The position numbers were made by a program, and so were the translations under genes. A DNA stretch of 64,000 nucleotides, taken from positions 352,136 through 416,135 of the forward strand of contig JBJBDC010000001.1 of assembly GCA_047285535.1 (NCBI GenBank), written 5' to 3'. The notes beneath the pieces are model-generated. The model was not told the origin of the DNA. It saw only the letters and a program-made list of their open reading frames with translations, and did no database searches. Shown piece by piece: positions 1-64,000 of this stretch. Origin of the DNA: Synechococcus sp. GTDB taxonomy: Bacteria > Cyanobacteriota > Cyanobacteriia > PCC-6307 > Cyanobiaceae. Numbering within the stretch: the first letter of the stretch is position 1; every line of letters starts with the position of its first letter.

Positions 1-75
1 GCTAAACGAATCGGGAGTGAGGTTGATCACTCCCATCACTGCCGTACGCCTGCCCCACTCCTTAGGCCAGCGCAT
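1..75 (-). CDS. folP: Dihydropteroate synthase, 5' end only (runs off the window edge)
   Basis: Manual translation gives MRWPKEWGRRTAVMGVINLTPDSFS, containing the DHPS N-terminal motif MG(V/I)xNxTPDSFS. Lies directly downstream of tpiA. Confidence 0.9.
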   Translation of the reverse strand, partial: MRWPKEWGRRTAVMGVINLTPDSFS

Positions 76-81
76 CGAAAG

Positions 82-813
82 TCAACTCTTGACGTAGTTC
101 GCGATCCGTCCGAAACCTTCAGGATCCAGGGAGGCACCTCCTACTAACACTCCATCGATATCACTCATCGCCATTAACTGATCAATATTGCCCGGCTTCA
201 CAGATCCTCCATATTGAATAATCAAGTCTGGTGAGCCAACCCAACTACGAATCAAACCGCAGATTCGATTGGCTTCACTCGCTTCACATGTTTTGCCGGT
301 ACCAATCGCCCAGATCGGCTCATAGGCCACAACCAGCTGACTGGGGTCCAAACCTTCTAAGCCCTGTTCAACCTGACGACGGATGACCCGCTCAGCCTCT
401 CCTCGGCTGCGCTGCTCGTCGCTTTCACCAACACAAACAATGGGAATCAATCCGTTGTTTTGAGCCGATCGAGCCCGGTGATTGATTTGTTCATCACTCT
501 CGCTGAAGTACTTGCGAGGTTCGCTATGGCCAACGATCGCGTATTCAACGTTGTGCTCCTTGAGCATGCTCGGAGAAATTTCAGCGGTGTAAGCACCCTC
601 TCCTTCCCAGTGCACGTTTTGACTCGACAGTTCAAGGCGGGTCCCTTGGCTCAATGCAGCCATCGTGCTGATGGCTGTAAAGGGTGGAGCAATCACCAGA
701 TGCCGATCCTCAGGTACCTGGGCGATGAGAGGTAGAAAAGTGCCCATCCAAGTCCTGGATTGGGCACAGGTCATGTGCATTTTCCAGTTGCCAGCAATCA
801 CCGGTTTGCGCAC
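82..813 (-). CDS. tpiA: Triosephosphate isomerase
   Basis: Motifs [37 protein letters not shown]. Confidence 0.98.
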
Positions 814-846
814 GCTTCCGTCCTCTGCAGCTCAGCAGATGACAAC

Positions 847-1044
847 TTAAGGCCCTGCCTGAAGACTTTCCGAAACTTGGGCTGATTCATCGCCCATTTG
901 GACGCTGTCGCCGGCTTTGAGTTGACGGCCACGCCGTTGCTCAAGCTCCCCGTTAACGAGCACTTCTCCAGCCTGAACCCTCAGCTTCGCCTCTCCACCT
1001 GTTGCTACCCAGCCAACCCATTTAAGGAACTGATCAAGCCTCAT
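847..1044 (-). CDS. RNA-binding S4 domain protein (YbcJ-like)
   Basis: MRLDQFLK...TGGEAK...V.VNGE.E.RRGRQL..GD.V is the YbcJ/S4 pattern. Alternative start at 1071. Confidence 0.88.
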   Translation of the reverse strand: MRLDQFLKWVGWVATGGEAKLRVQAGEVLVNGELEQRRGRQLKAGDSVQMGDESAQVSESLQAGP

Positions 1045-1086
1045 CCCTTCTCCAAAGAGTGCAATTCCCATTGATAGTCTGACGCG

Positions 1087-2826
1087 ATGCTGAAGCCATC
1101 AGAAGCGGGATTCCGCAGGTTGATTCCACTGCTGCGTCCGCACAGGCGATTGCTGTTGATCGGCTCCCTCTGCATGGTTGTTTTTGTCAGTAGCCAACTG
1201 GTGCTGATGCGACTGATGGGTCGCCTTTTACCGGATGTGGGCTCCGGGGACCTCAAACGAATTGTGCCGGTCATTGGCCTGGTTCTACTGGTGTTTGCGA
1301 TACAAAAACTTGCTCAATTTGGCCAGGACTCTTTGCTTGCCGGGCCTGCGTTACAGGTCAGCCAGTCCCTGAGGCGAGATCTGTTCCAAAGGCTGCAAAA
1401 GGTGCAGTTAGGCGCATTAGAAAAAATGTCGTCTGGAGATCTCACCTATCGGCTCACGGAAGATGCCGATCGCGTGAGCGAGGTGATTTATAAAACTCTG
1501 CACGACAGCATCCCAAGCGCTTTGCAATTGGTGGCTGTGCTTGGTTACATGCTTTGGCTTGACTGGAAATTAACCGTCGCAATCCTGTTGCTTGCCCCAT
1601 TCGTTGCATGGCTGATCAGCCTGTTCGGAGCGAGGGTGATGATCGCCACGGAACGTAGTCAAAAAAAGGTCAGTGAATTGGCTGGTCTGTTGGGCGAAGC
1701 GATTGAAGGCCTACCTCTGGTTCGCGCCTTCGCTGCAGAATCTTGGCTTGAACATCGCTTTGAAGACGAAATTGATCAGCATCGTCAAGCGAGATACAAC
1801 ACGTATCGCCTTGTTGCCCTTCAACACCCTGTGGTCGGGATTATTGAAGTGCTCGGTTTCGCCACGGTCTTGTTGTTAGCGGCTCTCAGGATCAGTACAG
1901 GGGATCTTGAAGTCCCAGAACTGATTAGCTATCTCACTGGCTTAGTCCTGCTGATTGATCCGATCGCCCACGTCACGTCCAATTACAACGAATTTCAGCA
2001 GGGACAATCCTCTCTGCGTCGCTTACGAGAGATTGAAAAGGAACCCTCGGAACCACTCGATCCCGTTCCATCACTTCCACTTGGTCGCCTTCGTGGAGAT
2101 TTGAGTTTCAAGCAAGTTGAGTTCGCCTATACGCCAGGACAACCTGTGCTTCAGGACTTCAATCTCTCGATTAAGTCCGGGCAAGTCGTCGCACTTGTCG
2201 GTCCTTCTGGAGCCGGCAAAACCACCCTCTTTTCTCTTCTCCTCAGGTTCAATTGTGTGGATCAGGGTCAGCTTCTCTTGGATGGAAAAGATCTGAGACA
2301 AGTGAGTACTCGTGATTTACGTCAACAAGTCGCTTTGGTGCCGCAACGCAGCAGTGTGTTTTCTGGGACCATTGCAGAAGCGATTCGATTTGGCCGAAAT
2401 TCCACCCAGGAACAGCTTAAACAAGCTGCCAAGCTGGCTAATGCCCACGATTTCATCATCCGTCTTCCAGAGGGGTACAACACCCGTCTTCAGGAGCGTG
2501 GAACCAATGTTTCAGGAGGCCAGCTCCAACGCATTGCGATTGCACGAGCTGTCCTTGGAAATCCTGCGGTGATGTTGCTGGATGAAGCCACAAGTGCGCT
2601 GGATGCAGAAGCGGAAGCGGCAGTTCAGCTCGGACTGAAGCAAGCCATGCTGGGTCGCACAGTCATTGTGATTGCGCACCGTCTTGCAACTGTTCAAGAA
2701 GCCGATCTGATCGTTGTGCTGGATCATGGGCGGATCAGCCAAAAGGGTAGTCATGACGATCTCATGAGCCAGGGAGGTAGATATCGAGAACTCTGCGAAC
2801 GACAATTTATTCGCATCAACGAATGA
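1087..2826 (+). CDS. ABC exporter, fused permease/ATPase (MsbA-like)
   Basis: N-terminal TM domain; Walker A GPSGAGKT, signature VSGGQ, Walker B MLLDEATSALD, IAHRL. Confidence 0.93.
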   Translation: MLKPSEAGFRRLIPLLRPHRRLLLIGSLCMVVFVSSQLVLMRLMGRLLPDVGSGDLKRIVPVIGLVLLVFAIQKLAQFGQDSLLAGPALQVSQSLRRDLFQRLQKVQLGALEKMSSGDLTYRLTEDADRVSEVIYKTLHDSIPSALQLVAVLGYMLWLDWKLTVAILLLAPFVAWLISLFGARVMIATERSQKKVSELAGLLGEAIEGLPLVRAFAAESWLEHRFEDEIDQHRQARYNTYRLVALQHPVVGIIEVLGFATVLLLAALRISTGDLEVPELISYLTGLVLLIDPIAHVTSNYNEFQQGQSSLRRLREIEKEPSEPLDPVPSLPLGRLRGDLSFKQVEFAYTPGQPVLQDFNLSIKSGQVVALVGPSGAGKTTLFSLLLRFNCVDQGQLLLDGKDLRQVSTRDLRQQVALVPQRSSVFSGTIAEAIRFGRNSTQEQLKQAAKLANAHDFIIRLPEGYNTRLQERGTNVSGGQLQRIAIARAVLGNPAVMLLDEATSALDAEAEAAVQLGLKQAMLGRTVIVIAHRLATVQEADLIVVLDHGRISQKGSHDDLMSQGGRYRELCERQFIRINE

Positions 2827-2895
2827 ACGGATTCACACAAGCTATGGGCTAAAACGCGAAAACCAATAAGATCTATCGATATTCCTTTCACATTG

Positions 2896-3138
2896 ATGAC
2901 CAGTTCTTCAGTTCCACAACCTCAGCAGAACCCAATTCTTACCTTTGAAGGCAAGCGTTACGACCTCAATACGCTTCCTGATGAACTGAAAGAGCTCGTT
3001 CGAGGGATGCAGGTTGCTGACGCCCAACTCCGCATGCACGAGGACACATTGAAAGTGCTGGCAGTAGGACGTCAGTCGATGGCTACGCAGTTAAACGAAA
3101 GGCTGAAAGGGGTTAACCCTCTTCCAGAGAACGATTGA
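2896..3138 (+). CDS. Conserved small cyanobacterial protein (DUF6447-like)
   Basis: ILTFEGKRYDLNTLP...ADAQLRMHEDTLKVLAVGR resembles a conserved picocyanobacterial protein (recalled, not searched). Confidence 0.7.
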   Translation: MTSSSVPQPQQNPILTFEGKRYDLNTLPDELKELVRGMQVADAQLRMHEDTLKVLAVGRQSMATQLNERLKGVNPLPEND

Positions 3139-4453
3139 AGTTGTATTCGCCAGTAATTTTAAAAATTACTGGCGATAACAAAATTAATGCAATTAGGTTT
3201 GGAAGGGCCATTAGACCATTCAAAGTATCAGCTACACCCCATACAACACCACTATCTTCAGCTACCGAACCAAATACCACTACGGCAACCCAAACTAAAC
3301 GGAAGGGCTTGATTGCTCGCTCTCCGAACAAAAATTCCGTGCAGCGTTCTCCATAGAAACTCCAACCCAGAACAGTGGTGAAAGCAAACACGATTAATCC
3401 TGCTGTGACAATCCAGCCGGTACCATTCATTCCTGTGTTGAAGGCAAGAATCGATAGATTCGCGCCTGACTCACCGCTTGTATAGGCCCCACTGGTAATA
3501 ATGACGAGTGCGGTCAGTGTGCACAGGATCAAGGTATCGATCACTGTTCCCAACATCGCAACAGTGCCCTGACGAACTGGATCATGGGTTTTGGCTGCTG
3601 CATGGGCAATGGGTGCGCTGCCCAAACCAGCTTCATTGGAGAAAATGCCGCGCTTAAAGCCCATCATCACCACTTGCCCAAAGGCTCCACCTACAGCGGC
3701 TTCCCCACTGAAAGCATTGGAGAAAATGGTGCCAAAAGCAGCTGGCACATCAATAATATTGATCCCTAAGACAACAACACAAGCGATGATATAGAGAATC
3801 GACATGCTGGGTACTAAGGCAGAAGCAGCTTGAGAAATTCGGTCGATCCCACCAATGATCACTGCAAACACAAGCACTCCAAGAACCACACCGGTGATCA
3901 ATCGAGGAATGCCTAAGGCTTCAAGGGCACTGGAAACTTCATAGCATTGAACTCCGTTGCCTATCCCAAAGCCGGCAAGCATGCCAAAGATGGCAAATAA
4001 AACAGCAAGCCACTGCCATTTTTGGCCCAGACCATTGCGGATGTAGTACATAGGCCCGCCGACGTGATTCCCCAGACCATCAACTTCTCGATATTTCACT
4101 GCCAACACGGCTTCTCCGTATTTGGTGGCGATGCCGAACACGGCAATGAACCACATCCAGAACACGGCACCTGGCCCACCCACAGCGATGGCCCCAGCCA
4201 CGCCGGCAATATTTCCGGTACCAATGGTGGCTGACAAGGATGTCATCAAGGCTGCGAATGGGGAGATGTCTCCTTCCTCTGCCTGATCAAACCTGGATGC
4301 CAACACCCGAACGCCATAACTCAGCTTCTTCAGAGGCATGAAGTTGAGTCCCAGCATCAAAAGGACCCCAGTGGCACCGATGAGGCCGATCATCGGCCCA
4401 CCCCAGACGATCCCATTAATGGGATCGTTGATTGCTGAGATCAGTGATTCCAT
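3113..4453 (-). CDS. Sodium:alanine/glycine symporter (AGCS family)
   Basis: AGCS motifs ATIGTGNIAG, GGPGAVFWMW, GGPMYYI, RGIFSNEAGLGS, LMALPN. Start placed at the internal ATG. Confidence 0.95.
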   Translation of the reverse strand: MESLISAINDPINGIVWGGPMIGLIGATGVLLMLGLNFMPLKKLSYGVRVLASRFDQAEEGDISPFAALMTSLSATIGTGNIAGVAGAIAVGGPGAVFWMWFIAVFGIATKYGEAVLAVKYREVDGLGNHVGGPMYYIRNGLGQKWQWLAVLFAIFGMLAGFGIGNGVQCYEVSSALEALGIPRLITGVVLGVLVFAVIIGGIDRISQAASALVPSMSILYIIACVVVLGINIIDVPAAFGTIFSNAFSGEAAVGGAFGQVVMMGFKRGIFSNEAGLGSAPIAHAAAKTHDPVRQGTVAMLGTVIDTLILCTLTALVIITSGAYTSGESGANLSILAFNTGMNGTGWIVTAGLIVFAFTTVLGWSFYGERCTEFLFGERAIKPFRLVWVAVVVFGSVAEDSGVVWGVADTLNGLMALPNLIALILLSPVIFKITGEYNFNRSLEEG

Positions 4454-4487
4454 CCAACCATTGAAACTAGTCTGATGGTGCCACAAT

Positions 4488-5159
4488 TCAAGAGGCTTTT
4501 AGGTCCGTGAACAGGAAGGTCTGTTCACTGGCAGGAGTATCAGCAAACGAATCTGTACGAATGGTTCGTTCACTGAGAACCCAGCAGCCTCCTTCAGAGA
4601 GTGGAAGAAAGGTGTCAACGAAATGATTCATTCCCCCGCTGGCTTCACCTGAAGCTGGATCGGCGTACTGACTGGTGTAGGCGCGACTTAGATAACCATG
4701 TCCTGTATCGGTCGTGCTTTCGGTATGAATCGTCACCACGGTTCCATGGATATGACGATGCACCATTGTGACCACATCATTGTTGATTCGATATTTGTCT
4801 CCGTTACCTTTGCCGCCGATAATCACCTCAAGACCTTCCTCAGTGCAATCACCTGCAGTGAAAGTATTCTCTGAGTGGGTCTGTTCAAAGGTTCGGCGCA
4901 CGCGATGAATACAGACTTCCCACAGCTGTGAAGCAAAGGCTTTTTCAACTTCGGGATCGGTCACTCCCTCAACCTTGGCTTTTAAATCAGCGCCAACATG
5001 GAACGTACCCTCTACAGATCGATCACCTTGTCGCCAGATGCATCGACCGGAATATCCAGCAAAACCAGGATTCCACGTGTAGCGGTTTTCATATGCAGCC
5101 CGAAACGCATCACGGCAATCGCTACCTGGGGCGATGGCGGTCATGGATGTTGTTGTCAA
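4488..5159 (-). CDS. DUF3386 family protein
   Basis: FRAAYENRYTW.PGF.GY and LWEVCIHRVRRTFE motifs; lies downstream of carB. Confidence 0.8.
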   Translation of the reverse strand: MTTTSMTAIAPGSDCRDAFRAAYENRYTWNPGFAGYSGRCIWRQGDRSVEGTFHVGADLKAKVEGVTDPEVEKAFASQLWEVCIHRVRRTFEQTHSENTFTAGDCTEEGLEVIIGGKGNGDKYRINNDVVTMVHRHIHGTVVTIHTESTTDTGHGYLSRAYTSQYADPASGEASGGMNHFVDTFLPLSEGGCWVLSERTIRTDSFADTPASEQTFLFTDLKAS

Positions 5160-5185
5160 GAGTTAAATCGCATTCTTCCGAGACC

Positions 5186-8100
5186 CTACTTGCCAGCAAG
5201 TGGTGCATGGACGTCTTGAAGAGCATGGATCACGATTGTTTGTTCTTGTAAAGCCTCAATCGCCTCAACGGCAGCACGTGCTCCAGCGAGAGTGGTTAGG
5301 GTTGGTACGGAATAATCGAGGGCTGCCCTGCGGAGGTAACGATCGTCGTGAGCAGCTTGGCGACCAATCGGTGTATTGATGACTAACTGCACATCGCCGG
5401 AGCGAATTAAATCTTCGATGTTTGGGCGACCCTCGTGAACCTTAAGGACAGACTCAACGTCCAATCCTTGCTTCTGTAAAGCATTGGCAGTTCCTGAGGT
5501 CGCGATCAGTTTGAAGCCCAGTCCAGTCAACTGGCGCGCTACAGGACCTAAGGCCTCCTTGTCTCGATCATGGGTGGAGAGAAATACGGTTCCAGCGGTT
5601 GGAAGTGCCTCACCGGCAGCCAGTGCCGCTTTCGCAAAAGCCATGCCGAAATCGGATGCCGAGCCCATGACCTCTCCAGTGGAGCGCATTTCAGGACCTA
5701 GCAGAGAGTCGGCTCCAGGAAAACGTCGGAAGGGAAGCACTGCTTCTTTCACAGATTGCAACGGAGGGATTGGCTCGGTCAGCAGACCAATCTGATTCAG
5801 TGTTTCCCCGGCCATCAGACGTGTTGCAAGTCGTGCCAGTGGCACGCCCGTTGCCTTGGCGACAAAAGGAACTGTTCTGGAGGCGCGCGGATTGGCTTCG
5901 ATGATGAAGACGTTCTCTTGACCATCGACAGTGCGTTGCACTGCGAATTGCAAATTGATCAATCCTTGAACTTTCAGCGTGGTCGCAAGTGCTTGACTCC
6001 AACGCCTGATAATGGAGAGAGCTTCTTGCCCAAGAGAAATGGAAGGCAGGCAACATGCCGAATCTCCGGAATGAATTCCTGCCGGTTCAATGTGTTCCAT
6101 TAAGCCACCAATCACCACGATGCCTTCTCGGTCACAAAGGGCATCAACATCCACCTCAACGGCATTCTCCAGATACTGATCAATCAGCACTGGATGGTCT
6201 GGCTCAACTTGAACAGCCTCTTTCATATAGCGATTTAATTCATTCTCGTCGTAGACCACTTCCATCGCTCGTCCGCCCAAGACATAGGAGGGACGAACAA
6301 CCACCGGATAGCCGATCTTGCCAGCAATCATTCGAGCTTCCGCATCACTTCGGGCCAGACCATTGCGGGGCTGACGAATGTCAAGTTTTCGAAGAATCGC
6401 TTCAAATTGTTCCCGATCTTCCGCGAGATCGATGGATTCCGGAGATGTTCCCCAGATCTGAGTGCCAGTGGACTTTCCTTTCGGACTGGACAGCCAATCA
6501 AGCAAGGGCAGTGCAAGCTTGAGAGGTGTTTGACCTCCAAACTGAACAATGACTCCATTCGGTCGTTCTGCCTCAATGACATTGAGAACATCTTCAAGTG
6601 TCAAAGGCTCGAAATAAAGACGGTCACTGCTGTCGTAATCAGTGGAGACCGTCTCAGGGTTGCTATTCAACATCACAGTGGCGAAGCCACAATCTTGTGC
6701 TGAAAAAGAGGCGTGACAACAGCAATAATCAAATTCAATTCCTTGACCTATTCGATTGGGACCACCTCCCAAAATCATGAGCTTTGGCTTCGATTCGTTG
6801 GCAACCTCAGTTGATGCAACCAAGGGTAAAAGTCGGCCGTCTGGTTTTAAATGAAAGAGGGGATATTCATAGGTTGAGTAGTGATATGGAGTGGATGAAG
6901 CGAATTCGGCTGCACATGTATCCACTGTTTTGAATACAGGAGTGACCTTCAGTAGATCTCTGCGTTCGCGAACTTTGAGTTCGCTGCTGTTGGTAAACCA
7001 AGCGATTTGACGATCAGAATATCCGAGCTGCTTGAGTTTAAATAAAGTTGCTTTGTTGAGGCCCTCGAGTTCACGACCTTGTAAATCCTGCAATTCGATA
7101 TTGATCAGACCCCTTAACTTCGCGAGGAACCATGGGTCAATGTGGCTTAATTCATGAATATGTCGATCGCTCATGCCTGAAAGCATCGCGGTACGAATAG
7201 ACAAGATGCGATCAGGGGAAGGGGTTCGTAGCGCGCGCTCAAGTTCAGTCTTGGAGCAAGAGGGCTCGGGGCGGTCTCCACCCCAACCTGCCAGACCAGT
7301 TTCGAGCGATCTCAAGGCTTTCTGAAGCGACTCTTCAAAGCAACGACCAATGGCCATGGCTTCACCCACCGACTTCATCGCCGTTGTCAGTACTGCCGGA
7401 GATCCACGGAATTTTTCAAAAGCAAAACGCGGTACTTTCGTGACCACGTAATCAATCGTTGGCTCAAAACAAGCCGGTGTTTGTCCAGTGATGTCGTTAA
7501 GGATCTCGTCGAGGGTGTATCCAATTGCCAACCGTGCAGCGATTTTTGCAATCGGGAATCCTGTGGCCTTGCTTGCCAATGCTGAGGAGCGACTCACCCT
7601 CGGATTCATTTCAATGACCACAACCTCACCGTCATCAGGATTGATGGCGAACTGAATATTGCTTCCACCGGTGGCTACACCGATTTCACGAATGATGGCA
7701 ATCGATTGATCACGCAACCGTTGGTATTCCCGATCTGTGAGAGTTTGCGCCGGTGCCACTGTGATGGAGTCGCCGGTGTGCACTCCCATCGGATCTAAAT
7801 TTTCGATGCTGCAGACAATGACAACGTTGTCTGCGAGATCACGCATCACCTCAAGCTCAAATTCCTTCCAGCCGAGCAGAGATTTCTCAATCAGGATTTG
7901 GGAGACCGGGCTGGCATCCAGACCCGTCTTGCACAGTGCGTTGAACTCCTCGGGGTTGTAAGCAATGCCACCACCGCTTCCACCCAATGTGAACGCTGGC
8001 CTAATGATTCTTGGAAAGCTCTTGATTGAGGCCCCAACGGCTTCTGCTTCTTCTTGATTGGAAGCAATTCCTGATGGGCAGACGTGGACTCCAATACGTT

Positions 8101-8509
8101 CCATGGCCTGCTTAAAAAGTTGTCGGTCTTCAGCTTTTTGAATCGCCTTTAAATCAGCTCCGATCAACTCAACGCCAAACCTTTCCAGCGTTCCATTTTC
8201 TGAAAGTTCTACCGCCAAGTTGAGAGCAGTCTGCCCTCCCATCGTTGGCAGCAACGCTTCTGGCCTCTCTTTTTCAATCACTCTTGTGACGACGTCCGCA
8301 GTGAGAGGCTCGACGTACGTGCGATCCGCCATTTCAGGATCGGTCATGATCGATGCAGGATTTGAGTTGATCAGAATCACTTCAAATCCCTCAGCCTTTA
8401 AGGCTTTGCAGGCTTGAGTTCCTGAATAATCAAACTCGCAGGCCTGTCCGATCACAATCGGCCCTGAACCCAAAAGGAGGATGCGACGAAGATCGTTCCG
8501 CCTGGGCAT
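5186..8509 (-). CDS. carB: Carbamoyl-phosphate synthase large subunit
   Basis: 1107 aa; [17 protein letters not shown], two ATP-grasp halves, C-terminal MGS-like domain. Confidence 0.99.
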
Positions 8510-8627
8510 GGGCCTTCTATGCAGCCAAACCTGCCAATACTCCCATGTGGAGTCCAGAAAGATTCCATAAGCAACCTTTCTGGTCGTTCAGTCGCTAGCG
8601 TTAGGGACCAGGAGTCCTTAAAGCACT

Positions 8628-9263
8628 ATGAGTGAGCTCCAGCGGCTGAAAGGGTTGCTGCCACCGGAGATGCAGAGCTGGGTGTTCGTAGAAGCTGCTG
8701 CTGCTGTGGAGCCTGCGTTGATCACCCTCGAAGAGATCGGCAGAGATGAAGTTGAGATTCAGGTGGATCTTGATCATTGGGACAGCCTTGCTCTTGATCA
8801 CCGAAATCTTCTGTTCTGGCACGAAGTAGGTCGCATTCAAAACGACACCATCCCCAGAGATGGCTGGGAAATGGCTGCATTAGCTATCGGTCTAGGTGGT
8901 GCTATTGGGGAGCTCTGGGTTCAAGACGGTTTGCTGCTGTTTATGGCTCTTGGCTTGTCTGGATTTGCCGGCTACCGGCTTTATCTCAAAAACAATGCCG
9001 AGAAGCGTCTTCAAGATGCCATCTCCGCTGATGAGCGAGCCATCGATCTGGCGTGCCGCTTCGGTTACAGCGTACCCAATGCTTATAAAAGTCTTGGTGG
9101 TGCCTTAAAGGAACTGGTAGAGAAAACACGAAAGAAGAAAAAGCGCAGTTTTTACGAAGATCGACTGGAAGCACTTCGCAAGAGTGCGGGCAAAGCAAGG
9201 GCCGAAATGGCTCAGCAACAAGGATCCCGTCAATCGGTTACGAGTGAGAATGTTTATGGATAG
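8628..9263 (+). CDS. DUF3318 family protein
   Basis: MSELQRLKGLLPPEMQSWV, LLFWHEVGRIQ, central hydrophobic hairpin; upstream of rsfS. Confidence 0.8.
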   Translation: MSELQRLKGLLPPEMQSWVFVEAAAAVEPALITLEEIGRDEVEIQVDLDHWDSLALDHRNLLFWHEVGRIQNDTIPRDGWEMAALAIGLGGAIGELWVQDGLLLFMALGLSGFAGYRLYLKNNAEKRLQDAISADERAIDLACRFGYSVPNAYKSLGGALKELVEKTRKKKKRSFYEDRLEALRKSAGKARAEMAQQQGSRQSVTSENVYG

Positions 9264-9624
9264 TCAACAATTAGCTGAACTTGCTGCCGATGCATGCGAT
9301 GACCGCAAAGGCGTTGACATTCAGCTAATTCGAGTGGATGAGGTCTCAAGTCTGGCTGATTGGATGGTGATTTCAGGTGGTCAAAGTGAAGTTCAGGTGA
9401 AGGCGATTGCCCGATCAGTTGAAGATCGTTTGGAAGAGGAAGCCAAACGCCTTCCCCTGCGTAAAGAAGGCCTCAACGAGGGTCGCTGGGCTCTGTTGGA
9501 TTACGGCGAATTGATTGTGCACATTCTTCAGGCTAACGAACGAAATTATTACGATCTTGAGGCGTTTTGGAGTCACGGTGAATGCTCCTCTTACGTCGCT
9601 CCCGATAACCCGATAAGCCTCTGA
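9256..9624 (+). CDS. rsfS: Ribosome silencing factor (Iojap)
   Basis: DRKG.DI, LADWMVI..G.S..QV.AI, EG...GRWALLDYGELIVHI...ERNYYDLE.FW. Confidence 0.95.
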   Translation: MDSQQLAELAADACDDRKGVDIQLIRVDEVSSLADWMVISGGQSEVQVKAIARSVEDRLEEEAKRLPLRKEGLNEGRWALLDYGELIVHILQANERNYYDLEAFWSHGECSSYVAPDNPISL

Positions 9625-9635
9625 ACTTGGGGTCC

Positions 9636-10151
9636 ATGGCTGCAACATTTCCCTGTCCTGTTCCACCTGACCAACGTCCTCAGGAAGAATTTATTCAGTT
9701 AAGCCAATCGTGGTTTTTTGCGTGGCCTCGCTATCGACAGATTGATTTGGATAAGGCTTTGTTGTTGAGTTGGCTTCTGATTGTGCCTCTTACCGTGATC
9801 ATTGCTAGCGGTAGTTGGAGCCTTCGGCATGATCCCATTCGACTGGTTTTGGCTGGATCTGTTGCTGGACTTGCCTTACCGATGTTGTTGTTGGTTCGAC
9901 AGTGGCTCGGTTGGACCTACGTTCACAAGCGTCTTCTTTCTGAACAGGTGGAATACGAAGAATCTGGTTGGTATGACGGTCAGATCTGGGAAAAACCACT
10001 GACATGGCGCGAGCGAGATCTTCTGCTTGCACAGCATGAAGTGCGACCGATTCTTGGGCGGCTTGGCCGAGCGATGGCGACAACAACAGGCTTGATTCTT
10101 GGTGGAGCCTTTCTCTGTCAGGCTCTCAAAAACGCGGACACTTTTTTATGA
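9636..10151 (+). CDS. CGLD27/Ycf36 (DUF1230) family membrane protein
   Basis: CPVPPDQRP..EF..L..SWFF.WP and VEYEESGWYDGQ.WEKP motifs. Confidence 0.88.
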   Translation: MAATFPCPVPPDQRPQEEFIQLSQSWFFAWPRYRQIDLDKALLLSWLLIVPLTVIIASGSWSLRHDPIRLVLAGSVAGLALPMLLLVRQWLGWTYVHKRLLSEQVEYEESGWYDGQIWEKPLTWRERDLLLAQHEVRPILGRLGRAMATTTGLILGGAFLCQALKNADTFL

Positions 10152-11119
10152 CGCTTCCTCCCAGCTATGGCAGCTCGTCCATCACTACCGGCTGTCCGGC
10201 TTTTGAGGTCGTGCTGAAAAGAGGTTCATCGGTGGAATCGACCCATCGAGTGCATGCCGTTGTTTGTGATACAAGAGGACGCATCCTGATGAAAGCAGGA
10301 CGTCCTGATCACGAGACCTTTGTCAGATCAGCTCTGAAGCCCTTTCAATCCTTGCCTGCTTTAAGCAGCGGCGCATCTGGAACCTTCGAGTTCGGCGATC
10401 GAGGATTGGCCATTAGTTGTGCCTCTCATTCTGGGACGGCTGAACACGCGAGGGAAGCCTTTCGACTGCTTTGGAACGCTGAACTGGAAACGGATTCACT
10501 TCAGTGTCCGATTCCATCGTGGGGGCGCAGTCCCCTAGAGCACAATTGCTCTGGCAAACATGCGGCATTCCTTGCCACAGCCCGAAAAATGGAGTGGCCT
10601 TTAGAGAGTTATCTCCAGGGAGATCATCCCCTTCAACAGGAGATCAACCGACGGGTTGCCGAGTTTCTGGGTCTACCAGCAGATGAACTCGTCGCAGAGC
10701 GTGATGACTGCGGTGCACCAACGCTGCTATTACAGCTCTCTCAGATGGCTCTTCTCTATGCCCATCTCGGAGCATCCACCCATGCTGAACTGGAACAAAT
10801 TTGTCGGGCTATGCTCGCCCATCCCAAACTCGTCGCTGGAGAAGGCCGCTTCGACACTGAACTGATGGCCCGTTCCCACCAGCAGGTCATCAGTAAGGGT
10901 GGTGCCGAAGGCATTCAGTGTCTCAGCAGAACGGGCGATGGTCTTGGTGTTGCCATCAAAGTGGAAGATGGATCCCGTCGAGCCAAACAGGCGGTAGCCC
11001 TTCACCTTCTGCGCCAACTTGACTGGATCACTGAGGGGAGTCTGGATGAACTCGAAGAAAAGATGTTGATCATGGGCCCAGGAGTGCGTCTTGAGGTGAT
11101 TGGAGAACTACGCACGTGA
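10148..11119 (+). CDS. L-asparaginase II family (Rhizobium-type) protein
   Basis: RSALKPFQ, CASHSG, HNCSGKH, DDCGAP, SKGGAEG, KVEDG motifs. Confidence 0.9.
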   Translation: MTLPPSYGSSSITTGCPAFEVVLKRGSSVESTHRVHAVVCDTRGRILMKAGRPDHETFVRSALKPFQSLPALSSGASGTFEFGDRGLAISCASHSGTAEHAREAFRLLWNAELETDSLQCPIPSWGRSPLEHNCSGKHAAFLATARKMEWPLESYLQGDHPLQQEINRRVAEFLGLPADELVAERDDCGAPTLLLQLSQMALLYAHLGASTHAELEQICRAMLAHPKLVAGEGRFDTELMARSHQQVISKGGAEGIQCLSRTGDGLGVAIKVEDGSRRAKQAVALHLLRQLDWITEGSLDELEEKMLIMGPGVRLEVIGELRT

Positions 11120-11171
11120 ATGCTCACAACTGTTGTGTTTGCGAACACCAAGTTGTATAGTTTTGGAGTTC

Positions 11172-11248
<77 letters not shown>

Positions 11249-11251
11249 AAT

Positions 11252-11280
11252 AAAAAAGTCCCTCTTTGAGGGACTTTTTT
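11252..11280. terminator. Intrinsic terminator after the tRNA, potentially bidirectional
   Basis: AAAAAA-GTCCCTC-ttt-GAGGGAC-TTTTTT. Confidence 0.9.
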
Positions 11281-11901
11281 ATGCTCGATATTCTCCCCTG
11301 GCAATCAAAGAATCCGTTGTTTTGTCTGCGTTACTCATTTATCTATTCGATTGACTATTCGTTAAGGTGCCTTGGGAAAGACATAAGTCTCTCTGTGATG
11401 ATCTTTGCTTGATAACGTGTTTAATCTTCAGCTTAATCCAATTGAAAACGGTTTTAAGTGTGCACCTGCATCGCTGATTGACTGGTTCAGTGATCCAGTC
11501 TCTATGGGATCATATCTCGTTAATGAAAATCTTTTGCTCTAATTTCAATCTTGCTATATTTTGACTGCCTGACTTTGATTCGTGGCTTGGATTGTTAACA
11601 CTGATTGGTTTCTGATGGTGTCATCCCTAGGCTGTTAATTGCTGAAAGCCGAAGGTCAGTGAACAATACAATGAGATTTGCATGCAGTACAACCTCACGG
11701 CCTCTTCTTGCCGCACGATTGCTTTAGGCGGTCAACGTGCAAATCCCTCATGCCCTTGTAAAGACATTGTCGACCACGATGCAAAACAGTGTGAGTTATC
11801 ACGCGGATTTCAGCTATTCCTCAAAGCCTATTATGGTTCTTCGAGGAGTCTTTTGCTGGCAATGTACTCATCGGTCGGATGAACAATCTTTTCGTTCCAT
11901 G

Positions 11902-11950
11902 GTTTATCGATTGATAGTTTATCGATTGATGGATTATCGATTGATAGTTT
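11902..11950. repeat. 15-bp tandem repeat, ~3.3 copies
   Basis: GTTTATCGATTGATA / GTTTATCGATTGATG / GATTATCGATTGATA / GTTT. Confidence 0.9.
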
Positions 11951-12155
11951 CAAGGTTCCACCATTTTTGGAGTCCGAGAGAGGCGCTTTTTGTATTAATT
12001 AACTCTCAATAGCGTGTCCATTCTGGATGGCTCATTATTGTCATCGACTTGGTATTGATTGTTGCTGAACAGGTCACGATTGAGTGGCATCAATTGCTTC
12101 AGTTCCAGGGCCTCCCGGCTCCGAGGGACACTATGGATAGGTCTTCGCTGACGCT

Positions 12156-13832
12156 GTGCCGCTGAAACCCTTCGAAGCCATCGTGATCGGTTCAGGTGCA
12201 ACTGGAGGCGTTGCGGCGCAAACCCTTGCAGAAGCTGGAGTTCGGGTCCTGGTTGTTGAAGCAGGTCCAGCCCTCAGCGCCGATGAAGCCTTAGGTCGCG
12301 AACCCCAGAACAGCATGAGACGGGTTCGTGGACTGCTCAGCGGTCAGCACCGACGACAGGCTCAGCACCCTGGCTACTGGAAACACAATCCACGTCTTTA
12401 TGCCAATGAGCAGCACTATCCCTATTCCACACCAGAAGGCCAACCTTTTCTCTGGACACAGGGCCGACAAGTGGGTGGGCGCAGTCTGACCTGGGGTGGA
12501 ATCACGCTTCGACTCTCCGATCTGGAATTCAAAGCTGCAGAACGCGATGGCCACGGTTCTACGTGGCCGATCTCCCATGCAGATCTTGACCCCCATTACT
12601 CCTTTCTCGAGAGGCAATTTGCTGTTCATGGAAACAGAGATGGATTACCTCAGCTCCCTGATGGATGCACGACAGCTCCTCTGAGTTTCACCCCGGAAGA
12701 AGAGCGGTTAGCCAACGTTCTCAATGCTGAGCCTGATATCGAGATGATCCATTCGCGTGGTTTTTCATCTCATCAACCTTCATCTGAGTGTCCATGGCCT
12801 CCATCCAGCAGTCCTGGTAGCAGTCTCCAGAGGGCGCTCGCCACAGGCCGGGTGGAAATCCTGGCGGGACATCTAGCAGAGCGGCTGTTAATGCACAGAG
12901 ATCAAAGCCATGCTCGCGGAGTCTTGCTGATCGATCAGTCCAATGGGGAGAGAGTCGAGCTGGAGGCTTCGTTGGTCGTGTTGTGTGCTTCCACCATCGC
13001 TTCACTGCGATTTTTACTGCTGTCAGAGAGCTCCAGGACCGATCGAGGCTTTCATGATCCATCATCCAGCCTGGGCCACCATTTGATGGACCATGTCTCC
13101 ACCTGTCGCTTCTTCAAGGTCCCAAGCCTGAGTGGACGTCAATCTCTTCAGGATCGCGATCCAGAGCATCAGCTATCGGGTGCAGGCAGCTTTTTCCTTC
13201 CATTTGGGAGTCTGCCTCCGTCACGACAGGGACTCCTTCCTTTCCTTAGGGGGTATGGGCTTTGGGGCGCGATCAATCGCTTTGATCCTCCTGGGTGGTT
13301 GAAGCGTCATCCTGATTGCCGTCTGGGTTTTTTAATCGGGCATGGGGAAGTGCTTTCTTCAGATCAAAATCTCGTCACCCTGTCTGGAGAGGTGGATCGC
13401 TGGGGCGTTCCCATACCGCATATCTCAAGCCGTTGGGGGGCGAATGAAAAGGCGATGGTGGCGCACATGCACGTGATGATGAGCGAGGCCATTGCCCTGG
13501 GAGGGGGGGAGATGCAACCGCTTACAGACCTCGTGAAGATCCCGTTTCTCGAGCCTGTGGTCCGCAACATGGAGGCGATGAAAGGGGGCGCTCCTCCGCC
13601 CGGTTACTACGTGCATGAACTGGGTGGGGCTCCGATGGGGCACAAGGAGGAGTCGAGTGTTGTCGATGCTTGGAACCGTCTCTGGCGGTGCCCCAATGTC
13701 TTGGTGGTGGATGGTGCTTGCTGGCCTACATCAGCTTGGCAAAGTCCTACTTTGACGATGATGGCCGTTGCAAGACGAGCCTGTTTACAAGCGGTTTATG
13801 CCCGAGACTTTGTAAAAAGGTCATCGAGATAA
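12156..13832 (+). CDS. GMC family oxidoreductase
   Basis: FAD-binding IGSGATGG, GRQVGGRSLTWG, C-terminal HELGGAPMG...NVLVVDG...SPTLT. Confidence 0.93.
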   Translation: MPLKPFEAIVIGSGATGGVAAQTLAEAGVRVLVVEAGPALSADEALGREPQNSMRRVRGLLSGQHRRQAQHPGYWKHNPRLYANEQHYPYSTPEGQPFLWTQGRQVGGRSLTWGGITLRLSDLEFKAAERDGHGSTWPISHADLDPHYSFLERQFAVHGNRDGLPQLPDGCTTAPLSFTPEEERLANVLNAEPDIEMIHSRGFSSHQPSSECPWPPSSSPGSSLQRALATGRVEILAGHLAERLLMHRDQSHARGVLLIDQSNGERVELEASLVVLCASTIASLRFLLLSESSRTDRGFHDPSSSLGHHLMDHVSTCRFFKVPSLSGRQSLQDRDPEHQLSGAGSFFLPFGSLPPSRQGLLPFLRGYGLWGAINRFDPPGWLKRHPDCRLGFLIGHGEVLSSDQNLVTLSGEVDRWGVPIPHISSRWGANEKAMVAHMHVMMSEAIALGGGEMQPLTDLVKIPFLEPVVRNMEAMKGGAPPPGYYVHELGGAPMGHKEESSVVDAWNRLWRCPNVLVVDGACWPTSAWQSPTLTMMAVARRACLQAVYARDFVKRSSR

Positions 13833-14059
13833 CGCTCAGTAGCCGCTCTATCAGTACATCCATTCTGAACTAAAAACTGAGCAATGGCAGAACTCAGCAA
13901 TTGATATTGATCCCAATAAGGGTTTAAACCAATAAATTCTTTCATCCCGCGATAAAGAACTTCCGGGATTTCAGCTTCCATGCTCACGAAGGTCACAGCA
14001 TCATCACTGGGCGATTCAGCAGCAGGTTCAACGCAGGGTTTTAAGTGGTGTTGATCCAT
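13796..14059 (-). CDS. DUF2811 family protein
   Basis: VSMEAEIPEVLYRGMKEFI..NP.WDQY.L.SSAIA.FL.QNG pattern. Confidence 0.82.
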   Translation of the reverse strand: MDQHHLKPCVEPAAESPSDDAVTFVSMEAEIPEVLYRGMKEFIGLNPYWDQYQLLSSAIAQFLVQNGCTDRAATERYLDDLFTKSRA

Positions 14060-14458
14060 GCTGTTTCGACAAACTTTTGCGGGGAACGTCACCTAGGAAG
14101 ACACATGAAGGCGGTTGGCGTCAAAGCTGTATCAATGGACACCATTAAGCAGCTGCGAAGTTGAGAACCCTTCCAGGCCAGTCGATTACAGAGAGGGCAA
14201 ATCGTTCGATTTCAACTCGAAACTGAGACTCATCGCACTGTCAAGTGCAAATGAGGCCAATATCGAAAACCCACAGGCTTTGAGCAACCAGGCCAGATCC
14301 AATGCATCAGCCCGTGGAAAACAGGGCTAATTCTGTGGAAAACCACGGAACATACGTGTTGACTGCTGATTGATTAGCCTCGCTTATAACGACAAGTATC
14401 TTTGGACTCTGTGTAAGACAGGCCGCGGAATATCAGGGGCTGCAAATAGTTCAAAAGC

Positions 14459-15577
14459 TCAGCGGCTCTGGGGTCGTGGGGACTCTGTCATTGAGTCCCC
14501 CTGGGGGCCTCGAAGGGTGCTGGGACCTAAGGGATGTTCTGCGTGCGGGTAGGGGTGATGCCCATGCCCATGGGGGTGATCGTGATCGAGATGGGAGTGA
14601 TGCTGATGTGCCCCTCCAAGCGGAATGGGCACACCATCAGGCTGACAAGCACCGGTGCATTCGCGCTCACAAAGATCGCAGCCATCGGTCAGGCCCTCCA
14701 CGTGGTGATGATGGCTGGCCTGGGCCAGCCCTACCTCAGTCTCAAAACCCAGAACCTGGGTTCTGTATTTGCAGAGAGAGCAGTTCATCGCTGTCTCACC
14801 ACCCAGTACTTCATCCACACGCTCAACAAACGTGTCTTGGACCTTGGCGTGGTCTCCAAGGTAGGAGGCATGCAGAAATTGGACGTCTGGATGATCGTTG
14901 GCGACGCGCTCACTGTGCTGGCGAATCCTGGTGACGAGAACACCAGAAAAAAGGAAATAAGGGAAAATGATGATCCGCTTGAAGCCCAGACGCACCAGAT
15001 GCCGCAGTCCTGGCTCAACCAGAGGAAAGGTGACTCCTGAATAAACGGTTTCGCCCCAGCCGAATCCAAACCCCTCCACCAACATCCGGGTCACTTTGGC
15101 GACATTGGAATTGGCGTCGGGATCGGAAGATCCGCGTCCTACGACCACAAGCATCGTTTCAGACAGGGGAACCTCTTGGTCTGTCTCTAAGGCTTCTTGG
15201 ATACGAGCGCCTGCTGCAGCGATCATTAACCGATCAACCCCCAATTCCCGGCCATAATCGATCTGTAAACCCGTTTCAGCGCTGTAGGTATTCAGCACTG
15301 AGGGAATGTCATTCTTCGCGTGTCCTGCAGCAAACAACATCGCAGGAATGGCCAATACCTTGTTCACCCCTCGCTCTCTTAATCGATCCAAACCATCTCG
15401 AAGAATTGGACTGGCAAATTCCAGAAAACCATGCTCAACAGGGATCGGACTCATGCGCTGTCGCAGTCCAGTGGCGAGACGTTCAAACTCCTCAACCGCT
15501 AAACGATTCCTGCTTCCATGGCCACAAATCAAGACGCCGTAGGGCGATGGTTGCTCTGCAATCGGATCTGAACTCAC
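14459..15577 (-). CDS. cbiX: Sirohydrochlorin cobaltochelatase (long CbiX)
   Basis: CGHGSR, AAGHAKNDIP, GRGSSDPDAN, MNCSLCKY and a His-rich C-terminal tail. Confidence 0.93.
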   Translation of the reverse strand: MSSDPIAEQPSPYGVLICGHGSRNRLAVEEFERLATGLRQRMSPIPVEHGFLEFASPILRDGLDRLRERGVNKVLAIPAMLFAAGHAKNDIPSVLNTYSAETGLQIDYGRELGVDRLMIAAAGARIQEALETDQEVPLSETMLVVVGRGSSDPDANSNVAKVTRMLVEGFGFGWGETVYSGVTFPLVEPGLRHLVRLGFKRIIIFPYFLFSGVLVTRIRQHSERVANDHPDVQFLHASYLGDHAKVQDTFVERVDEVLGGETAMNCSLCKYRTQVLGFETEVGLAQASHHHHVEGLTDGCDLCERECTGACQPDGVPIPLGGAHQHHSHLDHDHPHGHGHHPYPHAEHPLGPSTLRGPQGDSMTESPRPQSR

Positions 15578-15613
15578 GCAGTTCGTTCCACTATCACGAC
15601 ACTATCCTCAGCA

Positions 15614-16969
15614 GTGTTGATAGCGCTGAACGGTCTTGCTCCGACTACCGGCGTGCATGGGAGCCATCACGTGTCTAGGCATGCCGCACTTTGGAATCCG
15701 TTGGCGGAGGACTCCAACCCCGCCGGATGGTTGGCCCCTGATGAGAGCACCATCTCCAACCTGCTTGGCCAGGGAATTCAGCCAACACCAGTCTTGGTTT
15801 GCTCCGGAGGCACGAGCAGTCGCTGCGCAGCGGATGATCTTTGGACACTGGATTTGAGGCCTCAGCATCGTCAGTTGCTGATCAGCGCAGATGGCAAGGA
15901 CGTTGAGATTGGTGCCGGTCTCACCATGGCCGAGGTGTTACAGGCCCTTCAACGACAAGGTCGTTCCATACCGGTAGGGCTGTCCAGCATTCCAGGTTGC
16001 GGCTTCATTCTCACAGGTGGAGTCGGACCTCTCAGTCGCTCTCAAGGTCTTGCCCTTGATCAGGTGGTGGGAATGCGAGGTGTGTGGGGCAATGGCACAA
16101 CGTTTGACATGGCCCTGCCAAGGCACGATCCTGCCCAGCGCAGCGCCATGGCTCGTGGTCCTTGCTATGGCCAGGAGTGGAGAGGGCTGCTTGGTGCGGC
16201 TCCATTCCTCGCCGTTGTCACGGCGATTCGCTTACGCACGCAGGTGCTCAAACCCCTTGCGGTTTGGCGTGGCGTCTGCAGTACTCAACAGCTCGCCATG
16301 GCGATTGAGATTGCGGAACAATGGCCCCATGGCGCCAGTTTGCAGTGGGCCTGGAGCGAACGGATCGAGATCTTCGTTGTTTGTTGTGCTGATGATTCAG
16401 CTGCGATGAATGCGATGGAAAGGCTGCGCAGGCTGCTGGGCAACAGCGCTGATTCCTGCTTGACGATGGTGCCAGGCCAACATGCCCAGCCCGAGTTTGG
16501 AACACTCGCCAGATCTGGATCCGTGATGGGTCGCATCCACCGCGAAGTGATCAGCAGGCTGGGGCCAGGCTGGGGCCAGCGGACGCCTGAACTGATTGCT
16601 GAACTCAATCAACTGATCAGGGATCGCCCTCACCCTGGATGTCAAATCAGTGCCCAGCAGCTTGGTGCTAAGAGTGCACAGGTCCCAGTGGAGAGCACAT
16701 CATTCATCCACCGCGCTGCGATCTGGAAACCTTGGATCAGCGCCGTTTGGAATGCAAATGACCAAGAAGGACGCGAACGCGCATTGCATTGGCTTGATCA
16801 AGCCAACACCTTGCTCACTCAATCCTGTCCAGGCGTTCACTTGGCTCAGATCCATCCACACTTGTCATGCCATCAGCAAGAACTGGATGAAGCCTTCGCC
16901 GACTGGCTTCCAGGCCTCAAACAATTAAAAGCGAAGCTTGATCCCAACGGGAACCTGCCAGCCCTTTGA
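15614..16969 (+). CDS. FAD-binding oxidoreductase (FAD-binding-4/BBE-like)
   Basis: SGG, V.IGAG, G..GFILTGGVGPLSR..GL..D, C-terminal L..LKAKLDP. Start codon uncertain. Confidence 0.8.
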   Translation: MLIALNGLAPTTGVHGSHHVSRHAALWNPLAEDSNPAGWLAPDESTISNLLGQGIQPTPVLVCSGGTSSRCAADDLWTLDLRPQHRQLLISADGKDVEIGAGLTMAEVLQALQRQGRSIPVGLSSIPGCGFILTGGVGPLSRSQGLALDQVVGMRGVWGNGTTFDMALPRHDPAQRSAMARGPCYGQEWRGLLGAAPFLAVVTAIRLRTQVLKPLAVWRGVCSTQQLAMAIEIAEQWPHGASLQWAWSERIEIFVVCCADDSAAMNAMERLRRLLGNSADSCLTMVPGQHAQPEFGTLARSGSVMGRIHREVISRLGPGWGQRTPELIAELNQLIRDRPHPGCQISAQQLGAKSAQVPVESTSFIHRAAIWKPWISAVWNANDQEGRERALHWLDQANTLLTQSCPGVHLAQIHPHLSCHQQELDEAFADWLPGLKQLKAKLDPNGNLPAL

Positions 16970-17095
16970 CAGACGCTGCTTGAGGTGAAACCTCTCTTCG
17001 CCCTCCATCCATTCGCCTTCATCGATTCGCCTCCATCTAACGGTGTTGCCCTCTGCAGGAGGGAGTTTCAGCGTTACGGGAAGCCTGGACATAAT

Positions 17096-17119
17096 AAAAA
17101 ACCCCGCCTGTGGCGGGGC
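17096..17119 (-). terminator. Intrinsic terminator of the DUF4278 peptide gene
   Basis: Minus strand CCCCGCC-aca-GGCGGGG-TTTTTT. Confidence 0.85.
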
Positions 17120-17140
17120 TGTTCCCTGTGAGCACTGAGC

Positions 17141-17248
17141 TCACTTGGTGTATGACAAGCCGCGATAGGTGAGAAGCGTTTTCTTCGTTGAATCGAAGCC
17201 AGCCCCTTGGAGCTGCACGTACTTCTTGCCGCGATAGGTGAGAGTCAT
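17141..17248 (-). CDS. 35-aa DUF4278 family peptide (below ORF-track cutoff)
   Basis: MTLTYRGKKYVQLQGAGFDSTKKTLLTYRGLSYTK has two LTYRG repeats; GAGGAA RBS upstream, terminator downstream. Confidence 0.88.
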   Translation of the reverse strand: MTLTYRGKKYVQLQGAGFDSTKKTLLTYRGLSYTK

Positions 17249-17264
17249 TTGAGGTTCCTCAGAA

Positions 17265-17321
17265 ATCCAGGTCCCCGTTCCGTGGCCTGGCAGTCTGCGC
17301 CTCACGGATGTGAGGTGAACG
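17265..17321 (-). ncRNA. Glutamine riboswitch class II (Downstream-peptide RNA motif)
   Basis: Minus strand CGTTCACCTCACATCCGTGAGGCGCAGACTGCCAGGCCACGGAACGGGGACCTGG, matching the CGUUCA...GCGCAG...GGAACGGGG pattern; directly 5' of a DUF4278 ORF, the motif's typical context. Confidence 0.85.
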
Positions 17322-17325
17322 TTGT

Positions 17326-17339
17326 GTAGCGGTTGCTAC
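17326..17339. promoter_or_regulatory. NtcA binding site in a repressing position
   Basis: GTAGCGGTTGCTAC = GTA-N8-TAC, a few nt downstream of a minus-strand TATAAA -10-like hexamer (17346-17351), so it overlaps the expected start site. Confidence 0.8.
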
Positions 17340-17438
17340 TTCACCTTTATAGCCAGACAGTCAACCCGTGAGTAGTTCAGAGTGATACAAGAATGGGGAT
17401 GGCTTTGGAATGGTGTTCCCGGCTCAAGCCGAAAAAAG

Positions 17439-17459
17439 AAAACCCCGCCTGTGGCGGGG
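17439..17459 (-). terminator. Second intrinsic terminator, identical core to 17096-17119
   Basis: AAAACCCCGCCTGTGGCGGGG on the + strand; T-rich tail on the minus strand. Confidence 0.75.
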
Positions 17460-17643
17460 AAAGGTGTTCATGCTTGCCAAGCATCAGACAGGGTGTTGTG
17501 CAATGACGCACTGTTGATAAGGATGCGTCATGTATCGGCCAAGGTTGTGATATTGATTTCGCGACGCATGATCCTGAATTTTGTCGTTGTGGCTTTGAAC
17601 GCTTTATGCATTCAGTGTGATCAAGTTGGCCCAGCGAGAAGTC

Positions 17644-18675
17644 TTACTGATCAGGAGAAGCAGCATTCTCTAAGTATATTGTTTGCGTTGGGTATGCAAA
17701 ATTAATTCCATGCTTGTCAAATGATTCCATGATTTGAAGGTTGATCTGTTGCTGAGCATCCATTGCAATAATGTAGTCTTTAGTGTCGATATAGTAAACA
17801 AGCTCAAAGTTAAGACTTGAGTCAGCAAATTCAACAAAATGGCAACGGTCAAAAGATGCGTGTTCAGTGCTGTTGACTGCCGAAGCAATCAAATCTGGAA
17901 TCATCGCCATGAGCTCTGTGCTCGTGTCATACGTCACGCCTATTTTATAAATCAGTCGACGCCTAGGCATATCGGCAAAGTTAGAAATCACGCCACTTGT
18001 TAAAGACGAGTTGCTCATCACTACAATCTCTCCGCGCACGCTACGTAAGCGAGTCGACCTCACGCCGATGTTTTCAACGGTTGCCCATATGGAATCAATA
18101 TTGATGAATTGACCAACGCGAAATGGTTTGTCCACGATAATCATAAAGTAAGCAAATAACTCCATGGCTGGATCTTTGAGAGCGAGGCCAATTCCAATGC
18201 CACCGGCACTAAGTAAGGCCCATATGGCCGCTAACTGCATTCCTAAGCTTTGCAGGTAAATCAACGCACCGACCATCCAAACCATGGCCCGTATCACCGG
18301 CATCAGCGACACGTACATCACGTGAAGTTCGTCATCACCTGTTCGGCGCACCACACCCTGCATAAAGCGAGCTGCGATTCGATTGAAAAAGCGAATCGCT
18401 ACGACAACAATGACAAGACGAACTAAAGCCTGATAAGCAGTATTGACATTCGGCTCCAGTGGTAAATCATCGCGAATCAGCGTGAGTGCCACGACAACGC
18501 CTATTGGAATCGCCAAGTCGGCAATACACTTCAATAAAAAATCATCAAAACTAGTGGCTGAATGGTGTGTAAATCTGGGCAAAATTCGCACGCAAAATAA
18601 CCAAATCATCAATGTGCACAAAGCACCGAGTCCGATCTGTAAGACGATCGTCAAGGCCAAGGTCATCCAGTTCAT
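17644..18675 (-). CDS. Small-conductance mechanosensitive channel family protein (MscS)
   Basis: TM helices then GIGLALKD...DKPFRVGQFI...VENIGVRST.LRS..GE...SNS, and FAYPT C-terminus. Confidence 0.93.
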   Translation of the reverse strand: MNWMTLALTIVLQIGLGALCTLMIWLFCVRILPRFTHHSATSFDDFLLKCIADLAIPIGVVVALTLIRDDLPLEPNVNTAYQALVRLVIVVVAIRFFNRIAARFMQGVVRRTGDDELHVMYVSLMPVIRAMVWMVGALIYLQSLGMQLAAIWALLSAGGIGIGLALKDPAMELFAYFMIIVDKPFRVGQFINIDSIWATVENIGVRSTRLRSVRGEIVVMSNSSLTSGVISNFADMPRRRLIYKIGVTYDTSTELMAMIPDLIASAVNSTEHASFDRCHFVEFADSSLNFELVYYIDTKDYIIAMDAQQQINLQIMESFDKHGINFAYPTQTIYLENAASPDQ

Positions 18676-19988
18676 GCAATTCGTTGGATTTTGATGACCA
18701 TTGCTTGATTGTGCAAGGCTCTGTTCTTGATCAGCAACCTAGAGGTGAGATCGACGTGAGATCCACCTGATGCCTCCCTCTAGATGTCGTTGTCTTGAGA
18801 AGTTCCTAGCTTTAAAGAAGAACTAACAATGTCTATTGCTTTTTTAAAATACTGAGTTTACTTAAAATTAGCGTTTTTCTCATTGGTTTTAATCACGAAT
18901 AGACAAAATATTCTCACCACAGCTTGATCTTTGGTTTTGAAGGTCTTTTAACGAGGCATGTATTCCTCGACGCATGGTTGTGATTTCTGAAGCCAGTCTG
19001 AGATCAAACGCATGCAATTGAACGATAGTTGGATCTACGACTTCATCACTGCCGCTAGGCACTAGACAATCTCAAGACCCTTTAAGGCAATTGCATTCCG
19101 CCAAAATTCCCTGCGCTGGGTAATGATCTTGATGATGTATTGGCAGCTCTTGCTTTTGTACAGGTCTTGTTCTCTAGGCGCAGTTTTGATTGCCCTGCAT
19201 CACCTTGCCCGGCCCGTTGAACACCCTTATCAGTGAACGGTTGCCTCATTCCTCAGGGTTTCCGTTTCTATCCGGCCGGGTAGTGGGGGTTCTAGGCATA
19301 GGATCCCCAACCCTTCATGACCCTAAGCGAGCTTTGCCTTGCTGCCTTAGCAAGAACCCATTGATCTGATCATCCTTGAGCGGACTGCACAGAAGGTTGA
19401 TGAGCATTCAGGCCTAGAAGGCCTGGCGGTTCGGGCACAACACACCAACAACCAGAGCCCTGTGGGTTGAGGTCAAGGCCAGATCATGAGGCAGCACTGG
19501 CCAGCTAGTGGTTCGCAGGATGCTCAGGCAAAACACGCCTAAAGCCTGGGACACAATGGCCTGCCAAGTGGTGATCAACTCACCTAGTTCCTCGCCGCAA
19601 AGCAGCCGCGATGATCAGCTCACTGCAGCATGTTTGCCCCTTTTTGAACCTCTGTGGACAGACCGCCGCCAGCGTGCGTCTGGAAGCGCAAGCCGGATCC
19701 TGAACATCTTTAGACCTCAGCTCCCAAGCAGCTCTTGGCATCGAAACCTTGGACTGAGCACCTCGAGTGAGCGCGCGGTGTCGACGCCTTCTCTTCACAT
19801 CATTCAGGCAGAGCTGCGGTAACCTTCGGCGCCTGCCTGGATGCCCTCCGAAAGGATTTGCTGCTCTTGTCCATCGCAGAGGATGATGAGCCGATGTCCA
19901 CTTTCTTGCCCTAAGCAAAAGAAGGGACACCGTCAAAAGTAAGTCATAGACAAGGATATTCAGCATTAACACGTTTCCTCAAAAGACA

Positions 19989-21575
19989 GTGGTCGTAACG
20001 CCCATGGCAACCTCTCCCTCGATGGGGCTGCAGCACTGGTTCAGCAATCCAAGACGAGATGTTCTCTCCGGCCTGGTTGTGGCCTTCGCCATGATCCCCG
20101 AAGCGATCGCGTTCTCGGGGATTGCAGGGGTTGATCCCAGAGTTGGATTGTTTGGTGCCTTCTGCCTCTCCGTCACCATTGCCTTTGTTGGTGGTCGAAC
20201 GGCGATGATCACCTCCGCTACCGGATCAACGGCTCTGTTGATGACCGGCTTGGTGGCCACAGGAAATGCAAGAGGTGAAGGATTGGGGCTTGCTTATCTG
20301 ATGGCAGCAGGCCTTCTCACCGGTGTCTTTCAAATTCTCTGGGGATATTTGCGTCTGGCCTACCAGATGAGGTTCGTCCCTTTAGGTGTCTTAAGCGGAT
20401 TTGTGAATGCTCTCGCACTCTTGATCTTTCAAGCTCAACTTCCTCAATTGGGCATTAACCTTCACTTTGGTGAGGCTGGACATGAGCCTGCCCTTCACGT
20501 GTTGCATGGTCATCAGATTCCAGTGGTTTGGTCTCTTGTCTTGCTTGGCCTGATCATCATTTATGGTCTGCCGCGCATCACCCGTGCCCTGCCCTCACAG
20601 CTTGTAGCCATCATTGTGATTACAGGCATCAGTATGAGTTTGAATCTCGATATTCCAAAGGTGATGAATCTTGGAGAGCTTCCTGATGGTCTCCCTACGT
20701 TCCACCTTCCATTCGGTGCCATTGTTGATCAGAAAGTGCCTTTCAATCTGGAAACATTTGGAATTGTTTTGCCCACTGCTTTGTCGATCTCATTGGTGGG
20801 ATTGATGGAAACTTTTCTCACTCAAGATATTCTTGATGAGAGAACAGATTCAAACTCAAATAAAAATACCGAGGCGAAAGGCCAAGGAATCGCCAATATT
20901 GTGTCCTCCTTGTTTGGCGGGATGGCTGGATGTGCTCTTGTGGGCCAATCTGTGATGAACATCGATAACGGTGGCAGAACTCGTCTATCAACACTCTTCT
21001 CTGGTATCAGCCTCCTGGCCATGATCTTGCTTGCCAGTGCATGGCTGAAGCAGATTCCCATGGCTGCTCTCGTGGCTGTGATGATCGGCATCGCTGTGAG
21101 TACAGCTGACCTGGCAGGGTTACGCAATATTCGTAATCTTCCCAAAAGTGATGTGGCCGTCATGGTGATGACCTTTGCTGTCACCATGCTGACCACGCCC
21201 CATAATCTTGCGCTTGGTGTGCTTGCAGGTGTTGCTCTGGCTGGTCTTTTATTCAGCCGCAAAGTAGCCAAAGTGATCCGCGTGGAGGCTGTGAAAATCA
21301 ATGATGATGAATGCCGCTATGTGGTGCGTGGGCAATTGTTCTTTGTGAGCAAGGTGTATTTTCTCCAGGGCTTTGATCTTCACGACCATCCCGCCAGAAT
21401 CACCATCGATATGAGCCAGGCGCATGTTTGGGATCAGAGTGGAGTCGCCGCACTGAATCAACTCATTCGCAAGCTCAGACTGGGAGGCTCAGTGGTGAAT
21501 GTCGAGGGATTAAATCAGGAAAGCCTCAATCTTTTTGAACGGATTGGTAGTCAGCCTGAAGGTGGTCATGGCTAG
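19989..21575 (+). CDS. SulP/SLC26 family anion permease with short STAS domain
   Basis: [46 protein letters not shown]...WDQSG. Alternative ATG at 20004. Confidence 0.93.
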
Positions 21576-21599
21576 GTCATCAATTCATATGATTTTTAT

Positions 21600-21923
21600 T
21601 TATTTCTTGTTATAAAGAATTGCCAGACAGTTCTTCAGGTCATTTCTCATGCCATTGAGACGTTTTTGCATCTTGGTATCGTTCGGATTCAACTGGACGT
21701 AGCGAGCCGTCACGTCGTTACCGATACTCATGATCAGGCAGAGCGTCTCCAGATCACCTGTTTCCACTGCCCTCATCTGAGCTCCCTCAAGCATCACTTT
21801 TAAAACAGCCATTTTGTTGTGGTAAGCCTGTTCATCACTTTCTTGCCAAGACCATGCGCAGGGGGCAGTCCCAAGCAAAATCACTGTCAAAACCAAAGAA
21901 GATCCGATCAGAGTTCGCATCAT
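21600..21923 (-). CDS. Hypothetical exported protein
   Basis: Signal-peptide-like N-terminus (AWS cleavage), helical mature region with two Cys. Confidence 0.6.
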   Translation of the reverse strand: MMRTLIGSSLVLTVILLGTAPCAWSWQESDEQAYHNKMAVLKVMLEGAQMRAVETGDLETLCLIMSIGNDVTARYVQLNPNDTKMQKRLNGMRNDLKNCLAILYNKK

Positions 21924-22033
21924 CTGGCTGTATACGAACGCATCAGAAAGTTAAACCTGTCGTTGACTTTATAAGGAAAAATAGCGCTCAACAGCAAGTT
22001 CTGACACACTTGACCTTCAAAAGAGATTATTTG

Positions 22034-23086
22034 ATGAGAGCCCGTCTCCCCCTGTTGCTACTGGCTTCTCTTCTGTTCGTGCTGAACGGGTGCGCCACGC
22101 TTGGCGAAGGTGGTGCTTCAAGGCTCGATCTCATCAAACGGAGAGCCGAGCTGCGATGTGGGGTGAGCGGCAAGATACCTGGCTTCAGTTTTTTGCGTCG
22201 GGACGGAACCTTCGCTGGTCTTGATGTAGATATCTGTCGAGCTTTTGCTGCGGCATTCACAGGCAATCCTGATCAGGTTCAATATCGCCCGCTTACCGCT
22301 CCAGAGCGTTTCACCGCATTACGCACCGGAGAAATAGATCTTTTGTCTCGGAATACCACCTACAACCTCAGTAGAGATGCGGCGGGAGGCAATGGCTTAA
22401 GTTTCGCTCCAGTTGTCTTCCATGACGGCCAAGGCCTGCTGGTGAAGCGCAACAGTGGAATATCCAATCTCAACGATCTGGAAGGAAAAACCATTTGCGT
22501 TGGCTCCGGAACCACCACAGAGCAGAACCTCAACGATGCTTTTCAATCCAAAGGGATCGACTACCAACCCATTAAATATCAGGATTTAAATCAAGTGATC
22601 GCGGGCTATCTTCAGGGTCGATGCAGCGCTATGACATCGGATCGCTCTCAGCTCGCTGCGGCCAGATCGGGCTTCAACGATCCCGATCAACATGTGATTC
22701 TTCCGGAAGTCTTGAGCAAGGAGCCCCTGGCTCCACTGGCGGCAGGGGGTGACCAACGATTGATTGATGCCATGCGCTGGGTGACCTATGCCTTGATTGC
22801 TGCTGAAGAATTGGGCATCAACCAACAAAACATCGCTGCCAAACTCGAAGAGGCCCAGCATCGCCCTGAACTCACACAATTGAGGCGATTTCTTGGCGTT
22901 GAAGGTGATCTAGGGCAAAAACTTGGACTGGACAATGATTTCGTCGTGAAAGTGATTCAAGCAACAGGAAATTACGGAGAAATCTATGATCGTCATCTGG
23001 GTCCAAACAGTGCAGTCCCTATCCCTAGGGGTCTCAATAATTTGCACAGCAATGGAGGCGTCTTGACCGCTCCACCATTCCAATGA
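22034..23086 (+). CDS. Amino-acid ABC transporter substrate-binding lipoprotein (AapJ/BztA/NatF-like)
   Basis: Lipobox LNGC; L.CGV, G.DVD.CRA, RFTAL..GEID.LSRNTT, SKEPL, GNYGEIY. Confidence 0.92.
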   Translation: MRARLPLLLLASLLFVLNGCATLGEGGASRLDLIKRRAELRCGVSGKIPGFSFLRRDGTFAGLDVDICRAFAAAFTGNPDQVQYRPLTAPERFTALRTGEIDLLSRNTTYNLSRDAAGGNGLSFAPVVFHDGQGLLVKRNSGISNLNDLEGKTICVGSGTTTEQNLNDAFQSKGIDYQPIKYQDLNQVIAGYLQGRCSAMTSDRSQLAAARSGFNDPDQHVILPEVLSKEPLAPLAAGGDQRLIDAMRWVTYALIAAEELGINQQNIAAKLEEAQHRPELTQLRRFLGVEGDLGQKLGLDNDFVVKVIQATGNYGEIYDRHLGPNSAVPIPRGLNNLHSNGGVLTAPPFQ

Positions 23087-23982
23087 AACTCTCAAGACGC
23101 TGGTGGTGGCAGCTCATCATCATTCTTGCTCTCTTCACACTGTTAGGCATTCTGATCAACAACCTCGCGGTCAATCTGATCAGGACAGGCTTAGGACTCA
23201 GTTTTGACTGGTTGTGGCGTCCTGCAGGCTTTGAACTCAGTGAGCATCCGCTCCCCTACCACCCTTCCCACAGCACAGCCTGGGCTCTGCTGATGGGATG
23301 GCTCAATAGTTTGAGAGTGATTGTTGCAGGGATTGTTCTGGCAACACTTCTTGGCGTGTTCACTGGTGCTGCCCGTCGCAGTCTGAATCCACTATTGAGG
23401 CAGTTGGCGACTTTTTATGTGGGACTCATTAGGCAGATTCCACTTTTATTACAACTTCTTTTTTGGTATTTCGTTGCTTTCCTAGGACTTCCCTCCCAGC
23501 CACTTGCACCCCTTGGAACCCTGATTCGTTTGTCCAATCAGGGCATCAGTTTTCTTGGCGTGACTCTGAGCGTGGAGTTTGCAGCGGTCCTGCTCGGTCT
23601 CAGCGTCTTTACTGGAGCCTCGATCGCAGAGGTTGTACGTGGCGGCCTTGATTCAGTGCCGCGGGGTCAGTGGGAAGCCTTCCGCAGTCTTGGCATGAAT
23701 GAGGGCTTGGGGCTGTACAGAATTGTTCTGCCACAAGCTCTCCCTGCGATTCTTCCTGCCCTCAGTAGTCAATATCTCAATCTGGCGAAGAACAGCACTC
23801 TGGCCATCGCTGTTGGTTACGCCGATCTCTACGCCGTGAGTGACACCACCATTACCCAAACAGGTCGAGCGATCGAAGGTTTTTTGCTGCTTTTAATCAG
23901 CTTTCTGCTGTTGAACTTGCTCATTAATGGAGGGATGCAGCTGCTCAATCGAGCTGTTTTAAACCGCCAGCATCATCCTTAA
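23083..23982 (+). CDS. Amino-acid ABC transporter permease (AapQ/BztB/NatG-like)
   Basis: AEVVRGG..SVPRGQWEA EAA loop; LNLAKNSTLAIAVGY. Confidence 0.92.
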   Translation: MKLSRRWWWQLIIILALFTLLGILINNLAVNLIRTGLGLSFDWLWRPAGFELSEHPLPYHPSHSTAWALLMGWLNSLRVIVAGIVLATLLGVFTGAARRSLNPLLRQLATFYVGLIRQIPLLLQLLFWYFVAFLGLPSQPLAPLGTLIRLSNQGISFLGVTLSVEFAAVLLGLSVFTGASIAEVVRGGLDSVPRGQWEAFRSLGMNEGLGLYRIVLPQALPAILPALSSQYLNLAKNSTLAIAVGYADLYAVSDTTITQTGRAIEGFLLLLISFLLLNLLINGGMQLLNRAVLNRQHHP

Positions 23983-24007
23983 AATGAACCTGCAATAGAC
24001 ACCGTCC

Positions 24008-24511
24008 ATGAATAAGCGCCGTATCGCTGCAATCCTTCTGATTGTGGCGTCTGTCGCAGCTATTTTGCTGCCATTTGCATCAGCGACACTTCTCACGATT
24101 GGATTAGGGGGAATTGTCTTCGTTGCAGGCCTCAATCAATTGCTGCGGCTTGGAGACATCGAAACGAGCCAAGGAAAGATCTTCAAAGCTTTGTCCGGCC
24201 TCCTCTACATAGGTGGCGCTGTTTTTATTCTGATCGACCCCATTGACAGCGAAATCAGCCTCACTCTGTTTGCAGGGGTGCTCTTGCTTGTTGAAGGGGT
24301 GATGGAATTGGCCACTGGGGCCAGTTCGACTGTTCCAGCTCGAGGTCTTGTTGTCGTCGATGGACTTGTCACTGCCGTGCTCGGATTGCTGTTGGTGATC
24401 GAGTGGCCTTCTGACAGCCTCTGGGCTTTAGGCACCATTTTTGGGGCATCGCTGTTCCTTTCAGCGTTGAATCTGCTTAAAGCACCTGACGCTCCTCCAA
24501 CCGCCAGCTGA
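24008..24511 (+). CDS. HdeD/DUF308 family membrane protein
   Basis: 167 aa, all hydrophobic helices, repeated G..L pattern and WPS.SLWALG. Confidence 0.75.
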   Translation: MNKRRIAAILLIVASVAAILLPFASATLLTIGLGGIVFVAGLNQLLRLGDIETSQGKIFKALSGLLYIGGAVFILIDPIDSEISLTLFAGVLLLVEGVMELATGASSTVPARGLVVVDGLVTAVLGLLLVIEWPSDSLWALGTIFGASLFLSALNLLKAPDAPPTAS

Positions 24512-25539
24512 TGCCGAGCCAATCCAAACCACGTCCGCATCGCTATCGCCGATGGCGTCAAAAGCCACTCGAAACCGCGGTCAGTCTTCTCATGCTGGGC
24601 TTGATTGTTTGGGCTCTCTGGTCCACAGGTTCATGGCTCATCACTGGTGCTGACTGGCGAGTGGTGACCCATAACCTGCCTCTTTTTGCCTTTGGCAGCT
24701 ATCCAGAAGACCAACGCTGGAGGCCCTTGGTGTGGATGCTGCTCTTGGTGTTGCTCACGGTCACCACACTGGCCAGTGATTCCTTGCCTCGAGGCCTGAA
24801 ACGCATCCAATCCCTGCTTCCCTGGGCTTGGATTCTCATGGTGCCCACCGGGGTTGTTTTGCTCGCTGGATCCGCACATCTTGAGGAGGTCCCCTCTCGG
24901 GCCTGGGGCGGACTCACTCTCACGTTGCTGCTTACGACAGCCAGTGGGTTTTTGGCCCTGCCCATGGGGATCGGTCTTGCGCTCGGACGAACATCCAATT
25001 TGGGTCTGGTGTCGATGCTCTGTCGCATTTATATCGACTTCATGCGTGCTGTCCCTCTGATTGCGGTTTTGTTTTTTGGACAATTGCTTTTACCACTTTT
25101 CCTTCCGGTTGAAATTGAGATCAACAGAGTGTTGAGGGCTGTGCTTGCTTTTGCACTGTTTGCAGCGGCCTATGTCGCAGAAGATGTCCGAGGAGGACTG
25201 CAGTCCATTCCAGCGACTCAAAGGGAAGCGGCCTCTGCGCTTGGACTCAATGCGTCGATGACGATGCGACTGATTGTTCTTCCTCAGGCCTTGAGAATTG
25301 CTGTTCCTGCCTTGACCAATCAGGCCATTGGTCTGCTTCAGAACACCAGCCTGATGGCGATACTCGGGTTGGTGGAACTGCTGGGCATCAGTCGAAGCTT
25401 ACTGGCGAACCCTGAATACATCGGTCGACACCTTGAGACCTACGTCTGGCTTGCGGCTTTGTATTGGTTGCTGTGTACAGGCATGGCCCTTCTCGCGAAG
25501 CGAATTGAGCATCAAGGCCTAATCACCTCCCAATCCTAA
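24511..25539 (+). CDS. Amino-acid ABC transporter permease (AapM/BztC/NatH-like)
   Basis: G.YP..QRWRP, WGGL.LTL, AAYVAEDVRGGLQS EAA loop. Confidence 0.92.
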   Translation: MPSQSKPRPHRYRRWRQKPLETAVSLLMLGLIVWALWSTGSWLITGADWRVVTHNLPLFAFGSYPEDQRWRPLVWMLLLVLLTVTTLASDSLPRGLKRIQSLLPWAWILMVPTGVVLLAGSAHLEEVPSRAWGGLTLTLLLTTASGFLALPMGIGLALGRTSNLGLVSMLCRIYIDFMRAVPLIAVLFFGQLLLPLFLPVEIEINRVLRAVLAFALFAAAYVAEDVRGGLQSIPATQREAASALGLNASMTMRLIVLPQALRIAVPALTNQAIGLLQNTSLMAILGLVELLGISRSLLANPEYIGRHLETYVWLAALYWLLCTGMALLAKRIEHQGLITSQS

Positions 25540-25563
25540 AGCTGCCCTGATCAAGACGTCATC

Positions 25564-26307
25564 ATGTCCATCGCCATTCAAGTCAAGTCCGTTAGTAAGT
25601 CTTTTTCAGACGATCATCGTGCACTTGATGACGTGAATCTCAGCGTCGATCTCGGAGAAGTTCTTGTGGTCATGGGGCCCTCCGGATCCGGAAAAAGCAC
25701 GTTGATCCGTACCTTCAACGGGCTTGAAAGCATTGATGAAGGCCAGCTGGAGATCGTTGGAATCCACCTTGATGCCAGCCATGACGAACGGCAGATCAGG
25801 CGCATTCGCAGCAGGGTTGGGATGGTGTTCCAGCAATTCAATTTGTTTCCTCATCTCTCCATCCTTGAGAACATCACCTTGGCTCCAATCCGCGTGAAGA
25901 AAGTGAAGCGAAAGCAAGCGGAACTGAGAGCGATGTCCCTGCTCAGCCAAATGGGGATCGCTGATCAGGCCATGAAACGACCAGCTCAACTCAGCGGTGG
26001 CCAGCAACAAAGGGTCGCCATCGCAAGAGCTTTGGCGATGGACCCAGAGGTGATGCTGTTTGATGAGCCAACCAGTGCACTGGACCCAGAACGGGTGAAA
26101 GAAGTTCTTGATGCCATGCGCGCTTTGGCTTCAGCCGGAATGACCATGGTTGTGGTGACGCATGAGCTGAGTTTCGCCCGTGAGGTTGCTGATCGGGTGT
26201 TGTTTATGGATGCGGGAAAGGTTGTTGAACTTTCAGAAGCGAAACTATTCTTTGATCATGCCAAGGAGGAGCGAAGCAGGCGTTTTCTGAATCAGATGCA
26301 CCATTAA
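25564..26307 (+). CDS. Amino-acid ABC transporter ATP-binding protein (GlnQ/AapP-like)
   Basis: GPSGSGKST, MVFQQFNLFPHL, LSGGQQQRVAIARAL, FDEPTSALDPE, VVTHE. Confidence 0.95.
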   Translation: MSIAIQVKSVSKSFSDDHRALDDVNLSVDLGEVLVVMGPSGSGKSTLIRTFNGLESIDEGQLEIVGIHLDASHDERQIRRIRSRVGMVFQQFNLFPHLSILENITLAPIRVKKVKRKQAELRAMSLLSQMGIADQAMKRPAQLSGGQQQRVAIARALAMDPEVMLFDEPTSALDPERVKEVLDAMRALASAGMTMVVVTHELSFAREVADRVLFMDAGKVVELSEAKLFFDHAKEERSRRFLNQMHH

Positions 26308-26812
26308 ATTTTATGGCTTAATAGCAGTGCGGTTGTTTGTTTTTGAATGCTAGTTGAAGTGAGATAAGCGATTGTGATTTCGGTACCAGAACAATCCACT
26401 TGTCAATTTTGCTGGTATCTCCAAAAGACTCAGGAACAGGTGAATAAAAATAGTCTTTTTAGCGTTATTTAGACTGGCAGGATTGATGTTTTTCTGATGT
26501 CTGTGTAGATTTTATTGCTGGCTCGGACTCTTTCTCGCACTCCTTGGCTAGGGATGCAACAGGTTGATCCCTGTTTGGTTGCCTGAATATTCTCTTCGAG
26601 TATGGGCTTAATGCACACTGATGTGTTGAATGATGCAATGTTTCCGAGTGGTGTCTGGTCGGCTGTAGGGCCTTAAATTATTATTTGGAATATGTTTGTT
26701 TCTTTCGCGATAAGCGCATGGTCGGCACAATGACTGATCGTATTAGTGGTGTTTGTTTTTTAGTTTGCAAAGACAATTTTTGAGGTGTTGGCGTATTCTC
26801 CTTTTGTTGCTT

Positions 26813-27025
26813 TTAGGCCAGCTGGCATCGGCCATCAAGCTGGTGCAAGGCTCGCTCAGCGGCAACTAATTCTCTCTCTGTATGGAGCCAGCTCTCGTTG
26901 TCTAGGGGCAGGCTGTTGACTTGCTCCTGTAATCGCTCCTGCAATCTCTCACGTCGAGCTTGGAGGGCCTCGCTGAGCTGAACAATCCTTTGGGGGATGG
27001 AACAGAAAGGAGCCGAAACAGACAC
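26813..27025 (-). CDS. Small coiled-coil hypothetical protein
   Basis: 70-aa helical ORF (LPLDNESWLHTERELVAAERAL) with protein-like composition. Confidence 0.6.
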   Translation of the reverse strand: MSVSAPFCSIPQRIVQLSEALQARRERLQERLQEQVNSLPLDNESWLHTERELVAAERALHQLDGRCQLA

Positions 27026-27095
27026 TGATCGTCAGGAGTGAGGACGGATGAAATTTTGGCACATCGCTGAGAATTTTCCTAGTCTTTTCTGAGTT

Positions 27096-27434
27096 TTGCC
27101 AGCCTTCGCCATTGTTCTCCTCCTGGCCGAACTCAGCCCAGGCCTGCTTGGTGGATACCTGCTTGGGCAATACAAGCCGGAATGGTTTGGCCCGCTTGCG
27201 AGACCGCGGGTTCGTTTTGGTGTTCCCTTAAGCCTGATGGGCTTGCTTCTCAAGGTTGTTTGGAACACCTCTCTACTCAGCATGGCCCCACCGAACACCA
27301 CAGTGATCATGGTTCTACTTTTGGTTCTCCGAGGCTGGAGTCAAAGGTTGAATCAACTGATGTCTTCAACGCTTCAGTTGGGAACCTGCATCGGCAACAC
27401 CGCGTATCTTGGGATCACGGACGCTGTAACGTAA
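27096..27434 (+). pseudogene. AEC (auxin efflux carrier-like) transporter pseudogene, N-terminal part
   Basis: Hydrophobic ORF ending just after IGNTAYLGI, which corresponds to the AEC GNxGxxGxP motif. Confidence 0.7.
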
Positions 27435-27463
27435 CATTTTCAGAGGAATGCTATTCCCTCCCT

Positions 27464-27736
27464 TCATCGGTTCAGGCGTAGTTGTTGAAACAGAAGACTT
27501 AATACAAGGGTCTGGACAATCCAAATCCCCTGAATGAGTGGATAACTCATCGTATCGCTTAGTCGATTCACAATTGGGTTCTTAAGAGCATATTCAGCAG
27601 TTGCAAAACAAACTGAAATCAGCAAAGCAGTGCTGTAACTTTGGATGTTGAATTTGGTACTGGAAAATGTTGCGAGGACATAGAAAAATGCAGGTACTGC
27701 AAGAAGAGCAAGTAAACGCAAAGTAGAGGGCATCAT
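27464..27736 (-). CDS. Small membrane protein (DMT-like), inserted within the AEC pseudogene
   Basis: 90 aa with ~3 TM segments (FATAEYALK.P...IQGIW); AT-richer than flanks. Confidence 0.6.
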   Translation of the reverse strand: MMPSTLRLLALLAVPAFFYVLATFSSTKFNIQSYSTALLISVCFATAEYALKNPIVNRLSDTMSYPLIQGIWIVQTLVLSLLFQQLRLNR

Positions 27737-27819
27737 TGAATTTGTATATGGATTACAAAGTTAATCCAAAACCAGTCAAATACTCAACAACATCTAACGG
27801 CAACAAGTTGTCTCGAAGC

Positions 27820-28218
27820 CACTGGCAAGAAACTCTTGTTGCTGCCTTTTAGCTGCCTTCCAGGGTTGTCATCATGCTCGCATTCATTCTTGTGGGTATG
27901 CGCCTTGCCAGTTGTTCTTTTGAACGCAAAACCGCTCACCCCACGCCATTGAAGTTCACTCTTGACTGCACACAGCGCCTGTTGCCTGCATTCATGTTTG
28001 GACGCAGCCTGATCATCCCCATCAGTGCGCTGGCAGGACAAGCACTCGTACTACAGTTGCAGCTCCCTCATCCATTGCTTTTCTTCTGATTGCACAATCA
28101 GAACAGGCCGATACTGCAGCAGCTGGCCAACTGATGGCGTAGCACTCTTCTTGCCATCTTGACGGTCCCGATCTGGGCTGTGCTGTTCACGATGTTGGGA
28201 GAAAGACTCGAAATGTGA
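27820..28218 (+). pseudogene. AEC transporter pseudogene, C-terminal part
   Basis: Frameshifted pieces PSRVVIMLAFILVGMRL ... QALVLQ / VAAPSSIAFLLIAQ...AAAGQLMA* / STLLAILTVPIW, typical of AEC C-termini. Confidence 0.72.
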
Positions 28219-28747
28219 TATTTAATCTTGGTGTGCGGATTCTTCTGCGAGGAGGAAGTGCATGCATCCATAATCGTTGGCAATCAGGGTCCATTACAAG
28301 TAAATCCCCATGCGCTAGAGCTACTTCCTCTCGACGCTGAGTCATGCGATGACGAAATTGCAATGGTCGGCTTGCTCCGAACGAAAGAGATGCGATCGGA
28401 GACTTGGCATCAATCTCCTGTTCATCATCTGAATGCCAGCCCATTCGATCATCTCCATTGCGATAAAGATTGAACAAGCAGCCATTGAATCGGGCACCAC
28501 AGCTTTCATTCACACGCTCCAGCAATGGGATGAACCAGTCGGGCCAGCCTTTCCCGCGATGAACCACTCCGCTGTAGCGATAATTGACCGAGACATCCGC
28601 CAGGAAAGCAGAGAGTCTTGGGACAAGATGATATTGACCGTAGACACAAACTTGTGGTTGCTCCCAGGCGATCTGCTTATGACAAAGCTCAAACCAATCC
28701 TTTGATAGGTCAGGTTTGAGCCAGCCAATGCGATGCTCCCAATTCAT
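28187..28747 (-). CDS. AlkB-family 2OG-Fe(II) dioxygenase (ALKBH2/3-like)
   Basis: PRL, N.CL.NLYRNG.D.MGWHSDDE, IASLSFG, H.LP, R.NITFR. Upstream start at 28798 possible. Confidence 0.92.
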   Translation of the reverse strand: MNWEHRIGWLKPDLSKDWFELCHKQIAWEQPQVCVYGQYHLVPRLSAFLADVSVNYRYSGVVHRGKGWPDWFIPLLERVNESCGARFNGCLFNLYRNGDDRMGWHSDDEQEIDAKSPIASLSFGASRPLQFRHRMTQRREEVALAHGDLLVMDPDCQRLWMHALPPRRRIRTPRLNITFRVFLPTS

Positions 28748-29450
28748 GGATCCAAGTCGGTGCCCATAGCATTGATCAAGGCTCAATTCATTATTCATAG
28801 GCCCTTTGGATGACTGAATGTAGACATTGATTTTGATCTGTTGTGTTGATGGGTCCTTAAGTGACTTTTGTTTAATTTACTTTGATTAGAATTAGCGTTC
28901 ATATGCTCTTGTTTGCCTATGGAGTTTCAAGCAGCTCTGAACTGCTCGCAGCTGGTGTAATGCAAGATCCAATGGAGTGGAATCATATTAAGATTCTAGT
29001 TCATTATTAAAAGCATAAAGCGGAACTTGAGAATCACTGAGAAGCAGTTCAACAACCTCAAGGCCTAAACAAGGAGCAGCTACTAATACCAGTTTATTAA
29101 TTTTTCTTGGTCCCTGCGCAGTTCATCAGTTGAGCACCTTTGTAGATACAAATTCAATTCTGAGGAAGCCGACAATTTCCTGGTTTTGTTGAAAGCACAC
29201 GAATGAGCTTGCTGACAAGGCTGGGGAATCTGAAAATTTGATGAGAAGCGCATTAGGTGTCTCTATTGGCGCACTAGCGGCTTGCCACCATCATTTTTGA
29301 CATTCTCAGCCGAGACTCAACATTTTCCACAGGCGCAGGGAATCTGAAAAATCCATGAGAAGTCTGGTCTTTTGATGAGAGCTTGGTGAGAGAAGCTTGA
29401 TCGTTAGGGCGGTTTGGCCTAATAACGTTCCAAGCGGTTCAGGTGTATTG

Positions 29451-29750
29451 ATGCGCGGTAACCCTCTCTTTACAGCTTCAAGCCCTCAAGAGAGTGATGC
29501 GGCGCAATCCTTCACAGATGTAAGAGTCGGAGATTATGTGCTTGTACGTGAAGGACGGCATGTTCCCGTGATGACGGATTTTGATTGGTGGATGGGCCAA
29601 GTCGTCTTCTGTGAAAAAGCTTTGAAAGGTAATAACGTAAATACAATGCTTCAGATTTCAGATGTAGATGATGGTTGCATTCATTGGGTTAAGAGCGATG
29701 ATGTTATGCATGTTGTTCGTTCGTTAGATGGACTTGCATTAAATGTTTGA
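29451..29750 (+). CDS. DUF3104 family protein
   Basis: F.DV.VGD.V.V...DWWMGQV...Q..DVDDG.I.WV..D.V pattern. Confidence 0.8.
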   Translation: MRGNPLFTASSPQESDAAQSFTDVRVGDYVLVREGRHVPVMTDFDWWMGQVVFCEKALKGNNVNTMLQISDVDDGCIHWVKSDDVMHVVRSLDGLALNV

Positions 29751-30338
29751 TCACGCTTGATTCAGTCTTGTTATTGTGAAAATCATAGTCTTGAGAATTG
29801 TCTGCGCTTTAATCGCTTTTTTCTAATTATACTCTAGTCAGTTTTTATGGTTCTAATGGAATGTATTTCTGCATTTTATTTTCGTTTTGCGTGTTGTTGA
29901 CGAGCCTAAAACAGCTGATTGAGATCTGAAGGGATCGTTGTCTGGTTTTGGGAGCAGCACAATGTAGCTTTTTGCTCTTTGGCTTGTGATGAGGGAGTCA
30001 GGATTGGGCTTCTGTTTGAAAAAGATTGCTTTTGCTATCGATGGTGCTGACCTTCTTGCGGTCCATGTCAAATCAATTAATAATCAGAGGCTGTGATCAT
30101 GGTTCAACGAGTGAGTTCTCGTTATTTTTCCGTTTCGATTGGTTTCTGGCCTTAACCTTGCCGCTCAGTTTTTATTCTGATCAAAAGTGAAGTATTTTCA
30201 AGATATGGCTTACAAATGGATGGATACCGGTCGGCAAAGTGTGTTTTCACAAATAACTTCTAAAGTCACGAGGCATAAGCTGCCATTCCTTGAGATTGCA
30301 GTCTCTGACTGGATGTAGTAAAAGAGATTATATGCTCT

Positions 30339-31488
30339 ATGGTGTGAGTTATTAGACGTCGAAGCATTGATCCTTGTCGTTTCAATGGTGACTCTACTTA
30401 CGATGCCGGCCTTCACATCCCTCAGAAGCTGCGAGAGAGAGTTGGCCAAACACCTTGAGTACGTTCGTTAGAGACGACTGATCACTCCACAGCTCTCAGA
30501 TGCGATGGAACAGTCATACAATCCCTTGAGAAGGAGCTAGAAAGCCTTCTTAGTGTGGTCATTCTCTTCCAGTTCGTATCAACCTCTATAAACCCTCGAG
30601 TGAGCTAACCAATCTTGAAAAAGCCGAATCTCTTTGGGATTTTTTGAACTAAAGCGAAATAGCCAACATCATATAAATTTTTTTAATTCTATAAGGACTG
30701 ATAAAGACTTACCCATGACTTGGGATGAGCTTTTGAAATTGCGTATAGATTCTAGAAATAAACGTTAAGCCAGAGGATTATCTCAGTAATCAATCACTTC
30801 ATCAAAAGCTGCTGTAGGTAAAATCAAAGCCTATGACGAACCAACACAACTAACTCGTCAAGTAGTTCAAAGGTTTATTGGTGAATAGCAGACTTAACCG
30901 ATATCCACTGAGACACGATGTGGAGCCTTATCTGCATTGATAGAAGTCAGAATAAAGTATGATTGTCTTGACGAGAATCTATTCAAGAAGGGTGACTATA
31001 CAGCCGAAGTTTAGGTTGAAGATGAATGACTAGCTTGCATGGATGAGATGATTCGAGAATTTTATAGAGTCCACTCTTTTTGTTAGTCTTAACAGCAATG
31101 ATACCTGGTGAATATGCATCTCGAAGGCAGAAAGACTGATCTGTGCATAGTATGAGTATTGCTGATGAGCCTTAATAGATTGGAAAACTAAAAACATTAG
31201 CTCTATTAGAGGTGTTCCTAAACCAGATGGCGTTCAGTTAATGAATCTGGTGCAAAGCCGAGATCGATAATAGCTTACATGCTTTCTGATATTAATAATA
31301 GATGATCTGATAAAAGATTTACACCACTTAGTGGTAGGCAAAGCATATACAAACCAAGCAGAACAGTAGGATGTGATGCAAGCGTTATTGAGGCTATTGC
31401 TGGTCATGCTCAAAAGAGAGAATCAAGTCAGTACTGTTCATATCCCGATGAGGTTTTGGGTAGAGAAGTAAAGAAGACATTTGAGTAA
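30339..31488 (+). pseudogene. Degraded tyrosine recombinase/integrase
   Basis: N-terminal MV*VIRRR...LHIPQKLRERVGQTP*VRSLETTDHSTAL (DUF6538-like), internal WKTKNISSIRGVP, C-terminal FTPLSGRQS...GCDASVIEAIAGHA...SQY (decayed HxxR, GH and Y). Many stops and frameshifts. Confidence 0.72.
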
Positions 31489-31618
31489 GTAGAACAGAGT
31501 GTTGATGAGTGTTTGCACCAACCTTATTAATCCATCCAATTAAAAATATTTCCCCATTGCCTGCACGAAGGTTTGACAGCTTCTGACATGAGTCTTGTTA
31601 AATAGACTTAAAGTTTCT

Positions 31619-31999
31619 TTAGTTTGACGAGGCGCGAATACCAATTGAATTATTTGTTGGTTCCTTGTTTCCATCTTTCAAGCCTTCCAATTCCTGCCAT
31701 CGACAAATACCACAGAATTTCTCTGCATACTTATCCCTACGCATCTTACGTAAAGTAATACGTTCACAATGCAACCATACTTTGTAATTTCGCACTGATA
31801 ACCTATGCACAAAGTAAACTGCTGAGAGAGCTAATAGTCCAGCAATAAGGCACTCTTTGTGCACAGTTGAAGCGATTGCTGCGCTAAAGGCTATAACTAC
31901 AGCAACAAATTTAAACAGATCCTTATCAGGTTTTGGCGGCCTTCTTCTACTTATTTCAGTAATTAATTTCTCCATATCTAAGTTGTCCATTATATGCAA
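31619..31999 (-). CDS. Hypothetical membrane protein
   Basis: Two TM segments and a basic C-terminus with CGIC; AT-rich island context. Confidence 0.5.
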   Translation of the reverse strand: MHIMDNLDMEKLITEISRRRPPKPDKDLFKFVAVVIAFSAAIASTVHKECLIAGLLALSAVYFVHRLSVRNYKVWLHCERITLRKMRRDKYAEKFCGICRWQELEGLKDGNKEPTNNSIGIRASSN

Positions 32000-32687
32000 A
32001 AGCTTTGCTTTGCAAATATAATCGCGAAGATGCCAAGAGGATGATGAGAATTGAGTGAGAATTGCTTAAGTGTTCTTTAAGGTGATTGAACAGGTTTTGT
32101 AGTGGTAACAAAATGATTATTGATTAGATATGCCTTTATGCAGGCATTATTGTTGACTTTATTGCCCTATTCATCAATACACGGCTATTGAAGCCCCTAA
32201 TCCTTTCAACGAGGATAGAATTACTAAGAATGAGGTTATCAAGCTTCTTCTAAAGGGTAATGATCAACACACCAGTCGTTGAACCTATTGCTCTGAGGGA
32301 TGCTCGCCCAAAGGTTGAAAAACTACAGCTTGATTCATAGCTGGTTTCGAGAGTCTATAAAGTCCTGAAAACCTTGTGTATATTTGCTTTCTTGATTCAG
32401 TATCTCTGATTCTGTTTTCAGACATGCAGTATTCACTTGCATCCTGTTTGTTATATTTAATATCTTGGTTTTTCGTCTATTATTGATGATTTATCGAGAA
32501 ACTTGCTGAACTGAAACCTTCATCTGCTGGCAATCCATGGAATGCGCAACAGATGAAGAAGAAGGTTAAGAGACAACCTTCAAAACCTAAGTTTTCAAAA
32601 CCTGTCTTTACTTCTGATAGCTCTGATCATGAGCTGACTTCTAATTGAAATAGAAAAACATGCAGAGATTCTGTCAATCACAGCGTA

Positions 32688-32870
32688 TCAATGAGATTGT
32701 TTTACCTTTTCATTCTGTTGTTGTTTTATGCCACCCTTCATCATTCCATCGTATCTTTGCCATTCCTTTTGTGTTCCAACAAAGTTTTGTCCTTCTGGCG
32801 GGTTGGTAAATCCTTGAGAACAACCACTCATTAGTAAGACAACTAATGCAAGTAAGTTGAAGGTTTTCAC
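32688..32870 (-). CDS. Putative small lipoprotein
   Basis: MKTFNLLALVVLLMSG-C signal peptide II/lipobox. Confidence 0.55.
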   Translation of the reverse strand: MKTFNLLALVVLLMSGCSQGFTNPPEGQNFVGTQKEWQRYDGMMKGGIKQQQNEKVKQSH

Positions 32871-33546
32871 AGAATCAATTTGGTTTCTGATGCTTCTATT
32901 CTCTCACTTGCCTAGAATTTGGCAGAAATTTCTGAAGCCTAATCTCTAACTGGCGCTCACTCGCCGCCCTCCTTCGGCGGTCTTGATCTGCGGTCACCGC
33001 GCAAGTTGAAAACTAGATCATACGCACTAGTTCTTGCGGCGCCTTGCGTCCGCGCTTTCAGATCTGATTTTTTCAGCAGTGCGTCAGAGCTTCTACCGAT
33101 TCCACGCGATTCAAATCTTTTTGAATCATGTTGAGCAGTCACAGGCTCTGTCAGTACGTCCAATCCTCTACATCTTTGGATACTGGTTTGATGTTGAGCT
33201 GTAGTGCTAGCAAAAGATCTGGTGAGCTACGGATACCAATCGTCTCTCTCTCTGTCAACAGCCTTGATGGTGCTGGTTAACGCTGGACTGGAGCCAGAGC
33301 TATCCCCAGCACCTGCTCTTAGTGCTTCATCTGTTCCAGACGATGGAGAGCCTGTTTTACTCTTAAGCAGTTGTCAGCCTTGAAGACAGCAGGGATTCTC
33401 TAATGTGAGCAAGGGTGAAGTATTTTTACAATGTGAGTTTTGCTTCTCCCTGTTGATGCTGAAAATGCTTCGTATGACTGGAATCCTTTCGTAACGAGGC
33501 ATAACATTAACGAAAACATCAAGGCAACACCCCATACATTCGATGC

Positions 33547-33849
33547 ATGGGAGCTCGCATTACTGAATCGGAATTTCTCAAAAGGGCGCGAAAGCGCTTT
33601 GGTGAGCACTTCGATTATTCAGAAATCAAGTACCGCAGCTACAAAAGCCCGGTCAAAATTCGCTGTAATAAGCATCCAGTTCAGCTGATCAGTATTACTC
33701 CTGAGAAGCATCTTCAAACCACTGGGGGATGTCGGCATTGCCTTAGAGAGAGGCGAATAGCAGCACTGGAAAGGGAACTCAATCGCGATTCTGCTCAGCG
33801 GAAGGTTCAAACTCCAACTCAACCCAATCATTGTGCACGCCAGTTCTAA
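33547..33849 (+). CDS. Zn-binding DUF723-like protein
   Basis: T..EF..RA...FG..FDYS...Y......V.IRC.KH...P.KHL....GC..C pattern. Confidence 0.7.
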   Translation: MGARITESEFLKRARKRFGEHFDYSEIKYRSYKSPVKIRCNKHPVQLISITPEKHLQTTGGCRHCLRERRIAALERELNRDSAQRKVQTPTQPNHCARQF

Positions 33850-34166
33850 GAAAAACGCGCACAGCTAACAGCCTTAATACAGCAAGTGATTTCAGCCCTT
33901 ATTGCATGAAAAGGTCACCATGCTCTGAGAACTGATTGTTGGCCGTCAACGCATCATCACCCCCTCAGCCAGGCTGGTGATCAGAGCAATCGGTGAGCCA
34001 GCTAAGGCCCACGTGTGTTGGTGGGGGTGAGGCTTAGATCTTGATGTGATGAGTGGTTGCCACTGCGCTAGAGAAACCTAATCAATCAATGAAGCTGACC
34101 ATTATGCACTCTTGAAAACGCCAGGATTCCTATGGCTTGTAGCTTCGTTGATGGCACAAATGGTCA

Positions 34167-34316
34167 TTAAGGCATCAGGTTTTGCTGAGAAGACCTTGGA
34201 GCCGGATCGCTTAATCCATGGAGAGGCTTTTGATCCATAAGGTGAATCGTCGTTCCACATGCGAGCACAAAAACGACGGAGAGAAGCGAGTTGGAAAAAA
34301 GATGGAGCAACGACAT
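34167..34316 (-). CDS. Possible small single-TM protein
   Basis: MSLLHLFSNSLLSVVFVLACG... preceded by GAGGG. Confidence 0.35.
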   Translation of the reverse strand: MSLLHLFSNSLLSVVFVLACGTTIHLMDQKPLHGLSDPAPRSSQQNLMP

Positions 34317-34531
34317 AACCTGACCCTCTTTATTGCTATTGAAAACCATTTGCAATAATACTGCAATAAGTGGATTTGCTTATTCTTTCTGGCCGTCAAG
34401 TCTGGAGGATCGCTTTAAGGCTTGTCTATGAGACGCATGACGCCCGAAGGCGCTCTGCTCTGCTGATTGGCGCTGAGATCCCTCTGGTCTGGTTCGGGTA
34501 TGGAGTCGCCTGGGCTCAAGGAAAAGTCTCT

Positions 34532-34726
34532 CTATGACTGATGAACGATGAAGCGAGCTCTGGCTAACGTTTGATCCAGGTCTCTCAGCTCTACCTCCAT
34601 CACGTCCACCTTCAGTTCGGATTCCATCCTTTGATTGAGTTCTTCAATCACTGCCACTTGCTGCTCCTGAGCCACCTCAGAACGCGCAGTTTGTACTGCT
34701 CCTTGCGCTGTGCGACGAGCCTCCAC
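34532..34726 (-). pseudogene. Coiled-coil gene fragment, parent unknown
   Basis: GC-richer coding-like stretch (EARRTAQGAVQTARSEVAQEQQVAVIEELNQRME) with no convincing start. Confidence 0.3.
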
Positions 34727-34790
34727 CAGCCTGTCTCGATGTCCTGGATCTGTTGTTCAGTTGTGTCCGATGTGGTGGTTAGTCAGCAAT

Positions 34791-34811
34791 AAAAGACTCC
34801 CTTAGGGAGCC
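34791..34811 (-). terminator. Intrinsic terminator
   Basis: Minus strand GGCTCCC-taa-GGGAGTC-TTTT. Confidence 0.7.
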
Positions 34812-34813
34812 AG

Positions 34814-34881
34814 AGCCTTGAGTAGGAATCGAACCTCCCCTTCACCATCAGGTGCTCGCCAGATTGATCCGATATCAAGAA
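34814..34881 (-). ncRNA. tRNA-like cloverleaf element (pseudo-tRNA or tRNA mimic)
   Basis: Acceptor-like TCTTGA/TCAAGG, arms CGGA/TCTG and CACC/GGTG, T-arm GGAGG-TTCGATT-CCTAC, followed by a terminator. Confidence 0.45.
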
Positions 34882-34892
34882 ATGCACCATGC

Positions 34893-35531
34893 TCACAATT
34901 GGGTGGCGCTAAAAATCGCATAACAAACCATGAGTAGAGCAAGAATCGAGGCGCTCCCTGCCAGATTGAAACGGTGTGATTCTGTTTGCAGCCATCCCTC
35001 ATAGACCTTGGCCAGCAGCGGAACGAGGAGCCATCCGGTGACGGCCACGGTGATTGCAGTGCTGATCAACATGTTGAGGGCCAAGGGCAGTTCTCCCAAG
35101 CTGTCAGCGCTGATCAAGATGAGCAGCATCACTGATGGGTAGAGCGCCAGCCAAATCAACAAATTCATTTTCCATATGGGTGGTGGATCCGGTAGCTGCG
35201 ACGTCAGCCAAAGATCAAACGAAGGCTTGTGAACTCGGGATTGAAATTGATTCACAAAGTTGGCTTCTGCTTGGTTGAGTAAACGTCTGCGAATGGGGCT
35301 ATCAATCCAAGCCAGGCATGATTGAACATCACTAAAGCGCAACCTCGAATTGCATTCGACCAAGCCATCATCGAGTTGGCGATAGCTTGTCTCTTGATCA
35401 ATGAATCCTTTCGATTGCAAGGCAGCTTGCTTCATTGATGCTTGCAGCTTTTTGCACTCAGCAAGATCTGACTGGCGAACCAGAGCCTGGATCAAGTAGT
35501 CAAATTGCTCGGATGATTCGCTGCCAGTCAT
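34893..35531 (-). CDS. ABM (antibiotic biosynthesis monooxygenase)-like domain membrane protein
   Basis: GF....RF......AW..SP.R followed by the PP.WK..L..W..LYP membrane domain. Confidence 0.7.
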   Translation of the reverse strand: MTGSESSEQFDYLIQALVRQSDLAECKKLQASMKQAALQSKGFIDQETSYRQLDDGLVECNSRLRFSDVQSCLAWIDSPIRRRLLNQAEANFVNQFQSRVHKPSFDLWLTSQLPDPPPIWKMNLLIWLALYPSVMLLILISADSLGELPLALNMLISTAITVAVTGWLLVPLLAKVYEGWLQTESHRFNLAGSASILALLMVCYAIFSATQL

Positions 35532-36123
35532 TGCTCTGCCAGAACCGTGAAACAGGGCTATCTTAAATCGAAGTGATAATGAATTTTTTGACTGGATTGA
35601 CACTGACTCAGCAGCATCTGATCTTTAATCCATAGTCAATCCAGAGATTCCTTGGCAGCCATCTCTCATTCTTCACCCCACTCCTGAGTTTTTATGAACT
35701 GATGTCATGCATTCTCGTTCATGGAAGCATTGCAAGTGATTACGTCATCGATGTAAACGCCATACATATCACCGCCTTCTTTTAATGACTAGGTGCTAAC
35801 AGTAGACCTAGTTGCCTCAGATGGAAACGCATTCAACAAGAGCCTTCCGAAGAGCCTCAAGGGTCAATGCTGTTTTAGGCCATCACTGATGAAACCGATC
35901 GCTATCCAAAAGTGTGTAGAAGAACTGTAGGAAATTGTCCGTAAACTTGTTGACGCCTGGGAGAATTTAGATGATTCCATGGATGAGCTGGAGCCATCCA
36001 TCCTATGATTTTTTTGAATAGATTCAGCCGGATAAGCGTTAAGCCGGTTTGTCGTGCCTGCCTCAAAAAGACCCATTGAGGTTGTTTGCAAAAGCAGCGA
36101 AGTTTGGCTCACCTTTTTGTATC

Positions 36124-36146
36124 AAAGAGGGCCCTGGAGGGCCCTC
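36124..36146 (-). terminator. Probable terminator downstream of the rubrerythrin-like gene
   Basis: GAGGGCCC-N4-GGGCCCTC stem; short T run on the minus strand. Confidence 0.55.
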
Positions 36147-36222
36147 AGGGTTTCCTGATCCATATTGAAGGGATTCTGTTTCCAAGGCTCATCAAACCTC
36201 GTACCAATACACTAGTTAAACA

Positions 36223-36636
36223 TTAGCCTACAAGGCAGGCCAGTTGTGCTTTTGATTGATGATTAGAGGTGTCATCAATTCCCTCTGAATGGGCGCTAGT
36301 ACTTGGCTCAGTCTCATCATGACGCTGCGCTTTCAGCTCTTTCACTTCACCTTCAATAGCGAGTTCAAGGCATCGGGCTAGCAAAACTTGCTTGAATTCT
36401 TCGCTGAGGGCTTCAGGTTCATCAATCACTAGCTCTGGATGCAAAAGTCTGAAGTGAGCGAATGCATAATCCGTTTCTTTAGCTGCATTCTCACGAAAAA
36501 ATTTTTCTAATTCACGATTGCCTAGTTGTTTGGCAAGTTCTGCGAAAAAGAGATATTTGCGGCTTGCCATGCTCTCTCCACTAAAGGCTGCTTCTAAATT
36601 TGTCTTGCTGGATGTGCTTGGTGTTGATGTTTTCAT
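36223..36636 (-). CDS. Truncated or degenerate rubrerythrin-like protein
   Basis: NLEAAF.GESMA.RKYLFFA...ET..AFAHF...LELAIEGE. The second helix pair and rubredoxin domain are absent; first ExxH reads ETDY. Confidence 0.75.
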   Translation of the reverse strand: MKTSTPSTSSKTNLEAAFSGESMASRKYLFFAELAKQLGNRELEKFFRENAAKETDYAFAHFRLLHPELVIDEPEALSEEFKQVLLARCLELAIEGEVKELKAQRHDETEPSTSAHSEGIDDTSNHQSKAQLACLVG

Positions 36637-36702
36637 GGCTGTCTCCTAGAGGGACTCAGTCGTTCTATCGCTGTTGGGCGCGCCTCGGAAGATGGAGCAT
36701 CC

Positions 36703-36716
36703 GTAACCAGAGGTAC
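36703..36716. promoter_or_regulatory. GTA-N8-TAC palindrome (NtcA/CRP-family-like) between rubrerythrin and psbA pseudogene
   Basis: ccGTAACCAGAGGTACgg, with the palindrome extended by cc/gg. Confidence 0.45.
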
Positions 36717-36729
36717 GGTTTCAGGACCT

Positions 36730-37722
36730 TTTGGCAAGAGTTTTTTTGAGTGGATCACACCAATAAACCATTGACTCAATGTGGGTTGTTTTGGTGCGCT
36801 TGTGGCGCCTTACCTACTAGCTGCTGTTGACAGCTTCATCATCGCTTTCATCGCTGCCCATCCCATGAACATCGGCGGAATCTGGCCTTTCTTTATCGCG
36901 CTTGTGTTTGGCCACAACATGGTTTCTGGAGCTGTTGTGCCTGGCTCGAACGCAATCGGATCCCACTTCTTCCCATCAGGGAGGCAGCCTCGATGCAAGA
37001 GTGGATTGATAACGGCGGCCGTTATCAGCTCGCCGTCTTCCACTTTCTGATTGGCATCTCTGCCTATCTGGGTTGTGAGTGGGAGTTGTCCTATCGCCTG
37101 GGGATGCACCCCTGGATCTACGTTGCTTACTCAGCTCCAGTTGCAGCAGCGACTGCTGTCCTCCTCGTCTATCCCTGCGGGCAAGGCTCCTTCTCTGGTG
37201 GCCTACCGCTGGGCCTTAGCGGAACCTTCCATGGCGAGCTCGTCTTCCAGGCAGAGCACAACATCAATGGGCACCTCTTCCAGATTGCAGGGGGCGCGGG
37301 AGTCTTCGGCGGTGCACTTGGCTCGGCGATGCATGGCGCTCTTGTCACGTCCTCTTTCATTCGTGAGACCGCGCCAGAAGTAAGCCTGTCTTAAGAACAC
37401 AAGTTTGGATAGGCAGAAGAGACGTGCGTGCAGCTGAGTTGCCGCTCAAGGCTCCTACGCACATCTGAATCTTCGAATACCCAAGCTTTCAAACGAGCCG
37501 CTCACTTCAATTGTTTTTGGTTGTATGACCTGTGGTGGGTATCGGCTGGCTGGTTTTGCTGGATCGAAGTGACTTTTAACATCAATGATTTTAACTTCAA
37601 TCCATCCAGTCAGGCGATGATTGTGCTGTTAATGCCTCGAGAGATCTCCTTAACCGAGCTGCCCTAGTACGGAGGTGATGAATGAACTTAATGCGCACTA
37701 CTTACAACTAGATCTTTGTTGA
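36730..37722 (+). pseudogene. psbA: Photosystem II D1 pseudogene, essentially full length
   Basis: Colinear remnants [106 protein letters not shown]. Stops at 36772, 37392 and 37410 plus frameshifts. Confidence 0.93.
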
Positions 37723-37741
37723 TTATCGCTATTGGTTTTGG

Positions 37742-38635
37742 CTATAATTGAAGACTGACTCGTTGATAGCAGAACCACAACCACTGCTGAAAGAGCAAAT
37801 TGCGATGGGAACGCCACAGAGTTCGCGGCTGATCGGAGTCAAAGTTTTCTGGTGGAGGAACATCTCCCCGTGCTCGATCCCTCTCCATTTCGGCCTGTAG
37901 TCGTCCCACGTTGTATTCGGGATGGCCAAGATGCATGAGTTGACGCTGATCAGGGGTTTCAAAAATGGTGTACCCAACCTTTTCTCCGTGGGCCAACAGT
38001 CTTAGGCGACCCTGACGCTGAGCAGATTCCATCGACGCATCCGCTAACCCTGCATGCCGACTTTGGGGACAGAAAAACTGATCATCCTGTGTTCCCATAA
38101 GGGGATGCCCCGGTACCAGACTTCTCATGGGAAATACCCCAAACAATTTGCGATCAAATGAAACCTTGTTAACTCCAGCGAGATAGGCAAGCGCAAATCC
38201 AGCCCAACAAAGACCAAGGGTGCTGGCGCACGAGTCTCGAGCTTCTTCAATTAAGTCAACTAATTCTCGCCAATAGGTGACATCTTCGAAAGCTAAATGT
38301 TCAACAGGCGCCCCGGTAATGATCAGTCCATCCAATGGCCGCTGAGATTGGGCTTCCTTCCAGCTCACATAGAGCTGATTCAGATGAGCCTTATCCCAGC
38401 TTTTGTAAGCATGGGATTCGAGCCGAATCCATATCGGTTCAATCTGAAGGACTGATAAACCCAAGGGATGCAGCAAGTTGAATTCGTACTGCTTTCCCAG
38501 CGGCATGATGTTGAGGATGCCAATACGCAAAGGCCGAATGTCCTGACGCTCGGCTTGCTCTGGTTCGATCCAGGAGATCCGGTTGCGTTCAACAGCGGTG
38601 ATCTTGTGATAGTTCCTTGGAAGTATCAGCGCCAT
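37742..38635 (-). CDS. metA: MetA-family homoserine O-acyltransferase, probably acetyltransferase
   Basis: QDIRPLRIGILN.MP, GLIITGAPVE, LCW, PQSRH, GHPEY. Confidence 0.95.
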   Translation of the reverse strand: MALILPRNYHKITAVERNRISWIEPEQAERQDIRPLRIGILNIMPLGKQYEFNLLHPLGLSVLQIEPIWIRLESHAYKSWDKAHLNQLYVSWKEAQSQRPLDGLIITGAPVEHLAFEDVTYWRELVDLIEEARDSCASTLGLCWAGFALAYLAGVNKVSFDRKLFGVFPMRSLVPGHPLMGTQDDQFFCPQSRHAGLADASMESAQRQGRLRLLAHGEKVGYTIFETPDQRQLMHLGHPEYNVGRLQAEMERDRARGDVPPPENFDSDQPRTLWRSHRNLLFQQWLWFCYQRVSLQL

Positions 38636-38850
38636 CAGCTCAGATCCTTTCCAATGTCTTGGTTTTTTTTGTCATGTTTGCAATTGGGTGCTCCCTTTGT
38701 TCGCTAGATGTTCCTCTTGCAACGTAGCCAAGGCATCAGACGGCTGCTCTCTGACCGCCTCCCCCCGGAAAGGGGGGCAAATGTTCCGATAGGCATGATG
38801 ACTTCAAGGTGTGGTTGGATGTCATCAACGATCATTGAGCTTGAGGTTCT

Positions 38851-40197
<1,347 letters not shown>

Positions 40198-40902
40198 CTA
40201 GCTCGCAACTTCTGTTGGGGGATCCCAATTCTTATCAGGAGCCGGTTTTTCAGTATCAGCAAGGGATGGAAGCGTTTCACGCATTAGAGGACCAAAACGA
40301 CTGCGCACTTCAGAACGAAAGGAATTTGCGGCTCCCTCATTGAGTACTGGATAAGGCTGCTCACCTTCCTGCTCCCGTAGATGACGCCATTTGCTGTTTT
40401 CTTGGGCTTTTAGATCTTTTAATGCTGCAGTGAAGTCATAGGTCTTGGTCTGTCCATCTGCAGCTGCCAGAGGACCAGCTTGTGCCGCTAATTCTTCGCG
40501 AACCGCATCAAAAGCCTTGGCCTTGATCGTGTCAGGCAGTCCCAGAACAGGTTGGTAGTAATCGAGCAAACGCTTCTCTTCCTCTAGCAAAATTGGCCAA
40601 GCACCACGAGACCCTTGGGGCAAGGAATACCCGGCTTCTGCGGCATCCATCCCCTCGAGGTGAAAACAAAGCCATCGGTAATAGGACTTTTCGCGTGTTG
40701 CCTTTTTCGCTGCAGCCTTCCCTGAAACAATCGCAGGAAGTGCCGCTTCAGCTTTGCGCAGGAAGAGACGATCTTCCCGTTCAAGGTTCATCGCTCCCCA
40801 GCGCTGGCGATAATCCCACAGCTCTGCGTATCGAGCCACTTCATCCGTGGACCAGCCAAGGGTCTTGAGCTCATCAGCCCGATTGGTCAGTTCCTTCGCC
40901 AA
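40198..40902 (-). CDS. Conserved hypothetical protein
   Basis: 234-aa ORF with coding-like composition, co-oriented with metY. Confidence 0.75.
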   Translation of the reverse strand: MAKELTNRADELKTLGWSTDEVARYAELWDYRQRWGAMNLEREDRLFLRKAEAALPAIVSGKAAAKKATREKSYYRWLCFHLEGMDAAEAGYSLPQGSRGAWPILLEEEKRLLDYYQPVLGLPDTIKAKAFDAVREELAAQAGPLAAADGQTKTYDFTAALKDLKAQENSKWRHLREQEGEQPYPVLNEGAANSFRSEVRSRFGPLMRETLPSLADTEKPAPDKNWDPPTEVAS

Positions 40903-40966
40903 GAAGCTCAGCCGTTATCTCATGGGAATCGTAGAGGCCAATGCCAATCTCGCCAGTCTTAAATCA

Positions 40967-41980
40967 TCAACCTGCAGGCCGGCTGTGGGGATTGAGTTGT
41001 AAATACTGAAGGACATCGATCGGTCGTGTTTGGTGATATCCCTCATGAAGCCACAAATCACCGGCTGATGACGCATAGTGAATTTGCCAGTGATACAACC
41101 CCCGATAAGCCAGAGGGTCTCGTTTCAACAGGTCGGCGTAACGGATAACGGCCCTGCCGTAGTGATCACTATTGTTGTATCCCCATAGTCCTTTTCGGAT
41201 GTCTTGAAGTCCACCGCGACGGACCAGATAGCGCGCCGCAGCATGAATGGCATCCCATGGATCGCGAATGTCGCCGCCGAGGCCAATTCCAGGTTCTGTC
41301 CAGGTGGTTGGTAAAAATTGCATGGGACCCTGAGCGTTAGCGACGGAGATTCCATCAATGCGCCCCATTCCCGTTTCGACCAAATTCACCGCAGCGAGAA
41401 TTTCCCAGTCAATTCCTGTTGCGGCTGAAGCACTTTGATAAGCCTCCAGTAATCGATCTGAGGCGGCCGGCGGCTGAATACGCCATGCAGGAAGGGTGGA
41501 TGATCCAGGACCCCGATGCATCGCAAGAAAAGAGCGTCGAGCTGCAATGTGCTGATCAAACACCCATTGCCATTGGTCATCAAGCTTGGATCTCACCTGA
41601 TCGGCTAGATCTGAGTTGTGAGATAAGACCCGATAGATCACCTGCTGCTGATGCGCAAGAGGAGGTATGGCCTCTGAAGGCACCCTTGGATTTCGAATGG
41701 CAAGCTCGATTGCCGATAACAACTGAGCCAGCTCTTCAGTCTCTTCTGGTAACAGGGGGTAGTGCGAACCTGATGGGGAACGAGGAAGGTCTGACTTGGT
41801 CGGCAGAGAAGGAAGTGAATGATTAGGTTTGGCTTGGTCGACTTGTTCGACTGTTTGAGGTCCTTTCTGGTCTTGATTCTGAGTGGCTTGTAGGGCTGGC
41901 GAACGTCGGCATCCCCAGGTGAAAGGGATCACGAGCAGCGGCACACAGATCAGCAGGCGAAAGAATGTAGACATCATCAA
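40967..41980 (-). CDS. Lytic transglycosylase (SLT) domain lipoprotein
   Basis: Lipobox-like FTWGC; W..LAA.N.VET..G, S..NAQGPMQF.P.TW, D.WDAI.AAARYL, YN.S..Y. Confidence 0.88.
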   Translation of the reverse strand: MMMSTFFRLLICVPLLVIPFTWGCRRSPALQATQNQDQKGPQTVEQVDQAKPNHSLPSLPTKSDLPRSPSGSHYPLLPEETEELAQLLSAIELAIRNPRVPSEAIPPLAHQQQVIYRVLSHNSDLADQVRSKLDDQWQWVFDQHIAARRSFLAMHRGPGSSTLPAWRIQPPAASDRLLEAYQSASAATGIDWEILAAVNLVETGMGRIDGISVANAQGPMQFLPTTWTEPGIGLGGDIRDPWDAIHAAARYLVRRGGLQDIRKGLWGYNNSDHYGRAVIRYADLLKRDPLAYRGLYHWQIHYASSAGDLWLHEGYHQTRPIDVLQYLQLNPHSRPAG

Positions 41981-41996
41981 AAGCGTTGTTGATCGA

Positions 41997-42581
41997 TCAA
42001 CAGATCAGAAAACTGCGACGGTCATGAAAGTCTGCGACCTCCCCTGGATGGGAGAGAGCCCAGTAACTGAGACGACCCTTATTGTCTTCCAGAACCATTG
42101 TTAATCCAAGTTCAGGTAGAGCCTCCACTGGCCACCAAGGACGTAGGTTCAATATCACATCACAGCGGAAGTCTCGTCGCTTTCTTCGCACTCTCACCAG
42201 GGGAGACGTTGCCTCTCGCGAGGTTTTGCCTCCACGGCGGTAAGTCTTAAAATTATAAAGATTCCAATCACCTAGGGGGGAAATGTTCAACTCCCAGTAC
42301 TTCTCAGATCCAGGCAATCCGAGAAATGCTTCAAAACAACTGTGTTTCCAGAGATCATCTAAGCGCTGACCACTCGTCAGATCGGATTTCGGCTCTGACG
42401 AAGGCAATGCCAGGTCAAGCAAATCTCCATATCGCTGTGCAGGGCGGATGTTGTAACTCAGTTCAAGAATGCCTTCTTCTCTCCAGATGAATTCCGCGCT
42501 GAGTAAAAGATCAGGAGCCTCTTGAGGATCCTGTGGAAGGAGCGGGCATACTTGCCGGACCATCACTGGATGGCGCGGCAT
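41997..42581 (-). CDS. DOMON-like domain protein
   Basis: R.DDLWKHSCFEAF, Y.ELN.SP.GDWN.Y.F..YR, SYWAL.HP...ADFH. Confidence 0.8.
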   Translation of the reverse strand: MPRHPVMVRQVCPLLPQDPQEAPDLLLSAEFIWREEGILELSYNIRPAQRYGDLLDLALPSSEPKSDLTSGQRLDDLWKHSCFEAFLGLPGSEKYWELNISPLGDWNLYNFKTYRRGGKTSREATSPLVRVRRKRRDFRCDVILNLRPWWPVEALPELGLTMVLEDNKGRLSYWALSHPGEVADFHDRRSFLIC

Positions 42582-42582
42582 T

Positions 42583-43737
42583 TCAACCCACTCCTGATAG
42601 AGAGCGAATCATGAGCTGAATATCGTCCCATTGCGCTTCGATCGATTCAGTTAGCGCAAATTGAACTAATGCTCTGTCCAAATTATGAGATGGTCGCTCC
42701 GTTCGAAAATAACGATCGCCGTCTAAATAGTCAGTTAAAAACCGCAATCCAAGCTCAAATGGAATGAGACGTATGGAGTCTGGTAAATAATAGAAATCCT
42801 CATTCGAGAGAAATGAGCGCCCCATTGTCAGATAGCCTTCAAGAATGGCACGACAGAGATTGAGATCGAATGTGACCGCATCAATCTCGAGGGTCTCTTC
42901 GCCAAGAGAATTACAGCAGGAACGCAGACAATCTCCGATGTCATAGTGAACCAAGCCGGGCTTGACTGTATCAAGGTCAATCAACCCAACTGCACGTCCG
43001 CTGATCTCATCAAGCATGACATTATTGATCTTTGGATCACCATGAATTGGCCGTCTTTTGAGCTCGCCTCGATCACTAGCGGCCTCCAACACATCAACAC
43101 CATCTCGGCGTTTGTCAACAAATTCTATCGCTTTTTTTAGGCGCCCATCGTTGCATAGTCTACTTGAAATAACACCAGAGTCTCGACTCATTACCTTGTC
43201 ATAGTGATCGAGATAAACCGGTGTGATGTGAAAACCTTCCAATGTATCTGCAAGATCAGTGATTGGTAAATCACTGATGAGGTGATGGAACATGCCCAAT
43301 CCATATCCCACCTCCCTGGCATGTTCCACGCCACTGATCACATCACTGGTGGTGGCGGCTCCGATATAGGAGATTGATCGCCAAAATTCTCCGTTATGTT
43401 CCACCCAATGCCCCTCGGTGTCTCGAGTGGGGAGTACCTTTGGAATTTCCCAACGACGGCCTGCCAATTCAGGGGGGGCAGAGGCCAGACGTTGTTGTAC
43501 ATGTGTGCCCAGTGCAAGCAAATTACGCATGACCAGCTCGGGCTTTTCAAAGACTTGTGTATTGAGACGCTGCATGACAAAAGCCTGACGATCCGCATTC
43601 GCAGCCAAGGTGACTAGAAACGTTTCGTTGACATTTCCGGATCCGAGCATGTCAATCGAGGTGATTTGCTCTGGTGGGTGAAACAGTCCTGCAATCGCAT
43701 CCAGGGATGGGTCAAATCTGGAAATGGCGGCCGCCAT
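42583..43737 (-). CDS. APH/choline-kinase-fold phosphotransferase (N-acetylhexosamine 1-kinase-like)
   Basis: G.GNVNETF, QRLN..VF, FH.TP, Brenner motif HGDPKINN, IDLDT, ELGLRFLTDYL.GD.YF. Confidence 0.85.
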   Translation of the reverse strand: MAAAISRFDPSLDAIAGLFHPPEQITSIDMLGSGNVNETFLVTLAANADRQAFVMQRLNTQVFEKPELVMRNLLALGTHVQQRLASAPPELAGRRWEIPKVLPTRDTEGHWVEHNGEFWRSISYIGAATTSDVISGVEHAREVGYGLGMFHHLISDLPITDLADTLEGFHITPVYLDHYDKVMSRDSGVISSRLCNDGRLKKAIEFVDKRRDGVDVLEAASDRGELKRRPIHGDPKINNVMLDEISGRAVGLIDLDTVKPGLVHYDIGDCLRSCCNSLGEETLEIDAVTFDLNLCRAILEGYLTMGRSFLSNEDFYYLPDSIRLIPFELGLRFLTDYLDGDRYFRTERPSHNLDRALVQFALTESIEAQWDDIQLMIRSLSGVG

Positions 43738-43858
43738 AACGAATCGCATGAGTCTCAGCTCGGAACAATGCCGGGTCTCTGGCGTTATGCCACCGCTGAG
43801 TGTGCGGAAAATCAGCCGGGAAGCGGCAGCATGGGATTCGACGATCCGTTTAGCCCCG

Positions 43859-45055
43859 GTGCCGCGCTTTCTTCACACTGCTGACTGGCAAATCGGCAAG
43901 CCTTATCACTGGATCGAGGATCCTCAAAAGCGGGCCCGTCTTCAGCAAGAACGGTTGAACGCGGTTTCACGTATCGCGCTAGCAGCAAGCGAACAGAATC
44001 TTGATGCAGTGATGGTTGCGGGTGATCTATTTGATTCGAGCACTGTTGCTACGGCCATTGTGATGGAAGTGATGGAAGCGATCGCTTCTATTCCTTGCCC
44101 TGTCATTGTGATTCCTGGAAACCATGACCATGGCGGCGCTGGCGGCATCTGGCAGCGCCGAGATGTCCAACGTCAGCGGCAAGAGCGCTGCCCCAATTTG
44201 CAGCTTTTACTGCAACCTGAGCCGCAGCTTCTTGGCGGAATGGTGCTGCTTCCTTGTCCGTTGTTACGACAAAGGGACATGCGCAGCCCAGCAGACTGGC
44301 TGGAATCACTGGATTGGTCCTGCTTACCGAACGATCAGCCCAGGGTCGTTCTCGCTCATGGCTCCGTACAGGGCTTCGGCTCAGAAGGTCAAGTCAATCA
44401 ATTGCATCTCAATCGTTGGCCTGAAGACCAGGTGGACTACATCGCTTTGGGAGATTGGCATGCCCTCACCAAGCTGAATGCACGCGCTTGGTACAGCGGA
44501 ACCCCGGAAACAGATCGTTTCCCGATACGCCATGACGACCAACGAGCGCAAGCACTTCTAGTGACACTGGAAAGACAACAGATACCGGAGGTCACACCAG
44601 TGTCTACAGGAGCCATGCAATGGCACAGCCTCAAAGCCGAGGTCAGCAGTCATGCAGATCTTCAGTATTTAAAAAAAGAGATCGAATCCTGTGTCAGACG
44701 AAGGGTAGGGAAAGACCTCTTGAGGCTTGAGTTAAGCGGTCAGCTTTCCTTTGAAAATTATCAACATTTGCTGCAGCACTTGCAGGATTTGGAGCAACAA
44801 CTTCTCCACTTGAGAATTCGCGGCATGCCTCAGCGCAGACCAGAATCTGGAGAATTTCGAGGGTTTTTGCAACGGGGCGACGACGCACCCTTGATCCAGT
44901 GCATCACGGAACAGCTTGCCGTTGATCTGGAACACAACGTCGACTCAATGAGCGAAGAAGCACAACCTGAACAGGCCATGCTCGAACTCGCCATGCTGGA
45001 ACTCCAGAGGATCGTGATCGAAGAAGCAACAGATCAGGAGGCTTCATGCGGCTGA
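43859..45055 (+). CDS. Mre11/SbcD/YhaO-like metallophosphoesterase nuclease
   Basis: FLHTADWQIG, AGDLFD, PGNHD, LAHG, YIALGDWH, YSGTPE. Start placed at GTG 43859. Confidence 0.92.
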   Translation: MPRFLHTADWQIGKPYHWIEDPQKRARLQQERLNAVSRIALAASEQNLDAVMVAGDLFDSSTVATAIVMEVMEAIASIPCPVIVIPGNHDHGGAGGIWQRRDVQRQRQERCPNLQLLLQPEPQLLGGMVLLPCPLLRQRDMRSPADWLESLDWSCLPNDQPRVVLAHGSVQGFGSEGQVNQLHLNRWPEDQVDYIALGDWHALTKLNARAWYSGTPETDRFPIRHDDQRAQALLVTLERQQIPEVTPVSTGAMQWHSLKAEVSSHADLQYLKKEIESCVRRRVGKDLLRLELSGQLSFENYQHLLQHLQDLEQQLLHLRIRGMPQRRPESGEFRGFLQRGDDAPLIQCITEQLAVDLEHNVDSMSEEAQPEQAMLELAMLELQRIVIEEATDQEASCG

Positions 45056-47697
45056 TTCGCTGTCGATTAGTCAGTGTTCGCAGGCATCAGGAGCTTGAGT
45101 TGGAGTTTGATCCAGGGATCACGTTGATTGGAGGCGACAACGAGAGTGGCAAAAGCTCCTTGGTCGAGGCTTTGCACCGAACACTGTTTGTGCGTGCCGC
45201 CTCAAGTGGGATGGCATCGCAGGATTTGCGCTCCCACATCCATGCAGGACATCCACAAATCAAGATTGAATTCGAATCCAAAGACCATGACTGGACCCTC
45301 CTCAAACGCTTTAGCGGTCCAAGTGGCACGACTCAATTAGCAGCCAAGGGGCAACCGGCTTTGATTGGATCAGCAGCGGAGGATCAACTGTCGGATCTCC
45401 TCGGAGTCAATGAGATCCTCACGAGCCGACAAGTCAATAAAACACTTCCAAGCCGCTGGGCCCATCTCTGGGTGAAGCAGGGGGATTCTGGCCTTAACTT
45501 GCTCAGCCTTGGCCACGATTATTATGACCTCGACAGCTTGATTGAGTGCCTGGAGCAACAGGCTGAGCAATCGCTGCAGTCACCTTTGGATCAGAGGGTT
45601 TACAACCAACTTGAACGCTTGGTTTCCGAGAGCCTGAGTACCAGAGGAGTCCGCCAGCAAAGTGTGCTCTGGAAGCGTCAAGAGGCTTTAAAAGCAGCAA
45701 AGCAACAACACTTTGAAGCCCTCGAGCAGCTCCATGGTTTTGAGGCGTCCTGTCAGGAGCTCGATTCTATTGAGCAGGAGCTAAAAGATTTGGAACAGGA
45801 GCGTTTACCAGAGATCCGAAGGCAACGGAAAGACTTGAGTCAGTTGCAGGAAGCGCTTCAACGACTAAGACCTCTTACCCTTCAATATCAACACCTCGAG
45901 CGGAGTTTCAAGTCCCTCAGGCACATTGCAGCAGATTGCACTACCTATGAAAAAAAACTGAATCTGCTTGAGCAAGAACTTAAAGATCGTGAACAGAATT
46001 GCATCCTTGAAAAAAATCAATTAATTGATTCATATCAGCGAACAGAACAACTAGAGCACAATCGACAAGTCCTAGAAGAAAAGGGTCTGATGCTCAGGCA
46101 AATCAAGGACCGTAATGAAGTCCAGCGGCGCATTCAAATCTGCAGTCATCAAGACAATGAGCGCCAACGTTTGATTGAACAGCAACGCAACATCAATATG
46201 GAACTCACTGCTTTTCAAGGAGGTAGCAACGAAGAACTTCTTGAATTGACCAAAACCAGAGATGAACTTCGTGCCGTGGCAATTCGTATTGAGAGCATGG
46301 CATCTCAAGTCTTGGTGGAATCAACAGATCAACCTATTTACATTGATGGCTCAACTCTGCAGCAAGGTGATGTCTGTGAGCAAGCAGGCATCTTTCGAAT
46401 CGATGTTGGAGACTCTGTACGACTGAAGATCAGTCCTGGTGAAGGAACAGGACTCTCTTCTCTTCAGGAGAAACAAAGGAGACTGCAAAAAATACTCAAA
46501 ACAGGTTTGCAGCATTGGAAATCAAGCTCGATCGAGGAAGCCCAACAGCGGAACGAACGACGTCAGCACCTTCACCAGCAACGAGCGTTGGTTAAGGCTC
46601 AATTAACTCAGCTGAATGCTTCTCCAGAGACTGCTGACATGAACCTCAATGATTTACACACCCGGCTGGATGAACTCAACAAAGTTATTTCCTCTAACAG
46701 TTTTAAATCAGATACAGGTCTTGAAGCAGAGTTGGAACAATGCAGGCAGGATTACCGTGAGTTGAAAGAACAAACTAAGACCCATCAAAAGTATGTTCAC
46801 AGTCTAGAAGTTCAACAGAAAGACCAGCAGCAGCAATGGCAGCAAAAGCGCATTCATCAAGAGCGACTTAAGGCGGAACAAGAACAGCGATATAACCAAC
46901 GTCAATTGATTGAAAAAGAGGCAGGATCGCAAGCGCAACTCGAGCAATCAATGCAAGATTTGATATCGCAAAAAATCAAGTTGGAGGAATACATTCAGGT
47001 ACTTCTCCTGCCAATTCCAACCCAATGGCAATCTGATCCAAAAGCAGCTTTACTGACCCTTGATCGCCTGGAACACCAGTTCAATGAGCAACGGTTGGAC
47101 CTGGTAAGTCGACGTGGTGCTTTGTATGAACGTTGCGATTCTCTTGGGCAAAGTGATCTTCACTCAGCTGTATCTGAGGCCTCTGTCAAACTCGAATTGG
47201 CAGAGCAGGCAGAACAGCGAGAAGCTCTGTTGGTTCGCGCCCGGAGCTATCTTCTGGAACGATTTCAGAAAGCTCGAAGTGATCTGTCTCAGCGCTATTC
47301 TGCTCCTTTAAAAAATAACATTGATGAGGTTCTTAAGCCTTTATTGAAGGACACGTCGCAAGAATGTTCCCTCACCTATGACGAGCGAAATGGGCTGCAA
47401 AAGCTTGCTCTGCTTCGTGAAGGAACTCTTTTTGAATTTCACCAGCTCAGTGGTGGAATGAAAGAACAATTGAATGCAGCTGTACGCATTGCGATTGCTG
47501 ACACTCTGAAAGAAAGGCATGATGGCTGTGTTCCATTGCTTTTTGATGATGCTTTCACAAACACCGATGCGAAACGTTTGCACGGTGTGTTGGCAATGCT
47601 TCAGAAAGCGGTACAAAGGGGATTGCAGGTGATTATCTTGAGCTGTGATCCAGAGCCTTACAAGGCTATCGCTAATAAGGTGATTATGATTGATTAA
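45046..47697 (+). CDS. Rad50/SbcC/YhaN-like SMC-fold ATPase
   Basis: Walker A GDNESGKS, long coiled coil, signature LSGGMKEQ, Walker B LLFDDAF; overlaps the nuclease gene. Confidence 0.9.
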   Translation: MRLIRCRLVSVRRHQELELEFDPGITLIGGDNESGKSSLVEALHRTLFVRAASSGMASQDLRSHIHAGHPQIKIEFESKDHDWTLLKRFSGPSGTTQLAAKGQPALIGSAAEDQLSDLLGVNEILTSRQVNKTLPSRWAHLWVKQGDSGLNLLSLGHDYYDLDSLIECLEQQAEQSLQSPLDQRVYNQLERLVSESLSTRGVRQQSVLWKRQEALKAAKQQHFEALEQLHGFEASCQELDSIEQELKDLEQERLPEIRRQRKDLSQLQEALQRLRPLTLQYQHLERSFKSLRHIAADCTTYEKKLNLLEQELKDREQNCILEKNQLIDSYQRTEQLEHNRQVLEEKGLMLRQIKDRNEVQRRIQICSHQDNERQRLIEQQRNINMELTAFQGGSNEELLELTKTRDELRAVAIRIESMASQVLVESTDQPIYIDGSTLQQGDVCEQAGIFRIDVGDSVRLKISPGEGTGLSSLQEKQRRLQKILKTGLQHWKSSSIEEAQQRNERRQHLHQQRALVKAQLTQLNASPETADMNLNDLHTRLDELNKVISSNSFKSDTGLEAELEQCRQDYRELKEQTKTHQKYVHSLEVQQKDQQQQWQQKRIHQERLKAEQEQRYNQRQLIEKEAGSQAQLEQSMQDLISQKIKLEEYIQVLLLPIPTQWQSDPKAALLTLDRLEHQFNEQRLDLVSRRGALYERCDSLGQSDLHSAVSEASVKLELAEQAEQREALLVRARSYLLERFQKARSDLSQRYSAPLKNNIDEVLKPLLKDTSQECSLTYDERNGLQKLALLREGTLFEFHQLSGGMKEQLNAAVRIAIADTLKERHDGCVPLLFDDAFTNTDAKRLHGVLAMLQKAVQRGLQVIILSCDPEPYKAIANKVIMID

Positions 47698-49226
47698 AGT
47701 GCGTTTTCAATCACATTCATGGCTCGTAGATAGGCAGGTGGATCATTATCAACCTCCATATCCTCCAGGCCTGAATCTCCTCGAATCAGGCGGCGGGCAT
47801 TATCTGCAATGACAGCATTCACTAATAAATCCATCGCTTCAGGTTGTTCAAGATTCTGAATAGCTTCGGCGTATCGACGGCTGTGGGTGGGGCGAACAGA
47901 TTCCTGACAATAAGTTGATAATTGGCGGCTATCAGTCATCACTGAAAAAGCAACTTCTTTGGTAGCTTGTCGCCCATAGATTGCCATATAGAGCAAATTA
48001 ATCATTGACGCATCGTGCACAGGGATTGAATACTTACGCGCAATCTGTGGCCAGTAACGTAGAGCCTTCAATCCTTCTAAGCCACCTTTGCGTAAGCCTG
48101 CTGACTCGCACCAGGACTCCAATTCTTCCATGCTGTGTGGACATCGATTTTCGGTGTGCATCAGGTTTGAGAGCACCTGACCAACCTGAAAGTTTCTCGT
48201 GGGTGTACCCGAAACAGGCATCATCATGCTGCCTCGAACATCGGCGACCATCGCCGTGAGTTGGGCAAATGTATGGTCACGAACTTTTTCCATGTCCCCT
48301 TCGCGCACAAGAGCAGCTTCAATTCTGGGAACGCCGTAACCAAGTTCTGTGAGTGAAAACGGCTGCCGGTTGTAAAGTCGTTGACGATCGCGTCTCGCCA
48401 TCGATACTGTGGCAGCTTGATCTAAACATTGATCAAGAAGAAGCGTGAGCAACGTTGGCAGTACTCCAGGATTGTCCTGGTGAAAGGAGTAACCAAAGCC
48501 TGCAAAAACAGAAGCCATATTTTTCGCGGCCTTGATGTACTGGCCTTCCACGTTGTGCACTCCCGGTGAAACCTGGATGTTGGGCGAGAGTCGGTCGAGC
48601 AAACGCGCACCCAGTAAGGCCGTGAGTGCATTGGGATGACAGAAATTTGCTGTGAAACTGTCGAGAGGATTTCGCAATGCTCCATGACGATGAAAACCTG
48701 AGAAAAAAGCCAAATTTGGCTCTTTCTCACAAAGAACGTAAGACTCATTGGCGATGTGGTCATGACCAAAAGACCCAGCTAGACAGGCAATGACGACTTG
48801 CTCTCTTCCTAGCTCCTGACGCAACCTGCAGGCCTGACGCAGATCGTCTTCGACGTGATTGCTATTGGCACTGAGGATCACCAGCTCGCAGCGCAGTAAA
48901 AGGTCAGCTAATTCATTGGGTACTGGCTTACCGCCGCGCCGATGGGTTGCCATCGCCTCAATCGTTGCCACATGGACTTCATCCATGCCTTGAATCACAT
49001 CATCTGGGAACGCGCCAAGCAAGTTCCGACCTGGTCGCGGAGCCAGTAAGAGGTGCCCAGCGCTATTTTTTTGCATTGCGCAGTTGTAGGCAAGAGAGGC
49101 GGGATAGAGCCCAACGCTGTAGAGCCCAACCTTTCCTTTTTCCAACTCCAGGATGCGGAGGTTGATGGCCTCCCGGTCAAGAGACGGGGAGAAAAATGAA
49201 TTGCTCTTCAGCACCGTGTTCATCAT
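47694..49226 (-). CDS. Conserved hypothetical protein; probable divergent GpsA-like NAD(P)H-dependent dehydrogenase
   Basis: 510-aa ORF with motifs paralleling GpsA in order (see findings). Confidence 0.6.
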   Translation of the reverse strand: MMNTVLKSNSFFSPSLDREAINLRILELEKGKVGLYSVGLYPASLAYNCAMQKNSAGHLLLAPRPGRNLLGAFPDDVIQGMDEVHVATIEAMATHRRGGKPVPNELADLLLRCELVILSANSNHVEDDLRQACRLRQELGREQVVIACLAGSFGHDHIANESYVLCEKEPNLAFFSGFHRHGALRNPLDSFTANFCHPNALTALLGARLLDRLSPNIQVSPGVHNVEGQYIKAAKNMASVFAGFGYSFHQDNPGVLPTLLTLLLDQCLDQAATVSMARRDRQRLYNRQPFSLTELGYGVPRIEAALVREGDMEKVRDHTFAQLTAMVADVRGSMMMPVSGTPTRNFQVGQVLSNLMHTENRCPHSMEELESWCESAGLRKGGLEGLKALRYWPQIARKYSIPVHDASMINLLYMAIYGRQATKEVAFSVMTDSRQLSTYCQESVRPTHSRRYAEAIQNLEQPEAMDLLVNAVIADNARRLIRGDSGLEDMEVDNDPPAYLRAMNVIENAL

Positions 49227-50071
49227 CCCACCTCGTTGCTGACCTCAAGACTAATGAAGGACTTGCAGTGGATGAATCGAAAGCCTAGGGATGATGTCAT
49301 GGTTGCTCCCGATCTTATGAGATCGTCGACTGATTCAACGTTTAACTTCCGCTGCTTCAATCGAATTAGCAATAGCACTTTCTAGTACATGGCACAGCTT
49401 AATTTCGCCTTCCAAGCCACTTGAATATTGATCTGATGATTGTTATTCAAGCTTTTGATTCAGCAGCGATTTATAGCTGAATAATGAAGTCAATGGCATG
49501 ACCCAAAGCCAAGCCGTTAAGGTGAATGCTTTTGAAGGTAAGACTAGATATAAAGCTGATGTGATGCCTTGAAATTTGTATTCAGTCGATCAGTGTTCTG
49601 GTGTCCATCAGTTTTTTCTTGCAATAAGATGCTACGGAAAAACTTGAAGGTCAATTCATGGTTGGCAAGTCATTGTTGACTTCCAACTCTACGTGATAAT
49701 TGTTTGCTTCATTCACAGTTTTGAGTCAGGGGGCTTCCTCATCTTATGACCTTGCTCGAGAGCCAATCACAAAGTGATCATTCCTTTGCGGATCTGACTG
49801 AAGGGTTGATGATTGTGTCATTCAGCTCTACCTGGCCTCTTTACCTAAGTCCTGTCCGTGAATTGATCTGGATCCCTATCCAAGACGACGTACTATCGAG
49901 AATCCTGGTCAGACAATGCCCTACTTTTCAAGCATCCAGACGGCAAAGTTGAGTTTTCTTGCTCCTCAGAAGCATTTCAGACCATCAGTTCATCATTAAA
50001 ATCTGCGCTCTTACCGTGGCGTTCTTGAGCGGTGTTCCTCTCCACTGTCCAATAAGTACTTTTTTGCACCC

Positions 50072-51292
50072 ATGACACCACTAAGCCTTGATGCACTCCG
50101 TGACGAAATGATTGGGGCGAATGACTTGCTGATTGTGCAGGATCTCGATGGTGTTTGCATGCCTCTCGTGAAAGATCCGCTCACAAGGAGTCTTCGTGCT
50201 GACTATGTGCATGCAGTATCCGTCATGCAAAACCACTTCTGCGTGCTCACGAATGGGGAGCATGAGGGCAGGCGTGGTGTTAATCGATTGGTTGAAAAGG
50301 CCTTAGGTGACGATCAATTGGCACAACAGAAGGGCCTCTATCTTCCAGGATTAGCAGCAGGTGGAGTTCAATTTCAGGATCGATTCGGAACGGTCTCACA
50401 TCCTGGCGTCAGCGAAGAGGAAATGAGTTTTCTCGAATCTGTTCCAAAGCAGATGGAAGAACTCTTGCGCTTGAAGTTAAATGAGATCATGCCTGAGCTC
50501 CAAGGCTCTGCTCTTGATGAAGAACTGAATCTTGCAATTCTTGATACTCAAGTTTCCCCGACCATCAATCTAAATAGTCTCTTCAGTATGATCAATGGCG
50601 ATGTGCAACGCCAAAGACAGCTGCAATTGATGTTGTCTGATCTGATGGTATCCATTATCAATGTTGCGACATCGTCGGGATTGCCAAGCTCATTTTTTCT
50701 GCATGTGGCACCCAATCTTGGATGTGACTCCTTCGGCCAAGAAAGGATTAAACCTGCAGAGATTGGGGATGTAGGTACAACTGATATTCAATTTATGCTG
50801 AGAGGCGCCATTAAAGAGGTGGGCCTACTTGTTCTGATCAATCAACACATTGCTCAAAGGACTGGTAAAGCACCGCTTGGTGACACTTTTAATGTGCGCT
50901 CCGCTCCCCATACGCATCAAGCCCTCCTGGAACTCTGTCATCGGCATATTGACCGCAGGGACATGCCCATGCTGGTCGGAGTTGGTGACACCGTGACATC
51001 CACCCCTTGTCCATCGGGAGAAGGGTGGCTGCGAGGCGGAAGTGATAGAGGATTTCTCACCTTGCTGCAAGAACTGAGCGCAAGTTATGACTGCCCTGGT
51101 CGCGTTGTTCTTGTTGATAGCAGTCATGGTGAAGTTGATCGTCCGAGTCTGAGTGACGACAATCTTGTGGGCATTAGCGATCCGCAGGATCCACTGCGCT
51201 TTGACTGCCTGGTCAAGGGAGGTCCGCAGGATTATGTCGAATGGTTTAAAACTCTGGCTGATCAAATAAATGGGTTCGCATGCAACTCATGA
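50072..51292 (+). CDS. stpA: Glucosylglycerol 3-phosphatase (StpA/GgpP)
   Basis: LLIVQDLDGVCM.LVKDPLTR, LTNGEHEG.RGVNR, GTTD.QFML, GVGDTVTS, RGGSDRGFL. Confidence 0.93.
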   Translation: MTPLSLDALRDEMIGANDLLIVQDLDGVCMPLVKDPLTRSLRADYVHAVSVMQNHFCVLTNGEHEGRRGVNRLVEKALGDDQLAQQKGLYLPGLAAGGVQFQDRFGTVSHPGVSEEEMSFLESVPKQMEELLRLKLNEIMPELQGSALDEELNLAILDTQVSPTINLNSLFSMINGDVQRQRQLQLMLSDLMVSIINVATSSGLPSSFFLHVAPNLGCDSFGQERIKPAEIGDVGTTDIQFMLRGAIKEVGLLVLINQHIAQRTGKAPLGDTFNVRSAPHTHQALLELCHRHIDRRDMPMLVGVGDTVTSTPCPSGEGWLRGGSDRGFLTLLQELSASYDCPGRVVLVDSSHGEVDRPSLSDDNLVGISDPQDPLRFDCLVKGGPQDYVEWFKTLADQINGFACNS

Positions 51293-52220
51293 CTGTTTTC
51301 TCAGTTCACATGTTCATTCTCTGGTGAAATTAATGATCTGATTTTTGTTTAAGATTATCAGGGATGGAGTTTTTGTCTGAGGGTTCGAGACCTGTTAGTC
51401 TTTCATGATCGAAAGAAGAGTGCATTGTTTGATGATTTAATTGAGTATTAATGGTTGAGCGTTAAGCGTATTTAATGATTTACGCTTTTTGATTGATAGT
51501 TTTTGGCATGTATGGTTTTGTCTTTGGGTGTCAGGCATGCAAAGAGTCGCCTATCGATTATGCATACTGTTGGCCAGTCAGGAACTTGATAGTCACTTTT
51601 GAAGCCACTAATCCAGTGTCTAGACAGACTTTTTGGACAGGACTAAGTCTTTACGTCTAAATCAAAAACCTGAGTCTTGTCTCAAATGTGATCGTTATAG
51701 AGGGCCGTATCCTGAGGGCTAAATTCTATCCAAGTTTATCATTGAATTCATGAGTAGTACGCATGAATTGATTTGGATTCATGCTTGATATGCATGGATC
51801 TGCGAAACTCATGCATCTACGAATTATTGTATTGCTTCCCTTTAGGCTGATCAGTACAAGTGTGCCGAATGATGGCTTCAGTTAGTTGCTGAATCCATAG
51901 TCATTTCGGTCAATATCTGCCGTTGATTGATTGTTGCTTAACCTAGTGTTGTGATGAAGACGTCGATTAATAACCAGAAAGGCTTAATGGTATAGAACAA
52001 GCCAGTGATATCCGCGCCATAACAATTGCATACCATGAGTCAACAGTACTTCGATCCATGTTTTTGCGATGCAAATCGATGTCTTGTTTGATTCGCAAGT
52101 AGTCAGCCTAAAGAGACGCTGCCTGATATTCAATCAATGAGCTGAATCTTAAGGTTGAGCGTGTTATCCAACTAAATCCAACCCTGTCGTTGGTTCTTTG
52201 TCAGAATTTAGGCACGACGC

Positions 52221-53207
52221 ATGCATTTCACCCTGGCTTCCACTGAGCACCAGCTTTCCCAGAGCGCCAGCATCTTTCCGGCGATGAACCGTGAAGAACT
52301 TCAAACGCTTCAAGTCAACCTTGGCTATCGCTGCAATCAGAGTTGCAGTCACTGTCATGTCAACGCAGGGCCATGGCGAAATGAAATGATGCCTAAGGAT
52401 CAGATTGAACTCATTCCTAGGGTGCTTCAGGCTCTTGGCCTCAACTGCTTGGATCTAACTGGCGGTGCTCCGGAACTGCATCCTTATTTCAAATCCTTAG
52501 TACGTCAGGCAAGAAGACTTGGGGTCCAAGTCATTGATCGCTGTAATCTCACGATCCTCACTGAACCAGAACAGGAAGGTTTAGCTGAATTTTTGGCCCA
52601 TGAAGAAGTCAAAGTGGTGGCCTCTCTTCCATGTTTTGAACAAGACCAGGTGGATCGCCAACGAGGTTTTGGAGTGTTTCAGCGCAGCATTGCTGCTCTT
52701 CGCTCTCTCAATGAACTTGGTTATGCAATGCCTAACAGCAAGTTGGAGCTGGATTTAGTTTTTAATCCAGCAGGAACTCAGCTACCTCCAGCGCAAGCAG
52801 AATTGGAGGTCTTGTATCGCAAAAATCTACTTCAAAATTACGGCATTCATTTTACTAGGTTGTTAACCATCACAAATATGCCGATACAGAGATTCGCCCA
52901 AACGTTAGAAGCTCTAGGAGAATTAGAATCGTATCAATCTCTGTTGCGCAAGGCTCATCGTGAGGAGAATCTTAGTTCTGTGATGTGTAAAAGTCTAATT
53001 AGTGTTGGATGGACAGGCACCTTATTTGACTGCGACTTTAATCAGCAATTGGATATCCCTGTGACTTCAGGACCTAGGACTTTGAGTGAGTTACTTAATC
53101 AGAGTGATCGACTCAATGGGCTACCAATCGCAGTCGCATCACATTGTTATGGATGTACCGCCGGTGGAGGCTCCAGCTGCAACGGAGCACTCAATCCAGT
53201 TCAGTGA
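52221..53207 (+). CDS. arsS: Radical SAM protein, ArsS/DUF3641 family
   Basis: LQVNLGYRCNQSCSHCHV (CxxxCxxC), DLTGGAPE, DRCNLT, DCDFNQ, HCYGCTAGGGSSC. Confidence 0.88.
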   Translation: MHFTLASTEHQLSQSASIFPAMNREELQTLQVNLGYRCNQSCSHCHVNAGPWRNEMMPKDQIELIPRVLQALGLNCLDLTGGAPELHPYFKSLVRQARRLGVQVIDRCNLTILTEPEQEGLAEFLAHEEVKVVASLPCFEQDQVDRQRGFGVFQRSIAALRSLNELGYAMPNSKLELDLVFNPAGTQLPPAQAELEVLYRKNLLQNYGIHFTRLLTITNMPIQRFAQTLEALGELESYQSLLRKAHREENLSSVMCKSLISVGWTGTLFDCDFNQQLDIPVTSGPRTLSELLNQSDRLNGLPIAVASHCYGCTAGGGSSCNGALNPVQ

Positions 53208-54055
53208 AGTAGTGATTCATAATTGTCGTCTTGACTTTCTCCTCAATTGACGTGACATCTGATGGAGCATCCATTGCTCCACTTGGTTTGGTTCCAAGGT
53301 TTTTCGGCTTCTTGAATTGATCTGTTCCGTTCTGTTTCGTCTTGTTGAATTTGCCAAGGATGTATGGCTTGAGTTGTATTTTGGAATATTTTTATGGTTT
53401 TAATTTTGTTGGTCTGCATTGATTGCTTCGTCATTGATCTTGGTCAATGGCAATTGCAAGCAGCCTGAAGACTCGTGTCTGTTCTTTGTCTGGCAAGTTT
53501 ATGCTTGCCAGCTGTTTAACTCTTTTGGGTGTACTATTTTATATTCTATGCCTTTTTATTGGTCTGATCGATTTTCATCTCTTCCTCTCATCAGCAGCGG
53601 TTTGAGTGCCCTGTGTAGTGCTTTGATTGATTGTGTATAGATTTCTTAATCACTGTCGCCTTTCGGAGAGTGTTACTTCTGCAATTTGGCTTTCTTTGGG
53701 TCGTTTTTGATATTTTGACTCACTTATTCGGGTGCTTGTTTGGTCTTTCTTTTGATCAGTTCGAATTCTCTGGATGATTATTTGGCTTTCCCCCCTTTTT
53801 GTTTTCTTTGTTTTAGTAAGACACCTTTCTGTCTTGAATTTCCTATTCTTTTTGTCTGACAAGAGGTTGGTGGTCAAAATGATGTGTCTCATGGTATCCA
53901 CTGCCTTTTTGTATGAGTTTTTATGCTTTTTGTCCTCTGCCTCTTGTTGTAGTCCTGATTTAAAATGATATTTGCACAGAATGGGTTGGATTAAATGGAT
54001 GAAACCATTGACTCACATGACCTTTTTTATTCTTCCCAAGTTGGCTTGGCTGACG

Positions 54056-54328
54056 CTATAGGTCTTGACTTGGTTGATCGATCACGACTGAGGCAGGTGT
54101 GAATAAAAACACTTGCTCTCCAACACGCCGCTCTTGGCCGTGAAGGGCGTTGACACCACCGGATACAAAGTCAGCAGTCCGCTGTGCGAGTTGTGGGTCC
54201 ATGTTGGAAAGATTGAGCAGCACAGTGCGTTGCTCACGTAAGGCTACTAACGCGCTCAGACCTTCCTCTAATCTCTGAGGAGTAAGAACAAGGATTTCAT
54301 TAAAGTTTGAAACAGCTGAGAGCTCCAT
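54056..54328 (-). CDS. SepF (DUF552) core-domain paralogue
   Basis: V..L.....V.LNL......AQR..DFVSGG..A..G...RVG..VFLFTP..V. Confidence 0.82.
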   Translation of the reverse strand: MELSAVSNFNEILVLTPQRLEEGLSALVALREQRTVLLNLSNMDPQLAQRTADFVSGGVNALHGQERRVGEQVFLFTPASVVIDQPSQDL

Positions 54329-54383
54329 AGCGACTAGCTTGACGGATTTTTCTCATCACCACAAGAGAAGTAATAATTAATGC

Positions 54384-54857
54384 ATGACTGAACCCGACCC
54401 CAAGACCACCGCTGGACATTGCGGTACAAAGCCCAAGAGATTTGCCATTGGTATTGCTCCACTTGGAACCGTTTCCATCGGTGTGGTCCCGATGGGTGTC
54501 ATCTGCATTGGTGTGGTGCCTATGGGAGTTGTCTCAATTGGCATTGTCGCTATGGGCGTGATCAACCTCTCTGTGGTTGGAATGGGCCTGTTGGCGATTG
54601 GGGTTAATACCATGGGAATCTGGACGTCTGGACCGATGAGCATGGGACTTGTGCAATTGGGAAAGACCAATTCAGCTCACAATTCTCATCATCATGGCCA
54701 CTCAAGCCAGCCCTCAGAGGTTGATGATCCTCGGTTCATGGCCTACCCCACAAGGGAAGAAGCAGAAGCACAAGCACTCTCTCAAGGATGTAAGGGTGTT
54801 CACGCGATGGGTGACTTCTGGATGCCCTGTGCAGAACATCCAAGTAGTGATCACTGA
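54384..54857 (+). CDS. Gly-pentapeptide-repeat protein with His-rich linker and DUF3721-like C-terminal domain
   Basis: Repeats GVVPM/GVICI/GVVSI, then HNSHHHGH, then YPTREEAEAQA...GCKGVHAMG..WMPC..H. Confidence 0.75.
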   Translation: MTEPDPKTTAGHCGTKPKRFAIGIAPLGTVSIGVVPMGVICIGVVPMGVVSIGIVAMGVINLSVVGMGLLAIGVNTMGIWTSGPMSMGLVQLGKTNSAHNSHHHGHSSQPSEVDDPRFMAYPTREEAEAQALSQGCKGVHAMGDFWMPCAEHPSSDH

Positions 54858-55342
54858 ATGCTTCTAGTAAGGCAGTCAGGACAGACCGCTCGAACGTTCA
54901 AACTTGATTCAATTAATTCAAATCCAAAACGCTTCGCCGCTTCTTCACCCGCTTCAAGCACTGATGCGCTTTCGAATTCTTCGGTGCGGCCGCAACGAAC
55001 GCAAATTAAATGATGATGATCGCCATGATCACCACCTGCAAGTTCGAAACGACGTCCTCCATCACTCAGTTCGAGCTCCTGCAAAAACCCCATGTCGACA
55101 AGGAGTCTCAGCGTGCGATAGATCGTCGCTAATGAGACCCGTGCTTTGGAGTCCACCAGAAGCCGATGGACATCCTCAGCACTGAGGTGAGTGCCCCCAC
55201 CAATGTGCTCAAAAAGATCAAGTATTAGACGTCGTTGAGGAGTAAGGCGTCTTCCATCCTTATGTAATCCATGCTCTAGGGGACCCTCACTCGGAGCTGG
55301 CGACGAAGCGATTGGCACCTGCACCGGAACGACTCTTCTCAA
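54851..55342 (-). CDS. fur: Ferric uptake regulator (FurA-type)
   Basis: RLTPQR, HLSAE, SLATIYRTL, ELEL, HHHLIC..C, C-terminal CPDC. The HLSAE motif favours FurA over Zur. Confidence 0.85.
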   Translation of the reverse strand: MRRVVPVQVPIASSPAPSEGPLEHGLHKDGRRLTPQRRLILDLFEHIGGGTHLSAEDVHRLLVDSKARVSLATIYRTLRLLVDMGFLQELELSDGGRRFELAGGDHGDHHHLICVRCGRTEEFESASVLEAGEEAAKRFGFELIESSLNVRAVCPDCLTRSIQ

Positions 55343-55469
55343 CAGTACCCACTAATGCGAGCGTAAGCAGAACAAGGATTTGTATCTTCCAAGAAGTCAG
55401 GCTGAAATCCACATCACAGTTTTGATTGGTCGGAAGACCGGTAAGGTTTAATTCAGTTCGTTCAAGACT

Positions 55470-55706
55470 GTGTCTAGCTCATGGCGAGTTTGGATGCGCT
55501 TTGTCGCTAGTGGGCTGTTCCTTCTAGCCCACGGATTATTGGTGCTCGAGTACGTAGCTCTTGGAACGGCACTCCATGGAATTGCTGAGATCTTTCTTGC
55601 CCCCTGGGCCATCCGTCATAGAGCCTGGGATTTGATTGTGATCGGTGTAGTTTTCTGCGTCTTCGATCTGTGGGGAACGCTCAGGCTCACACTTGTCATC
55701 GGTTGA
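55470..55706 (+). CDS. Small hypothetical membrane protein
   Basis: 78 aa with three hydrophobic segments. Confidence 0.6.
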   Translation: MSSSWRVWMRFVASGLFLLAHGLLVLEYVALGTALHGIAEIFLAPWAIRHRAWDLIVIGVVFCVFDLWGTLRLTLVIG

Positions 55707-55713
55707 AGAGACG

Positions 55714-56064
55714 CTATTCAATCCACCAACGCTGAACCAATCCAGTGGTATTAGACGAGGGCGATGGGATCGTCACCACCGAAAGTCGCTGCTGATTACG
55801 GGCATAGTCGTAACGGCAAAAGCCAACACCGGTACCAGAACATGACGACAGAGCTGGCAAAGCAGCGCCAGATTGATTGCGATGCAAGCCCTCAACGGTT
55901 TGATCGGGTTGTGGCGACCAGCCTGAGGCCAACAGAGAGGCATCAGCAGCCCGAATGGACTGACCGACTTGCAGTTGTACTGACGATGGAGAGATCGAGT
56001 CTGCAATGACAGCAGAATTACTTACTAATGGCAAGATCCAGAGCGCAGAGCGCAATCCTTTCAT
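55714..56064 (-). CDS. Hypothetical exported protein
   Basis: Signal-like N-terminus; L...GW.P and CSGTG.G.C.Y.Y motif. Confidence 0.65.
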   Translation of the reverse strand: MKGLRSALWILPLVSNSAVIADSISPSSVQLQVGQSIRAADASLLASGWSPQPDQTVEGLHRNQSGAALPALSSCSGTGVGFCRYDYARNQQRLSVVTIPSPSSNTTGLVQRWWIE

Positions 56065-56423
56065 TTTTCATGCCATGGCTGACTTCGGCATAGCTACAAC
56101 TGTGGCTGAGCGTCATCATCGAAATGAAACGCTGGGAACCAATCAGCTCTTCATCTCTTTCACCCCTGTCATTGTTCAGATTGATTGGGCAATGATGAAA
56201 CAAAACCTTAAGGTTCGAGATTACCGATCCAAAGACAGGGGAGAACGCGAGCATTGCTTTGGGAGTGTATTGACAGGAAAGCCAGGCATAAGAAATCAAC
56301 AAATCTACGAACAGATCAGAGTCAAGGATGAAGGCTCATTGCAACAAACCATTCTCTCGGTCAACACTTCACGCCAACTGGAAACGATGCTGCTAAGAAG
56401 GAATCAGGACCACTCAACAAACA

Positions 56424-56657
56424 ATGTCTGCTCAGGCCGTTATCGATCTTGCTAATGCCATCAAAGCCGATGCGAACTTGAGGGAGCTATGTGCTTCTAG
56501 TCATTGTTCCGATGTGGATGATCAATGCTTAGTCGCAAAGCAAAAAGGTTTTGATCTACATCCTCGTGATTTTGATGAATTTGCTAATGGAGATCTGATA
56601 GAAAGGAACGACGAAGATACTTTTCTCAAGCCATCATGGTGGGATCGGATTTCATAG
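56424..56657 (+). CDS. Nif11-like domain protein
   Basis: MS......A..IKAD..LR......A...GF.....D pattern; AGGA RBS upstream. Confidence 0.7.
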   Translation: MSAQAVIDLANAIKADANLRELCASSHCSDVDDQCLVAKQKGFDLHPRDFDEFANGDLIERNDEDTFLKPSWWDRIS

Positions 56658-56878
56658 TCACAACCGTGAGTATTTAACTTTCTCTACACGTAATCGCTAA
56701 AATTTAAGATTATTCAGTTGCTGCTTGAATGGCTGGGCCTTGACTCGCCGCCACAATATATCATTGTTGTTTTTGCTTTTGTCTCAAGGCAAGAGGAAGG
56801 TAAAGAGCTTTTAATTGATGGAGCAATCCAGATATTGTAACCAATGATGACCCAGTTCACTGTTTCATGATTAAATGA

Positions 56879-57916
56879 ATGCCTATTAATTTTATGAATT
56901 CAAAGTCAATGCAGAGCAAGATCTGTCGACGAATTCTTATCACTGGGGGGACTTCAGGAATTGGATTAGAAGCATGCAAAATTTTATCGCTTCAGGGCCA
57001 TCACCTTACGCTTCTATGCAGAACACAAGACCGTTGCCATCAAGCTCAATCTGTTCTCACAAGAGCTGATATTGATCCGAGAAAGATTGAAACCATGATA
57101 ATGGACCTTAACGACTTGCATAGTATTGAAGATGGATGTACAAGGATTGTTGAAAATGATCACCTTATTGATACCATTGTCTTAAATGCAGGCATTCAAA
57201 ATGTAGGGATTCGAGAGCCTAAATATAATGATCATGGAATTGAAGAAACATTTTGCGTTAACCACCTCGCCCATCAGTTGATTCTAATACGCCTATTGCC
57301 TCTTTTACTACAAAGCAAGAGGCCGCGATTGGTGATCACCAGTTCTGAAGTTCACAATCCAATCAGTGGAGGCGGTCGAGTTGGTCGGCCAGCCTCGCTT
57401 GGCAAGCTAGAGGGCTTGCGACAACACATCGGCTTTGAAATGATCGATGGTCGAAAGCCATTCGATGCAGATAAGGCGTATAAGGATAGTAAGCTATGTA
57501 ATATTTTGATGGCTCGAGAAGTTTCGAATCAACTTCAAAAAAAACAACAGATTATTCCTGTCATTGCGTGGAGTCCTGGTCTTGTTATCCCTAGGACAAA
57601 TGGAGGATTGTTTAGAATTAGTCGACTGAAAAATCCAATTGGTATTGCTCTTTTTGCTTTCATTGCAAGAGATTTGCTTCGGTTAACAGAAACTCTTCCA
57701 AGGGCGGGTTCTCTGCTGGCGGATCTAAGTCAAGATGATCGATTTGATGGGGACGGATTTAGATATTTTAGCAATGTACTTGTCCGACCTGGCTCTCATC
57801 AATTTAAGGAAATAGCTACGAGTACAGACGCTGCAGATGAGCTTATGGGACAAGAGCTATGGAGACTTAGCGAACTCTTAATTATGAAAAGCCTGAAATT
57901 GGAAGTTGAAGGTTGA
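56879..57916 (+). CDS. SDR oxidoreductase, light-dependent protochlorophyllide reductase (POR)-like
   Basis: ITGGTSGIG, LNAG, NHLAH, VHN, KAYKDSKLCN (YxxxK in POR-type context). Confidence 0.82.
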   Translation: MPINFMNSKSMQSKICRRILITGGTSGIGLEACKILSLQGHHLTLLCRTQDRCHQAQSVLTRADIDPRKIETMIMDLNDLHSIEDGCTRIVENDHLIDTIVLNAGIQNVGIREPKYNDHGIEETFCVNHLAHQLILIRLLPLLLQSKRPRLVITSSEVHNPISGGGRVGRPASLGKLEGLRQHIGFEMIDGRKPFDADKAYKDSKLCNILMAREVSNQLQKKQQIIPVIAWSPGLVIPRTNGGLFRISRLKNPIGIALFAFIARDLLRLTETLPRAGSLLADLSQDDRFDGDGFRYFSNVLVRPGSHQFKEIATSTDAADELMGQELWRLSELLIMKSLKLEVEG

Positions 57917-58716
57917 TAAAATACTGCCTGCTATTTTTGTTATTGGTTATGCTAGATCGTGTTGAAGTTTGTCTTGCAATTGTTAAATTTATTGAATAGA
58001 TGTCCGTTTGGGCTCATCGGCTGGAATCATTCTGAAATGACCCTTCCGATTTGCTGATTAGCTTGATCTCATCGACGCCAATGTACGCATCATTGACTAG
58101 CCTCAAAGAGGTGAAGGAGCTCCTTGAAAATGACTAAGAGACTCTGCTGGAATTCGAGGAATTTAGGCCTGCCAGCTGTGAGACAGGGTGGGGTAAGTAC
58201 AGGGCAATAGATTAAGAATGCTACCTGTAGACCTGCTACGACCCTACAAGGAGGTGTCTAATGTACTTAGATATCTTGATAGTCTTCTACAGCAACCAGG
58301 ACAAGGTTTATTTGCCAATAAATATTTAAGGGCTGAGGCCTTTGCTGGATATGTGGATATTGGTATGGACACTTACGAATTAGAGATAGGATGTCTATCG
58401 CTTAAATATCCAGCATGAAACTTAAGCGTCCTGGACGCTTCTTCGTATAAGACTGATGTTCATCTGATTCGATCAGCTATTATTCAAAACCATTTTATAG
58501 ATTGTGATATTTAGAGCAAATTGACTGTTGTAGATTATCTAATCGCTGTACTCGACATAATTGTAAAATCTCTTGGCATAATCAAAAAACATGTTAAGTC
58601 TACTTGCTCTATATCGGAAGAAAGGCCGATGAAATTGAGGGGGATTCAAGGTTTTAACGGCTATATATATTGACATGCATTACAAAGGTTATTGGGGGCA
58701 ATCGATTGACTCCAAA

Positions 58717-59181
58717 TCAAGATTGCGCCCAGAGTCCTAATGGACAATCTTGATTGCTGATCGATTCGATTGTGTTGTAAACCATTGCCTCCCAGTTTGA
58801 TGCAGGTAGACCTGCGAACAGCATCAAGTTGAGCGGGTACTGATCCGAATCGGTGCAACGACGAAAGTCATCTCGAAATAGAAAGACAGGCTTTCTCAGC
58901 GCGTAAGCAGCTCCCAATTCCACCATGACTCCTTCATCCGGCGGATTTCCGTTCACGATGGCGAAGATCCCATCAGCTCTCCGGATATCTTGCATGCATT
59001 GCTGCGCGACTCGATAAGCCCAGCCTGGTTGTGTTGTATCTATATCCTCATTCCGCTCAAATGGCTCCCAGACGTTAAGTCCGTGGTGTTCGAGTGCTTT
59101 AACAAATTCAGGAATTAATAGTCGCTTACTCTGTGCAGAAAATCCATAGGGAGATGCTAGGTAAATTGTTTTAGAGTTCAT
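58717..59181 (-). CDS. Nucleoside 2-deoxyribosyltransferase family protein
   Basis: IYLASP.GF, PFE, D...AD, DEGVMVELG.A.A..KP, NLM. Confidence 0.88.
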   Translation of the reverse strand: MNSKTIYLASPYGFSAQSKRLLIPEFVKALEHHGLNVWEPFERNEDIDTTQPGWAYRVAQQCMQDIRRADGIFAIVNGNPPDEGVMVELGAAYALRKPVFLFRDDFRRCTDSDQYPLNLMLFAGLPASNWEAMVYNTIESISNQDCPLGLWAQS

Positions 59182-59191
59182 CACTTGTGTC

Positions 59192-59587
59192 TCAGGGTGT
59201 AATGGATCTAGAGGCTTGGTAACGACGTTCATCCTCTGTAGCTAGGTCTAAGTTTTCCCAAGGGAAAAGCAACCATTCATCAGTGGACTTGGTGATGACT
59301 GCATCCCACCACTCTGGCGCTCGCTTGCTGACCCATACTACAAAAGTAGCGTCAATCTTTGCACGTATGATCTTTAGTGTCTTGCCTGTTTCATAGACAT
59401 CATCAACTATCAGGCAGCCATTCTTGGGTTCATTGAGTAATGGAAGTGTAAGCCTATGACTTAGTGCTACTCCCAGGCAGAGACCACCACGTGGTACCCC
59501 ATAGATCCCTGTTAGCGAATGGGAAGCATATCGTTTACCAATGGCTTCTACCGCGCTATCAAATTGTTCCCATGAAAGCTTTTGCAT
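59192..59587 (-). CDS. Type I phosphoribosyltransferase (Gpt/XGPRT-like, minimal)
   Basis: LSW, GVPRGGL, PRPP loop LIVDDVYETGKT, W..FPWE. Confidence 0.88.
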   Translation of the reverse strand: MQKLSWEQFDSAVEAIGKRYASHSLTGIYGVPRGGLCLGVALSHRLTLPLLNEPKNGCLIVDDVYETGKTLKIIRAKIDATFVVWVSKRAPEWWDAVITKSTDEWLLFPWENLDLATEDERRYQASRSITP

Positions 59588-59891
59588 TAGTGGCACTTTG
59601 GCTTTGAGTTTTATATGATCCGGGTGGAATTGCTTCCGTATGCCTGTCAGAGATACGTTGACATTAGGATATTCGTTCGTGTTTTAATCAGGTTCTTTGT
59701 TTGCTTTTTGATCATCCCAGTATTAGAGGCCCCTTTGTCATTGGTTTCAGTCGACTGTTTCCACGCAAATGAGAATGATTGCCCTTGTTTTGTTTGGTTA
59801 TCCATGTCTTTTGAAATATTGATCTAGTGCGTAGTGATTTTGATCTGTAGGCGTTTCCTTGATCAATCCTTCTAGGGTTTCGTTTATTCGC

Positions 59892-60212
59892 TTATTTCAT
59901 TTCGCAAAGTGGATCTGGGATTGAATCGCTTGGTGCTTTGAATTGTCCCTGGGCGACATGTTCCAGCCGCAGCTTCATGAAGGTAATGAAGCTTGAGTCT
60001 GTAGAAATCACTGCAGCCGCAGGTTGCGGAACCATGGCTTTAATCTCTGCCAGTTCTGGTGCATTTAGGAAGTCTGGACGATGCACAAGCCAGAAATCAA
60101 TGTCTTTACCTTTCTCTCCGTAATGGCGTCGCCTTTCCTTGAGGACTTCTTCAAGTGGTTCTTCCACCAATAGAAAGTGTGCACTTGCAGCTACAAAATA
60201 ATAAGTACTCAT
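59892..60212 (-). CDS. ycf54: MgPME cyclase accessory protein Ycf54
   Basis: MSTYYFVAAS..FL..EEPLEEVLKER, DFWLV..P.FL, FMKLRL. Confidence 0.93.
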   Translation of the reverse strand: MSTYYFVAASAHFLLVEEPLEEVLKERRRHYGEKGKDIDFWLVHRPDFLNAPELAEIKAMVPQPAAAVISTDSSFITFMKLRLEHVAQGQFKAPSDSIPDPLCEMK

Positions 60213-60216
60213 GAAC

Positions 60217-60960
60217 TTAATTGCTTCCAAAGAGAGGTTCGCGTCTGGGGTTTTGAATAAGACACTTCATCTCGCGTACGGCTTCTTGTAGGCCAATGGC
60301 TAGGGCACGAGCGATGATGGTATGTCCAATGTTGAGCTCTTCCATTCCCTCAATCGCGGCAATGGGTTCAACGTTTTGGTAAGTCAATCCATGTCCTGCA
60401 TTGACCCGTAAACCCATGGAACGCGCTTGATGGGTGGCCTCTGTGATTTGTGCAAGAGTTATGGGCTGATCTTCCCAGCTGGCCTCAGCATAACGACCTG
60501 TATGGAGTTCAACCCATGTGGCACCGCTTTCTTGGCAGGCTTCTAGTTGATTTTGATCTGGATCAACGAACAGACTCACAGGGATCTTGTTGCTCTGAAG
60601 CGTTTCGATCACCGAGGACAAGGCTTGCCGTTGCTTCCTGACGTCTAACCCTCCCTCAGTTGTGATTTCTTGGCGCCTTTCCGGCACCAGGGTGACCATA
60701 TCGGGTCTTTCGCGCAGTGCGATTTTTACCATCTCAGGCGTGGCAGCCATTTCTAGATTCAAGCGAGTTCGAACGGTTTGTCGCAAAAGGTTTAGATCAC
60801 GATCTTGAATGTGTCGGCGATCTTCCCTGAGATGAATGGTGATCCCATCAGCTCCACCGAGTTCAGCTAAGAGAGCCATCGGCACTGGATCGGGTTCCAC
60901 TGTTTGCCTGGCTTGCCGGATCGTGGCAATGTGATCAATATTGATTCCGAGACTGGCCAC
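60217..60960 (-). CDS. pdxJ: Pyridoxine 5'-phosphate synthase
   Basis: [49 protein letters not shown]. Confidence 0.97.
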
Positions 60961-61093
60961 AAACCTCTTACCAACACCTAATTCTATGGGCGTGTGGTCA
61001 ATGAACGAGACGCCGCTTCAACTGCACAAACTGAGGAGATGATGAGGCGCTAGCCCCTTAAATTTCCTATTTGTAAAACAGCGGTATTAAGCC

Positions 61094-61792
61094 GTGCAAG
61101 GCGCTCTGACTAATAGAGGAGAGGTTCTGGGTTCTGGGATGAATCCGTTCTGGTCATCGCTTGCGATGTTTTTCACGCAAGATTTGGCCTTGCCTTTGTA
61201 TTTCCGAGAACGTGTTGTTCTTGGTGCCAATAATCTCCCTAACGATGGGCCAGTGCTCTTAGCACCCACCCATCGGGCTCGCTGGGATGCTCTCATCTTG
61301 CCCATGGCAGCAGGTCGGCGAGTCACAGGACGTGATTGCCGGTTCATGGTTACAAGAAGTGAAATGACAGGTTTTCAAGGGTGGTTCTTACACCGTCTTG
61401 GTTGTTTTCCTGTTGATCAGGGACGTCCAACCCTGACATCTCTTCGTTATGCCATTGATCTTTTGACGAATGGTCACCAGGTTGTGGTGTTTCCAGAGGG
61501 GAAAATCAACCGAACAGACGAACCGATTCGTTTACGGCCAGGACTCGTCCGTCTTGCACATCTCGCCAAAACGAATGGAATTCCCGTCACTGTCGTACCG
61601 GTTGGTATCGCCTATAGCGAACCCAATCCCTCTGCTTTTGGTCGTTCTGCCATCTGCTTTGAGTCTCCCTTGCTCGCCGAGGGAACCGGAAGGGATGCGG
61701 CTGCTCGTATGAGTCAGCGATTAGTCGAACGCATGCATACGGCTGAACAAGCGGCCCGACAGGCTGTGGGCCGACCCCTAAGAAGCCATTAA
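61094..61792 (+). CDS. plsC: 1-acyl-sn-glycerol-3-phosphate acyltransferase family
   Basis: HxxxxD motif THRARWD, FPVD, VFPEG. Start uncertain. Confidence 0.85.
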   Translation: MQGALTNRGEVLGSGMNPFWSSLAMFFTQDLALPLYFRERVVLGANNLPNDGPVLLAPTHRARWDALILPMAAGRRVTGRDCRFMVTRSEMTGFQGWFLHRLGCFPVDQGRPTLTSLRYAIDLLTNGHQVVVFPEGKINRTDEPIRLRPGLVRLAHLAKTNGIPVTVVPVGIAYSEPNPSAFGRSAICFESPLLAEGTGRDAAARMSQRLVERMHTAEQAARQAVGRPLRSH

Positions 61793-61818
61793 AGTCCGCC
61801 CACTGTTCTGCTTAGTTC

Positions 61819-62358
61819 ATGCGTTCCCGTTTCACGATTACTGCTATGGCCTTAATGGCCGGATTGGCTTTCTCTCCTGTTCAGGTTTTAGCGCAGTCCT
61901 CGGAGGGACCTAATCCCTCTGTGAGCAAGGTGTTGGCATCAGGTGGAGCTGGTTTCAATGTTGCTGCTGTCCGTACTCTTCTTAATCGCGGCGATGCTGC
62001 AGTGGCATCAGGCAATCTGGATCAAGCCAAGACTGATTACGACAATGCTCGTACAGCAGCGAAGCAACTTCTGGCTTTTTATAGAGATTTAAGTGGTGCC
62101 TTCAGAGGTCTTGATGCTCGTATCCCTAGGGAAATGGATTCAAAAGGACGGGAAGCTCTATCCCTATTGGCACAAGCAAATTTGCGTTTAGCGGCTCTGT
62201 TCAGACGTCAGAATCAACCAGAGGTCGCTGTGCCAGTGCTGGTCGAGGTGGTGCGTTTGATGACTCCTGCCAGCACCGAAGGCCAGAAGGCCTATCAAAG
62301 CTTGGTGGAACTCGGGTTTGTCGAGACACCCTTTGCTGGCGCGAAGGCCACCCCATAA
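61819..62358 (+). CDS. Conserved exported helical (TPR-like) protein
   Basis: Signal peptide ending VLA-Q; helical repeats; [21 protein letters not shown]. Confidence 0.75.
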
Positions 62359-62428
62359 GCAGCCATCGACCAGAAGACTCACCAACGTCGTTGATCTGCC
62401 AGCATCACCTCAGTTCAACTGCGTGTGC

Positions 62429-62662
62429 ATGGTTCAGCCAGATGCTGTGAGTTCGGCGATTCGCCGAGCTCTTCCAGATGCTCAGGTTTCAGTCGAAGAC
62501 CTCACAGGAGGTGGGGACCATCTACAGGTGACAGTGGTCTCCTCCAAATTCGAGGGTCTTAACCGAATCAAGCAGCACCAATTGGTGTATGGCGCGTTGC
62601 GCGAGGATCTTGCCAGCGAGGCCATTCATGCATTAGCCCTTGTTACATCAACACCTGGCTAA
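62429..62662 (+). CDS. bolA: BolA family protein
   Basis: [24 protein letters not shown]......IHAL; adjacent to grxD. Confidence 0.92.
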
Positions 62663-62708
62663 TTGCTCGATCGTTAAGTCTTCAATTCCTATTTACCCTC
62701 TCCGACCC

Positions 62709-63032
62709 ATGGATTCCAAAACAAAAGAGCGTATCGAGACACTGATCAACTCCAGTCCGATTTTTGTCTTCATGAAGGGTACGAAGCTTATGCCTCAGTG
62801 CGGGTTCTCAAACAATGTTGTTCAAATTCTCAATGCTCTTGGAATGAGTTTTGAGACCTTTGATGTTTTGACAGATATGGAAATACGTCAGGGAATCAAG
62901 GATTATTCCGAATGGCCAACCATTCCTCAGGTTTATGTCAAAGGGGAATTTATGGGTGGGTCCGACATCTTGATCGAGATGTATAACAGCGGCGAACTAA
63001 AAGAGAAATTAGAAGTTGAACTCGCTAGCTAG
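62709..63032 (+). CDS. grxD: Monothiol glutaredoxin Grx4
   Basis: FMKGT, CGFS, WPTIPQ, GGSDI. Confidence 0.95.
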   Translation: MDSKTKERIETLINSSPIFVFMKGTKLMPQCGFSNNVVQILNALGMSFETFDVLTDMEIRQGIKDYSEWPTIPQVYVKGEFMGGSDILIEMYNSGELKEKLEVELAS

Positions 63033-63039
63033 TCCTCCC

Positions 63040-63312
63040 TTACCAATCGCGACGGGGATGGCTGAACAGGGTGCTGACATCCCCATCAGGTCCGATAAAG
63101 CTTGATGGGTCCATGATCCAGCGTTCAATCATCTCCTCAAGTCGGGTCATTTCTCTTGTTTCCAAAGCGCTTGATCGTCTTAGAGCGTGTAGATAGCCAT
63201 CGGCATAAAGCCTCAGCTCTGATGGACTGTGATATCTGGTGGTCAGTTCCTGACACGCATCGCACAGCGACTGGAAGTGTCGAATGGCCTCCGGATGCTG
63301 AAGGGATGTCAT
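63040..63312 (-). CDS. Conserved cyanobacterial small protein (DUF6761-like)
   Basis: LQHPEAIRHFQSLCDA...ELRLYADGYLHAL pattern. Confidence 0.7.
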   Translation of the reverse strand: MTSLQHPEAIRHFQSLCDACQELTTRYHSPSELRLYADGYLHALRRSSALETREMTRLEEMIERWIMDPSSFIGPDGDVSTLFSHPRRDW

Positions 63313-63388
63313 CTTTAATGTGTGCTGAAGCCTCTGCTACCAGCTATCGGTGGAATGGTACTAGCGTAAGCACGATTTTCCCTGCTGT

Positions 63389-64000
63389 GTGACCTCTTTA
63401 TCTCGGGATCTTCTGGACAACAGTTCTGATTTGGTCCCCACCTCGCAATTTGTCCCGTCTGCAGGTCAGCCCCGAGAGCCTTTCAGGGTTCTTGTGGTAG
63501 AACCCCATCCCACGCTGAGAACCGTTCTGGTTCAACGTTTGCGTCAAGACGGTCATCTGACTGCTGCGGTTGCTTCACCTGCTGAAGCTCAAGAGCTTTG
63601 TCAGGATCAATCTCCTGATTTATTGGTCAGTGCGGAGCTGCTTGAGCAAAGTTCAGCTCTGCGCCTAGCCCAGCAACTGCGCGCGCCCGTCATTGTCTTA
63701 ACAGCCCGAAATGGCGCAGAACCTGTTGTAGGACTGCTTGACGATGGCGCTGACGATGTTCTTCGTAAGCCTTTTGGGCTTGAGGAGTTAGCGGCACGCT
63801 GCCGCACATTGCTCAAACGCGGCCACAGCGGTTTGCAGGAGCGTGTCAGTGTTGGCCCCCTAGAGGTTCACCTTCTCCTTCGTCAAGTGACCTTGCGAGA
63901 AAAGCCCGTTGAGCTCAGCCCAAGAGAATTCGCTCTGCTCTGCGCATTGTTGATGCCTCCGGGAATGGTGCGCAGTCGACAGGAATTACTACGTATGGCA
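63389..64000 (+). CDS. OmpR-family response regulator with atypical receiver (3' truncated by the window edge)
   Basis: Manual translation from GTG 63389: RVLVVEPHP...PDLLVSAELL...PVIVLTA...GADD.LRKPF.LEEL.AR...ELSPREF.LL. Confidence 0.88.
   Translation, partial: MTSLSRDLLDNSSDLVPTSQFVPSAGQPREPFRVLVVEPHPTLRTVLVQRLRQDGHLTAAVASPAEAQELCQDQSPDLLVSAELLEQSSALRLAQQLRAPVIVLTARNGAEPVVGLLDDGADDVLRKPFGLEELAARCRTLLKRGHSGLQERVSVGPLEVHLLLRQVTLREKPVELSPREFALLCALLMPPGMVRSRQELLRMA

Follow-up and report, generated by a model that had tools for sequence, protein, structure and literature searches.

The window, a stretch of 64,000 nucleotides of Synechococcus sp. DNA, contains a divergent pair formed by the glucosylglycerol phosphatase gene stpA and an open reading frame that we call ORF510. 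The features of this locus and the predicted parts of the ORF510 product are as follows.

47694..49226, minus strand: ORF510, open reading frame with an ATG start encoding 510 amino acids (stop codon at 47694-47696), a diverged GpsA/GPD-fold protein
48561..49133, minus strand: N-terminal Rossmann-like domain of ORF510, residues ~32-222; its loop S37-V-G39-L-Y41-P42 is non-canonical, and Arg64 follows strand 2
47925..48554, minus strand: C-terminal helical substrate domain of ORF510, residues ~225-434, with K235-N236, D329, S333, T343-R344-N345 and E384-G385
47697..47924, minus strand: C-terminal extension of ORF510, residues 435-510, family-specific, with YCQESVRPTHSRRY, NAVIADNARR and PAYL..MNVIE
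49227..50071, no strand: divergent spacer between ORF510 and stpA, 845 bp
50072..51292, plus strand: stpA (ggpP), glucosylglycerol 3-phosphatase, matching TIGR02399 (E = 1.2e-168) and PF09506 (E = 2.7e-168) over its full length

The preliminary description had placed ORF510 facing away from stpA, and the coordinates bear this out with a bona fide stpA: its product scored 561 bits against the equivalog model TIGR02399 (cut-off 365.5), residues 12-398 aligning with positions 2-387 of 389. The gap between the two genes ranges from 52 to 7275 bp in relatives. The 845-bp spacer found no blastn match in any of 80 related loci, and a consensus scan within it detected no promoter-like site. ORF510 was likewise rightly described as unannotated. 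No Pfam or NCBIfam model matched it at E values up to 1, including PF01210, PF07479 and any GpsA model of NCBIfam, and the 120 homologues listed out of 636, which are 71-93% identical and belong to several cyanobacterial groups, are called 'hypothetical' wherever they are named. The four motifs said to follow the GpsA order are all present in the translation, namely VGLYSVGLYPASLA (residues 33-46), VEGQYIKAAKNMASVFAG (226-243), ADV..S....TRNFQVG (328-349) and LEGLKA (383-388).

Relationship of ORF510 to glycerol-3-phosphate dehydrogenases

The remote similarity to GpsA was assessed by profile-profile alignment, structure comparison and language-model neighbours. We used a narrow profile of the ORF510 family (A1), a family profile extended by three distant relatives (A2) and an alignment of 13 annotated GpsA (A3). 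With hhalign, A2 matched A3 with a probability of 95.9% (E = 5.2e-9, 321 columns) over nearly the full length, residues 32-434 of ORF510 being aligned with residues 7-332 of E. coli GpsA, and the register initially proposed for all four motifs was recovered. The narrow profile A1 reached 38% (E = 3.3e-4) against A3, and the family profiles only 1.5-4% against the single E. coli GpsA sequence. Searches of PDB sequences with ORF510 by phmmer and hmmsearch found no glycerol-3-phosphate dehydrogenase (GPDH), and the distant relative P0147 hit PF01210 weakly, below the cut-off (E = 0.009, 16.4 bits for a cut-off of 23.1). Foldseek was run against the PDB with the better of our ORF510 models (pLDDT 82.8, pTM 0.82), and ranks 1 to 25 were all NAD-dependent glycerol-3-phosphate dehydrogenases (E = 1.1e-8 to 1.1e-5), with target-normalised TM scores of 0.58-0.71, the best being 1txg at 0.71. 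They include the bacterial GpsA structures 3k96 and 1z82 as well as the Dunaliella salina enzyme DsGPDH (6iuy, rank 5) and yeast GPD1 (4fgw, rank 19). Other folds (6PGDH, P5CR, ketopantoate reductase) came after them with TM scores of 0.27-0.44, and the first, poorer model also ranked GPDHs first. In the ESM Atlas, PF01210 + PF07479 occur in all of the nearest clusters that have a name, with scores of 0.91-0.92. Three independent lines thus place ORF510 in the GpsA/GPD fold, where the lack of any GpsA/6PGD-type match had been named beforehand as the outcome that would speak against the proposal, and the resemblance is more than chance. Restricted to cyanobacteria and hitherto without annotation, ORF510 is a member of the NAD(P)-dependent GPDH fold of the GpsA/GPD1 type that has diverged strongly.

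Compared with bacterial GpsA (PF01210 + PF07479; E. coli b3608, Coxiella 3k96, Thermotoga 1z82), ORF510 has the same two-domain fold and motif order over nearly the whole GpsA length. The GpsA family HMMs nevertheless do not recognise it, its identity to solved GPDHs is 11-15% at most, and it is about 170 residues longer. Strands and helices alternate in the modelled N-terminal domain, which hhalign matches to GpsA residues 7-183. The additional length comprises an insertion (residues ~263-318) inside the C-terminal domain, which is family-specific and includes a stretch modelled with pLDDT below 50 (residues 300-314), and the tail 435-510, which lies past the end of the GpsA alignment and is strongly conserved within the family, with a model confidence that is partly low.

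Substrate-site and cofactor-loop residues

The residues K235-N236, D329, S333, T343-R344-N345 and E384-G385 show no variation among 44 sequences, three of which are relatives sharing 23-28% identity. In the hhalign register the substrate-site residues of ORF510 match K195-N196, D248, S258-R259-N260 and E285-G286 of E. coli GpsA, positions with little or no variation in A3, and G349 is also aligned with GpsA and invariant. The threonine of the GpsA segment (E. coli T252) falls on P337 in this register or, with the 4-residue gap set as in the preliminary description, on the invariant S333. We take the Lys-Asn pair to have the catalytic role known from human GPD1, and the Asp...Thr...Ser-Arg-Asn segment (E. 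coli D248, T252, S258-R259-N260) to be presumably the phosphate clamp.

The cofactor side is more diverged. At the position of the GxGxxG loop ORF510 has S37-x-G39-x-x-P42, in which the first and third glycines are missing, and this loop fits the earlier suggestion that cofactor binding may be altered. S37, G39, Y41 and P42 are invariant in an alignment of 19 cyanobacterial sequences, and NPGPYG or GIAPYS stands at this place in the distant relatives. Tyr41 matches the aromatic residue of the GpsA loop, and Arg64 the conserved arginine after strand 2 of GpsA (W.R). Another lysine, K110 of E. coli after strand 5, invariant in the 13 GpsA of A3, is replaced by Gly151 in ORF510 (motif LAGSF), whereas the distant relatives keep it (AKG in P0147 and P0152, AKS in P0259). 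His224 stands where GpsA has the invariant Asp184, and the GpsA segment SGP..A.E has become SGFHRHGALR, invariant in the ORF510 family, so that the chemistry or the ligand of ORF510 may differ from that of GpsA.

Gene neighbourhoods of ORF510 homologues

Linkage to glucosylglycerol genes, whose lack had likewise been named beforehand as speaking against the proposal, was found in a large part of the 80 related loci. stpA lies divergently upstream of the ORF510 homologue in 49 of them, directly adjacent in 17 and otherwise separated by up to 7 inserted ORFs. The other 31 loci have no stpA in the available flank, which is shorter than 1.5 kb upstream in 8 of them. Outside marine picocyanobacteria, 13 loci had an upstream flank of 9 kb or more, and stpA was found in none of them. 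The stpA adjacency does not extend beyond marine picocyanobacteria, a group that shows general conservation of gene order and in which metA, metY and other flanking genes are likewise syntenic; the adjacency represents one evolutionary event within this group. In five loci from a single Synechococcus lineage (L079, from Synechococcus MIT S9452, and L056, L064, L065 and L066) the homologue is embedded in a full ggpS-ggtBCDA / stpA / glpK island, between stpA and an operon made up of an ABC ATPase, two permeases, a binding protein and ggpS (TIGR02398, E = 1.6e-227), with glpK nearby. The L079 island also has a TreS-like GH13 gene. In three other loci (L042, L055, L067) the homologue is located downstream of a UgpA/MalF-type permease gene on the same strand, and in five loci of subcluster-5.2 type, including Cyanobium CH-040, a sodium:solute symporter gene is divergent from it. 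The neighbours are varied in 19 non-picocyanobacterial or subcluster-5.2-type loci and include a Crp regulator, purS/purQ and HtrA-like genes. Anecdotally, ORF510 is present in CH-040 (L076), one of the two freshwater strains with ggpSP, in WH5701 and in subcluster-5.1 strains.

A possible source of glycerol-3-phosphate

What is observed of ORF510 is its fold, its profile homology over the full length, its conserved residues and its gene contexts, and from there its role in supplying glycerol-3-phosphate can only be inferred. We give about even chances to ORF510 being a non-canonical dihydroxyacetone phosphate (DHAP) reductase that would supply glycerol-3-phosphate to glucosylglycerol synthesis, and possibly to lipids too. 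The phosphorylated three-carbon ligand would be bound through the kept Lys-Asn, Asp, Arg-Asn and Glu-Gly set and NAD(P)H would be held by the S-x-G-x-x-P loop and Arg64, so that DHAP could be converted to sn-glycerol-3-phosphate. This product would be used by GgpS, and StpA would dephosphorylate the GgpS product to yield glucosylglycerol. Membrane-lipid synthesis might draw on this activity as well in the marine Synechococcus of subcluster 5.1. An active ORF510 would show that a GPDH can function with an S-x-G-x-x-P loop and in the absence of one conserved lysine.

All membrane lipids require glycerol-3-phosphate, and so does glucosylglycerol. The FAD-dependent enzymes GlpD/GlpA, which differ from the NAD(P)-type ORF510 in fold and cofactor, normally run in the oxidative direction. 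Osmoregulatory GPDHs are known in eukaryotes: the yeast GPD1 and Dunaliella DsGPDH isoenzymes, both among the top structural matches of ORF510, provide glycerol-3-phosphate for the osmolyte glycerol under salt stress, which is the same physiological logic as proposed here. These two enzymes are, however, canonical with a GxGxxG loop, and the osmolyte served by ORF510 would be glucosylglycerol, made via GgpS and StpA. ORF510 also differs in this comparison in having no fused phosphatase domain; longer fused forms of ORF510 were sought and not found, which is weak evidence.

Marine Synechococcus rank among the ocean's main primary producers, and for their DHAP to glycerol-3-phosphate step ORF510 offers a concrete candidate that could be tested cheaply. 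In Table S10 of a published comparison of 132 genomes, canonical gpsA (CK_00002942) is scored 0 in the 46 marine and 6 brackish strains of subcluster 5.1, and by name we found ORF510 homologues in 4 of those 52 strains (WH7803, A15-127, RS9909, HK01-R). The same table scores GlpK and the FAD-dependent GlpA as present in every marine strain, and the accessible part of this comparison names no step from DHAP to glycerol-3-phosphate for subcluster 5.1. Our tblastn search with E. coli GpsA gave nothing in the window or in the 80 loci, which are short stretches of each genome. Since gpsA is scored absent from all subcluster-5.1 Synechococcus, ORF510 may be a general glycerol-3-phosphate-forming enzyme, beyond an accessory to osmolyte synthesis. 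It is conceivable, although we find it somewhat doubtful, that ORF510 fills the place of the missing, essential DHAP reductase in these Synechococcus, and perhaps also in those Prochlorococcus lineages in which it occurs, having displaced canonical gpsA and providing all sn-glycerol-3-phosphate for lipids and glucosylglycerol; some of the ocean's most abundant phototrophs would then depend on a retooled GPDH with a non-glycine cofactor loop. ORF510 is no simple replacement of gpsA, because the two coexist in WH5701 and CH-040, where canonical gpsA is scored present in the published table. In other cyanobacteria, glpD, glpK and gpsA are co-localised with ggpS (PMC6753628, legend of Figure 6) and GlpD co-occurs with GgpS (PMC5862535, module 338); glycerol-phosphate genes are thus linked to ggpS there as glpK is in the L079 island. 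A DHAP reductase activity of ORF510 would close a gap in metabolic models and enlarge by one gene the salt-acclimation module that sets marine picocyanobacteria apart from freshwater ones.

The same residues could also belong to a pseudo-dehydrogenase, in which the GPDH fold would serve as a binding module for glycerol-3-phosphate, DHAP or glucosylglycerol-phosphate and would act as a regulator or scaffold for the synthesis or transport of glucosylglycerol (GgpS, StpA, the Ggt-type transporter, the symporter) with no hydride transfer. We consider this unlikely, even though the residues kept family-wide, distant relatives included, are mainly those of the substrate site, no glycine-loop position of the three is invariant across branches (SVGLYP, NPGPYG, GIAPYS) and the lysine invariant in GpsA is Gly151. 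The additions specific to the family, an insertion and a conserved 75-residue tail, the high identity among the listed homologues, as expected for a protein with many constrained surfaces, and the transporter genes that repeatedly adjoin the homologues would also suit such a role. Nucleotide binding is nevertheless not clearly lost, as Arg64 and Tyr41 match GpsA; the cyanobacterial family retains the loop's central glycine, and such a module has no known partner. If inactive, ORF510 would represent a new ligand-sensing pseudoenzyme linked to osmolyte control.

Less probable still is an active dehydrogenase of this fold that takes part in the turnover of compatible solutes and acts on another phosphorylated substrate, for example a different triose or polyol phosphate or a glycerol phosphate that is glycosylated. 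It would account for phosphate-clamp residues that are kept while the second lysine is missing, and for an invariant His/Arg-rich FHRHGALR where GpsA has the segment lining its nicotinamide/substrate pocket. The TreS-like GH13 gene and glpK of the L079 island agree with it, and so does the absence of gghA, the known glucosylglycerol hydrolase, reported for all Synechococcus genomes examined in PMC9948718, which would leave glucosylglycerol turnover there unexplained. But the best 25 structural matches are all glycerol-3-phosphate dehydrogenases, the residues kept are those aligned with the DHAP/glycerol-3-phosphate site, and no result points to a specific alternative substrate. That the neighbourhood is merely inherited gene order without functional meaning, ORF510 having an unrelated housekeeping role, appears to us improbable. 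The stpA adjacency does occur only in marine picocyanobacterial clades of the tree, with a variable spacer, that of the window being unique, other flanking genes are equally syntenic, and the 19 loci described above have varied neighbours. However, four arrangements in four clades (stpA, the ggpS-ggt island, the UgpA/MalF-type permease, the symporter) all bring compatible-solute or sugar-type transport genes next to ORF510 homologues, the symporter has the same phyletic pattern as ggpS, and the GPDH fold itself points to the chemistry of glycerol-phosphate, the substrate of GgpS.

The ORF510 locus and protein family

The candidate diverged GpsA-like protein ORF510 is encoded divergently from stpA (also named ggpP), whose product is, from its family matches, without doubt the glucosylglycerol 3-phosphatase.

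Features at the ORF510 locus (window coordinates)
43724-47697, plus strand: SbcD-like (443 aa, Metallophos) and SbcC/Rad50-like (883 aa) genes, mutually overlapping
47694-49226, minus strand: ORF510, 510 codons, ATG start
49227-50071: divergent spacer, 845 bp between the facing starts of ORF510 and stpA
50072-51292, plus strand: stpA/ggpP, glucosylglycerol 3-phosphatase (TIGR02399, 561 bits against a cut-off of 365.5; PF09506 full length)
52221-53207, plus strand: arsenosugar-biosynthesis radical SAM protein ArsS (TIGR04167, E = 5.5e-130), downstream of stpA

Sequence comparisons show that ORF510 is a real, conserved gene. When 5.8 billion proteins were searched, 636 matched. Of these, 120 were listed; they have lengths of 494-532 residues, share 71-93% identity with ORF510, are all called 'hypothetical' or 'uncharacterised' where named, and come from marine Synechococcus, Cyanobium, Prochlorococcus, Leptolyngbya, Aphanothece, Spirulinaceae and a dinoflagellate cyanobiont. 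Mean column identity in an alignment of 19 family members was 77%. Among 1.84 billion cluster representatives (50% identity), a single full-length ORF510 representative was found, the remainder being fragments, frameshifts (P0258, P0188, P0250 and P0236 are apparently frameshifted translations) and distant relatives. Three proteins are true distant relatives, at 23-28% identity: P0147 (676 aa), P0152 (662 aa) and P0259 (429 aa). With P0147 as the query, P0147 and P0152 were the only proteins recovered; the wider family therefore has very few members. These two proteins of about 670 aa carry large insertions and lie on contigs of 8985 and 12265 bases, while P0259 lies on a 1.87 Mb contig. ORF510 matched no Pfam or NCBIfam model and no PDB chain sequence (phmmer and hmmsearch), and longer, fused forms were sought without success, which counts only as weak evidence.

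Relationship to glycerol-3-phosphate dehydrogenases

The preliminary description had placed four motifs of ORF510 in the order seen in GpsA, and all four were recovered on translating the ORF (residues 33-46, 226-243, 328-349 and 383-388). The remote similarity that it had judged by eye was borne out by three kinds of comparison. For profile-profile alignment, the family including its three distant relatives (A2) was compared by hhalign with thirteen annotated GpsA (A3), namely that of E. coli K-12 and twelve from a plasmid collection, gathered by tblastn. The match had a probability of 95.9% (E = 5.2e-9, 321 columns) and placed ORF510 residues 32-434 on GpsA 7-332. The narrow cyanobacterial profile reached only 38% against A3, and comparisons with the single E. 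coli GpsA sequence gave 1.5% and 4.1%, in the same register as A2 with A3. A first structure model, for which 19 close sequences were used, was poor at pLDDT 61.6 but already ranked glycerol-3-phosphate dehydrogenases (GPDHs) at the top. The second model, which took its place, drew on 44 sequences, the distant relatives among them, and scored higher (pLDDT 82.8, pTM 0.82). Foldseek ranks 1-25 of this second model against the PDB were exclusively NAD-dependent GPDHs (E = 1.1e-8 to 1.1e-5, target-normalised TM 0.58-0.71), among them human GPD1 and GPD1L, yeast GPD1, Coxiella GpsA and the enzymes of Leishmania, Plasmodium, Archaeoglobus, Dunaliella and Thermotoga. The next folds, 6-phosphogluconate dehydrogenase, P5C reductase and ketopantoate reductase, followed at TM 0.27-0.44. 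Finally, the nearest ESM Atlas clusters besides ORF510's own all carried PF01210 and PF07479, with scores of 0.91-0.92 from language-model features. Since the profile-profile, structure-model and language-model tests agree, a GPDH fold for ORF510 is well supported.

Residues were then compared in the register of the A2/A3 alignment, with conservation taken from the 19-sequence, A3 and 44-sequence alignments.

Residues of E. coli GpsA and their ORF510 counterparts
Arg of 'W.R' after strand 2; R64; kept
K195-N196; K235-N236; kept, invariant including distant relatives
D248; D329; kept, invariant including distant relatives
S258-R259-N260; T343-R344-N345; kept, invariant including distant relatives
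G264; G349; kept, invariant including distant relatives
E285-G286; E384-G385; kept, invariant including distant relatives
G12-x-G14-x-x-G17; S37-x-G39-x-x-P42; changed
K110 (invariant in A3); G151; changed, Lys in the distant relatives P0147, P0152 and P0259 where the cyanobacterial family has Gly
D184; H224; changed
'SGP..A.E'; invariant SGFHRHGALR; changed

From human GPD1 work, we take K195/N196, D248 and R259/N260 to form the site for dihydroxyacetone phosphate (DHAP) and glycerol-3-phosphate (G3P). Because the aligned residues are kept, ORF510 appears to preserve the ligand site; changes seem to affect the cofactor site and some of the catalytic machinery. The family also differs from GpsA by an extra insertion at about residues 263-318, modelled partly with low confidence, and by a conserved 75-residue tail. 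ORF510 is homologous to GpsA and is predicted to work like it. Three defining tests place it outside the GpsA/GPD family proper: it does not reach the curated HMM cut-offs, and neither the GxGxxG motif nor the second lysine is present. The most fitting description is a new family, so far unannotated, that belongs to the GPDH fold.

Linkage to glucosylglycerol genes

A scan of 185,579 species genomes identified 410 stretches encoding an ORF510 relative, and the best 80 of these 410 loci were analysed. Linkage to glucosylglycerol genes, which the preliminary description had named as a check on its reading, was found. In 49 of the 80 loci stpA lies in the flank, always upstream and divergent, and one clade carries a full glucosylglycerol island; against this, 13 of the 31 loci showing no stpA in their flank have at least 9 kb of upstream flank (in 8 others this flank is shorter than 1.5 kb). 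Direct adjacency was seen in 17 of the 80 loci. The gap between stpA and ORF510 ranges from 52 to 7275 bp, with up to 7 inserted ORFs encoding a glutathione S-transferase (GST), a PQ-loop/SemiSWEET-like protein, a Rieske oxygenase and others. In subcluster-5.1 loci the inserted genes, recorded at L010 7922-8461 and in 8 other loci and at L037 1611-2276 and in others, include a PQ-loop/SemiSWEET-like sugar-transporter gene and a GST gene. Blastn matched the 845-bp spacer of the window to none of the 80 loci, including those with a 92-93% identical ORF510, and a remnant of the GST gene that relatives carry between stpA and ORF510 was sought in it and not found.

A quick maximum-likelihood tree of ORF510 resolved five clades, with stpA adjacency in the four marine picocyanobacterial ones; the adjacency is therefore essentially one inherited arrangement. 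Marine picocyanobacterial loci are syntenic on the other flank too, where metA, metY and four other genes are found, and a Prochlorococcus contig of 35% G+C (L078) carries both ORF510 and stpA. In the same quick tree, ORF510 of subcluster-5.2-type Cyanobium (WH5701, CH-040) groups with the Leptolyngbya-/Spirulinaceae-type sequences (SH-aLRT 98), apart from other picocyanobacteria, which could reflect a transfer or the position of the root. Five metagenome-assembled contigs labelled Gammaproteobacteria or Salipiger (L016, L018, L044, L063 and L023) bear a Synechococcus-type ORF510 with full picocyanobacterial synteny, nested in Synechococcus clades; these labels, like the protein name 'Planctomycetaceae TMED241', are probably binning errors.

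The full island surrounds ORF510 in five loci.

L079 2946-21355: glucosylglycerol island of Synechococcus MIT S9452, also in L056 (incomplete, the contig end falling inside the transporter genes), L064, L065 and L066

On one side of ORF510 lie glpK, a TreS-like GH13 gene and stpA. On the other, converging on its 3' end, are genes for an ABC ATPase (UgpC/MalK-like), two permeases and a binding protein, and ggpS (TIGR02398, E = 1.6e-227). The GH13 gene, which adjoins stpA in the L079 island (TIGR02456, E = 2e-179, below cut-off), could bear on glucosylglycerol turnover, as one study reports gghA absent from every Synechococcus genome examined (PMC9948718). The L064 island also holds an MscS channel gene; htpG is located past ggpS.

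Elsewhere the neighbours differ. In three non-picocyanobacterial loci (L042, L055, L067) a UgpA/MalF-type permease gene lies upstream of ORF510 on the same strand; it was rejected as an orthologue of the ggtC-like permease of L079, the two being only 32-36% identical. The ergothioneine genes egtC, egtB and egtD stand immediately upstream of this permease-ORF510 pair (L042 4649-7834, L055 4887-8083). In five subcluster-5.2-type loci (L071, L072, L074, L077 and L076, the latter from Cyanobium CH-040), a sodium:solute symporter gene is divergent from ORF510, tens of bases away. Other loci offered no informative neighbour, for instance a Crp-type regulator in L049 and L054.

Candidate role in glycerol-3-phosphate supply and other features of the window

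The most telling published source on the distribution of gpsA is a comparison of 132 cluster-5 genomes (PMC9361551). It gives canonical gpsA (CK_00002942) a presence score in 65 of the 67 freshwater strains, the 11 brackish subcluster-5.2 strains and the two marine subcluster-5.3 strains; in subcluster 5.1 the gene is scored missing throughout, in each of the 46 marine and 6 brackish strains. Its authors note that marine strains have FAD-dependent glpA in place of gpsA, and caution that a missing function may be carried out by hypothetical proteins. The same source treats ggpS/ggpP, glpK and the symporter CK_00001517 as marine/brackish genes, found in freshwater only in ATX 6A2 and CH-040. Homologues of ORF510 are named in four strains scored gpsA-less (HK01-R, RS9909, A15-127 and WH7803), and also occur in WH5701 and CH-040, both scored gpsA-positive; its Cyanorak cluster did not appear in the matrix rows around ggpP, glpA/glpK and ggpS. 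Our own tblastn search with E. coli GpsA gave no match in the window or the 80 loci, which are short genome stretches. In other cyanobacteria, ggpS has been described as lying together with glpD, glpK and gpsA (PMC6753628). Co-occurrence of GgpS with FAD-dependent GlpD is described in 23 strains, with operon-like proximity in 7 (PMC5862535). In WH8102, ggpP is SYNW0860 and ggpS is SYNW1281, in a predicted operon with ggtCDA (PMC2874817); a literature search on the tags flanking ggpP (SYNW0858, 0859, 0861 and 0862) found no mention of them. A family-model scan of the 39 window ORFs of at least 150 aa detected neither ggpS nor ggt genes.

The most economical reading, which we hold with middling confidence, is that ORF510 is a re-tooled GPDH tied to the glucosylglycerol module. 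It would reduce DHAP to sn-glycerol-3-phosphate, and may have arisen or been kept together with this module, because G3P is the substrate of GgpS and StpA carries out the last step of the pathway. ORF510 may be the sole enzyme of its kind in subcluster 5.1; the stronger version, in which it would be the sole essential G3P source there, seems rather doubtful. Two other explanations stay alive in view of the changed loop, the absent lysine and the new His/Arg-rich segment: that ORF510 is a ligand-binding pseudoenzyme or a regulator, which we consider unlikely, and that it is a dehydrogenase acting on a related phosphorylated substrate, to which we give slightly less credit. That ORF510 merely shares an inherited synteny with stpA and has an unrelated function appears improbable.

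Several further features of the window were recorded. The SbcD/SbcC-like pair is convergent with ORF510, overlapping it by 4 bases at the stop codons. In some lineages only, it separates ORF510 from the conserved downstream block (ORF clusters 9 and 10, each in 28 of 81 records), and it may be an inserted module. The ArsS gene near stpA is syntenic in 39 of 81 records.

Additional features (window coordinates)
11172-11245, plus strand: tRNA
17266-17324, minus strand: Glutamine-II riboswitch aptamer (RF01704, 55 bits against a gathering score of 33)

Finally, the stretch at about 28000-34900 has a G+C content of 0.39-0.45, compared to about 0.49-0.54 in its surroundings, and positions 28798-34893 hold no ORF of at least 150 aa; this low-G+C stretch could represent either a genomic island or sequence in decay.
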